A DNA stretch of 64,000 nt from the NCBI GenBank assembly GCA_002104945.1, contig MCFH01000033.1, positions 496,001 through 560,000 on the forward strand, written 5' to 3'. The position numbers were made by a program, and so were the translations under genes. Below the pieces are notes generated by a model. It made no database searches, had not been told where the DNA came from, and was given only the letters and a program-made list of their open reading frames with translations. Positions 1-64,000 of the stretch are shown here, piece after piece. This DNA comes from Piromyces finnis finn. Lineage: Eukaryota; Fungi; Neocallimastigomycota. The first letter of the stretch is position 1. The number at the start of each line of letters is the position of its first letter.

Positions 1-1827
1 TTCATCAAGCATAGGAAGTGAAAAACGTTTATTCGTTGGTTCTTCATACCAATGATCCAAATCAAGACTTACACCACTTGGATCTGATGCAAGGTTTTCG
101 AAATGATCATGCCACACCTCTAGTTGTTCTTCTGTAGCAACAACTAATTCTCCATTTTTATTTTTAATTGGTTGAGCAATAAAGAAAGAATCTTTTCCAA
201 TTTTTGCAGTTTTCTTGATCCATTTCCAGGCCTTCTTAGGATTATGACTCTTCATATACTCACATCCTGTTTTAATCCAATGAAGATATTCTTGTTTCCT
301 AAATTCATTACATCTTTTGTGGATGTAATCGATGAGCTTACGGTAGATTTTAATCCTTTTAATAAATTCATCTATATCATAAATTCTTTCTTTTTTAAAT
401 CTCTTATACAACTTCATTTTGATTTTTTGAAGATTAAAAATTTGTTGTGAAATATGAAATGAAGACTTTATAACATTATTTGCTGAGGTAATACTGAGCT
501 CGTCTGCAATTGAAAAAGCAGTTGAAGTAAACTCTTTGGAAAGTTCATCTGTAGAAACATTAGGATCGTTGAATTTTGCTGAAAGTATTTGGAATTTATT
601 ATGACTGAGAATAGATTCCTTTTCCTCAATACATTTTAATCTATTCCATTTCAGAATTTTCTTAGGAACATTAAAGTCATTAGAAAAATCTTCCATAGGA
701 ATAATTTTACCATTAATAAGAAGTGGCTTATGGTCTGAAACAGGATAAAAATTATTTATAAATGATCCTGAGTGAATAAGATCTTTCATCTTCGAGTTGA
801 TAAGAGCATGGTCAATGTCGGAAGATTGATCATCTCGAGTCCAAGAGATAGTCGACCCTCTAAGCGGAAGAATTTCCAAATCTCCTAATCCATTAGTTGA
901 TAACCAGTTGGATAATTTAACTTTAGACATATTAAAATCACCAACAAGAATCGATGGATGGGATGAATGAGTTTGTAACCACAAGCGAACTTCTAACTTT
1001 GCATGATCAACATAGATGTTGTGATGACTATGAGGCATATAAACATTTCCAATCGAGCATTTGAATCTATTCCAAAGACTAAAAGTATAAATAGAAATAA
1101 TATACTTTCCAGAGAAGTTTTCAAGTGAGGCTTGACATGAGGAAGAATCGTTGCTATTATTATTATTATTAAAGTCATCGTTATTAATGGATGATGCATC
1201 AGAGGAATAAGTAGAACTATTACTAGATGGCTGTGAAACTGAAGAACTATCAACTATTGAACTGTTATCAGAGTTGATAGAACTATTAGAATTAATTGTT
1301 GAATGTTGAGATTGAAATTGTGTTTGCTGTAGATCTGGAATATTTTCATGATGGGAAACTTGTTGAAGATCCTGTTGAAGATCTAGTTGAAGATCGGATT
1401 GTTGATGAGATTGTTGAACTGATTGTTGAAATGATTGTTGAATAGAATGTTGATGTTTATTAGAAACTAAAATTTTACGTTTGAGAGTGGAAAAAGTGTA
1501 TTTGTGATTCCTTCTACTACGAGCTGAAAAGGAAATTGAGGTAACTGAAAGTTTCTTCTTTAACATGTGTAAGATTTTAATACAATCTTTCGATGAACCA
1601 TGAACCTTGACTAAGAAAAAGTGATCATTGAAAGTCTGAAAATATTTAACACTAATAACTGAATTAAATTTATCTTCTAGAATAACCTCGAGTTTTTCCC
1701 ATAGCATATTTACTGACCATGATCGAATACCACGGATAAAGAAGGAGCGAATATCATCTAAGGGGATACCATAAGACCGGGTACCACGTCTGATATAATT
1801 CTTGTCTTTAATATAAAGGACTGACAT
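1..1827 (-). CDS. LINE polyprotein, N-terminal 609 codons (RRM-like domain, Q/S/N linker, partial APE endonuclease, tether); 3'-partial
   Basis: Manual translation from ATG at 1827 is open to base 1: MSVLYIKDKNYIRRG...SFFIRGI...HFFLVKV...QQSFQQSVQQSHQQS...IGNVYMP...SILVGDFN...SDIDHALIN...VSDHKPLLI...NPKKAWKWIKK...KNKNGELV...EVWHDHFENLASDP. The VY-P, GDFN, IDH and SDH-P motifs are hallmarks of APE-type retroelement endonucleases. Confidence 0.85.
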   Translation of the reverse strand, partial: MSVLYIKDKNYIRRGTRSYGIPLDDIRSFFIRGIRSWSVNMLWEKLEVILEDKFNSVISVKYFQTFNDHFFLVKVHGSSKDCIKILHMLKKKLSVTSISFSARSRRNHKYTFSTLKRKILVSNKHQHSIQQSFQQSVQQSHQQSDLQLDLQQDLQQVSHHENIPDLQQTQFQSQHSTINSNSSINSDNSSIVDSSSVSQPSSNSSTYSSDASSINNDDFNNNNNSNDSSSCQASLENFSGKYIISIYTFSLWNRFKCSIGNVYMPHSHHNIYVDHAKLEVRLWLQTHSSHPSILVGDFNMSKVKLSNWLSTNGLGDLEILPLRGSTISWTRDDQSSDIDHALINSKMKDLIHSGSFINNFYPVSDHKPLLINGKIIPMEDFSNDFNVPKKILKWNRLKCIEEKESILSHNKFQILSAKFNDPNVSTDELSKEFTSTAFSIADELSITSANNVIKSSFHISQQIFNLQKIKMKLYKRFKKERIYDIDEFIKRIKIYRKLIDYIHKRCNEFRKQEYLHWIKTGCEYMKSHNPKKAWKWIKKTAKIGKDSFFIAQPIKNKNGELVVATEEQLEVWHDHFENLASDPSGVSLDLDHWYEEPTNKRFSLPMLDE

Positions 1828-2020
1828 GATAATAAATTCTAATTAAAAATATTGAATATAAAATAAATACTAATAAAAATTATAAATATAACGTATATGG
1901 AAAAAAAATCTGTCTCTCTCTCTCTTCTTAAAAGTACTGGATAGTACAAAAATTGTTACGATGCTTTGTTTAAAGTTTCTTTTTTTTTTGAATTCTAGTT
2001 GTAAATTTTCTTTAAAAATT

Positions 2021-2361
2021 CTAGTTTTGGTTTGTTGTTAGTAAATTCGAATCGCTTTTTGACACTAAACTTGTTTGACTTTACTTTTCATTAAATATTT
2101 AAATTGGTAAAAAATTTGAATCAAGAATGTCGACACCAGAAAGCTTGTGAATAGTATTTTTACATGATGTAGAGTGAATCAGTCTCTTACAAGAAACAAT
2201 ACAACAATAGCTACATGAATATAAAAGTACAATGCAAATGCTAAAGTTGACTACATTGGATTCTTACAAGAGAAGAGTAGTACTACATGAATACATGAAT
2301 AAAAGAAAAAATACAGCAACAAAATGTATTACTCTTCTAATTAAATACTATACAAACTTAC
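2021..2361 (-). other. candidate spliceosomal intron in the 5' UTR of the LINE-like element
   Basis: Minus strand shows a CAG|GTAAGT donor (intron starts 2361), a TACTAAC branch site (2043-2037) and a CTAG acceptor ending at 2021, 16 nt after the branch motif. There is no transcript evidence. Confidence 0.45.
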
Positions 2362-2426
2362 CTGAAAAATCAAACATTCACTTATTCATCAAATACTTAA
2401 ATTTGATGAATAAAATGTTTTTTAAT

Positions 2427-2892
2427 CGCTCAGTACCATGAGCTTAGTCCTAATAATTTTCCCTTGAAGACTAACCAAGCATCCATTGCGCAATGCTTGG
2501 ATTTAATTCTTTCTACTCTCTCAGTACCATGAGCATGAGTAGACCCCCTTGAGAAATTACATTTATTAAATAAATGAAGGCACATTCCTAAGAGGGCACC
2601 AAGCATCCATTGCGCAATACTTGGATTTAATTCTTTCTACTCTCTCAGTACCATGAGCATGAGTAGACCCCCTTGATATCTTTCTACTCTCTCAGTACCA
2701 TGAACATGAGTAGACCGCCTTGAGAAATTACATTTATTAAATAAATGAAGGCACATTCCTAAGAGGGCACCAAGCATCCATTGCGCAATACTTGGATTTA
2801 ATTCTTTCTACTCTCTCAGTACCATGAGCATGAGTAGACCCCCTTGAGAAACTACATTTATTAAATAAATGAAGGCACGTTCCCAAGAGGGA
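2427..2892 (-). repeat. tandem array of ~124-bp structured monomers (about 3 units, an extra ~47-bp partial copy and a variant terminal unit)
   Basis: CCAAGCATCCATTGCGCAAT recurs at 2475, 2599 and 2770 (spacing 124 and 171). CTCAGTACCATGA recurs 5 times. Each unit contains three inverted repeats. Confidence 0.95.
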
Positions 2893-3901
2893 AGTATAAA
2901 ATATTAACAATTTATAAAATGTTCAACAATTTTATTACTGTTATTAATTAAATGTCTATTGTCAAACCATTTACAATAATTGGAAAAAGATAAAAAATAA
3001 AACACACCAGTAACTCTTTTTTTTTTTAATTTTATTTTATTATTTATTTTTTTATATATTAAACTTTTTTATACATATTTTATTTTCTTTTATATTAAAT
3101 TAAAATATTTAGAATATAATATCCTCTCTTCTAAAATATTATATCTATTATAAATTAATTCTCAAAAAGATACTAATAATTTTATATAAAAAATTTTTAA
3201 ACTTATAAAATTTACAAATGAATATAAAAATATATTATATAATAAAAAAAAAAGATAGGTTATGTTATAATAAATGTTATATTCGTTATTAATTTTTTAT
3301 ATATATAAAAAATATTAATTATTATTTGGAACTTTTTTTCTAATTTTATGATTTTTAATGAATGATTCAAAGAAAAATATATAATTATTCAATTATACTT
3401 TTTTCTTCTTTGTTTGTTCATTTTTTTTTTTTTGTTACTCATAATATTCTATTGATTTTTGAATTACTATTTAAATACAAAAAAATTGAACTTTGGAAAT
3501 TGAACTTTTTTTTCTATATTGGTTTTGGTTTGTGGTTCGTTTTTTGGAATTAATAAATTAATTTTTTTATCAGGCTTTATGATTAGGATTATATAATGGT
3601 ATAAAAATAATAATTTTCATTTTAAATTTATAAATTCTTTTTAGCCTTGACATTTAGTGTTTGTATGTTAAAAAAAATGTGTGGTTTTTTGAATTATAAA
3701 TGGAACTTTGTTACTGCTTTTTTTATTCTTACTTTATATAGTTACAATAAAAAAAATATTTTTCTTATTTCTTTTGGGTTGGTATTTATATTTTTTTTCT
3801 TTTTGATGTTTTAATTTCTTATGTCAATGTTAATGTGTTTTTTTTTTTTTTTTAATCATTATTTTAAATTTTATAAATGAAATTTAAAATAATTTTTCTA
3901 T

Positions 3902-6900
3902 CTAATTAGCATAAGCCATAGCAATAGCGAATTGACCAGAGTGGCTGATAGTAACCTTAACATCATTAACACCAACAGACTTAATCTTGTCTTTTAATTC
4001 TTGACTTAAAAGAACCTTTGGAGCACCAGATTCAGCCATAACAACTTCAATGTCCTTTAATGGAGCACCAGCACCTTCCCAGATCTTTTGAGCTTCTAAT
4101 GAATATGAGGAAATAGCCTTAATAACGGCTTCCTTAGCAGCCCATCTACCGGCAAAGCTAGAGCGAGCATCTGGTTTGCTCTTACAGTAATTTATTTCAG
4201 TTGAAGTAAAGTTGCGTTCTACGAAACTTTCATTTTCAATATTTATTTCAGAAATTAAAGCAACATCAACACCAACACCATTACCAACCTTAGAATCAAC
4301 AGTATTGTCGGCCATTTGCTTAAGAATAGCGTTCATAGCTTGAGTATCTTCAGTTGGGGCCTTCTTTTCGTTTTTCTTGGCGAATTGTTGTTCATAATCC
4401 CACTTCTTAGTCTTCTTGTTGTAAGAAGCACGAGCTAATGGGTTTAAGTAAACAGCACTTTCTTGTTCTGGAGTGTATGGTGGTTCATCCTTAACTTGGA
4501 CAAAGTCTTCACCAGTTAAGGTATCGTGAAGCTTTCTAAAGGCCTTGTGTTCACGGATATCACGCTTAGCCTTGTAAGCATTGTAAGTATTTTCATCAAG
4601 AGTAGCAAAGAGACAGTCTGGGTGGACAACTAAAATTTCACCACCAACTTGACCGAAACCGAATGACTTTAATAAACCAGCCTTAACACCTGGAGTCTTG
4701 AAAGTCTTGTTATTGAACCAAAGATGTTCATACTTTTCAAGAAGTGGATCAATGTTATCAGCATTACGGTTACCTGGAACAATACCAGTTTGAAGAATTT
4801 GGATAACACCATTTAACATCCAAGCAGCAGCAGCACCCTTACCGTGACCAGTAAGATACTTTTGACAAACTACTGGACAAGCGTTACCCTTAGTACGACC
4901 AAGATGTTCGAATTGCTTGTTGAATACATCAGATTCATTCTTATCATTGGCCTTAGTACCAGTACCGTGGAAGGAAGCAACACCAATATCATCAACAGTA
5001 AGACCAAAGGCAGCTAAAGCACCACGTAATGGAGAAATAGTTGGATCATTCTTGTAGAATTCTTGTCCCCAAACTTGGAAGGCTTCCTTTTCTTGCTTAC
5101 GAGCTTCAGCATCAATGAAAGCAGTTCTTTCTTCAATAAAGGCATCAATAACTTCTTGAGATTCGCCTTCCATATCCTTAACTTCTTCATTCATTAATTC
5201 TAATTCTTCTTCAACCCATGACTTAATCCATCTCTTACGAGCATTTAATTGACGAGCACGATACTTTGGATTTAATAATGGACTCTTACCATTTCCAACT
5301 TCACGAGCAGTGGTTAAAATACCTTGACCTGGAGCTGGAACAGATCTTCCTTCCTTATCGGTAGCAGTAGCACTGTGAGCAATAATACCGTAAATTGGAA
5401 CACCCATCTTAAGAGCAAGGCTAGCTGGCATTAAAACTTGTGTACCAACACCTTGAGCTTCCATGAAACCACCACGAGAGGAGGCAGTTGGTCTAGACAT
5501 TTCATCTGGTTCACGACCCTTAGCCATTTCTTCACGAGAGTTGGAAGTAGCCTTCATTTGAGCAAATTCATATGAACCTTCTTCTTGGAAGTCATCATAA
5601 CCACCAACAAATACAACCTTAGCCTTACCAGATAAAATGGTGTCAATACCAATATCAAGAGATTCAACAGCAGAAGCACAAGCACCAACTGGAGTACGAA
5701 TTGGACCAGAGGAAGAAAGTAATAATAAGTTAATCCAAGCACTCATGGTATTAACGAAAGTTTCTTGGAGAATATCACTTTGAAGTGGCTTATCTAAGAA
5801 ACGATCCTTGAAGATAGCACGGTTAGCGATTTCAGCACCAACACCAGAACCACAAGCATTTCCGACTTCGGAAACGTGAACATATTCGTAGAATTCATAT
5901 GGATCAGTAATACCAGCACTAACTAAAGCTTCAACGGCTGATACAATACAGTAACAAGTAATGATATCAACTTGTTCAATGATATCCTTTGGAATACCAT
6001 AACGAGCTGGATCCCAACCAGTTGGTAATTGACCAGCAACTAAACGATCAAATTGTAAAGCCTTAGCAACATAGATTGAAGCTCCCTTTAAGATACGAAC
6101 CATGTAACGACCATCTCCAACTTCGTAAACTTCAACATTTTCTTCGTGTTGACGCTTGAAGGTTTCAGCTTCTTCCTTACTAGCTTCGAATGGTGGAAGA
6201 TCAGTATCAACCATAACTTCTTGAAGGAACTTCTTCTTTTCTGGGTTGTAACCATTGAAAAGTTCTGGTTCAATAAGACGAATACCAGTGTGAGCAAGAA
6301 TGTCCTTTTCATAAGTAGCCTTAATATCAATATCCTTAATTGGAGCACCACTCTTAGCATCTACCCAACCAGAGTAGAGAGTACCATCTGGCATTTGCTT
6401 GAAGGTTACATGCTTAATGAATCCCATAATCCAAGCTAATTCAACACAACCTTCAAGAGAGAATTTACCTTCAGCTTCCATTTCCCAACGAGTACGGCAG
6501 TTACCGTATGGACCAACTTCACCATAACCAGTAACAACAACAACACGGTCAAGATCTAATAAGTCGCGTAAGTATTCCATGTCCTTTAATTGTTCACGAC
6601 TCTTTAATTCTGGGAATTCAATACGAATGTTAGAACGTGGTTCAACAGTTCTCTTTTCTTCAACCTTGTTAGCACCAATAATTTCAGTGTGAGCCTTATC
6701 TTCATCAATGACTAACTTCTTCTTTTCAGATTCATTAACCATCTTTTCACGAATTTGACGAAGAGCAACATTCATATCAGCCATGTATTGCATACCACCG
6801 TTAAGATCAGCGTAAATTGGGTTCTTACGAGAAAGAGAAACCATAACATCACTAACAAGACCAATGATGTTAAATGCCATTTCAGTAGTAGTGAAAGTAC

Positions 6901-9900
6901 GGCAGTTACCAACACTTTCAATACCTTCAGAGATGAGGTTATTACTGTTCATTAAACCAGTACCTCTAGTCCAACCAATACAAGCACCAGTAATGGATAA
7001 GTACTTAGACCAGGTTTCAGATCTCCAACGGTTTAATAAGTTTTCTAAACCAATCTTAGATTCACCATATAAACCATCACCACCGAATGTACCATGGTTT
7101 GGAGAAAGTGGAAGAATAACTTGGGCAGAAACAAGAGAACGAACCTTCATCTTTTGAGTACGGATAGCACCTAAAATACGAATGACGTTAGTTAACATAA
7201 TACGATGAGCTAATTCACTCTTGCCATCTAAATCACTAATATCACGACCATTTTCAGAGATAGCAGCAAATGGAATAACTAAATCAAGATCCCAACCGAG
7301 ACCGTTGGAACGACTATCCTTAGAGTAAATGAATTCAATAAGATCATTAACATCCTTCTTAGAACCTTGGTTGAATGGAACAACAACTAAGGCAGAACCC
7401 TTAGTACCAACTTGTTCATAAACACTTCTAAAGTGTTCTAAAGTCTTACGACGGTAACTAGAAGTAGTAGCAACAACCTTAGCACCACCAGCTAAGAGGT
7501 ACTTAACAACACATTCACCAATAGAGTTTCTACCACAACCAGTAATAAGAACATGCTTACCAGCGAATGAAATACCATCTTCAGCAATCTTCTTAAGTTC
7601 ATTTAAGTAAACCTTAGACATAGCTTCATCAATGTTATCGACACCATTAGCAGCTTGGTCACGAACAAAGAGGTATGGAACCTTCTTAGTAATAGAACCA
7701 ATAGTTTGCATGGCACCATCTTCCATTTCCTTAACATAGTCAGAAGATGTTTCAATACCCTTACGTGGAACTTCCTTATAAATCATTTGACCTTGTTCAT
7801 CAATAATGGCATGTGGAGCTTGGAATGGACCATTGAATTTAAAGATTGGTTTTCCAGAAGACTTTTCAATTTCTTCTAATAAAGCAGCAGTAACCTTTTC
7901 TAATGTAGCCTTGATTTCAGCATCCTTTTGATCAGCAACAACCTTCTTGTGAACAAATTCAATTTGTTGACGAAGAGAATTGTTGGCACGATTAACCATA
8001 GTACGGAAGAGATCGGAAGAAATGATAGCATCAGCATCCTTCTTTTCTCCAGCAAGAATATCATAGACCATGAACCAGAAGTCTTGGTAACCCCAGTTCC
8101 AGCTAGAGTCAAAGACACGAGCCTTCATGCTACTGAACATTGGCTTAATACCATTAGCATAATCTTCACCATGTTCTTCAAACCAAATATCAAGATCAGA
8201 TTGAAGCTTAGCAGTAGATTCAGCAGAAGCAACTAATTTCTTTTGATCTTCACGAAGATCAACACCAAGGTACTTAGCGTAAGTTTCTAATTGTTCACGA
8301 ATAAGTGAATCTTGCTTCATTCTTAAAGCAGTAACTTCAGCACTGTTAACCATACCCATGGCAGCAACACCTGGAACAGCAGCAGCAACAGCACCACCAG
8401 CACCACCCTTAGAAAGACCAAGAGAGTTAGCACTGGAGTAAAGTTCAACAGCCTTATCTAACCAGGCTTGTGCATCAGCTTCAGAACCTAAACGTGAAGA
8501 TGGTTCAATAGTGGTACTGTAAAGTAATACACCATCGGTTCTTCTTTCACCTAAACCATAGCTACTCTTAAGATATTCCTTAGCCTTAGAAGCAGAGAAA
8601 CCAGCTGGCATCTTACCACTAAGCATACGGTTAACCATAGTAGATGTGTATTTACCTAACTTACCACTGTGGTTAGCACCAATAGCACTACCTAATTCAC
8701 TAATGGCTAATTCTTCAGCCTTTAATGGAATACTATTACCACCAAATTCAGTGTGTAAATCACCAGATACTTCATTTTGAACAGTACTACGTCCACCAGA
8801 TAATTCCTTAATAGACTTACTCATTGGAATTTCGTTAATAGTCTTCTTTAATTTTTGAGCTAACATTACACGAATAATTTCATTTGGAGCAATTGGAGCA
8901 TCACCAACAGCAGCAGCTGGAGCAGCTGGAGCAGCAGCAACTGGCATAGCTACTGGCATAGCTACTGGAGCAGCAGCAGCTGGAGCAGCAGAACCCTTTG
9001 AAATAGAAACACCAGTGGCAGAAGAATAAGTACTAACTACAGAATCTAACCAAGCTTGAGCATCAGCTTCAGATCCTAAACGAGAGGATGGTTCCATGGT
9101 AGTAGCAACTAATAAAACACCATCAGTACGACCCTTTCCAAGACCATAACTGTTAGCTAAATAGTTCTTTACAGCAGATGCGTTGAAACCAGCTGGCATC
9201 TTACCACTAAGCATACGATTAATCATTTGAGTAGTGTACTTACCAAGTGAACCATTGAAGTTAGAAGAAATTTGCTTACCAAGATCTTCTAAAGATAATT
9301 CTTCAGCCTTTAATGGAATACTATTACCACCAAATTCAGTGTGTAAATCACCAGAAACTTCATTTTGAACAGTACTACGTCCACCAGATAATTCCTTAAT
9401 AGATTTTGTCATTGGAATTTCGCTGAGAGACTTCTTTAATTTTTGAGCCAAGATAACACGAATAATTTCAGAAGCAGTAACTGGGGCATCACCAACAGCA
9501 GCAGCTGGGGCAGCAGCAACTGGAGCTGGAGCGGCAACTGGGACTGGAGCTGGGACTGGAGCTGGAGCAGCCTTTGGAGCTTCAACTGGAGCTGGAGCTG
9601 GAGCAGCTTCTTCTTCTTCAAAGTTCATATCATCTAATTCATAGTAAATTTCAGCAGTATCCTTAGAGTAAGCTAAAAGTTGACGCTTCTTACCAAGAGC
9701 AAGATCAGATTTACTGTAATTCTTGGCAAGAGTACGTTTAGCCATACCAACTAAAGTTGGAGTTGGACCAAATTCAATTAAACGTTCAATATCAACACCA
9801 CCCTTCTTAGAGGAGTTGAATAAGTATTCTTGAGTCTTAATCCATTGAACAGCAGAAGCTAATTGGTAAGATAATAATTCAATCATAATAATGTATGGAA

Positions 9901-12900
9901 TTTCTAATAAATGTTGATCCCATTCTTCAATAATCTTTTCCAAGTAGGTTGAGTTGGTACGCTTTTGAAGGCGAATGGCATAATCCTTTTCAACAGAGAA
10001 TGGTTCACCCATTAAGTTTGGAATGTAACGACCAACAAGGCACTTAACATCAACATCTTCCTTACGAACACTCTTATGAAGTAATTCACGGAAGGTTGGA
10101 ACACCCCATAATAAGTATGAAGAGTGGAATGGAACATCAATACCACGAAGTGGAATTGTAGCAGCACCTCTTTCAATTTGGAACCATTTTTCCTTAGCCT
10201 TACGTTCTTCAGCTAATTTAACATAATAAGTAATCTTTTCATTAACAAAGTCCATAGCTTGGTCAGCATCTTCCTTGTATAAAGAGATAAACTTCTTAGC
10301 TTCAGCACGAAGATTAGTTAATAAGTTCTTAAGAGCTTCAAGACTAACAAGATCACCAGTAGCAACATATTGGAAGTCTTCAACATTATAGTTAACAATT
10401 TCTAAAAGTCCACCATGTTCATTGTTAATCTTCTTAACAACTTCAACAAGTAAATCGAATGAGAAGTATGGGTGAACACGAACTGGATTAACAGCACACA
10501 TAGCATAATCGGAACGGTTTAATTCATCTCTTTCAACAGATGATTGCATAACAAGACCACGGTAGAATACAATTTCAGTCATACTTTCAATACTTAAAGT
10601 ATTGGCGACACAAGAAAGAGCAGCATATTCACCAAGAGAGTGACCAGCGAAAACAGCATCATCACAAATGTAACCATTTTCAAGCATATCTTCAAAAGCA
10701 GCTCTTTCAGTAATAGTAATAGCTGGTTGGGTGAATTGGGTGGCATTTAATAAACCGTTTGGTGATTTGTATTCATAGTAAAGAGTGTTTTCATCAATAT
10801 CTGGGAAAATACGCTTAGTTTGAACCTTTCCGTTAGAATCAATAATTTCACAAGTCATCTTGATGTAATTTTCTCTAATCTTTTCACCTTCTTCACCACC
10901 AAAGTAGACAGTAAGTGATTTTGGATTAGTACGAACAATTTCAAGAATTGAGTAACCATACTTCTTCATTAAGAAGGAATCAGCTCTATCCCAAACAGAC
11001 TTGGCAACACTAGATTTGTTGTATAAGTCTTGACCCATACCAACTTCTTGGGCACCTTGACCAGTAAAGACATAAGCAGTTGGCTTTTGCTTAACTTCAG
11101 CTTCACCTTCCATAACAGTTTCATTGGTACGTAAGTCCTTAACAGAAACCTTAATGATCTTTCTACCATTGTGCATACCAACATGAGTAAGAGTAGTCTT
11201 AAGTTCATCCTTTGGTGAAACCATACCAATGAAATTGACCTTGTAAGAAACAACACGTTCAGCACAATTATCAGCAGCATAGGTTTCAACGTAACGACGA
11301 GTAGCAGCACTAGTCCACATACCATGAGTAATTGGAACATCAAGATCAGCTAAGTTAGCAAAGTAGAAGTTAGTGTGAATTGGGTTAACATCACCAGAAG
11401 CAAGAGAGTAATCTTCATTAGTGTTTGGAGCACGTTGGAGAAGAGAAACACCCTTTGGAAGAATGTTGTAACCACCATTTTCAAAGTAAATCTTACGATC
11501 ATTAGCCTTAGCGTACTTCTTGATAAATTCAATAGCTGGGTTACCAAGAGTAGTTTCATTACCTTCTAACTTTTCATCAGTAGTACTGTCATAGTTGAAT
11601 TGACCAACTTCTTCCATTTGGAATCCATGGACAGCGCTATTATTAATGTAAATCTTACCCTTAGTAGTAATGCTACTGTAAGTAGTCTTAGTAGCGAAAC
11701 GCTTTTCAGTCTTTAACTTGAAGACTAACTTAACACCAATTTGAATCTTTTCTGGTTCAGTGAAAGAAACGTATTGACGAGTCATTAAAGCATTTAAGAT
11801 ATTTTCATCCTTAACTTCAAGAATGTATTCTGGTTCTTCACGGATGTTGAAAGTCATGTTGTAGTCATCAAACTTACCACGACATAAGAAACTACTGGTA
11901 ACCTTAACGTATTCCTTACCTTCTCTGAATACATGACCAGTAACTTCAATTAACTTACCGGAATCAAGGTTAGTAACAGCAGAAATGATAGAACGAGTAT
12001 CAACAACTTCTCCAACCTTTAATGGACGTGGGTCAACAACTTCGTAACCATTGTTCATATGGACTAAACGAGTAATATCGGCATCAAATTCCTTGGCGAA
12101 AATAGTCTTGAAGACAGAAACCCAAGAAGTAACAATAATAAAGTCCATAGATGGAACAAGCTTGTTAGATGGATGAGTGTAACGAGTAACGTCAGAGAAG
12201 AACTTAACATCTTCTTCAGTAACACGCTTCTTACACTTGTAAATGGTAGTAAGATCACCCCAACCATCACCAGAATCTTCTGGACCATACCATAATTTAT
12301 AGTAAAATTCAGCAATACGCTTGTTACGTCCTTCCATAACTTCATGGATTGGAGTACTACCTTGTTCTGGAGTGTAACGGAAGAGAAGTCTCATAACTTC
12401 AGCACCAGCAACACCTGGAACACCCCATTCACGTAAACCAACAGTAATAACGCGTTGATCATCAATTTCAGCTTCAAGAGCTGGGAGTTCCATACTACGG
12501 TTCCATCCAAAGATTTCAATCTTAGTAATATCACCCTTAGTATCGTGGAAGATCTTAACAATTTGAGAAGTACGTGGCTTAAAGACACGCTTGAAACGGT
12601 TGTGAGTGGTAGATTTGTTACGAGCAATAGTTGGAGTACATAATAAAGCTCTTAACCATCCATACTTTGGACCAGCCATGAATTCAATCCATTCCTTAGT
12701 ATCTGGTAATTGATCTTCTTGGTCTGGAAGAGTGTAAATCATAGTATTACCATCCTTTTCAACCTTAACATTGTCTGGAACTACAGAAACTTCAGCTGGG
12801 ATTGGAGTACCACCAAGATATTCAACTTCTGGAACTGCACGGTTGGCATAGTAACGAGATTCAATAGACTTAATGTGACTCTTAATAATTCCATCTAAGA

Positions 12901-15900
12901 TATCCTTGACTGGTTGGTTAACAATCTTAGAGTGACGGATAGCTACTGGACCTTGTAAAATAGCAACACGTTGTGGATCTTGGTCAACAACGGCATCTAA
13001 ATCTTCGGCTTGCCATAAACTATCACGCTTTAACCAAACGTGGAATTCTTCATCAAGAACACTAATGAATGGTGGTGGCTTTCTGTCCTTGTTACGAGTC
13101 AAGCCAATCAAGTATTGAACATCTTCAGTAGCTAATAATTCAGTACGAGCACCTGGAGCACGAGTATCAAAGAATTCCTTCATTAAAGCAACTGGGTCTT
13201 CAACAGCAAGGGATTGTGGGCTTTCAAGGAAAGTTGGAGTGTTTGGATCATTAACAAAACGTTCTTCAGTACGGTAAATGAAATCAGCAGTAGTCTTCAT
13301 GTGACTAACATCTAACCATTGCTTACGCTTTTGAACGAAAAGTAATTCAATTAAACGAAGGATAACTTGTTCATAAGTCATTTCTTCAATATCACATGGA
13401 GTACCATCAGCCTTCTTACCAAACCAAACCTTTTGGAAGTCCTTGTTAAGACGATCGATAATGTAATCCTTCTTTTCTAAGAGCTTGGCTAATCTCTTCT
13501 TTGGGTCTTGAATGGAGAAAATAGTTTGATCTAATTCCTTCCAGAACATAACACCACGAGTAGCAATCTTGTGGATTGGTTCACCATATTCAGAATCAAC
13601 AGTAACAACACCACCAACTGGGTGATCATAAGACTTTTCCCATTGAGATTGATCTTCAATACCTGGAGTGTTAACAATAACTTCCTTAATTCCGTCAGAA
13701 GTAAGAGCTTCCTTAGCAACACAAACACGAGAACCAACTAATAAACCATCAAATGGCATTGGTGGGTAACCAAGTTCAATACTCCAGTCACCAGTAATGA
13801 ATGGAAGAGTTTCAACATCATCACCAAAACCGGAACCAACAACAACAACAATGTTGGATTGTTTACGTAAAGCTGCATAAGTTTCAAGAATTGGAGCGTA
13901 AAAGTCTTCACAAGAGTGGTGACCACCACTACGACCACCAGTCCATTCAACAATAATTGGCATATCTGGGAAAGTACGAGCAATTTGAATAACCTTCATG
14001 ATAGTATCACGATTTCCTGGCTTAAAACCAATGTATGGAATACCAGCATCTTGAAGTTGTGGAATCATTTTCTTACAATATTCAAGAGATGGAACACCAG
14101 CGGCAATAGTAATACCTTCAATACGAATTCCACGATTCTTACGCATATCTAAAACAGCTGGGAATTGGAAGGCCCAAAGACGTTGATTTAAAAAGACAAT
14201 GTTACAAAGCATACCTTCACCATCTGGAATCTTCTTAACAATTTCATCAATACATTTATCTAAAACTTCTGGGGCGTATAAAGCACCACAACCGATTTCA
14301 ACATTGTAACCAGCATTGACAACAGCAGAAACAAATTGTGGGTTAGCAGTAGTTGGGGTCATACCACCAACAAGAAGAGGTGGACGACCAGTTAAACGTG
14401 AGTAACGAGTATCCATTAAAAGTTCACCATCGGCATTCTTAATAAGCTTTGGAGCAAATTCTTTAGCCCAGTTAATACCGTATGGTAAATCAGTAAGTTC
14501 AGTAGTGTAAGCATACATCTTACACTTCAAGTCTGGGTTAGTACTAGCAATAGTACCAGAAAGAATAACTTGAACACCAGTACCTTCTTTGTTCTTTTGA
14601 ATAAGAGAACCAATACCAGAAGCACCACCTGGTCCAAAATCTAAAACATGAGTTAAACCTGGAACATTAGTTGCCTTAACCCAATCAACTGGTAAAATAC
14701 AGATTTGGTTAACAACAGATTCAACAACATCAGAAACTTCAGTTTCTTCCTTCATATCAACACCATTGTCAGTACGGTAAACTGGAATAGCTAACTTTTC
14801 AGTTGGGAAAGAAATGTTAAATTTAGCAGCATCTTCAACAACAAGTTGAGCAGCATCCTTTAAGATTTCATTGTGAGCTGGAATAGTAACTGAAAGGAAT
14901 TTCATGGTGAAGATTTGCTTTCTCTTAGAGAATGGAATACGTGATTGATCTTCGTTTGGACCAGCTTGGATTTTCTTAAGAGACATCTTAAGATTTTGAA
15001 GAGATTCTGGAGCACCAGTAACAACAATCATACGAAGACCGTTAATAAGAGAGATAGTAACCTTACGAGAAGTGTTTTCAATGAAACCATTTAATTCATT
15101 AACTTTTTGACGAACAACGGCTTCTGGTAAACCGTTAATAGAAAGCATACAAGTTGGCATATCATTTTCATCATTATTTTCAGCAATTTCATGTAAAGTT
15201 TCTGGAGATAATGGAGTAATAGCAAAGATTTGTTGTGAGCGAGCACCAATTAAGAATAAAAGAGAAACAGCTTTCTTTGAGTTTTCTAAGTATTCTTCTT
15301 CGGTACCAGAAGAAGCAATAACCACAGAAGTAACTAAACCTTGAGAATGACCAGTAGTACCAGCGAATAAACGACGAGCCCAATCTGGAGTCTTACGGAA
15401 AGTGCGGAAAAGAATTAAGTATTGAACTAATTGAACAATACCAATTAATGGGAAGGAAACTGGAGCAGAGTCAAGGTAAGCATTTTCTGGAAGAGATTCT
15501 GGATTACGTAACCACTTTAAAATATCAAGACCTTGTTTGTAAGTACGTTCAAATTCTGGCTTAGAAGCTAAATCCTTTAAAACAATTGAAAGTTCAGCAA
15601 TATAATCACGAACGATAGCACCATAGATAGTGTAAGCTTGAAGGATTTCGTTGAAACCTGGGTAACCTTGACCACCGAAAACAGCAAGGGCAAGGGCATC
15701 ACCAGCACGAACAGCCTTAGCTAAAGCTGGTTCAATTGGTAAGAAATTAGCAATAGCATTTGAGGCTTCTTCATCCTTTTGTAAATAATCGAAAACGGTG
15801 TAGAAATGTTGAATAACTTGAATACGGTATTCATGATCAAAATGACGAGTTCTAATATGAATATCGTTACCCTTAAGGAAACGAGAACTAAAATCAATAA

Positions 15901-16324
15901 ATAAATTAATTAATAAACCAGTAATATCCTTTTGAGTTAAAAGAGTCTTATTATCGGCTTGGTAACGAGTGGAAAATTCCATGAAGTTAATGTAAATCCA
16001 GAAACCATTTAAAGTATTTTTCTTTTCAATATCTTCTTCATCAGAAGCAAAAGTATTTTCAAATGAAGAATTGAAATCATAAGCAATTTGTTCAGCACAA
16101 GACCAGTTTTCTTCTGGAATGTGAATAGTGAACTTAAAGTTTTCAATGATTTTATCAAAAACTAATAAACGAGTGGAGTTGCTTTCAATTTTAGATTCGG
16201 CAACTGGAGCTTCAGCAGCAACTGAGGCTTCAACCTTAGCAACATTCTTTTGGTTCTTAAGAACCTTTGGAGATACAGTAGTAGTGTTTTCTGTATCTGG
16301 TTCAATAGTAGAGATAGCACCCAT
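3902..16324 (-). CDS. FAS: single-chain fungal type I fatty acid synthase (beta+alpha fusion): AT-ER-DH-MPT-ACP-ACP-KR-KS-PPT
   Basis: Intronless 4140-aa ORF with AT GHSQG, ER GGHHS, DH SGDVNPIH, MPT GHSLGEY, two ACP GGRSTVQNE, KR PNHGTFGGDGLYGESK, KS TPVGACAS / FHGTGT / GHGKGA, and PPT GVGVDV...RWAAKEA. Confidence 0.98.
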   Translation of the reverse strand: MGAISTIEPDTENTTTVSPKVLKNQKNVAKVEASVAAEAPVAESKIESNSTRLLVFDKIIENFKFTIHIPEENWSCAEQIAYDFNSSFENTFASDEEDIEKKNTLNGFWIYINFMEFSTRYQADNKTLLTQKDITGLLINLFIDFSSRFLKGNDIHIRTRHFDHEYRIQVIQHFYTVFDYLQKDEEASNAIANFLPIEPALAKAVRAGDALALAVFGGQGYPGFNEILQAYTIYGAIVRDYIAELSIVLKDLASKPEFERTYKQGLDILKWLRNPESLPENAYLDSAPVSFPLIGIVQLVQYLILFRTFRKTPDWARRLFAGTTGHSQGLVTSVVIASSGTEEEYLENSKKAVSLLFLIGARSQQIFAITPLSPETLHEIAENNDENDMPTCMLSINGLPEAVVRQKVNELNGFIENTSRKVTISLINGLRMIVVTGAPESLQNLKMSLKKIQAGPNEDQSRIPFSKRKQIFTMKFLSVTIPAHNEILKDAAQLVVEDAAKFNISFPTEKLAIPVYRTDNGVDMKEETEVSDVVESVVNQICILPVDWVKATNVPGLTHVLDFGPGGASGIGSLIQKNKEGTGVQVILSGTIASTNPDLKCKMYAYTTELTDLPYGINWAKEFAPKLIKNADGELLMDTRYSRLTGRPPLLVGGMTPTTANPQFVSAVVNAGYNVEIGCGALYAPEVLDKCIDEIVKKIPDGEGMLCNIVFLNQRLWAFQFPAVLDMRKNRGIRIEGITIAAGVPSLEYCKKMIPQLQDAGIPYIGFKPGNRDTIMKVIQIARTFPDMPIIVEWTGGRSGGHHSCEDFYAPILETYAALRKQSNIVVVVGSGFGDDVETLPFITGDWSIELGYPPMPFDGLLVGSRVCVAKEALTSDGIKEVIVNTPGIEDQSQWEKSYDHPVGGVVTVDSEYGEPIHKIATRGVMFWKELDQTIFSIQDPKKRLAKLLEKKDYIIDRLNKDFQKVWFGKKADGTPCDIEEMTYEQVILRLIELLFVQKRKQWLDVSHMKTTADFIYRTEERFVNDPNTPTFLESPQSLAVEDPVALMKEFFDTRAPGARTELLATEDVQYLIGLTRNKDRKPPPFISVLDEEFHVWLKRDSLWQAEDLDAVVDQDPQRVAILQGPVAIRHSKIVNQPVKDILDGIIKSHIKSIESRYYANRAVPEVEYLGGTPIPAEVSVVPDNVKVEKDGNTMIYTLPDQEDQLPDTKEWIEFMAGPKYGWLRALLCTPTIARNKSTTHNRFKRVFKPRTSQIVKIFHDTKGDITKIEIFGWNRSMELPALEAEIDDQRVITVGLREWGVPGVAGAEVMRLLFRYTPEQGSTPIHEVMEGRNKRIAEFYYKLWYGPEDSGDGWGDLTTIYKCKKRVTEEDVKFFSDVTRYTHPSNKLVPSMDFIIVTSWVSVFKTIFAKEFDADITRLVHMNNGYEVVDPRPLKVGEVVDTRSIISAVTNLDSGKLIEVTGHVFREGKEYVKVTSSFLCRGKFDDYNMTFNIREEPEYILEVKDENILNALMTRQYVSFTEPEKIQIGVKLVFKLKTEKRFATKTTYSSITTKGKIYINNSAVHGFQMEEVGQFNYDSTTDEKLEGNETTLGNPAIEFIKKYAKANDRKIYFENGGYNILPKGVSLLQRAPNTNEDYSLASGDVNPIHTNFYFANLADLDVPITHGMWTSAATRRYVETYAADNCAERVVSYKVNFIGMVSPKDELKTTLTHVGMHNGRKIIKVSVKDLRTNETVMEGEAEVKQKPTAYVFTGQGAQEVGMGQDLYNKSSVAKSVWDRADSFLMKKYGYSILEIVRTNPKSLTVYFGGEEGEKIRENYIKMTCEIIDSNGKVQTKRIFPDIDENTLYYEYKSPNGLLNATQFTQPAITITERAAFEDMLENGYICDDAVFAGHSLGEYAALSCVANTLSIESMTEIVFYRGLVMQSSVERDELNRSDYAMCAVNPVRVHPYFSFDLLVEVVKKINNEHGGLLEIVNYNVEDFQYVATGDLVSLEALKNLLTNLRAEAKKFISLYKEDADQAMDFVNEKITYYVKLAEERKAKEKWFQIERGAATIPLRGIDVPFHSSYLLWGVPTFRELLHKSVRKEDVDVKCLVGRYIPNLMGEPFSVEKDYAIRLQKRTNSTYLEKIIEEWDQHLLEIPYIIMIELLSYQLASAVQWIKTQEYLFNSSKKGGVDIERLIEFGPTPTLVGMAKRTLAKNYSKSDLALGKKRQLLAYSKDTAEIYYELDDMNFEEEEAAPAPAPVEAPKAAPAPVPAPVPVAAPAPVAAAPAAAVGDAPVTASEIIRVILAQKLKKSLSEIPMTKSIKELSGGRSTVQNEVSGDLHTEFGGNSIPLKAEELSLEDLGKQISSNFNGSLGKYTTQMINRMLSGKMPAGFNASAVKNYLANSYGLGKGRTDGVLLVATTMEPSSRLGSEADAQAWLDSVVSTYSSATGVSISKGSAAPAAAAPVAMPVAMPVAAAPAAPAAAVGDAPIAPNEIIRVMLAQKLKKTINEIPMSKSIKELSGGRSTVQNEVSGDLHTEFGGNSIPLKAEELAISELGSAIGANHSGKLGKYTSTMVNRMLSGKMPAGFSASKAKEYLKSSYGLGERRTDGVLLYSTTIEPSSRLGSEADAQAWLDKAVELYSSANSLGLSKGGAGGAVAAAVPGVAAMGMVNSAEVTALRMKQDSLIREQLETYAKYLGVDLREDQKKLVASAESTAKLQSDLDIWFEEHGEDYANGIKPMFSSMKARVFDSSWNWGYQDFWFMVYDILAGEKKDADAIISSDLFRTMVNRANNSLRQQIEFVHKKVVADQKDAEIKATLEKVTAALLEEIEKSSGKPIFKFNGPFQAPHAIIDEQGQMIYKEVPRKGIETSSDYVKEMEDGAMQTIGSITKKVPYLFVRDQAANGVDNIDEAMSKVYLNELKKIAEDGISFAGKHVLITGCGRNSIGECVVKYLLAGGAKVVATTSSYRRKTLEHFRSVYEQVGTKGSALVVVPFNQGSKKDVNDLIEFIYSKDSRSNGLGWDLDLVIPFAAISENGRDISDLDGKSELAHRIMLTNVIRILGAIRTQKMKVRSLVSAQVILPLSPNHGTFGGDGLYGESKIGLENLLNRWRSETWSKYLSITGACIGWTRGTGLMNSNNLISEGIESVGNCRTFTTTEMAFNIIGLVSDVMVSLSRKNPIYADLNGGMQYMADMNVALRQIREKMVNESEKKKLVIDEDKAHTEIIGANKVEEKRTVEPRSNIRIEFPELKSREQLKDMEYLRDLLDLDRVVVVTGYGEVGPYGNCRTRWEMEAEGKFSLEGCVELAWIMGFIKHVTFKQMPDGTLYSGWVDAKSGAPIKDIDIKATYEKDILAHTGIRLIEPELFNGYNPEKKKFLQEVMVDTDLPPFEASKEEAETFKRQHEENVEVYEVGDGRYMVRILKGASIYVAKALQFDRLVAGQLPTGWDPARYGIPKDIIEQVDIITCYCIVSAVEALVSAGITDPYEFYEYVHVSEVGNACGSGVGAEIANRAIFKDRFLDKPLQSDILQETFVNTMSAWINLLLLSSSGPIRTPVGACASAVESLDIGIDTILSGKAKVVFVGGYDDFQEEGSYEFAQMKATSNSREEMAKGREPDEMSRPTASSRGGFMEAQGVGTQVLMPASLALKMGVPIYGIIAHSATATDKEGRSVPAPGQGILTTAREVGNGKSPLLNPKYRARQLNARKRWIKSWVEEELELMNEEVKDMEGESQEVIDAFIEERTAFIDAEARKQEKEAFQVWGQEFYKNDPTISPLRGALAAFGLTVDDIGVASFHGTGTKANDKNESDVFNKQFEHLGRTKGNACPVVCQKYLTGHGKGAAAAWMLNGVIQILQTGIVPGNRNADNIDPLLEKYEHLWFNNKTFKTPGVKAGLLKSFGFGQVGGEILVVHPDCLFATLDENTYNAYKAKRDIREHKAFRKLHDTLTGEDFVQVKDEPPYTPEQESAVYLNPLARASYNKKTKKWDYEQQFAKKNEKKAPTEDTQAMNAILKQMADNTVDSKVGNGVGVDVALISEINIENESFVERNFTSTEINYCKSKPDARSSFAGRWAAKEAVIKAISSYSLEAQKIWEGAGAPLKDIEVVMAESGAPKVLLSQELKDKIKSVGVNDVKVTISHSGQFAIAMAYAN
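8405..9495 (-). repeat. internal tandem duplication of the ACP domain within FAS (period 588 nt = 196 codons)
   Basis: Two copies of GDAP..EIIRV.LAQKLKK...KSIKELSGGRSTVQNEVSGDLHTEFGGNSIPLKAEEL...GKMPAGF...EPSSRLGSEADAQAWLD, each preceded by an Ala/Pro-rich linker. Confidence 0.95.
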
Positions 16325-19300
16325 AATGATGTTTATATAATAATTCTAAAAATATCTATTAAATTAAAATAAAATATTATTAGTTTCATATTTTGATATA
16401 TTCAAATAATTTTTAAATATTTTATTCTATGTTTATAAATATTGCTCTTTCTAAAATATTCCTTATTAATAAAAATATATTTTATTATTCCATTATAGCT
16501 TTTTTGATTTATTATTTCATAATCATATATTAAAACTAATATATTATAATATATGTTGTTTTTTAAAAAATTATTATTGATGATTGGCTAAATTTTTAAT
16601 AAAAAATTATTAAAAAATTATTTTTTGGGGATTAAATTCATTTTAATTAAAATCGAGTTACAGAAAATACAAAAAAAATTTTGAAATATATATTATATTA
16701 TTTAAAATAAAATAAATAATTATTTTATATTTATTTATTTTATTAAAATTATTGTTTCTTTTAACAATATATTTTTATATTATATTTTATTTACTAGTCC
16801 AGTTTTTGGTTGTCATTTATAAAAAAGTATATAATATTTGTAACAACTATTGTAATATTTTCTTTTTATTTTGTTCTTATAGATATTACTTCAAAGTTCT
16901 CTGTATCTTAATGACCTATTTTACTATAATTATATAAATAATCATATTTACCTTTTTATAATTTAATATGAAAAAAATCTAAAAATAGTAAATATTTTCT
17001 ATAATATAATTTTATCTAATACAATTTTTTAGTTTAAATATTTATAAAATAATTTTTTAAAGAAGAGAGGAAAACTATTTTAAAAATATTAAAAACAATA
17101 ACTTAAAATAAATATTAACTACTAAAGAAGAGAGTATAGTTAATAATTTTCTAAAGTTTAACTGTTTTATAAATAATATTAAAAGTAAAAAAAAATTCCT
17201 TTGCTTTTTTTAAAATTAATAAAAATTAAAAAGAGTTAAAGGAACAATTTAAAAATATAAAAAAAACTTGCTTTACTATAAAAGTTTTTATATATATTCT
17301 TTGAATTGTATTATTTATTGAGTGTGAGTAAAAAAAAAAAAAAAAAAATAAAAGAAAGTTCAAAAATAATCTTTTTATAGGATTTAAAAAAAAATAATAA
17401 ATTTAAAAACAAATGAATTGCTAATATATGTTAATATAAAAAATTTACTTTCAATATTAATTTGAAATATTAAAAAATATATTAATTAAAATATCAAAAA
17501 TTTTATTTTTAATTAATAAATAAATATAAATGAATAAATAAATAAAGCATAAAGAAATTGTAATTAGAAAAATTATAAAATTAAAAAAAAAGAAATCAAA
17601 ATATATATTTATTTTATATAAAATATGTACCAAACTATTCTACTTTCTGCCATATCATTTTTCTAATATTGTAAAGTTTAAGCATGCTTTCATATAAAAA
17701 AGGCGTCATTAAAAAATGAATGAATACATTATATTAATCTAAATAAATATTTGGGAATGTAAAGTTAATAAACATGTTGAATATAAAACAAATACTTCAA
17801 CCCAATAATTTGACTTGAAATATATTATATGAATAAAAAAAAAGGTATTAAACAACAAATTTTGATAGAATATGCTCGGTCATATAATAAAATTGTTTTT
17901 AATTTATTATAATATATTACGTAATAAATTAATTATAATAATAGTAATAGTTACTTGAGTATATTTATATTTATTTTCAAATTTTAGTTATGATATATAA
18001 TATATGTTACAATATATATTATTATATATTTAAGAATATTATCCATTCTTTATTGAATCTTTATTAAAAATTTAAGTATCAAAATATATTTATTTAATAT
18101 ATTATAGAATATATTAAATAAATCTATTGTTTATAATTATTTTTTGTGTTTAAATGTTTATTATCATATATACTAAATGTATAATAAATATATTCATTTC
18201 AATATATTATTAATATATTATCCTAAATATTTCCCAAAAAAAAAAGTGAATTTACACCTTAAATACTCAGTACATTATATAGATTGTGACAATATAGGCT
18301 AAATACAAAAGTATATGATTATTAATATATTGCTACATATATTAGCATACATATGCAATTACATTTCTTATAAATTACATATTCTAGACTTAATCAGTTG
18401 TTTCATTGGTTAAAATATCAATATGTTTGTTGAATAAATAAATGAATGAGTAAATAAATTCTAAAGATGATAATCAAATAATAAAAGAAAAGCTATTAAT
18501 AAAAAGTAAATTTATATTTTAATTAGAACCTACGGAAAATACTTTTATATAATTAAAGATTTTTAATAGGATTTAAACAAAATAAGCGGATAACCTTCAT
18601 TATACGATAAAAATAAATGAATTGTTTTTATTCTTTTACATTATTATGTATTTTATAAAATTTTGTTTTTAGTGTAATTAAAAACTTTATAAAATTATTT
18701 ATTATTAATCAAAACTATATGTTCTTAGTAATGATTTAAAATAATTCTACACCTTTCCTTCATTCAAACAAAGCAAATGGTATTGTAATTAATTTAATAA
18801 AAAAAAATTATACATTCCTTTGGGGATTTAATATAATATATTGAATTTATTTATAAGTTGACTACTATTTAATATATTATTTTAATTTAATTTATCACAT
18901 ATTAAATGAATATATTGATAATAAAATAAATATATATATAAAAACCAATGATTATTATTGCTGAAATATTAATATATTTCCACTTTATATTAAGCATTTA
19001 ATTTGTTAAATGTATTATATATGTACAACTATAATTTGATTATATATCGGTTTAAGATTAAGTGCATTCATACTAATAAATTAAATTATGAATAAATTTT
19101 CCTATTATTAATTGATAATTGTGATAACTATTTTTCTACTTAATAGGAAGATAAATAGGATACTTTTATATTAATGTTTTAAAATTTTTATGTGAAAATA
19201 AAAAAAGATATTGGGGAAAACCTAGGATTCGTCAAGTGGAATAATAAAAAAGATTAACAAAAAAATAATTAATGTGGAAAACAAACTAAATAAAAAATAT

Positions 19301-20819
19301 TTTTTAATAATTGGAAATATTATTATTATATATCACTATATTCAACGTTTATTATAATATATTTAAAAAATAAAAGAAATCTAGAATAACATTTAATTAT
19401 AAAATAGACTTAACTTTTTTTTTTTTTTTTGAAATTTCAATACTGTTGCACAGATAGATTAACAAAAATAAAACAAAAATGTCGAATGAAACCAATTAAA
19501 TATTTTTATTCAATTAGGATAAATAGTATTAAAAAAATTAATAGATTTTAAGTACTTGTTAAAAAAAAAAAAAGTATGAAAGCAAAATAAAACAGCACTT
19601 TTTCTTAGGGAATTTTATATTAATTATTTGCTATTCTTTTATTATAAAACAAAATAATATTAAAGGATTTTATGATAATTAATCTGATTATTAAAGGATA
19701 AAACAGTTTTAAAATTTTAATAATAATTTTTATATTTTTAATAATTAAGTATTAACATAAATGGAAATTTAATTAGTATAGTTTAAAATTTTGGGGAAAA
19801 AAAAAAGTATTTTTTTTATTTATAACTCAATGTGAAAAGCATGACATCTAAAATAATAATTTATAATAGGAAGGACAATAATATTTATTTTAATTATTAA
19901 TACATTTATAGAATGCATCTACAAATAAAACAGATAAAACCAACATTCTTAATTTGATAATCTAACCTTCAATATATAAGGTAGAATATGGAAATAAACT
20001 GATATTTTATATATAAATAATTACAAACAAATATCTTAAACATGTGGATATCTTAAATTACAATTTAATTATTCCAATAACTATAATAAATATATAAATA
20101 ATATTATATAGATAGATTAATATATTATATTTATTAATATCGAGGAGAGAGTAATTTACTTGTCAAAGAAGTAGACAAAAAAAAACTCTTTAAAAATTCT
20201 ATTAATCTACTTTTGACTTTTTTAAATATTAGTGTTTTTAAAAATAATAATATTTTTTATTTAATAATTAATACTATTTGAATAAAATAAAAAAAATAAT
20301 GAAATAATAAAATTGTCAATAATTTTATGAAAAATTCTTATAAGGAAATAAAGATATCTTTTAATATTGATATATATGATTTGAACTTTTTTAAATATTA
20401 AAAATAAAAAAAAACGTCGTCCTCTTTAACTGTATATGGCATGTCTTTTTTTTTTTTTTTTTTTTTACTCAAACTTAGTAAATGAAATAAATGACATTCT
20501 TATTAAATCTACTTCAGACTAATATATATTATTAGTTTTATTTTAAATGTATAAGATATTAATTGATATAAAAAATAATATATATAAAAATGTATTCAAA
20601 ATATATTCATGTCATTTACAGTTTAAATACTAGAAAATGAATATAAAACTATCTTTTTGAAAGAATATAAACTCCTATAATAAGAAAAATATATTATAAT
20701 ATTTTTATTAATATTTGTTCTTTTATATATATTATTTTATTATCTTATAAATTAATAATTTATTATTATATCTATTAACTATGTTTTTATAATTCATATT
20801 TTTTTTCATTACTATTACT

Positions 20820-21249
20820 ATTTTATTTTATTTTATTTTATTTTATTTTATTTTATTTTATTTTATTTTATTTTATTTTTTTTTTTTTTTTTTTTTATTT
20901 TATTTTATTTTATTTTATTTTATTTTATTTTATTTTATTTTATTTTATTTTATTTTATTTTTATTTTATTTTATTTTATTTTATTTTATTTTATTTTATT
21001 TTATTTTATTTTATTTTATTTTATTTTATTTTATTTTATTTTATTTTATTTTATTTTATTTTATTTTATTTTATTTTATTTTTATTTTATTTTATTTTAT
21101 TTTATTTTATTTTATTTTTATTTTATTTTATTTTATTTTATTTTATTTTATTTTATTTTATTTTATTTTATTTTATTTTATTTTATTTTATTTTATTTTA
21201 TTTTTATTTTATTTTATTTTATTTTATTTTATTTTATTTTATTTTATTT
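20820..21249. repeat. (TTTTA)n microsatellite, ~430 bp, with an internal poly-T run
   Basis: Directly visible. Confidence 0.95.
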
Positions 21250-23274
21250 ATAATAAAACCTAATATAAAAATGAATATCCTTTTTTTTTTAAAAAAAATT
21301 AAATTGAAATTGTTTATTTAATTTTAATTAAATTAAAAAAATTTTAAAATATTTAAAATTCCCAAAAATTTTTCCTCACTTTCTATTGGATCATTCTTGG
21401 TAATACTTTTAATAAAATTTAATTTAGCATTTTTCAAATTTGAAATTTTTGGGTTTTCTGTATAATACAATAATATTAAACTTTAGTTAATAATAAAATA
21501 TTAGGACTAATGAATATATTAAAACTTTAACAATTTTTATTATTCGCTTCATCTTTAAAATATATATCACTGACCTTTATACAATATAGATATATTAAAT
21601 TTATACATTTAAAATACATTCTATTCCTATTTTCATTATAATTTAAAAAAAAAATAATTAAAAAAAAGTCAGTGTGATACTATAGTTTTGAATAAAAAAA
21701 TTCACTCTATTATTTAGATATAGAAATAATCAGATAATAATTATTGTTTTTTTTTTTTTTAAAAAAAAAATTAATAATAAATAAAACATAACTTATAAAA
21801 CAAAAAAAAAACATTTACATTGAAATATTTATTATTCAAAAAATGATTCTATAGTTTTAATGACACATCTTAAAGCACTTTTTTTTTATCGATTTATTTT
21901 CCATTATATATATTACTATCGAATAGTAATATATATTTATTAATTATTTAAAATAATGAAATTCTTTTTTTTTTTTTTAATATATAGAATTAATATTCTT
22001 TAATGAATTATTTAATTTAATAGTTATTCCTTTATTCTAGAATGAATTTATTTAATTGTTATTCCATTATTCTAGAAGCTATTGATTTTAATATACAATA
22101 TTAAACTAATTTATAAAGCACTTGAATATTCAATGCTATCTTGGAATTTAGCCTCATTAAATGTATAAATAATAAATATACAAGATTTGAAAAATACTTT
22201 TTAAAATATAGCTTTCAAGATTGGTTGTCTCATAACATTTATTATTTATATCACTACAAGTTGTTATTAAAATAATAGATATAGATACACGCTACTAGTA
22301 TTAAAAAATATAATTAATAAATGGAACAAAAATAAAACGCTTCGCAATAATAAATTTCATGATTAGATAAATAGATAGATTTTAATTTTCAACTAGATCC
22401 TTATTTATCCTTTAGAACATATAATGTTTCACTTTTTTTCATAAACTTTTAATTTAATGGTAATGAAAACCTTTAAAGCATTTATTTACTTATTCATTAA
22501 TATATTCTTATATTCAATTTCAAATTAATACTTTTTTGAGAAAAAATGTTTTTATTTTTTTTAATATTCTTCTTTGTGTATAAATACATATTTAACCAAT
22601 AAGATCAATACTTGATTAAAATTTTAAAGTTTAATTAATTTATATTATTATTTATTATTTATCCCAAGCTACTCTATTAATATTAATATTATAAATATTA
22701 AATTATTTTTTTTTATCTACCCCAAAAAAATCATAAAAAGTTTATTTCATTGAAAATAAATTTAATAAAAAATAAATGAATAGTTAAATAAATTACAAAC
22801 CAAGAAGAAAAAAAAAAGACTATTTTAACCTAGGTATTAATATACGACAAAGCAAACTCATTAATTGTAATTTAGATGGTTTAGATATGTTAATACTACT
22901 TTATATTATTCAAAATAAAAAGAAATTATTATTATTATTATTTCACAGGCGGCTAATTGGATTAATTATTTTTTAAGTTAAAATTAACTATCAATTAATA
23001 AACAGAAATTGGTTGTCAATTTTATTCTCAACATTAAAAAAAAGAAAAATAAATTAATAACAAAAAATATATTAAACCATATTTTAAGTTTATTGAATAT
23101 ATAGTTATTGATCGTGCTTAACAATTATTATTGCTATTAACTCAAAAGTGGAATTATAAAATAGTATTTTGAGTAATGAATTATTAAAAATTTTATAAAA
23201 GTTTTATCCACAATAATCATAAGTAATATTAAAAGCATTATTATCTTACTATGAAATTATATATTATTTATTAT

Positions 23275-23465
23275 TAATAATTATGATATAGTAATACTAT
23301 CTTTTTTATATTTCTATTTTAATAATTATGATATAGTAATACTATCTTTTTTATATTTCTATTTTAATAATTATGATATAGTAATACTATCTTTTTTATA
23401 TTTCTATTTTAATAATTATGATATAGTAATACTATCTTTTTTATATTTCTATTTTAATAATTATG
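23275..23465. repeat. 45-bp minisatellite, ~4.2 identical copies
   Basis: TTATGATATAGTAATACTATC recurs at 23281, 23326, 23371 and 23416, with a partial copy at 23461. Confidence 0.95.
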
Positions 23466-23923
23466 TTAGTTTTTCATTAAAGAAAAATTTATAATTCTAC
23501 TTTATATTCAATTGTCTATTTTTCTTTAATGAAAAACAAAGTATAATTATAAATATATAAAAACTTTATATTATATGGATTAGGAATACCATTTTTATTT
23601 AAAATAATTGTAAATATTATTACTAATTCTTTTTACAAGAAATACTAATATAATAAATAAAATATGCATTCATATAAAAATTATCAAAAAATGCTACACA
23701 CTTTTATAATGTGTTTATAATATGTTTTATTGGTTTAAGTTGATTAATAAAAAGTATAATATTTATATTAACACGTCTAAGTCAACTCTTCAAATTATTT
23801 TATATTAACTATTTATAATATCTAAATTTTATCATTTTATTTTTTAATATTAATAGTTTATAACTATATTTTGTAAACAATAATATATATTAGTGATCTG
23901 GAATATTATCAAATGAGATGGGC

Positions 23924-24348
<425 letters not shown>

Positions 24349-25381
24349 CACTGTAAAATTTATCTTTTTATATAAATATAAAAATTAAACTTTATAAATA
24401 TTTATATGTGAATTAATTTCTACATGGTTTTGTTTTAAGAAAGTAATATATTTTTTATATCAATGACTATTATATGACTATTAATAATTAACTTTAGTCT
24501 TTTAACTATCATTAAAATTTATATATATATATAATAAAAAAAAATAAATCATTAATCATTAATACATATTGTTAAAAATAAATTAATGTGTATGAATATT
24601 TATAATTAAAACAAAAATAAATAATTATAGTAATAATAAATTAAAAAATATTATTAACAAAAATTACTCATAAAAATATGTATCAATAGATTGATACATA
24701 TATACATAAATTTTTTAAAAAAAAAAAGTTTGAAATTGGGTAAATTTACTATTTTGTGAAAAACTTTAATAATATCATCATCACATTATTTTAATCTCAT
24801 AATTAAATTTCAACATTCAATTATTTTCATTTTCAATCAGAATGTAAATATATAATATTTAAATAAATAATAATAATAATGAAAACAACTAAATTAAATA
24901 AAAATTAAAATTAAAAGAAAAAAAAAACTAATCCAACAACTTTTTTATTATTCAATTTTTAGAGAAGTAGTTTTATAAATATAGGCTTAAAAAATCTTGA
25001 GATTACTTTTTAATAATTACTGTATATTATCCATTTAAAATAGTTTAATTGTTTTTCCATCTTATATTGGTAAGAAATAAAAAAAAAAAAAAAAAAAAAT
25101 CTTGAGATTATTTGTTTAATGATTCATTATTCATATTGTATGTTTTTAAATAAAAAACAATTTCTTTTTATTTAATTGTTTAATTGTACTCTATAAATTT
25201 AATAGAAAAAAAAAAAAAAGGATAGTTTATAATTTTTATTGTAATACTTAATAACAATTATATTTTATTATTATTATTATTATTATTATTATATCATCAG
25301 AAACTTTTTATTGTTATTTTATCAACGTTATCTTTTGCTTCTTCTAACACCATAACTATTCCATTTTTTAAAAAAAAAAAA

Positions 25382-25965
25382 ATGTCAACGTCTAGTACTA
25401 ATAATAATAATTTAATTACGGATTGTCTTACTAGTGAACCTGTTACAGAACCTGTACATTCTTCACCAAAAGCAATGGAAGAAACCAAAAATAATATAAT
25501 GCAAAAAGTAACGCCTTTAATACAAGAATTGGATATGCAAGTCGTAGGCGTAAGACTTTCTCAATTAGAACTCTATAAAGAAATCGAAAGACTTTCTGCA
25601 GGTTTGCATGAATATATTTAGAAACAATATATATATATATAAATAGATGATAGTAAATTATCCTAAAATAATAAAACTAATTTCAGTTAGATACTCAAAA
25701 AGATCAAAAAATATTTTATTTTAAAAAAGTAAAATATCTTTTTTTTATTATTTCATTCCTAATTTTATTTATATAAATATATACTATGTTTTTTTTATCT
25801 TATATAGAATTACAACTTTGTCAAGACTTGCCTGAAATGCCTCAAGTAAGTGATGGTATTCAACGACTTCAAAACCTTCAAAAACGAATTCAAACTATCA
25901 ATAAAACATTACGTGTAGTACAGGATCGTCTAAATCGTGTCGCAAACATCAATAATATACAATAA
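25382..25965 (+). CDS. SNAPIN: Snapin-like protein (BLOC-1/BORC subunit), 2 exons, ~125 aa
   Basis: Exons 25382-25601 and 25808-25965 (GT..AG intron) join in frame: ...VTPLIQELDMQVVGVRLSQLELYKEIERLSAELQLCQDLPEMPQVSDGIQRLQNLQKRIQTINKTLRVVQDRLNRV. This follows the Snapin pattern LD..V..VR.SQ.EL...I..L..EL...L....R....N..L...Q.RL.R. Confidence 0.78.
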
Positions 25966-28900
25966 ATATTAAAAAAGATTCAAAAAAAAATATAAATCTA
26001 TTATTACACATCGATACTTATTACTTTTCAAAATAAAAATATATTTTTTACACACAATTTATACACTTTCTCAACACATTAAAATTTTATTTATACATAA
26101 TATATTTTTTATTTTTTTATTTTATTTACATTTTAATAAATATAATCAATCACAGCCTAGCTTACCTAAAAATTTTACATTTAAAAATTTAAATAAATTA
26201 GAATTTATATATATTGTTGATTTGTTTTAAATTTAAAACATGAAATTATTATCAAATCAGCAAGCTATTTTATATCCTCAAGCATTAAGTTTTATTTCAT
26301 TCACTAAATTTTAATTTATTCAATATATAATCCTACAACATTCACAATAATAAAGCGTTTGCACAAAGTACAACCAAGTTAAAATCGTAAATATCTTGGA
26401 TTATACATTTCCTAAAATAAAATTTAACAAACTTCCTAAAACTCTCTATTTAATTTCCTTTAGGCATTGAAACGGTGAATAAAAGAAAACCTTTTATTCG
26501 GTGTTTCTCCTCCTAATATCTATTAAACAGACACCTTACATAGAATGGATTTAACTAATTGTCATCACGATAACAACTAAAAAATATAATTATACTATAT
26601 AAAAATATTTACCTAAAAAAATAATTATAATAAAAATATATTAATATCTAATATTATTATAATTTTATTTTATAAATAAAATATTTAATAATAATTATTT
26701 ATGATCAGAACAAATTGTCCACATAATCTTTTCAGTCAGGGATAACTTTAATAGATACTAGGTATCAGTCATCATATAAATAATTATTAATAATAATTAT
26801 TTTTTTAATATTTACCTTTTTCTTCCTTTGTAATTGCTTTTAATTTTTACTCAAAATATTAACATTAGTATATTATTAATATTTTTTATTACTTAATGAG
26901 ATAGATTAATTTAAAAAAAAACAAAAAATAATTCTTAAACAATAATTTTCCAGAAATGATTGGGTATTATTGATTAATCCAATCATAGTATTATTTGTAT
27001 TTATTATTCATAAATTTAAATGTTAAATATAAGAACAATAATTATTTGTTAGTATACACTTAAATTATAAATTTTTTTTATTTTATCATTGTATATAATT
27101 TATTAATACAAAATACAATTATTATTATTAAATTAATTATTTTTCATTTTAATTATTTCAAGTAATGAGGGTTAGTTTAAAATATTGGGTTAGATTATAT
27201 AAGTAAAGAATTTATATAGTTAGTTTTTCTAGTATGACAATTTCAAAAATATTATATATTTAAAATAATAATAATATGCCAAAGTATTATAAACATTATT
27301 TTTTATTAATATTTATCGTTTGTAATAAATATTTTATATTTAAAGTGATTATTTAAATATTTTAAAATATAACATTTACATATATTTCTTTATAATAAAG
27401 CTTCCTTCTTGTTCTTTTTTGTTAAACTCGAAATTTACCTATTTTAATTCTTGTAGTGTTGTTAAAATATTATTTTTTTATCCCTTCGTAATAATAGATG
27501 AAATTGTGATATGTTAATTTTTTTTTATTCTTTTTGAAAACTTTACATATTACACAATTTCAATCAATTCTTTTTTATTATTTATATCATCTTTAAAAAG
27601 TTCGAAACTAGATACAATTTTACAAAATAAACTTTAATAACAAAAAATTATTATTATTATTATTTTTTTGATATTTAGTAATATAGTAATATTATAAATG
27701 CTTTATATATTTAGGTACATTGAAAAATTATTATTGCTATAACATTATTCTGTGATAAATGTATTAAATAATTAATATATTTAGCAATTAAATAATATTT
27801 AATATACATTTTTATAATATACAAAAATAATCAGAGATTTAAATATTTAATTTTTTTCTTCTTCTATTTACCATCAATAAATTTTAACAAAACATTTTTA
27901 TTATTTCTCTAATTTCAGTTTCAATATTATTTAATTTATTACAAAAAATAGTTATAATATCATTTATATATATATATATATATTTTTTTTCCTTTTAATA
28001 TTATATTTAAAATTAAGACTAAACCCATTATTACATTTTTCAAAAGAAACATTATTTCTTTTGATACATTTTATAATAAACTTTTGTAAGATCTGAGTAT
28101 AATTTAAATTTTTATTTTCTCTTCTTTATAATTTTTTATTAGTTTATCACAAAAAAAAAAAAAAAAAAAATAGGTAATAAAGAAATGTTTTTTAAATAAG
28201 GATGATGGTGACAATACCAACAATGAAAATAATTAAGAAATTTGTTCTGAAATTAAAGGAATTTCAGTTGATCGTAATGGTGTTTTTATATATACTAAAA
28301 AAAAAAAGTGAAAGAATATAAGAATAACGAAAAATTAGTTTTATGCATTGCCTATTCTTTTATTAAAAAAGATATTTTTTAAAAAAAATATCATTTATTT
28401 TCTATATTTAATTATTTTTTATTAAAATAATGTTATTGATAATGTATTATTTTTAAATAATTGAATACTAATACTAATGCTAATACTAATAATAGATCTA
28501 TCTAGTTACCTATAGTTAATACAAAATAAAGATAATGTTTTATTACAGTTTTTTATTTATATTTGAAATATTAATCTAATTTTGAATGTTAGTTTAATAA
28601 TAATTAAAGTTTTAAACTAATTAATAAATTTGAAAAATCATATTAATAAATATTATTATAAAAAATAATGATAAATTAATTTAGTTAATTATTTACAATT
28701 ATTTACAGAATTTATAATTATACCTACATATTTTTTTTTATTTAATAATAAATGGTAAAACTAATAATAATAGTATAATCATTTAATGAAATATATATTA
28801 TAAGGAAATATATAATTAGTAGGTAATTTAGCTCTTTAGATATATATATAGTATTGTTACATTTATACTATTTAATATTGTTATTGTTATTATTGATAAT

Positions 28901-30214
28901 ATTACTGTGTGCTTTTAATTACATTTTTTTGTATATAGCTTTATACATTATTTTATTTTTATTAAAATGATTTAATATGCTGATTTTCCAATAATATTTA
29001 AGAGTATTAATTTATATCATCAAAACTTTAATAATTTTTTTATTTTTTTTTTGCTAATTCCATAGTATTCTTTTTTCATTAGTATTTTTTTTCTGTTTTT
29101 TAAAGTAAAAAAAAAAAAAAAAAAAAGAAAAAAATTGAACTTTGAAACTTTTTTTTTTTTTTTAAGAAATAAAAAATAATAATAATAATAAAAGCAATAT
29201 TTTCAAAGTTAATAAAAATACTATAAAATATTGAAACTAAAAAATACCCATAATATTATTATCTTTATTTATTTATTTATGAAAAATAATTCAAATTTAT
29301 ATAAATAATAATAATAGTTTTCAATCAATAATATTAAAATAACTTATTCTATAAAAACAAAATTAAAACAAATAAATACACAAAAATAAAAACTAAAATT
29401 AAAATAATAATAATAATAATAACAAAAACATACATACATTTTTTTATTTTTTAAAAAAATAATCAATTTGCTAATTTTCTCATTCAATTCAACCAAATTT
29501 CCTTATAAAGACAAAATTATATATTATAATAATAAATTAAGGTAAATATTAATAAAATGTTTATATATATATCACTACTTTTTAAAATATAAATATTCGT
29601 ATTTATACTTTTAAAAACATATTAGTTAATGTAAATATTCAAAAATTATTATGATATTTTCAATATTAACATTTAAAAAACAAGCATAATATATGAAAAT
29701 ATCATATGATAATTGTTATCCTGTTATTCTATTGGAAAATATTTAATAAATAAAAATAATAAAAAAATATATTTTTTTTTAAAAGTATTTTTTAAATACC
29801 TACAGGCGTTGTAAATTTTGATACGATAAAATTATAATTAAAATTAGCTTTTTCTTCTTTTTTTTCTTTATTTTTCTTTTATTAAAATAACAACAACAAC
29901 AATAATAATAAAACAAAAATTAAGAAATAAAAAATAATAAAAGGAATAAGAAAAAGAATAAAAAATAAAGATTACAATAAATAAAAATATAAAAATAGAG
30001 TAGGATAATATAAATAAAATAATAATACTACTTTAAATAAAAATTATATACAATTTTTAATTTTGTTATTTATGTAATATACACTTTTTCTTTTTTTTTC
30101 CTTTTTTTATATCTCGTTATATAACTAATTATTTTCATTTGAATTTTATTTAATAAAATATAACGATAAAATAAATATTTATTTTACAATAATAGAATAT
30201 ATATATATAATAAA

Positions 30215-31055
30215 ATGTGTAATCCAGTTATTGGAACTATAGAAGCTGTATTATATACCACTATTTGTGTTGGGTAAATATTTATTATTTATATCTATAA
30301 TTTAATAATTGTAGGAGTACTTTTAATTTGCTATTCATTTTTTCTTTTATTTAATTTATATTTAATATATAAATGTTTAAATAATTATTAAATAATAATA
30401 TGTACAATCTTAAATGGTTATTAATTTTTACAATATAATATATTTTATTATTTTTTTTTTAATTAAAAATTACATAGTACATGTTTAATTGGAAATTTTT
30501 TCCAAATTTTATCTTATGCAATTTATCCATTTAATAAACAACTATTTAATGATATTAATGGATTCTTAGCAAGTTTTGTATGGAAAGTATTACAATTTAT
30601 ATTCGAAAATATAAGACATGGAAAAGTTACTTATAGTGGTGATTTACTTCCATACGATGAATCTGCTATTGTTCTTGCCAATCACAGATCTTATATCGAT
30701 TTTTGTAAGTTTTTTCTCGAGAAAGGATTATTAAATGGGAACATTAAAACCTTCATTATAAATATTGTTATTTTTTTTCTTATATTTTATATGATATGTA
30801 ATACATTTATTTATTGTTAAATGTTATTATATAAAATATTAAATATTTTATTTCAATTAAATAATTTATAATTTAATAGACCTTATTCATTTTGTTGCCA
30901 TGAGAAAGAAGCAATTACCAAATTTAAAGGTTTTAGATACTACTTCTAATAATATATATTTTTAAGATACAAAATTATAAATAAGAAATGAATCTTTTAT
31001 GTAATTAAAATTAATCCATTTATTTATACTAAATATTATATCATTATATTATTGC

Positions 31056-31086
<31 letters not shown>

Positions 31087-32291
31087 TATTAATACTTAAT
31101 AGTATTTCTTAAAGGATTCATTAAAATTCGTAAGTACTTAACTTTTTATAATAAATATAATTGAAATATAATTAAATATTATAATATCGATATATTAATA
31201 TTCTAAAATATTATTTTTTATTATAATTATAATTGATAATGACAATACTATTTTATTAATTAAAATATTTAAATATTTTTAATAATCACGACGTTTAATA
31301 CAAATAATAACAACATATATATTATTATACAAAATTATAACTGTTATTTAATAAAATGCGTTTTTTTGTAATATACTTTTTGGTAATGCAGTTACCAGCC
31401 TTCGGATGGGGTATGTACTTTATGAAAATGATTTTTGTTAAGCGTGATTGGACTAGTGACAAGAAGAAGATTGAAGAAACCTTTGCTCAAATTAAGAGTT
31501 TAACTACTAATGTATGGATCATCTCTTACTTAGAAGGAAGTAGAATTACTCCAGAAAAAGTTAAAGCTGTAAGTTTATTTTTTATTTGCCTTTTAATATT
31601 TATATAAATATATAAAATATAAATTAAATTTATATTTTCTTATGTTTTCTTTTTTATTATTTATACAATAATTTAGAGTCAAGAATTTTCAAAGAAGAAG
31701 GGTTATCCAATTCTTGAAAATGTTTTAATCCCACGTACAAGAGGTTTCATTGCTACTCTTAATGTAATATTTTTTTTATCTAAAAATAAGATAGTTAAAC
31801 AAATTAGTTTTTTTACATTAATAACCATTTTTATTTATTTATTATCATCATCATTACATACAATTTTGCATATGTATATTTATTGTTATATTACACCTAC
31901 TATATTATTGAAAATAAAGACTTTCAGAGAAGAAAAAGTAAAGTATATTTATGATTTTACTCTTGTTTATGGACATGAAAAGAGAGGATATGGTGTCTAT
32001 CCATCTATGCCAAGAATTTTTATGGGTAGAATTGATAATGGATATAGATTCCACATTCATGTTAGACGTATCCCAATTTCTTCTATTCCAACTGAAGATG
32101 AAGAAATTACTAAATGGGCTGTTCAACTTTACAAAGAAAAGAATGATTTCTTAGAAGAAATGAAACATAATTGGACTGATAATATTGATTTAATTGATCC
32201 AGTTATGACTCCAGACGATATCAAAAAGGATAATTCTCAAGAAGATCTTAAAAATGATAATTCTCAAGATGATGTTAAGAAAGAAAACTAA
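30215..32291 (+). CDS. lysophospholipid acyltransferase (AGPAT3/4, LCLAT1/Cst26-like), ~7 exons
   Basis: Spliced translation MCNPVIGTIEAVLYTTICVG|TCLIG...SAIVLANHRSYIDF|...|YFLKDSLKF|LPAFGWGMYFMKMIFVKRDW...WIISYLEGSRIT|...VLIPRTRGF|...IYDFTLVY...FHIHVRRIPI. Contains the NHxxxxD motif, FxxR, EGxR, PR and the Acyltransf_C region. Confidence 0.92.
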
Positions 32292-32592
32292 AATTTATAG
32301 AGTTAAGAAAAGAAAAAGTTTTAATAAATAACAATTAATTTTTTTTTTTTTTATTATGAATAAGAATATATATATAATTTTTTTAAAAAAAGCTAAAAAA
32401 AAATAAAAAAACAGCAAACAAAAAAGCATACATTATAATTTTATCGATGTAAAAACCATAGTAATATTTAAATTTGAAATAGTTAAAATAAAGCAAATAA
32501 AATAAAATAAAATAAAAAAAAAAAAAGAAATATAATTATATAACCACCAAGTTTGAAAATTCTTTTGTTTATTTATTTATTTATTTATACTT

Positions 32593-32626
<34 letters not shown>

Positions 32627-32994
32627 TAATAGAAATAAAAATAAAAATAATAGTAGTAATAGTAATAGTAAAAATGTCATTTCAGGCATCATTATAATTT
32701 ATTAATATAGTTCAATTCATTTGGAGATATCCTTTAACCTATTATTATTAATAATATTATTATACATATAATATTTATATATTATCTTTTAAAATCTTAA
32801 CCATATTTTAAAATTTATATACATAAACTTTAAATTGTATAATTTTTTTTTTTTTTTTTTTTACAAAAATCTTTTTTATTTATTATAAAAAATAATAAAT
32901 ATTTTTTTAATTTTTAATAGAAATAATAATAATATTCATAGTTATAATAGAATAATAGAAATAAAAAAATATTAAAGCTTAATAATAATAAAAA

Positions 32995-34496
32995 ATGGAA
33001 CATAAAGGAGGTATATGTTTTATAAAAATGCGTATTATTATGTCATTTATGTCATTGTAAAGTTTTTTTTTTTTTTTTTTTTTTTTTATTTTAAAATAGA
33101 TATAATTTATTAAAATCTATATTTTATTACATAAAAGATTTTACAATACGATATGATGAATTAGAATATATTGATGAAAATAAACAATTGATTGAAAAAT
33201 TATGTTGTTCTATATGTAAACTTCCTTTTCAACCTTCATCCGTGAGATTAAAATGTGGGCATATTTTTTGTAAGGAACATATTAATGATCTTATGAATAA
33301 TTTAAATAATGTTGTTGTTTGTGCTATTGATAATAATCAAACCAATGTTGATGAAATTAAACCAGAAACAATCATTACTTCTACAGCAGATACTCTTAAG
33401 ATTAAATGTCCTTATCATCGACAAGGATGTACATGGGAAGGTCGTCGTAGTAATCTTTTAGGTCATTGGAAAAATAATTGTAAATATGTGTTATATAATT
33501 GTTCCTTCCCACATTGTCCATATAAATGTGTCAAAGAAAAAATAGAAGAACATGAAAAATACTGTCAGTGGAAACCTTATGAATGTTTTAATTTTAATTG
33601 TTCTTTTAAAGGTATTCTAAAAGATAAAGAAGAACATAACAAGGTTTGTCAATGGAAATTAGTGAAATGTCCTAATGAAAATTGTAATTTGGAAATTGCT
33701 AGATGTAAATTTATGGTACATTATTGGCTTTATTTATTAACTAAAAACCATATATATATACATATTAAATTTCATGTTCCAAAAAAAAAAAAATAATAAT
33801 TATTTTTATTTGAATATATAAATTTTTAAAACATTATTATTATTATTATTATTATTATTTTTTGATAAAAGGATCATAAATGGAAGTGTTGTAATCAAGT
33901 TAGAGATTTGAATTTTTTAATAGAGAAGAGTAACTACCTTCATAAAATTTGTTCTTCTCAATATCGAAAATTAAAATATTTGAAAAAACGTTATGAAATG
34001 CAACAAAAAATATTAGAAAAAAATGAAGGTAATTATATATATAAATATTATTAATATTTTAGTATTATTATTTAGAAATTTTTAAATGAAGCAATAATTC
34101 ATTATGAAAATGAAAATATAATTATAATATATTTTTTTTTTAAAAAAAATATTTTATATGGATAATATCATTTATTGTTGTTATATTTAATATTATTCAA
34201 ATAATGATAAATTTACAATATATAATATATCATAATACAATACTATTATAAATAATTGAAATTGTTATTATCGGAATTAATGGATTGTAAATTATAATAG
34301 AACTCTATTCAATTTTCCCAATTTATAGTCTACATTTAGCAACTGGTATACCTCATTGTATAAATCCAATAGAGAAATCCCATATCATTAAATTATCAGA
34401 GGATTTGTTGTGCGCAACTCATTTAAATCCAGGTAATGTGGATAGATATATATATTTTTTTGTTGATTTTTGATTATTTTAATAAACTCATTAAGA

Positions 34497-34544
<48 letters not shown>

Positions 34545-35804
34545 TATTATATATTATTTATCTAATTCCCAAATTTAAATAATAAATATTAATGTATAGG
34601 GCAGGAAATAGGTTCTGTTATATCTAATTGTCATATACCATTAAATCAGGATATTTACTATTATGAAGTTAAAATTATAAGTGAAAAAAAAGGGTATTAT
34701 TAAAAAAAAAAAAAAAAGATATTATAAATAAATGATAAAAGCAAATTATTTAATATAATATATTTTAAATATTTTAATGACAACGATATATAATTTATAA
34801 TATAATATATTATACTTTTGATGATAACAAAGATCGCAAGAAATTGGAATTGGTTTTTGTGGATTTTTAGATAATACAAGTAAAACTGATATTATGCCAG
34901 GTAAATTTCAAGGTTTTTTTTTTTTTTTTTTGAATATGCTATAAAATAATGGTAGTTCATTTATATTAATAAAATATATATAATAAAAGGTTGGAAGATT
35001 AATTCATGGGGATATCATGGAGATAATGGAAATTCATATAATGAAAAAGGTTTTGGTACAGAATATGGACCAACTTATGGTGGTGGTGATATTATTGGTT
35101 GCGGATATAGTGCTATTAATAAATCGATTTTCTTTACAAAGAATGGTGAATTTTTAGGTAATATAAAATATATTATAATTATAACAATGCATATAATAAT
35201 AAAATAAAATCATGAATATAATATTTAATTTTTATCCCTTTTATTATATAGGATATATTCAAGGAACTGTCTGGAATAAACATTTAAAACTTTATCCAAT
35301 GATTGGCATGAATGAAGGAAAAATAAAAATTAATTTTGGTAATGAAAAATTTATGTATAATATTGAAGAAAACTATAGTGGTATGTTAATAAATTTATAC
35401 AAACATACAATATATAATAATTATTTTAAATTTTAACAAACTAATGCTATTTATATATACATATATAATACTTATAATAATAATATTTATTTTAATATTT
35501 ACATAAATATTAATAATAACAATAAAAAATAAAATAACAATTTCATATTATAGAATTATTAAAACCTTTTAATAAGAAAAAGGTAGATGAAAATGAAGAA
35601 CAGGCTGATAATATAGGAAATGATAGTTCTGAAGAAGATGCAGAAGATAATAATGATAATGATAATGATTCAAATGATGAAGTAAATGAAAATTTTGAGA
35701 ATGATAATGATAGTGATGAATATCTTTATGATGAAAGTAGTGAAGAGAATAGTATGTATGATTCAAGTATAAGTGAAATGAGTTCATTAGTGATATCCCA
35801 ATAA
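32995..35804 (+). CDS. RING + TRAF-type zinc fingers + coiled coil + SPRY domain protein with an acidic tail (putative E3 ligase), ~9 exons
   Basis: RING CSIC...CGHIFCKEH...CAID; zinc fingers CPYHRQGC...HWKNNC, CSFPHC...HEKYC, CFNFNC...HNKVC, CPNENC; SPRY YYYEVKI..., IGFCG, MP|GW..NSWGYHGDNG, YGPTYGGGDIIGCGY..., IFFTKNGEFL|G, LYPMIGM...INFG..KFMY. The exons join with GT-AG introns. Confidence 0.85.
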
Positions 35805-37885
35805 TGTATACTTTTTTTTTCTCTCTATAAAAATAAATGCATCTATCATTTTTATTGTAATATATATTTTTTCATAAACAATATTTATATATTTTGGTGA
35901 AAAATAAATTAGTTTAAATATAATATAAACGTAACAATGAAATTACAATAAAGCACCATAAAAAAATATATATATTAATTTATAATATTTATTAAAAATT
36001 CTATTCTAATATAATAAAATAACATAAATAATTATATATATTTCTAAAATTAAATATTTTGCTCGGTGAATAGAAGATTTAATTTTTTTTTTTAAAATTC
36101 TAAATTAATAATTCTATATATCAATAATAATTGTCATATAAATACAAAAACTATTTTAGTATCAGCATTGTAAAAATCGTATTTATAGTTGAAAGAGTAA
36201 CATTATTTTAAAGTTTTTTTTTTTTTGTTGTCATTTTTTTTCGACAAACTTAAAAAATTCTAAAAAATATATATTATTATGAAGGTGTTGCTGTAATTTT
36301 ACTTTTTTTAGATATATTAAAAGTTAATCGGTATAGAATCAATATGACAGAATAATATGTAAATCATTTTTCTCTTTTTCATGTTTTTTTTATTTAAATT
36401 ATTTATATTTCCACTTTTAAATTATTTATAAAAATTATCATTTATTATATCGTAAACCTTTTTTTTTTCTTTTAATTATATTCCCTTCTTTTATATAATA
36501 AGGATTTTTGCTTTTTAGCATAAATGTTATTTATGCTTTTTTTTTAAAAAAAAACTCCAATCGTTTTTCCCTCTTTATTTTTTTTTTTTTAATTAACCTA
36601 GTCTAGCAGCCATAGCTTCGTAATATATTGTGGAATGAATAAAAAATCAATCCACTACATAAAAAATGGTATAAATTATATTAAAATATATTGGAATAAT
36701 ATATTTTAATATATTTTATAATTTTAACATACAACTTTAATAATCTTAAATTTTAATTAATTTCATTAAAATAGATAAATTAATTAAAATTGATAAATTA
36801 ATTTAGCTACATATATTACTATATATTGTAATATATGTCATAAAAATTGAAGTGAAGAGAATGCTACACTTTTTCATTTTAATTTTTTATAAAATATATT
36901 AAATAATATATTTTTTATAAATAAAGCAATATATTATATTATAATATCTTACTTCATTACTCATTCAATAAATCTATATAGAATAATGGAATAATACATA
37001 CAAAAAAACTTTATTATTAAAAATAAATATATAAATAAATATAAAATAAATAAACTAATATAAAATAAATAAATAAATATATAAATGAATTAATTCTGTT
37101 AAATTTGGTAGCAATAAAATTTCTTTTTTCTATAGACTAAATTAATTTTTTTATGTCTACAAAAATATAAATCTTTACAACATAAATAAATTTTTTTATT
37201 ACCTTTTAAAACCTTATACTTTATTTGTATTATTCTTTTTCTTCTTTTCTTTTAATTTTATTCCCTATTTTTCTATTTTATTTTTAGAACACACACCATA
37301 AACATATAAAAAAGAAACTTTCGATAATAATAATATATAATTAATTACTGAGCCATTCTATCATTTAAAGGAAAAAAGGATAAAAAGAATTTGAAAAAGA
37401 AAAGTTTTTATTTCTTTTCTTTTTTTAAATTTAGCTTTATTTCAAATTAAAATTCATAATAATGACTATCAATAATTCTATAACTTTTATAAATATTTGT
37501 GAAACATTTATAATTAAAACTGTAATCCATAGAATAAATTATAATAATTATAATAATAATAGCTAATAACAATAACAATAATAGTAGAGAATAATAAATA
37601 TTATAAAGAATATTAATAAATATTAATACTGTTAGTTTCAAAAGACAATAAAAATACTCTTTTAAAACTTTATTTTTTTTCCACTATTTATCTAAATAAT
37701 TTAAATATAAGGAAGTTTTTTATAACTCATAAACATTATAAATTATCCTTTATTGTCGATTATATCGGTATTTAAAGGGAAAAAATAAAGTTTCAATAAT
37801 AATTGTATTTAATGCCTTATTGAAAAATAAAGAAAATTAAATATAAATCTTTTAAACTTTTGTTAATAAACTAAATTAAAAGAAC

Positions 37886-41055
<3,170 letters not shown>

Positions 41056-41931
41056 ATGAAAAACTAATGTATAACAACAATAATTTATTTGTTATATATT
41101 TATTAAACTTATAAATATTTATTTATTTCAATAATATATATAATTATCGTTATTATTGATATTTAACATTTTTTTTCCATATTTATATATATATCTTTCT
41201 AAGAGATATATTAGACCAACACTTTATTTATTTGTTATATAATATATTTCTAATAATAATTATATCGTTTTTTATTTTATTTTATATATAGTCAATTAAT
41301 ATTATTATTATTTTTTTTTTAATTATTAAGAATAATAAAAAAAATCTAGATGTAAATAACATAATTTTTAATAATTTCTTAGTTACTCTTTTTCAGATTT
41401 TATTTCTTTTTTATTTATATCCAACTTAAAAATTTAAACATAATTTAGTATTGATCTTTAATATTTATATAAATGAATATGTTATTTATTTTTAATTGAA
41501 ATTAATTATTAATCATATTATATATAATGAAACAAACAATAATGATGTTAAATATTAAAAGTAAACAAAAACAACAAAACAAAAAGCAAATATGAAAATA
41601 AGTTGTATTATTTTATTTTATTGCTATTATTTAAATTTATATTTAAAGTGAATTTTTTTTTTTTTCTAATATATATATTTTTATATTTTATTCCATAATA
41701 TTAAAGTTCAAAAAAAAAAAAAAAAAAAAAAAATTTACATTATAATTAATAAAACAAAAAATATTTTTATTATTATTTTTTTTTTCCAATTTCTTTTTTG
41801 TAAATATTAAATGGAAGAATTATTTTGAAATCAAAGTTAATTTAATTATATACAATATATAATATATATTTGTTTATGATATTTAGTGTTAAGCATTATA
41901 CATAAAAGAAACTGTAATTTATTATATTTGG

Positions 41932-41966
<35 letters not shown>

Positions 41967-42097
41967 AAAAGTCATTGTAAATATACTTTTTTATAAAATA
42001 AATTTATTAGATTTCATTTGATTTTAATTTATTACATTTACAATTCATTCTTTTCTTTTCCTTTTCTTTTTTTAAAGCTAATTTTATTTAATTCAAA

Positions 42098-42595
42098 ATG
42101 AAAGCAGCATTAAGTACAATTGAAAAAAATAAGAAAATAAACAAAATATTTAAAATTGAACCAGCACCCCAATATATTAAAGACATTATAATAAATCGTC
42201 ATTTAAAATATTTAAAAAGTCATCCAAAGAGAAAAAGAAAATTGGAAGCTAAAGTTAAAATCATAATGTATAATAAGCAAATAGCAAAACAAGAAGAAGA
42301 GATGAGATTAAAAAAATACATGAATATTGATATACCAGACGAAATTGACCCAGATATTAACAATGATGAAATATATTCTAAACAAGTTAAACAACTAGAA
42401 AGTTTAAATACTGAAGAAAACACTCTTCAACACTCTTTAACCATTAATAAGGATAAAATAGAAGAATTAGTCAAAACTATTGAGGATAATCAAAATAAGG
42501 AAATAGAATATAATAAAAAGCAACAGGAAATTTTTCAGAAAATAGAAGAATTAAAAGCACGGAAAAGAAAGATGTTCGAAATGATGAAAAAATAA
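42098..42595 (+). CDS. hypothetical 165-aa basic/coiled-coil protein
   Basis: Intact single-exon ORF, more coding-like in composition than its flanks, with an NLS-like PKRKRK and a heptad-rich C-terminus. No family recognised. Confidence 0.55.
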   Translation: MKAALSTIEKNKKINKIFKIEPAPQYIKDIIINRHLKYLKSHPKRKRKLEAKVKIIMYNKQIAKQEEEMRLKKYMNIDIPDEIDPDINNDEIYSKQVKQLESLNTEENTLQHSLTINKDKIEELVKTIEDNQNKEIEYNKKQQEIFQKIEELKARKRKMFEMMKK

Positions 42596-43394
42596 AAATA
42601 GAATCTGATAATCATTTATAGAAGTGTGAAAATAATGCTAAAACGAAATCAATTCATTATAATATAACAAAGAAAGATAAAAAATTCAGCTTAATAGAAA
42701 AATTGATGTAAATTTTAAAAAATTATGAAATATGTTATATATATTAATATGTTATTAGTTTCAAAATTATAAATATATTATACCGTTATCAAGTTTATTC
42801 TTTTTAAAAATATATATAAAGATTATAAATAAAAGATACCATATAAACTAATAATCTAATATTTATTTGTATTATACTTAGCTTAAATTTGTATTTTATT
42901 ATTATTTAAATTAATAATATGATTTATTTAAAATTAAAAAAAAAAAAAAAAAAAAAAAAACAATTATCTATATGTAATATGTAATAATTTAAATTCAGTT
43001 TTTTTTATTTCTATTTGAAATGAAAATAGTTATATATAATATTTTTATTAAATTTCTTTTAAGCTGTTAGATATATAAATATCACAATAATAATATGGTA
43101 TAAACTATAAGTTCTGTGTTAAAATTTATTTAAATAAAAATAATAATCCTTTTTTTTTTTTTTTTTTTTACTTTTTTATTTATTATTTTTACTTTTAATT
43201 TAATAAACAGTTCTGCGTTTATATTGATATGTATCTAGTTATTATTATTGACTAAATATATATCAATTAACAAGAAAAAGGGCTAAAAAAAAAAAAGAAA
43301 TATAAATTTAAAGTTTTTATTATATGAAAGTTATTAAAATTGTTATGCTATAATAAAATAAATATTTTTATTCATTTCTAATACTTGTTTAAGC

Positions 43395-43429
<35 letters not shown>

Positions 43430-43473
43430 CTTTACTAAAATACATTTCACCTGTTGTTAGAATTATATAAACC

Positions 43474-43475
43474 AA

Positions 43476-43566
<91 letters not shown>
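43474..43566. repeat. (AAAT)n microsatellite
   Basis: Directly visible. Confidence 0.95.
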
Positions 43567-44407
43567 AAAAGTACAAAATTAAAAGGATATTAAAATTTTA
43601 TTAAAGTAAAAGGAATAAACGGAATATTAAGAAAACCAAGAAGACCATTAAAAATGGTTTATTTAATATACAAATGATTAATTGAATGATTATTTGGATA
43701 TATACGGTAAAGATTAAGAAAATGGAATTAATAAATTGAATGGAATTAATATCATATAATTCTTTTATATATATTTAAATCCAACAATAAGAAATGTTCT
43801 AGATAACTAGGTGGTAATTCTTTTGAAATTTATTTATTATAGCCTTTAATAAAAAATCATTTTCTATTTTTATTTTATAATTTAAAGTGTCTAACTAAAA
43901 TTATACTATGAGTATTTTTTGGTTCTTATTGATAAAATCTTTTAATTCATTTATTAATTATTGCTTTATTGCTTTATATAGTAAATGAATTCTGTTATAT
44001 TTTTTAAACCTTTGTCCTCTAAAAATTGTATCCAATCAATCCTTCATTTAAAATAAGCAATTGTGATGCTTATTAATTTACCGAAATTTTATTTATTTAT
44101 TATTAATTATTTTTTTTTTTTAAAAAATTTATATTAATATTAATATAATTAAAATTGAAATTTCAAGTTCTTTTTGAAAAATTAAGATTTCAATATTTCA
44201 ATGTAAATTGTATTTCTTTTTATTTTTTCCATTTTTATTTATTTAAATTTATTGTTAATAAAAATATAAGAGCAATCATTAAGATAATTTAAATATAAAA
44301 AAAATAAAAGATTGAAATATAATAATATTTTGTTCATATAGAGAATCAGGAAATCAAATTAGAAATTTAAATTTCAAGTTTTAATAATATATATCATGTT
44401 TTAAAAA

Positions 44408-46765
44408 ATGGAATTAGAAGGTATATATTTTTGTCTCATATTATTTCTTATAGAAAAATAACTAATATTTTTATTATTCATGTATTGTGTATATGTTATA
44501 TCAAAAAAAAAAAAAAAAAAAATTTATTGTAAAGCCTTTTTAAAAAATACAGATAAAAATTATAAAGAGAACAACTATTTTAAAAGAGAAAAAATCTTAA
44601 ATCAGAGTGTCAAAGTTAATGATGATATTAATAAACAAAAAGAACGTAAGACGGGTTCACTTATAAATTTAATGGATAATTATGATCATGACAAAGTTAA
44701 TGATGATGATGATGATTTTTTAATGAGTATAGAAGATTTTTTTAAGGAGCAATTAAAATCATCTTATAAAAATAAACCTTTGGCCAATTCAATAGAATCA
44801 AAGGAAACATCTAGTAATAGCAATAAAGGTAGTTATATTATAATTAATGTTAATATTCAATTTTTTATTTTTTTTTATTTAATATTTAATCTTTTAAAAA
44901 GGTATAAATTAATTATAGAAATATTAAATTAATATAATTATTTTTATTTTTAAATAATTATAATTATAATTTATAATTTAGTTATTTTAAAACCATTTTT
45001 TCCAAGAAAACAAGACACAAATATTTTAAATATTTTAACTCATAAGCAAAAAAATAATACAAATAATATAAATATACATGACAGCAATTCCATTATTAAA
45101 TATACAGAAACAGTAAATGAAAAAGTAAATAAAATTTCAGGAAAAAATAAAAGTAGCAATAAAGCTGAAAATGTAAATATAAAAAAGAAGAATTTTGACA
45201 TATTGAAAGATTTTAAAGGAGATAATAAATTAGATATAAGTAAGAATTTAATAGTTACTAAAATACCATCATCACCAATTTTATTATCACCTAAAAATAA
45301 AAAAGATAATTTTGTAATAAGTTTAGATGATGATGAGAAAAACAAAGATAATAAAGTAACATCCAATTTTAGATTAGAAAAGTTTAAAAACAATACAAAA
45401 TCGAATATTCCAAAAAGCCCAATTCCTCTAAATCAAGAAAAGGAAAACTTGAAAAATTTATTTAAAGAAGAGAGTGATAAAGAAAATAATGATGATATAC
45501 TACTAATTCCCTTTAAAAAGAAAAAGAATGTTATATGTATTAGTGATGATGATGATGATGATGATGACAATAGTGAAGACAGTGAAAAATTAAATCATAG
45601 TACCAATAGAAAATATAGGAATAGAGTCATAAATTCAAATGAAGAAATTGAAGAAGATGATAGAGGTTCTGATAATGAATTATTTTCTAGTGAAGATGAT
45701 TATGATTTTGAAAAAGAATATGACTACGAGTCAATATCAAGTGATGATACATATCATCCAGATTCAGAAGGTTCATGTGAAGAATTATTTGAAGATGAAG
45801 GAATTGAAGAAAGCATCACTCATCAAGATGAAATAAAGAATGATATTTTTGAAATAAAACATCATCATCCATCTAATATTAATTCATCTTTAGAATCACA
45901 GAAACCAATTAATAATTATAATCTATATGCAAATAAAGAAAATATATCCACTTTACACTATTCATCGAACACCAAAACAACTCAAAAATCTAGTGATAAC
46001 ATTTTGAATTGGTTTTCATCAAAATCAAATTCAGTTTCTCATAATAAAAAAGATAATAATCCTATCCATTCATCTATTTCCCTTAATGAAGTAACTATCA
46101 ATATTAATAAATTTTCAAATAATACATCTATTAATTCTCCAAAATCAATAGTAAGTATAATGTATAACCAAGAAAAATATATATTTTATTTAAACTACTA
46201 TAGAAAAGTTAATTTAACACATAAATTTTATTTAATAACATTCTAGAACTCGATACCCCAAAATAAAAAAGATTTAACGAAAATATCTGATTTAAATACT
46301 TTTGATCCTTTTTCATTACCGAAACAATCATCAAATACTGGCCTTAATCCCGATTTTGAAGAATTCTTAAAAAGAAGAGGTCTTACTGAACGTTATTTTG
46401 GAAAAGAAAAAAGCTCTGTAAAAAGAAAAAGCAAATCATCGTTAAATACCAATAGATCTAGATTTTCATCTAATAGAAGCTCTACTATATCAAATACTAC
46501 AACATCAAAATATAATAAAAATTATAAAAATAATTTTTATAAACGTTCCTATTATGGTCGGCGTAAACTTGGTTCGAAAAAAACCGGTGTTATTAAGAAA
46601 ATGAGAACTAAATATCAAACTAACAATGACAAGACAACCACTAATTCTTCTAATAATTCATCAATGAAATATGAATTATATAATCATTATAATGATACCC
46701 CTGATTTTGGTGATTTTGCTAGAAGTGGAATGGGTTGGGAAGGTTTAGGCCATTCATATTTTTAA
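44408..46765 (+). CDS. hypothetical low-complexity protein (4 exons) with SIM-like motifs and a GMGWEGLG C-terminus
   Basis: ATGGAATTAGAAG|GT at 44408, then exons at ~44530-44828, ~45007-46153 and ~46249-46765, the last ending ...DFARSGMGWEGLGHSYF*. Exon joins were made by eye and no family was recognised. Confidence 0.6.
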
Positions 46766-48497
46766 GATTTTTCATTTAATTATCTTCTTTCACCATATAT
46801 TTTATACATTTTGAACTTTTTTTTATTGCTTTTTCTGTAAATTTTTAATATTTTATTGTAATGAGTTATTATTACAAAAAAGATTTATAGTTCAATAAAT
46901 CTTGAATATGCAAATTATAATTTTTATAAATGTTAAGAAAGGTTTAAAATAAAAAACAATGTATTATATCATATATTAATACATTAATAAATAAATTAAA
47001 ATTCCATTATATCAATATATTAATTATATATTACTATATTCTATAATATATGTAATATCAATAGAATTTAATTTCATCTCATCGAAAATTAAAAAATGGA
47101 AATCAATGCATAGTTGAATAAATTATTATTAAAATAAATGAATATAAATTAATAATACTAACTTTTGTATTATTATATAATAACCCTAAAATTTAATATA
47201 AATATTAAAAAAAGTAATTTAAACAAAATTAAATTTTAATTATTATAAAAATAAAAAAAATAACAAAAACAGTAAAAAAAAAAAATAAAAAAAAATTTTT
47301 TTTTAATCAAAAATAATGCCGAAAAAATTAAAATAATAATAATAATATAAATAGTAATAATAATAAAAAATAATAAAAAAGAACTTTTCTTTATAAAAGT
47401 TATTCATTTTAATATGTATAATTGAAATCCTAAAAATAAATATATATTTTATTAATATTGAAAATATTTTAACTGTTTTTATATATATCTTTAATAAATA
47501 ATATTTATTTGATATAATTTTTTATATGTTATAAAATCATAGAAATACAAAGAAAAAGAAAATCATTTTTATTAAAACCAATACAAAAAGAAAAATTTAC
47601 CATTAAATTGATATATATATATTGCTTAAAAAAATTATATATATATTGACTTTATAAACTTATATAGGAGATTCAAAACAATAATATCAAGAAATGTTTT
47701 CTAATTCCCATATACATATAAATAGATATTGAAAAAACTTCAAAATATAAAATTTAAAAGAAGATATTTCTTTAGTAAAAAAAATTCAAGTTTACTAAAT
47801 AAATTAAAGAAAAGAAAGAAAAAACAATACTATATTTTTATTTATATTATTATAATTCAATTAGTTATTATGAAATAGTGTCTTTTATTTTAATTTTAAT
47901 AAAAATAATTACTATTCAAGATTAACAATTTTGAGTTTCGAGTCATTTCAATTAAAGAATATTAACATAATTCAGAAATTTTCTAATTATACCTTTATTT
48001 TTCACAAAAAAAATAATAACGAAAAAGAAAAAAAAAAAAAGAAAAAAAAATATAGAAAGATAAACAGATGTTGAAATATATTATTAAATCAATACAAAGT
48101 TTAATTGATTTTTAATAGAAGCAAAAATTAATATATTCTTCAAAATAAACTTATTTTCTGTTCACTATTCTATAGTGATAATATTTTATTAGAATAGTAT
48201 TATTAAATTAATAAAAGATAAAATAAAATATTTTTTATAGTTTATCTTTTATATTAGTAATTTATTTTTATTTTTTTTTTATCTAATTTAATATAATATA
48301 TATTTATTTTTTATAGAAATAAATATTATATACCATACAATATAAAAGATAAATTAATTCATTTTTATTAATGATAATCAATATTTAAATAACCTCACTT
48401 CTTTTCCAGGAAATAAAAAATTTTGATATTGGGATTAAAATAAAAAAAAAAAGTATAAACAAAATTTATATCAAATAATATATAACATTTATATATA

Positions 48498-48617
48498 ATG
48501 ATAAATGCCATTTTAGTTTTCATATCAATAATATTATCTATTATATTGGTAATACTATTATTATATATTAGACATTTAAAGAGAGATAATATAGGTAATA
48601 ATTGTAGAAATGAAATA

Positions 48618-48678
<61 letters not shown>

Positions 48679-50663
48679 TTAATTTATTTGAGAAGTAAAT
48701 ATTATCAAAAACTTAAAGTTTTTTTTTCTGATTTAGCTAATAATATCATTTTATTAATTTAAAATTTATTAGTAGATGATGAAAGAGAACCTTTAATAGA
48801 CAAATACAACAGTGTGTCAATAAGTGAAGACTTTTTTTCACGGATTGTTTCAAAAATCCCAAGAATCCAAAAAACAAGAGAAATAACAAATAATTTTAAT
48901 TCAGGTGAACAAATAGAAGATACCTTCTCAATTCTAAATAAAATTGATAAAGAAGAATTATTAATTGCCAATCAACTTAGTCAATATTGTCAATCTTTTA
49001 ATGAACAACGAAGAATAGATACAGGATTAAGTAATGGAAATATAAATAAAGCATCTATAAATCTATATACAGAACTGAATCGCCATGAACCAATTGATTT
49101 AGATCAAATTCAATCTAATATACTATCAAAAAGTTATAGTAAATCTGTTCCCAATAATAATACATTAGATATATTGAAATTTAAGCTCTATCATCAAGAA
49201 TTAGAAAAAAAGAAAAAAGATAAATCAGTATATATTAATTTATTAAATCAATATAATTCTACAACAGATAATGGTAATCTCGGTCAGTATATTGTTAGTG
49301 ATTCATCTAAATATGAAATTTTGTCAAATCCTTCTTATTCAGTTTCGATTGATGAAGAGAAAGATGAAAACCAAAATATTCATAATCAAGAAATATTAAA
49401 TGATAAAAGAGCACCTTCTTCATTAATGTACTCTAATAAACCTCCATTATATTTATCATCAATAAGGCATAACCCTAATAATAAAAATGAGTATAACAAT
49501 AATAATGAAATACATATTAATACAACATTAACAAAAGATAGTTCAATTATTAATAATTCAAATAAAATTAATAAAGAAAACTATAATACCCCTGTTAATG
49601 ATAGTAATAGCAACTATAATGATACTTATCATAACCATATAGTGGATAATGAAAGTTTAAAAAGTCCGATTTCAAATGATAATTATGAAATTACTTCTTT
49701 ATCTAGTCCATCTGGTATTCTATCATCTCCACAGGCAACAAAATTATTTAATGATATATCTTCATTAAGTATCATCATACCAAAAACTGTCGATGATAGT
49801 ATAATGTTTGATAATAACCAGGAACAAATATTAAATCAGAAGCATCAACATCAATTGTATCATAGTTTTGACCATTCTTTTGATTTAGATAATAAATCAC
49901 CTATAACACCTATTACTCCATTAAATCCTTTAACTGCACTTCCTCAATTCAATGAAGGTGATAATAACAATAGTAATGCTACTCAGCCAAATCAAAGTTT
50001 TATCGATCTATCTATTAATAATAATATATCTAATGTGATAGAGGAAACAGAAATGTATGAAAATGATGATTATAGTATCAATTATAATCACAACCATAGT
50101 ATGATTAGTAATCGCAGAAGGTCAAGCGATTACTTTAATAAACGCCGATCAAAGAGTTTAAATACTTCTTCTTATATATCAAAAAATATTGTTCCATCAT
50201 CTTTATTCGCAAGCTCATTGCCACCTATTGATCGTCCAAAGCGTGTTCAGTCGCTTAAACGTAAACTTTCAGATGTATTAGAAAAAAAAACAATGGCAAA
50301 AGCTCAAGATTATATTGCTCTTTCTCAACGGTCATTTCCAGTTCGTGCAAATTTTGTTCCAGATGATAAATATGATGATGAAATTCAATTAAATATTGGG
50401 GATTTAGTTATCATAAAAGATGTTTACCTTGATTCATGGGCAAATGGTAGCTTTTTTTTTTTTTTTTTTTTTGTATTTTAAATTATATAAGAAAGATGTT
50501 TATCAGTATATTAAATTAATAATTATTTTAAATTTATAAATTTATAGGAATCAATATTATGACCAATTCATCAGGTGTTTTTCCATTATGCTATTTAAAT
50601 ACTGATGAACCACAAGCTAAAGCTAAAACAAAACGTTTTAACAAAATTGTAAATGACAATTAA
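48498..50663 (+). CDS. single-pass membrane protein with a C-terminal SH3 domain (3 exons)
   Basis: N-terminal hydrophobic helix AILVFISIILSIILVILLLYI followed by RHLKR. Exon 2 starts at 48776, in frame with ORF 48814. SH3: FPVRANFVPDDKYDDEIQLNIGDLVIIKDVYLDSWANG|INIMTNSSGVFPLCYL. Confidence 0.8.
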
Positions 50664-51473
50664 ATAGAATTAAGAAATGATGAAAAATATATACAATATA
50701 CGTATATAGGCACTAGTTTACTAGTTAATATAATAATATTTTTGACACAATAAACAAATTTATTCATAATAAACCAAGTTTTATATGTATTAATGTATAA
50801 AACAATTCAATATGAAAAAAAAAAAAAAAAAGTATATAAAACAAATAAAATAATTTTCAATCAAATTTTTAGCAATAATAAATAAATATAAAATTTTGAA
50901 TTATAAAAGAATTTAATTACATAATTAATTATTAACATTATTATTTTTAAAGAAATTAGAATATCAAAAAGAAATATAGTTTAGTGAGGAACAGATGTAT
51001 GAAGTAGTTTAATCATTTATAAATCAACTAATTATATAGATTATTGATTATTTAAATTTTTGGAATGATTTTTTCTTTATGTCTCATTTATATATATTTT
51101 GATGTGTATTATTAATTTTGAAAAGATTGTCTTTTAAATGGTTAATAATAATTAAATTAATTTACTAATAAAGTTAATTTTTTATATTTTTTCTTTTTCT
51201 TTTTTCTTTTTTTTTAACAAAAAATCATTTCAGCAGTACCAATAATAAAAACTTAAAAAAAAAAGTAAATAATAAAGACAATATATATATATATATATAT
51301 TTTTTTTTTTATGAATTTGTAAAAAAGTAATAAAATTTATTTATACAAGTTGATTTATAACTCATTAATAAATATAATACTATTTTTATATAATAATTTT
51401 AATTGAAAGTTAATACCTTACAATATTTTAAATGTTTTTAAATGAAAATTAATATAAGTTACATTTTAATTTA

Positions 51474-51654
51474 ATTGTGCTTTTAATGAAAAGTATAATG
51501 TATATTAGAAATTACATAAATAATTATATAGTAGAAATTTTACTAAAAATTACTTATTAATATTGTGCTTTTAATGAAAAAAATATTGTATATTAGAAAT
51601 TATATAAATAATTATATAGTAGAAATTTTACTAAAATTTACTTATTAATATTGT
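51474..51654. repeat. ~88-bp tandem duplication upstream of the UBX gene
   Basis: ATTGTGCTTTTAATGAAAA...TATATAGTAGAAATTTTACTAAAA occurs at 51474 and 51562. Confidence 0.9.
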
Positions 51655-51718
51655 ATAAATTTATATAGTAGAAAGCAAAGAACCAAATTAAAAAAAAAAA
51701 AAAATAAATAAACAACAC

Positions 51719-51754
<36 letters not shown>

Positions 51755-51846
51755 CAAAAAAAAAAAAAAATAAAAATAAAGAAACAATATAAAAACCAAA
51801 ACAAGGACAATATATAATAAATATCTGTGATAAAAACAAAATATAA

Positions 51847-54298
51847 ATGGAATACCTAGATTCATTAACAGATAATCAAAAAGAAATTTTAGAATCTTTT
51901 CAAAATCTTTCTGGAGAAGATGATTTAGAAAAAACTATAAAGTTATTACAAAGATTCAATTGGGATTTAGAGGTTTATATTAAATGCCAATAAACATTAT
52001 TAATATTAACATTAATATTATTATACATAAAAGAAAAAGAAAGAAAGAAAGAAAAAAATTAACAGATTTTATTTAAATGAAATAATTACTAGAAAACTTA
52101 TCAATACTATGTTGGTGGTGAATTAAATGAAAGTTATATCCCAACATCATCTAATAATGTAGGAAATAATGCTAGAAGGAATAGTCGTCGTCAACAAAGC
52201 ACTAATAATAATAACAATGACCATCCAATTGTAATTATTTTATTTTATTATTAATATGAATTTTTTAAATATGAAATAATTAAAGTATAAATTCTTTGAA
52301 CAATTCTATATATAAATAGGGTAAACTTATCGAATTAATCTTTTCACCAGTTCGTGTTGCTTTATCTATTATTAAATATATACGTAAATATTTATATATT
52401 TATATATTTTTTTTTTTTTTGTATATCAATAATACTGATGATTAATGATATATTGAATTTGAATTTAAAATTCTAATAATGTTTATTGTTTATTATTATA
52501 AACTATTGTTTCACTCATAAAATGAACAACAACAAAAACAATAACTTTTTATTATATTATTTAAAGTTAATCTTTTCCCAGATTCCTTCAGAAAATTAAT
52601 AGAAGGACCAGACTCAAAAAATGAAAGACTAACTTGTGCCGAAAAATTTATACAATATTTTGAATCTAATTATGGTGAAAAACACCCAGAATTTTATAAA
52701 GGAACATATAAACAAGTAAAAATTGAAAATAAATAAAATTTTATGTGTATATCAATTAATGATACCATAATTATTTTTTAATAGATATTAATTTCTATAT
52801 AATTTCTTTATTTAAAATAGGCTTTATTAGATATAAGAGATAATTACCAATTTTTAATTGTTATAATTAATTCACCAGAACATGATGATACTCCAGATTT
52901 TTGCAAGTAAATAATTTATATTTAATAATATTTATATTTTATATTTTTAATTTAATATTGCTTTGATTTTCTTTGCTTATTTATTTTTTTATAAATATTC
53001 TAAATCTCAAAAACGTGTAGAAATGTATTAGCTTCAGATGCTTTTATTAACTTTGTAAATGAAAACAATTTTGTTGTATGGGGTGGATCTGTGAATGATA
53101 CCGAAGGTTATAAAGGTATAATAAATAAAACTATTATAATATTTAAATTTATTAATATGCAATGATAAATACCTAAAATTATATAATCTCTTGCAATTTA
53201 TCTATAACAAAGTAAATAATGTATTTGGTGCAACTACATATCCATTTATTGGTTTAGTTGGTCACCAAAGAAAAAGAGCAATTATTGCTGAAAAAGTTGA
53301 AGGTACTAAATTATAAATTATTATTATTATTATTTTTAAACCAATCTTATTTAATTATTATTTTATTATATTTATTTTTATTTTTAATTTAATACAGGAC
53401 TCTGCCCAGTTGAAGAAGTTATTGATAAGATTAATCAAAAATACCAACAATTATCTGTTCAACTTCAAGCTGAAAAGGCTGAAGAGTAAATATATATTTA
53501 TTTAAAATAATATTTAATGATGATATTAAATATAATTATATTTAAAAATATAAATTAGACGTGAAAGAGAACTTTCTCGTATTATAAGGCAAGAACAAGA
53601 ATCTGCTTATGAAGAATCTTTAAGAAAAGATCGTGAAAGAGTAAATAGATATAATTTTTGATTAAATATTATGTATATTATTCTCTAAAAAAAAAAAAAA
53701 AAAACTTCGTTAAAATTAAAAATTAATATATATATATATATATATATAAATAATAGGAAAGAAAAGAGAAAGAAGAACGTGAAAGAAAGCAACGTGAAGA
53801 AGAATTAGCTAAACAAAAACAACTTGAATATGAAAGAAAGGTTGAAGAAAAGAAGCTCTATAAACAAAAGCTTGCTGCTAGTCTTCCACCAGAACCAAAT
53901 GATGATGAATGTGAAACAGCTCAATTATCTATTCGTTTCCCAGACGGTAGTAGAGTTATTCGTAGTTTCAGAGCTGATGATAAATTACAAGTAAGTTTTT
54001 ATATCTATGCCTTATTAAAAAATAAAAAAAAATTTATTTTCAAATTTTATTTTTAATTTTTATTAAATATACTCTTTTTTATTAAATATACCTTTCTTCA
54101 CTGTAGGTTGTATATGACTTTGTAGAATCTAAGGATTTAGATCCATTTGATATTTTATCTGAAATTACTTTAGTAAATACATTCCCAAGAAAAGAATATA
54201 TAGACAAAGATCAAACTTTAGAAGCTCTTGGTCTTTGTCCAAATGCAAGTTTAATTGTAGAAGAAAAAGATGAAGAAGATGAAGAAGATGAAGAATAA
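51847..54298 (+). CDS. UBX-domain protein, FAF2/UBXD8/Ubx2-Ubx3 type (UBA-like, UAS, coiled coil, UBX), ~11 exons
   Basis: MEYLDSLTDNQKEILESFQNL...LQRFNWDLE (UBA-like); EKFIQYFESNYGEKHPEFYKGTY, INSPEHDDTPDFC, FVVWGGSV, TTYPFIGLV (UAS); IRQEQESAYEESLRKDRER; LPPEP...LSIRFPDGSRVIRSF...VYDFV...TFPRKEY...TLEALGLCPNASLIVE (UBX). Confidence 0.9.
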
Positions 54299-54874
54299 TT
54301 ATCTATTTGAATTTTTTTATACAAATATCCAAATAATAAATTAAAAAAAAAATTGCAAATATTCGATAAAAATAAAAAAAAAAAAAAAAGAATGTATAGT
54401 TTTTAAAATTGAATAAAAAACAAAATAAAATAATAATAGAGTACTCTTTTTTTTTTTTTTTTTTTTTTTTATTAATTTTTTATATTTAATTTAAAAAATT
54501 TTTATTTTGATAATCAAATATGTAGTTATAATAATTATAAAGTTATCTTTGTATATAAATGATATTATTGAATTAAAAGAAAATTTAATAAAAAAAAAAA
54601 AAAAAATAAAAATTCTTTGAAAAATTTATTAAAAATAAAACAACTTAAATATACCCAGCATTATATTAAACTTGATATGAAAAAAAAGAAAAGAGTTAAT
54701 ATTTTTTTTCGGTTTCTTTTTTTCTTTTTTTTTTTTCTTTTTTAGAATAAAAAAAAAAGTTAAATATATATATATATGCTATTATTTTAATAACAATCCT
54801 TATAGAACATTAATAGTTTAAAGAAATAGTTTTTTTTTATTTTTACTTTTTTTTTTTTTTTTTAGTTTTAGTGC

Positions 54875-57800
54875 TTATTCTTCAAAACTGTCATCACTAT
54901 TATTATCAGATTCATTATCGGTAGCTCCGTGTTGAATTAATAAATCTATGATAGCATAGTTTTTCTTATATTTGGCAATAGATAAAGCAGTTTCACCTTG
55001 GTTACTTTCAATATCAAATTTTACGTTTTTATCGAGGAGAAGTTTTACAATACTTTCATGTTCGTTGAAACATGCCATCATAAGAGCAGTGTTACCATCT
55101 GTATTCTTGTTATCTAATTCAATTTTTTCCTTTTCTATATTAAGTAACATTTCAACAATAGCTTGGTAACCATTGAAACAAGCCATCATTAATGGGGTAT
55201 TGTCGTTCTTATCCTTAACATTTGGATTAGCTCCATGATCTAAAAGATTTTGAGCAATTTTACTATGACCATTGAAACATGCTAAAGTCAAAGCGGTATC
55301 GTTTTTCTTATTCATGACATTAACATCAGCATTATTTTCTAATAAAAGATCAACAATGCTTCCATAACCACGTTCAGATGCACGGATTAATGCAGTATCA
55401 TGAATTGCGTTTTTGATATTAATATTAGAATTGGCTTTAATTAAAGCTTTAACAATGTTAGTATAACCTTTATTACAAGCTAAGATAAGGGCTGTATTCT
55501 TAAAGTTATTCATTTCGTTAACATTTGCACCTCTTTCTAATAAAGCATTAACAATTGATTCGTAACCACTTGCACTTGCAACGATTAAAGCAGTATTACC
55601 ATATTTATCTAAAGTATTAACATCAGCATTATGATCTAATAAAAGTTGGACAATTTCCTTATCGCCATTTTGAGAAGCATAAATTAAAGCAGTATTCTTT
55701 TTTCTATCTTTAACATTAATATTTCCAATTTGCTTTAATAAAGATTCAATTGTTTTAACTTCTCTCTTTTTAACAGCACTAATAAAAGCCATGTTGTTCT
55801 TTTTGTTAATGTTTTGTAATAATTCAACAATTGGTTCAAAACCTCTTTCAGCAGCAATATCTAAAGCAGTTGAATCTTCAACATTCTTAATATTAACATT
55901 AAGTTCCTTATCATCAAGAAGAATCTTAACAACATTTTCGTGACCATTAAGACATGCCATCATAAGAGCGGTATTACCATCAATATTTTGGTTGTTAATT
56001 TGAAGTGGATTACCCTTGGCAGCCATTTTTTCCTTAACACTTAAAAGTACTTCAACAACCTTGATATGACCATTGAAACAAGCCATCATTAAAGCAGAAT
56101 TTTCATTTTCATCTTTTTCATTAACGTTAACATCATGTTCCAATAACATTTCTACAATTTCTGGGTAACCAATATAACAAGCAAGAGTGAATGCAGAATC
56201 ATTATTCTTATTCTTAATGTTAACGTCTGGATTCTTACTTAATAATAATTTGACAACTTCAATGTGTCCATTAGCACTAGCACGGATTAAAGCATTATCG
56301 TTCTTAATGTTAACAATGTTGACATTAGCATCATACTCGAGAAGAATAGCAGCAATATTGTCTAAACCCTTGTTACTTGCTAATATAAGTGCAGTGTTAC
56401 CATATTTATTCTTAGTATTGACATCAGCAGAATTTTCTAATAAATAACGAGTTAATTCTTCATTGCCATTACCAGCAGCAAGAATAATTGGAACATTACC
56501 ATATTCATCCATAGCATTAATATTAGCACCGTTTTCAATTAAAATCTTAGCTAATTCATAATCATTAATTTGACAAACATAAACAAGAGCGTTATTGATT
56601 TCAATTTGAATTTTTTCAAGTGGAATTTCCTTCATCTTAGAAAGAGTAGCTTCAACGGTTGGAATATCTCTTTCTTTTATAGCAGTTAAGAATGTAGAGG
56701 TATCACCTTCTTTGACTAAATGCAATAATTCAACAATATTTTTGTAATCCTTTTCACCAGCAATTTCTAAAGCAGTTTCATCTTCATTATTCTTGATATT
56801 AATATTAACATCACTATTATTAATTAAAATTTCTACAACCTTTTCATGACCATTGAAGCAAGCCATCATAAGTGCAGTATTACCATCAATATTTTGAGCG
56901 TTGACATTAATATTATTACCTTTTTTTAATAAAAGTTCTACAATATTCTTGTGACCATTGTAACTTGCCATCATTAATGCAGTATTTTTGTTTTCATCAA
57001 TAATTTGAAGGTCGGCATCATGATTTAATAATAATTCAACAATATCTTCATAGCCAATGAAACAAGCTAAAGCCATTGGTGTATCATTTTTCTTGTTAAT
57101 AACATTAACGTTGGCATTATTGTTGAGAAGCATTTCAACAATAGTTTTGTGACCGTTAGCACAAGCACGTAAGAGAGCGGTATCTCTTCTTTTATTTTCA
57201 ATGTTTGGATCAGCCTTGTTATTAATAAGAAGATCAGCAATTTCTATGTATCCTTTATTACAAGCTAAGATAAGAGCAGTATTTTTGTAGTTATTCATTT
57301 TGTTAATTTCAGCGCCATTTTCAATTAAAAGCTTTACAATTGATTCATGACCATTAGCAGATGATATAATAAGAGCGGTGTTTCCATAGATATCAGTTGC
57401 GTCAATGTCTGCTTCGTTTTCAATTAATAACTTTATAATTTCTTCATTTTCATTTTGACAAGCATAAATAATAGCGGAGTTGCCTTCTTCATCTTTTGCA
57501 TCAATATCTGATATTTTTTGTAATAATTGCTTAACAGTTTCAGTCTTATTATGTTTACTAGCTGAGATAAAGGAAAGAGTACATTTATCATCAATATCTT
57601 GTAATAAGTTAGCAATACTTTCAAAGTTTCTTTCTTGAGCAATTTCAAGGGCAGTTTCTCCATTTTCATTTTCTAAATTGATATTAGCATTATATTTTAA
57701 AAGAGTTTGAACAGCTTTTTCATGTCCATTGTAGCAAGCCATCATTAATGAAGTATTACCTTCGGTATTACTATTGTTAATGTCAATATCTTTTCCTTCT

Positions 57801-58477
57801 TTCAATAATAATTCGACAATTTTTTCATAACCATTGAAACTAGCCATCATAAGAGTGGTATTATCATTGTAATCCTTAATATTAACATCAGCACCATGCT
57901 CTAATAACATTTCTGCAATTTTATCATTACCATTAAAGCAAACTAATGATAAAGCTGAATCATTTTTTCTGTTAATAGCATTAATATTAATATTACGTTC
58001 TAATAACATTTCAACAATTTTTTTATGTCCATTTGCACAAGCTCTAATAAGTGCAGTATCGTGTGCTCTATTTTTAATATTTACGTCGGCATTGTACTTT
58101 AATAATAATTCAACAATAGAAGTGTAACCCTTATTACAGGCGAGAATAAGAGCAGTATTATTATAATGGTTAATTTCATTTACCTTGGCATTGTTTTTTA
58201 ATAATAATTCAACGATATCTCTGAAGCCATTAGCACTAGCAATGATTAAAGGATTATTACCATGTTTATCTACAATATTTATGTTAACATTGAATTCTAA
58301 TAATAATTCTATAATCTTTATTTTTCCTTTTTGACTAGCCCATAATAATGAAGAATTTCCATGTCTATTTTTCTTATTTATTTCATTAATATGTTCATTA
58401 AAATATTTTCTAAGTTCTTCTAAATTTTCACTTTTTAATAATTCTGATAATCCTGAGCTTTTACTTTTGCTTTCCAT
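54875..58477 (-). CDS. ankyrin-repeat protein (~36 repeats in four ~300-aa blocks), intronless
   Basis: 1200-aa ORF made of G.T(A/P)L..A...G...IV.LLL...A.VN units, with no other domain. Confidence 0.95.
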   Translation of the reverse strand: MESKSKSSGLSELLKSENLEELRKYFNEHINEINKKNRHGNSSLLWASQKGKIKIIELLLEFNVNINIVDKHGNNPLIIASANGFRDIVELLLKNNAKVNEINHYNNTALILACNKGYTSIVELLLKYNADVNIKNRAHDTALIRACANGHKKIVEMLLERNININAINRKNDSALSLVCFNGNDKIAEMLLEHGADVNIKDYNDNTTLMMASFNGYEKIVELLLKEGKDIDINNSNTEGNTSLMMACYNGHEKAVQTLLKYNANINLENENGETALEIAQERNFESIANLLQDIDDKCTLSFISASKHNKTETVKQLLQKISDIDAKDEEGNSAIIYACQNENEEIIKLLIENEADIDATDIYGNTALIISSANGHESIVKLLIENGAEINKMNNYKNTALILACNKGYIEIADLLINNKADPNIENKRRDTALLRACANGHKTIVEMLLNNNANVNVINKKNDTPMALACFIGYEDIVELLLNHDADLQIIDENKNTALMMASYNGHKNIVELLLKKGNNINVNAQNIDGNTALMMACFNGHEKVVEILINNSDVNINIKNNEDETALEIAGEKDYKNIVELLHLVKEGDTSTFLTAIKERDIPTVEATLSKMKEIPLEKIQIEINNALVYVCQINDYELAKILIENGANINAMDEYGNVPIILAAGNGNEELTRYLLENSADVNTKNKYGNTALILASNKGLDNIAAILLEYDANVNIVNIKNDNALIRASANGHIEVVKLLLSKNPDVNIKNKNNDSAFTLACYIGYPEIVEMLLEHDVNVNEKDENENSALMMACFNGHIKVVEVLLSVKEKMAAKGNPLQINNQNIDGNTALMMACLNGHENVVKILLDDKELNVNIKNVEDSTALDIAAERGFEPIVELLQNINKKNNMAFISAVKKREVKTIESLLKQIGNINVKDRKKNTALIYASQNGDKEIVQLLLDHNADVNTLDKYGNTALIVASASGYESIVNALLERGANVNEMNNFKNTALILACNKGYTNIVKALIKANSNINIKNAIHDTALIRASERGYGSIVDLLLENNADVNVMNKKNDTALTLACFNGHSKIAQNLLDHGANPNVKDKNDNTPLMMACFNGYQAIVEMLLNIEKEKIELDNKNTDGNTALMMACFNEHESIVKLLLDKNVKFDIESNQGETALSIAKYKKNYAIIDLLIQHGATDNESDNNSDDSFEE

Positions 58478-60169
58478 TTTGTTTTCTATTTAATTTATGA
58501 AGTTAATTAAAAAATTATTTGTATTAAAAAATAAAAAAAAATTCTATAATGTATAAAACTGGATATAAATTAAAATAAACTACTGTTACGATATGTAATT
58601 AATAATAAATATTTTATTATGTACTTTTTTTAAAATAAATAAAAATTCAATAAAAATTCTATTCTAGATAGTTTTTCAACTTTTTAAAAAGGATCAATTG
58701 CTATAATATAAAAATTAAGCAATTCCTTTTTTTTTCTTAATTATAATTTTTTTTAAATGCAAAAAAAAAAAAAAAAAAAAGTATATTTTATATTTAATTT
58801 TTTTTTTTAAATTTTAAAAATATCAATTAATTAATATTAATAATATATACTTTTAATTTATTTCAATATAAGTCAATTAATGATGAAATATAATTTTAAT
58901 ATATCAACCCTTAATAATTTAAAAAAAAAATGTTTTACAAAAATTTTTTTAAAATTGAATTTGATTGAACAATTCAAAGTATTAACATATTACAATATTT
59001 TGAAAATATATGCTTTAATTGAATTTTTTAAAATAGAAATAAAAAAAATTATATATAATATTTTATTAAAGTACAACAGTACATCATTTTTTTTTTTTAC
59101 ATTAATCAAACTCAATCAACACTTTATAATAGAAACAATTATTTTTACCATCATTTTTTTTCAATATAGTATATACTTTACTTTCTTATATTTAAAATAA
59201 TAATGATTTAAAAATTGCTGTTGTATAAAATGTAATAATAATTATATATCTATTTTTTGATAATTTTTTTAAGTTTCTATTACATTGTATTAAAAACAAT
59301 ACAATAACGTATTAAAGATTTAATTATTTTTTTTTTAAATTTTTAAAATTTTGATAACCAATAAATTTATTAGATTATGTATCACTTTAAAAATTTTAAA
59401 AAATAATTAAATTTTAAAACTAAAGATAAAAAAAAAGAAATAAAAAAAAAAGAAATGAATATAATTTATAAATAAATAAAGAACTATGGTATAAATGTGT
59501 ATTAATGTATTAATAATATCAATATATTATAATCAAGAATTCAGTATTCTTTTAATAATTTTTTAATAATAAAATTCATTATTTTTTTTTACTATTAACT
59601 TTTATTTTTTTTAAGGATAATGAAAATGAGGTTACACAGTCTCTTTAAAAAAAGTTAGTATTTAAACATTTTTAAATTAATAATAACCAAAATATTAATT
59701 TGTAAATATTAATATTTTAATTTTAAATTTACATTATAAAATTAAAAAGTATGGTTTATATAAAATTATAATTTTTCTTTGTTTTTTAAATATATTATTA
59801 ATTTGAATTTTTTTATATAAACAAAAAAAAGACAATTTTTTATTATATTTATATAAAAATAGTTTTCATTAGATTAGAATTATTTATATGTGTAATAATT
59901 ATTCGTAGAATAACCAAAAAAACAAAATATAAAATATATATTGAGAATATTTTTATTTTCTAAAGTTTTTTTTATACAATGAATTATTAAATAATCTAAT
60001 TCGGAATAATTAATAAACAAATAATATACAATTATATTGTTATTAATGTTGATATGTTAATAAAAACTCATTTGTCTTTAATTTCATATTTTAAAAGGTG
60101 CTTTATATTTTTAATATAGTTTTTTGATTCTTTATATAATAAACATTAATAATTGTTAAATGTAATACA

Positions 60170-62793
60170 TTAACAATTGCTATTATATCTATTACTTCTA
60201 GCAAATGAAGAATCTACTGTTGCTGATTGTGAATATCCACTAATACTTGTTTTTCTATGATAATCAATAATTTTTTTAGAAAAATTCTTGTTTTTGCTAT
60301 TGTTGGAGTTTGTATCTGATTTCGAATTCGAGTATTTGTTTGAATTAGTACTTTCATTAAACATCCTTATATTATTTATGAAATTTTCATCTTTATTTTT
60401 TTGAGTAAAATGTAAAAATAATCTATATCCATAGATTAAACAGTAATTTGATAATGAAAACATTATATAGATAATTTCATTTAATAAAAAGGAAACAATA
60501 TAATTTTTATCACCTAATGATTCTTTAATTATTATGAAAATTATATCTAGAAGATCTAGATAAATGGCTCCACATAAATTTCTAATTTCATAATGAATTT
60601 CAATAATATTCCATTCAATAAAAATGAATAATAAAAATACAAAAAGTATTAAAACTTTATATAAAATGAATAAAATATAAATGAATTTTCCAAATGTTTC
60701 GTTTAATGAACATATCTCGAAATTAACATCTCCATTATTTATATTAAATACAAAATTAACTTCATATGGTTTTATGTATGAGAGTCCATCAAGAATCAAT
60801 TCAATTAAAATAAAAGTGAATAAAAAGATATATCTATTATTTTTAATCCATGTTGAATATTTATTTTTTTCTGGGAAACAAACAAGTAATTCATATAGAA
60901 TAGGTATTAAATTTAATGTAATACCAAATGAAAACATGATCCATTTAAATTGACATTTAAATTTTGATATATCACCATATTCTAGAAAACCAGCACCTAA
61001 TATTAAGCATAATCCTAATATTGAAATGAACCAAAAATCTTTTGATAAAAAGTTATAATAATTTTTAAATTTTTTAATATATAGTAATGCAAGTGATAAA
61101 CCAAATATCATCATTAATCCTGATAAAATTCCAATGAATAATAGAGCAAGAGAAGAATTATCATCTTCATTTAACGATATTTTATATATTTTTGAATAAT
61201 CATTAATTTCATGAAGTACTTGAGATGCAGTTTTATTTCCATATAAATATTCAAAAACACGTTCTCTAAAATATGTTGAATATATATCATAATCTTTATT
61301 TGGTCTATTAATAAATTGAATGCTTTTGGCTAATTCACAATTTGTTACTTCACATACTTCTTTATCATTATATAAATCCATTATTCCTGATGACATACCA
61401 TATGATATTATTAATTCTTTTTGAGTTTCTTTCGAGGTTAAAAATTCAATAAAAAGGGCAGCACCTATTTTTCTTTCATCACTTGAAAATAAATTAATAC
61501 CAATATTTGAACCACCAACACAAGATCCAGATATTCCAGGTTTTCCACCTGGTAAACGATATTGTTTATATTTTTTTGTTACCATATAGTTCCAATATTT
61601 TAAAAATATAGAATTTCCACTATTTAATTTTCCAATTGTATAACCAACAGCTGAATGAAATTCTTCATCTATTTTTCATTTTAATTATATTATTATTATC
61701 ATATTAATTTGTAATTATTTATTAATTTATTATTTTAATGAATCTTACATGTAGATATTCTTTCTTTTATTTCTTTTATTTTTTCTAAAGCTTTTATTGC
61801 ATTTTCACTTAATAAATCTGGAAATGGATCATTTTCTTCATTTCTAAAAGAATAAATAAACTCATATGTTGAACTCATTCCCATGGATGCTATTTTAATT
61901 TTATAACAATAAATATTAATAATTATTATTTACATAATAAACATTTTAAATATTTAGAATAGTTCAATTGATGTAAAATCATTATATTATTTATAAATTA
62001 TTACAGTCAAATGCTCCGTTATATGCTTTTAAATCAGAATTAGGATTTTTCTTTTTTTCTTCTTTAAGAATATATTCAGATGTTTTGATTAAATCATCCC
62101 AAGTTTCGGGAACTTCTTGATTATATTCTTTTAATATTTCTTCATTTACATACAAAGTATTAAAATTTACTTGGACAGGCTAATAAACAATAATTGTATT
62201 TCATTATTTTTTTAATTAGTTATTAATATCAAGCTTATGTATTTAAATAATGAAATTGTTATAAAAAATTTACCAATCCAACCCATTTATCATTATAGGT
62301 ACATGTTTCAGAAGCTATTCCTGAAGAATAGTTATCAATAAGTCCTTTTGGTAACACTGTTTTTAAATCTACTAAATATGGTCCAAATCTTACTGGATAA
62401 ACATTATCATAAAAAATAATATCATATTTTCCTTCCTTTTTTTTAAGCATTGTTTCAATTGTTGTTCCATAGTCATTAATTAGCAATGTAGAATTCGCCA
62501 TTGTTAAAAGATTTAATTTAACTTCAACATCTAGTCCTTTTTCTTTAGACAAAATGTTAAACCTTTTTATTAAATCTGTGTATTCAAATTCATTGTTATA
62601 TGTGAATGCAATAGCATTAACAATATTTTTGCATTCAACTTTTTAATTTTTAATATATTTATGTAATATATTAATATATTAATATATATAAGCTTTAGTA
62701 ATATTATATACACAAACATATTATTTATAATTTATATTAATAATTACTTATTTTATATAGTAGTGTTGTTAGAAATATTAATATATATATCAT
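60170..62793 (-). CDS. class C-like 7TM receptor with an N-terminal bacterial-type sugar solute-binding domain, ~5 exons
   Basis: Signal-like MIYILIFLTTLLYKI|IEC; SBP-like KYDIIFYDNVY...LVDL...TCTYNDKWVGL|PVQVNFNTLYVN..IL..YN.EVPETWDDL, LPGGKPGISGSCVGGSNIGI, AALFIEFLTSKETQK. Seven hydrophobic segments follow, with Cys at the top of TM3 (KCQF) and in ECL2 (FEICS). Confidence 0.88.
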
Positions 62794-62951
62794 TTTAAAA
62801 ATTCATTAAAATAATTTTTAATTATTTAAATCAATTCTTTTTTGTATGATTTTAAGATAAAATTTATTTATTTTGTTTTTAGAATAAACTTTTTATAAAA
62901 TATATATATAAAAAAAACTATATTTAAATTTGATGATATGTAGTTTTAATA

Positions 62952-62979
62952 TATTACTATTACTATTACTATTATTATT

Positions 62980-63010
<31 letters not shown>

Positions 63011-63013
63011 CTA

Positions 63014-63063
<50 letters not shown>

Positions 63064-63220
63064 TACTATTACTATTACTATTACTATTACTATTACTATT
63101 ACTATTACTATTACTATTACTATTACTATTACTATTACTATTACTATTACTATTACTATTACTATTACTATTACTATTACTATTACTATTACTATTACTA
63201 TTACTATTACTATTATTATT

Positions 63221-63295
<75 letters not shown>

Positions 63296-63340
63296 TATTA
63301 TTATCATTATTATTATTATTATCAATTATTATTATTATTA
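62952..63340. repeat. compound (TAT)n-(TATTAC)n-(TAT)n microsatellite
   Basis: Directly visible. It is the source of the artefact ORFs 62930-63430 and 63011-63325. Confidence 0.95.
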
Positions 63341-64000
63341 TCTATATTATATGGAATTGATATTTTATATATTAATAAACTATTTTTATCCAATTGTCAT
63401 ATATATATATTTTATTTTTATAATATTTAAAATTAAAATCATCAAGATTATATATTTAATTTTCCTTTTTTTCCTATATTAATTTGTAATAAGGGTAAAT
63501 GGTCAGGTCATATTTAAAACTTTTTGTAAGATTCTCCATTTATTAATTATTTATTTTATATGAACTATTGGACTTAGTTTAAATGTACTATTTATTATTT
63601 TTTTATTGTTTATAATTTTCTATAATTATTATTTTTATTATTAATATTACATAACAATAGTATTAAGTATATAATTTTCTTATATTTAATAAATTAAAAA
63701 TTACTATATATTTTTTCCATAAAATAATTATCTATTTTCATTTTAACTATAGATTATACGTTTATCTTTTAACACTATTTAAAATAATATATTTAGTAAT
63801 ATAATAATATATTTTTTAGCTGCACATTTTTATTATTTTAAAAAAAAGAAAATTTCAATTTTTTTTTACATTTAAAATTAAGATTAATATTACTATAAAA
63901 TTTAATTTATTATAATTGTAAAATAGTAATTTTTTATTTTATGGAAAATTTATAAAAAGCAATTAAACATATATATTATGTATTTGTATATATTATAATT

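Follow-up and report, generated by a model that had tools for sequence, protein, structure and literature searches.

Introduction

Only in a few LINE clades is it understood how a precise, full-length 5′ end is obtained, the answer being an HDV-like ribozyme, a twister ribozyme or an internal promoter. HDV-like ribozymes occupy the 5′ ends of R2, RTE and other LINEs, with the first helix starting at the processed end (PMC3774820). Pr77, a sequence-conserved module of 77 nt that forms the HDV-like ribozyme L1TcRz, begins at nucleotide 1 of different retroelement families, namely L1Tc, NARTc and ingi (PMC3383444, PMC3185411, PMC4035085), and L1TcRz cleaves at the C1 that opens its P1 helix with three G-C pairs (PMC3185411). 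Perere-3 carries 5′ twister-variant ribozymes, a non-HDV class in LINE 5′ processing, and loop-loop pseudoknots occur in such modules (PMC8501958). Where monomers stand in tandem at a LINE 5′ end, their classical role is that of a promoter, as in mouse L1 (PMC9022269). The A, Tf and Gf monomers of mouse L1, of ~200 bp, are arranged head-to-tail before a non-repeated 'tether' UTR and function at the DNA level through sites for factors such as YY1, conservation of an RNA fold not being known for them (PMC9022269, PMC11602158).

Here we analyse a 64-kb stretch of DNA (the window; contig MCFH01000033.1, assembly GCA_002104945.1) from Piromyces finnis, a member of the Neocallimastigomycota, the anaerobic gut fungi, whose mobile elements are almost unstudied. 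On the minus strand of the window a LINE opens with tandem copies of a ~124-nt unit, here called the head. We conclude that the head is a genuine structured RNA module of the 5′ end, as yet without a name and amplified in tandem, in which shape is conserved rather than sequence; its probable role is to generate or protect the 5′ terminus of the element's RNA.

Results

A tandem array forms the 5′ end of a LINE with an intact ORF

The original prediction placed tandem units of ~124 nt on the minus strand, and three head-to-tail units followed by a degenerate one were located there. The features of the array and of the element behind it are listed below; coordinates are window positions unless a locus is named, and L001 is the locus that continues past the window start.

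2384-2891, minus strand: head array, three full units and a decayed unit, 5′ of an intact LINE ORF of 1320 aa
2768-2891, minus strand: monomer 1 (head type W), the element's first unit, 124 nt; 156 bits against covariance model (CM) R1
2597-2767, minus strand: monomer 2, a full unit enlarged to 171 nt by an internal duplication of 47 nt
2473-2596, minus strand: monomer 3, 124 nt
2384-2472, minus strand: degenerate terminal unit, a weak match to CM R1 (19.1 bits, E=0.009)
2892-2899, minus strand: flank at the element's 5′ end, the 8-nt TTATACTT, found again after the 3′ UTR at L001 28793-28800
2140-2335, minus strand: 5′ UTR core, sequence-conserved and common to all ten related LINE families examined
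1-1827, minus strand: first 609 codons of the LINE ORF, which continues past the window start (full ORF of 1320 aa, L001 24498-28460)

Read along the minus strand from 2891 to 2473, the full units measure 124, 171 and 124 nt, the 47-nt duplication in monomer 2 comprising the H1 3′ strand and H2 of the fold described below. The degenerate unit (2384-2472) has lost the H1 5′ strand and the pseudoknot partner, and a long AU-rich hairpin occupies the position of H3. It retains the CUCA-UGGUAC-UGAG hairpin, which is the H2 apex, so the predicted persistence of the UGGUAC loop in this divergent unit (2472-2384) holds. The array is followed by ~560 nt of unique, non-repeated UTR and then by the LINE ORF, which is intact and contains an RT domain; this order identifies the array as the 5′ end of the LINE. 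A target-site duplication was sought around the element, and nothing was found beyond the one 8-mer TTATACTT, a weak candidate for such a duplication.

Summed contig depth in the genome's own DNA run was 1.3e5-5.5e5 over window positions 1-3000 and ~130-850 over 3001-4500, falling from ~1.8e5 in bin 2851-3000 to ~280 in bin 3001-3150 (monomers ~1e5, flank ~2e2). Many contigs of this run break at 2891-2893, where similarity had been predicted to stop at the base of H1. Together, the step in depth and the breaks indicate that the monomers are part of a high-copy family whose outer edge lies at the first C of H1. Joints from 2891 to 2775 and from 2891 to 2518 also occur, in contigs from which copies cannot be counted, and suggest that arrays with a slightly different, shorter junction are present elsewhere in the genome. 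An ordinary local satellite, or target-site DNA lying beside the LINE by chance, is scarcely credible: the repeats are tandem, nearly identical and without a second copy in the 64-kb window, yet their depth equals that of the high-copy LINE and drops at the outer edge of the array, and homologous heads stand at the 5′ ends of related LINEs between unrelated flanks. On this depth boundary and on the heads at other LINE 5′ ends, we rejected classification as a satellite in the usual sense of a repeat untied to a mobile element.

Two RNA-like runs placed the upstream fatty acid synthase (FAS) gene at 370-590, the intergenic bin 3001-3150 at 1.5-8 and the monomer bins at up to 6077 and 1908, with contigs spanning 1983-2525; as contigs, these data are silent on strand, 5′ ends, cap state and which copies are expressed. 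The FAS gene, on the same strand as the LINE (window 3902-16324, minus), is a single ORF of 4140 aa encoding a fused fungal type I FAS with beta and alpha subunits and a phosphopantetheinyl transferase in one chain. Elsewhere in the window, an ORF of 1200 aa (54875-58477, minus) consists almost wholly of ankyrin repeats, with a 99-nt periodicity in the DNA.

Each unit folds as three adjacent hairpins on the sense strand

A single unit folds as three adjacent hairpins, H1 to H3, with the following helices in monomer 1.

2891-2880 with 2850-2839, minus strand: H1
2871-2866 with 2860-2855, minus strand: inner hairpin
2838-2832 with 2813-2807, minus strand: H2
2828-2825 with 2818-2815, minus strand: H2 inner stem
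2795-2787 with 2778-2770, minus strand: H3
2874-2878, minus strand: 5′ strand of the pseudoknot, GUGCC, in the internal loop on the 5′ side of H1; pairs with GGUAC of the H2 apical loop, 2819-2823

These helices had been proposed from the sequence, and the coordinates of H1, H2, H3, GUGCC and GGUAC all proved correct on checking. So did the proposal that the minus-strand RNA, which is the LINE sense strand, is the better folder: the sense strand reaches -42.9 kcal/mol (z=-5.4, none of 200 shuffles as good) and the antisense strand -29.8 kcal/mol (z=-2.8). The three units differ at five positions only. A double change from C-G to U-A and two changes that wobble pairing tolerates keep the fold, and a G-to-A change in units 2 and 3 disrupts one H1 pair (A.C). 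The compensatory H1 pair of the original prediction, C/G against U/A at 2879/2852, is thus present, but the A.C mismatch had been overlooked, and covariation within the window carries no statistical weight and proves nothing because there are only three near-identical copies.

The first ~13 nt of every head type form a self-complementary run, CCC(C)-N3-7-GGG(G) (window 2891-2879, minus strand; from L036 434, L033 22, L002 359, L003 181, L025 47 and L016 784). This opening run could fold back into a mini-hairpin in competition with the long-range H1, and might act as a switch, as a fold-back primer on the cDNA 3′ end or as a protein site. At the other end of the unit, the H3 loop GCRCAAUG (window 2770-2795, minus strand, and equivalents) is shared by types W, H, G and B, on stems that are unrelated to one another. 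The window copy sits inside a perfect 10-bp DNA palindrome, ATTGCGCAAT; at the RNA level the palindromic core of the loop could support loop-loop dimers.

Structurally equivalent heads open other LINE families

LINE families related to that of the window (38-64% aa identity), drawn from other assemblies and from gut metagenomes, begin at their first nucleotide with one structurally equivalent head. The heads represent about six independent lineages, all the relatives coming from short contigs. The types besides W are as follows.

Type H, L036 434-544: H1 CCCUCGG with CCGAGGG; H2 loop UGGUAC; H3 loop GCACAAUG
Type G, L033 22-168: H1 UCCC..CGAGGG with CUCUCG..GGGA; H2 loop CGGUGU; H3 loop GCGCAAUG
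Type B, L002 359-452 and L024 152-245: H1 CCCUCCGG with CUGGAGGG; H2 loop GUGCGG / GUACGG; H3 loop GCGCAAUG on an unrelated stem
Type C, L003 from 181, L006 from 1127 and L031 from 724: H1 starts CCCC; H2 loop CAGUAC; H3 loop not conserved
Type D, L025 from 47: H1 starts CCCC; H2 loop CAGUAC; no clear H3

A further head, type F (L032 85-190, also L016), starts CCCC and contains an internal tandem duplication of ~50 nt, so duplication within heads is not peculiar to the window family. Wherever several copies or a long flank exist, and hence independent insertions can be compared, similarity sets in exactly at the first C of H1. Across types only the terminal CCC/GGG and, in four of six types, the H3 loop GCRCAAUG are conserved as letters; no unpaired nucleotide is conserved across all six. 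The type B heads of L002 and L024 are 97% identical. The two LINEs have ORFs with 63% and 45% identity to that of the window LINE, and the UTRs downstream of their heads do not align; this argues that heads have been exchanged between families. Like Pr77, this is one 5′ module carried by different retroelement families.

Protein searches returned no LINE relatives above 65% aa identity, the closest on record being at <=64%. A protein search using the 58-aa ORF inside the monomers gave no candidate other copies, and a metagenome DNA pattern running from the H2 loop through the H3 loop gave 0 matches. A viral-contig pattern for H3 was set aside, as its 20 matches were all chance ones in which the stem is absent.

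The fold is maintained by compensatory change

Homologues of the head were recovered with covariance models, as the original prediction had recommended. CM R1, built from the window monomers alone, finds matches only with filters off and gave none with default filters; it aligned to type H (L036 433-544) over its full length (49.9 bits, E=5.7e-10). CM R2, built from W and H and searched against 82 kb on both strands with rough E-values, ranked type G first (L033, E=1.3e-4) and type B next (1.6e-3 and 0.011), and a sub-threshold match begins exactly at the type C head. Between W and H, 43 pairs are aligned with 96.8% of cells paired and 10 pairs changed on both sides, a result reached by none of 500 shuffles and set against 0-2 in slid controls, in an alignment that is fitted to the model and amounts to essentially one independent comparison. 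Type C taken alone has 97% of cells paired and two double changes, which is not significant for three sequences (118 of 500 shuffles match or beat it). MAFFT alignments across head types were structurally inconsistent and were discarded. The model-fitted alignment misplaces H2 of types G and B, and statements about H2 and the pseudoknot across types are therefore taken from per-type folds.

Strand asymmetry was seen throughout: in seven heads the sense MFE is better than the antisense by 4-15 kcal/mol, with 28 G.U pairs in sense and 7 in antisense, which points to RNA rather than to palindromes in duplex DNA. Taken together, and with covariation drawn from few independent lineages and model-fitted alignments, these data make it very probable that the head is a real conserved structured RNA. 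The original suggestion, that a new structured RNA opens the LINE, is thereby upheld, and more strongly than the window alone allowed, in that the fold, with the proposed pseudoknot, is kept by compensatory change in the heads of other LINE families and has no match in Rfam.

The same data bear on a purely DNA-level function, in which the units would be promoter modules only, as in mouse L1, and the RNA fold would be incidental to palindromic factor-binding sites. Head-to-tail monomers upstream of a non-repeated UTR are what such modules look like, and mouse L1 monomers behave in this way (PMC9022269, PMC11602158); the H3 loop also lies in a perfect palindrome whose GCRCAATG core is kept between unrelated flanks, and an autonomous LINE requires an internal determinant of its start site. 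Against this, it is the pairing that is conserved and not the sequence (10 double compensatory changes between W and H), G.U pairs favour the sense fold by 4-15 kcal/mol, the long-range loop-loop pairing covaries, and the sequence-conserved part of the UTR is a different block. Conserved pairing, strand bias and covarying loops are not expected of protein-binding DNA, and we judge a promoter-only function improbable.

A probable loop-loop pseudoknot recurs with different letters

The pairing predicted for the window unit, between the H1 internal loop (GUGCC) and the H2 loop (GGUAC), recurs with other letters at equivalent sites in five further types: GUGCC/GGUAC in W becomes GUACC/GGUAC in H, ACACC/GGUGU in G, CCGUA/UACGG in B and GUACU/AGUAC in both C and D, so that the five further types carry four different letter pairs of 5-nt complementarity. 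In the type B head of L002 the partner is UGCGG and pairing is preserved through G.U. Two of the five pairs are changed on both sides between W and G, and one is changed on one side. The probability of such pairing by chance is 0.02-0.24 per type. Fisher's test over the three independent test types, with the discovery type left out, gave a modest p=0.013 when G.U was allowed and p=1.5e-4 with Watson-Crick pairs only. When both strands of all loci were scanned automatically by MFE, 114 CCC-started H1-plus-H2 geometries emerged; such pairing was present in five, and three of these are the heads. We regard the pseudoknot as likely but not proven.

The head lacks the cores of known ribozymes

A scan of the window against Rfam 15 found nothing at gathering score. 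No Rfam ribozyme family matched at E<=10 in 1800-3100, nor at E<=5 in the seven loci with other head types; there was no Rfam 15 match to hammerhead, twister, pistol, hatchet or hairpin ribozymes, or to known xrRNA families. The absence of hammerhead, HDV, twister and pistol cores, first judged by eye, is thus mirrored in the scan, and no known catalytic core is present; the monomer reads CUGAGAG and not the hammerhead CUGANGA.

Threading of the head onto the HDV fold was tried and rejected. H1 has 8-13 bp (HDV P1 has 7), and the inner hairpin, which type B lacks, has 4-8 bp. A 3-bp P3 with L3 is missing, and no P1.1 is possible since the joint between H1 and H2 is only 0-4 nt long and not conserved. 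Types W, H, G, B, C and D have U, U, C, G, C and C, respectively, immediately 5′ of the pseudoknot 3′ strand; with no unpaired nucleotide conserved across types, the head offers no candidate catalytic C equivalent to the HDV J4/2 cytosine.

The head may nevertheless be asked whether it represents a new class of self-cleaving ribozyme that cuts just 5′ of H1 and so releases LINE RNA from read-through transcripts. Such a role has precedent at LINE 5′ ends, in the HDV-like ribozymes of R2, RTE and L1Tc and the twister variants of Perere-3 (PMC3185411, PMC3774820, PMC8501958), and the element ends exactly at the foot of H1, which is compatible with cleavage and similar to that of L1TcRz at C1. The strand order of the head matches the P1-P2-P3 order of HDV-like ribozymes, and in both the window copy and L036 a same-strand gene stands immediately upstream. 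These points are offset by the lack of an Rfam ribozyme family for any head type, even with E up to 5-10, by the missing inner hairpin of type B, by the lack of P1.1 and by the absence of any conserved unpaired nucleotide. Moreover, cleavage at each unit would strip the upstream monomers, yet arrays exist here and in other genomic contigs, and the contigs of the RNA-like runs include no read-through from the upstream FAS gene. We therefore consider a new ribozyme unlikely.

The LINE, its N-terminal domain and a conserved UTR core

The LINE ORF encodes a ferredoxin-like N-terminal domain, the C-terminal half only of an APE endonuclease, and RT. In this high-copy LINE the N-terminal ~95 residues of the endonuclease are absent, the Pfam match being restricted to profile positions 133-225, and the SWNTNGWN and QET motifs of all its relatives are replaced by S/N/Q-rich low-complexity sequence. 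The window family may rely on the nuclease of another element or on nuclease-independent insertion. The N-terminal domain (ORF residues 1-133, L001 24498-24896) is predicted to adopt a beta-alpha-beta-beta-alpha-beta fold of ferredoxin/RRM type (mean pLDDT 79, core >90); it has no Pfam match, and a fold search returned only generic ferredoxin-like matches, all above E=1e-3.

This domain raises the prospect that the head is a platform for RNP assembly, packaging or translation, bound in cis by the element's own N-terminal domain, with more copies giving more binding. The ORF does open with this conserved domain of ~100 aa, predicted as ferredoxin/RRM-type with a core pLDDT >90, the conserved H3 loop sequence suggests sequence-specific recognition, and a motif like the H1 5′ strand appears again in another leader and in the 3′ UTR. 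However, the fold-search matches are generic and above E=1e-3, the head lies 650-1060 nt from the start codon, and a platform leaves unexplained why the fold must begin at nucleotide 1. We think such a function very improbable.

Between head and ORF lies the 5′ UTR core (2140-2335), a block of ~170 nt with 28 invariant columns across the ten families whatever the head type. It contains repeated YATGTAG followed by TGATTCACTCTA, together with TTGTAAGAG and TCTTGT, and may be an internal promoter or a second RNA element. Given this separate sequence-conserved block, the head need not be the main promoter. No tRNA was found in the window or in L001, and a tRNA or Pol III head was rejected on that ground.

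Just past the window start, ~500 nt beyond the LINE 3′ UTR, L001 also carries a solo leader of another LINE type, like that of L021 (L001 28990-29700). It has a 78-nt UTR segment in common with window 1981-2058 (92% identity) and about seven YYCUYUU-GUGGAAC repeats that resemble the H1 5′ strand.

Discussion

These data allow us to propose how the head might serve the element. The head is a sense-strand fold of 95-170 nt in which the first strand of H1 begins at nucleotide 1-3 of the element (CCC...GGG). It consists of a long H1 with an internal loop on the 5′ side and usually an inner hairpin, H2 directly after it and H3 next, and the 6-nt apical loop of H2 probably pairs with the internal loop of H1 in a 5-bp pseudoknot. 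We propose that it acts in RNA as a 5′-end module, and that the foot of H1 sets where the mobile copy ends. There the H1/H2 knot would shield the end by stalling 5′-to-3′ trimming or decay of longer or uncapped transcripts, and extra monomers would stand in reserve, much as exonuclease-resistant RNAs are duplicated in flaviviruses. Part of an internal promoter may reside in the same DNA, Pr77 being the precedent in L1Tc, and a combined RNA and promoter role of this kind is possible.

A C is an unusual start for Pol II. The starting C and the coincidence of the element's end with that of a helix suggest that RNA processing or trimming, and not initiation, sets the 5′ end. If the fold stalls trimming or decay at its foot, this would account for the flush ends and also for the usefulness of extra copies. 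Against this model, to our knowledge any autonomous LINE requires a feature at nucleotide 1 that positions its start site, and tandem monomers are promoters in the classical case of mouse L1. The sequence-conserved UTR block further down is the better candidate for factor binding, and the head looks like an RNA device. Tandem copies also fit a promoter or protective role better than self-cleavage. We accordingly rank a block to trimming first, before a new ribozyme, promoter modules only and an RNP platform. The full mechanism of marking and protecting the end, as set out above, is a tentative model that we place a little short of an even chance.

It is possible, though on balance not what we expect, that the head is a new self-cleaving ribozyme class or the first xrRNA-like exonuclease-stalling fold in a cellular retrotransposon. 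Either, if true, would be a new RNA class: a portable RNA device that sets and guards the LINE 5′ end without a dedicated start site, and that is swapped among LINE families and multiplied in tandem. Tandem arrays and head-swapping illustrate the evolution of LINE 5′ ends by module capture, and the six sequence-diverged natural variants are a ready-made compensatory-mutation series.

Among described systems, the HDV-like ribozymes of R2, RTE and other LINEs resemble the head in lying at the 5′ end with a first helix that starts at the processed end. Their P1-P2-P3 order is mirrored by the H1 5′ strand, pseudoknot strand, inner hairpin, H1 3′ strand and partner strand of the head, but the partner strand lies in a hairpin loop in the head and after P4 in HDV-like ribozymes. 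Pr77, compared with the head by description and not by sequence, is likewise a short nucleotide-1 module common to different retroelement families; in both, CCC/GGG opens the first helix, the fold is pseudoknotted and the 5′ end is the base of a helix. The head differs from Pr77 in the sequence divergence among its types, its lack of HDV hallmarks, its extra H3 hairpin and its capacity to stand in tandem. The twister variants of Perere-3 are also 5′ modules with loop-loop pseudoknots, but P1 of Perere-3 is built partly from the target-site duplication, and the fungal element, which has no Rfam twister match, contains both strands of its H1.

In flavivirus 3′ UTRs, xrRNA1 and xrRNA2 are tandem exonuclease-resistant RNAs with a known ring fold and conserved nucleotides; their resistance depends on this 3D ring, which halts Xrn1 at the 5′ base. 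Like the head they are compact, pseudoknotted and duplicated in tandem, and the base of the xrRNA defines the 5′ end of the surviving RNA; the likeness is one of 2D topology alone, a pseudoknot bracing a 5′ helix, with no similarity in sequence or in Rfam. The arrangement of the array itself resembles that of mouse L1: three units and a decayed one stand head-to-tail at the 5′ end upstream of a non-repeated UTR, and in both mouse L1 and the fungal LINEs subfamilies acquire new head types.
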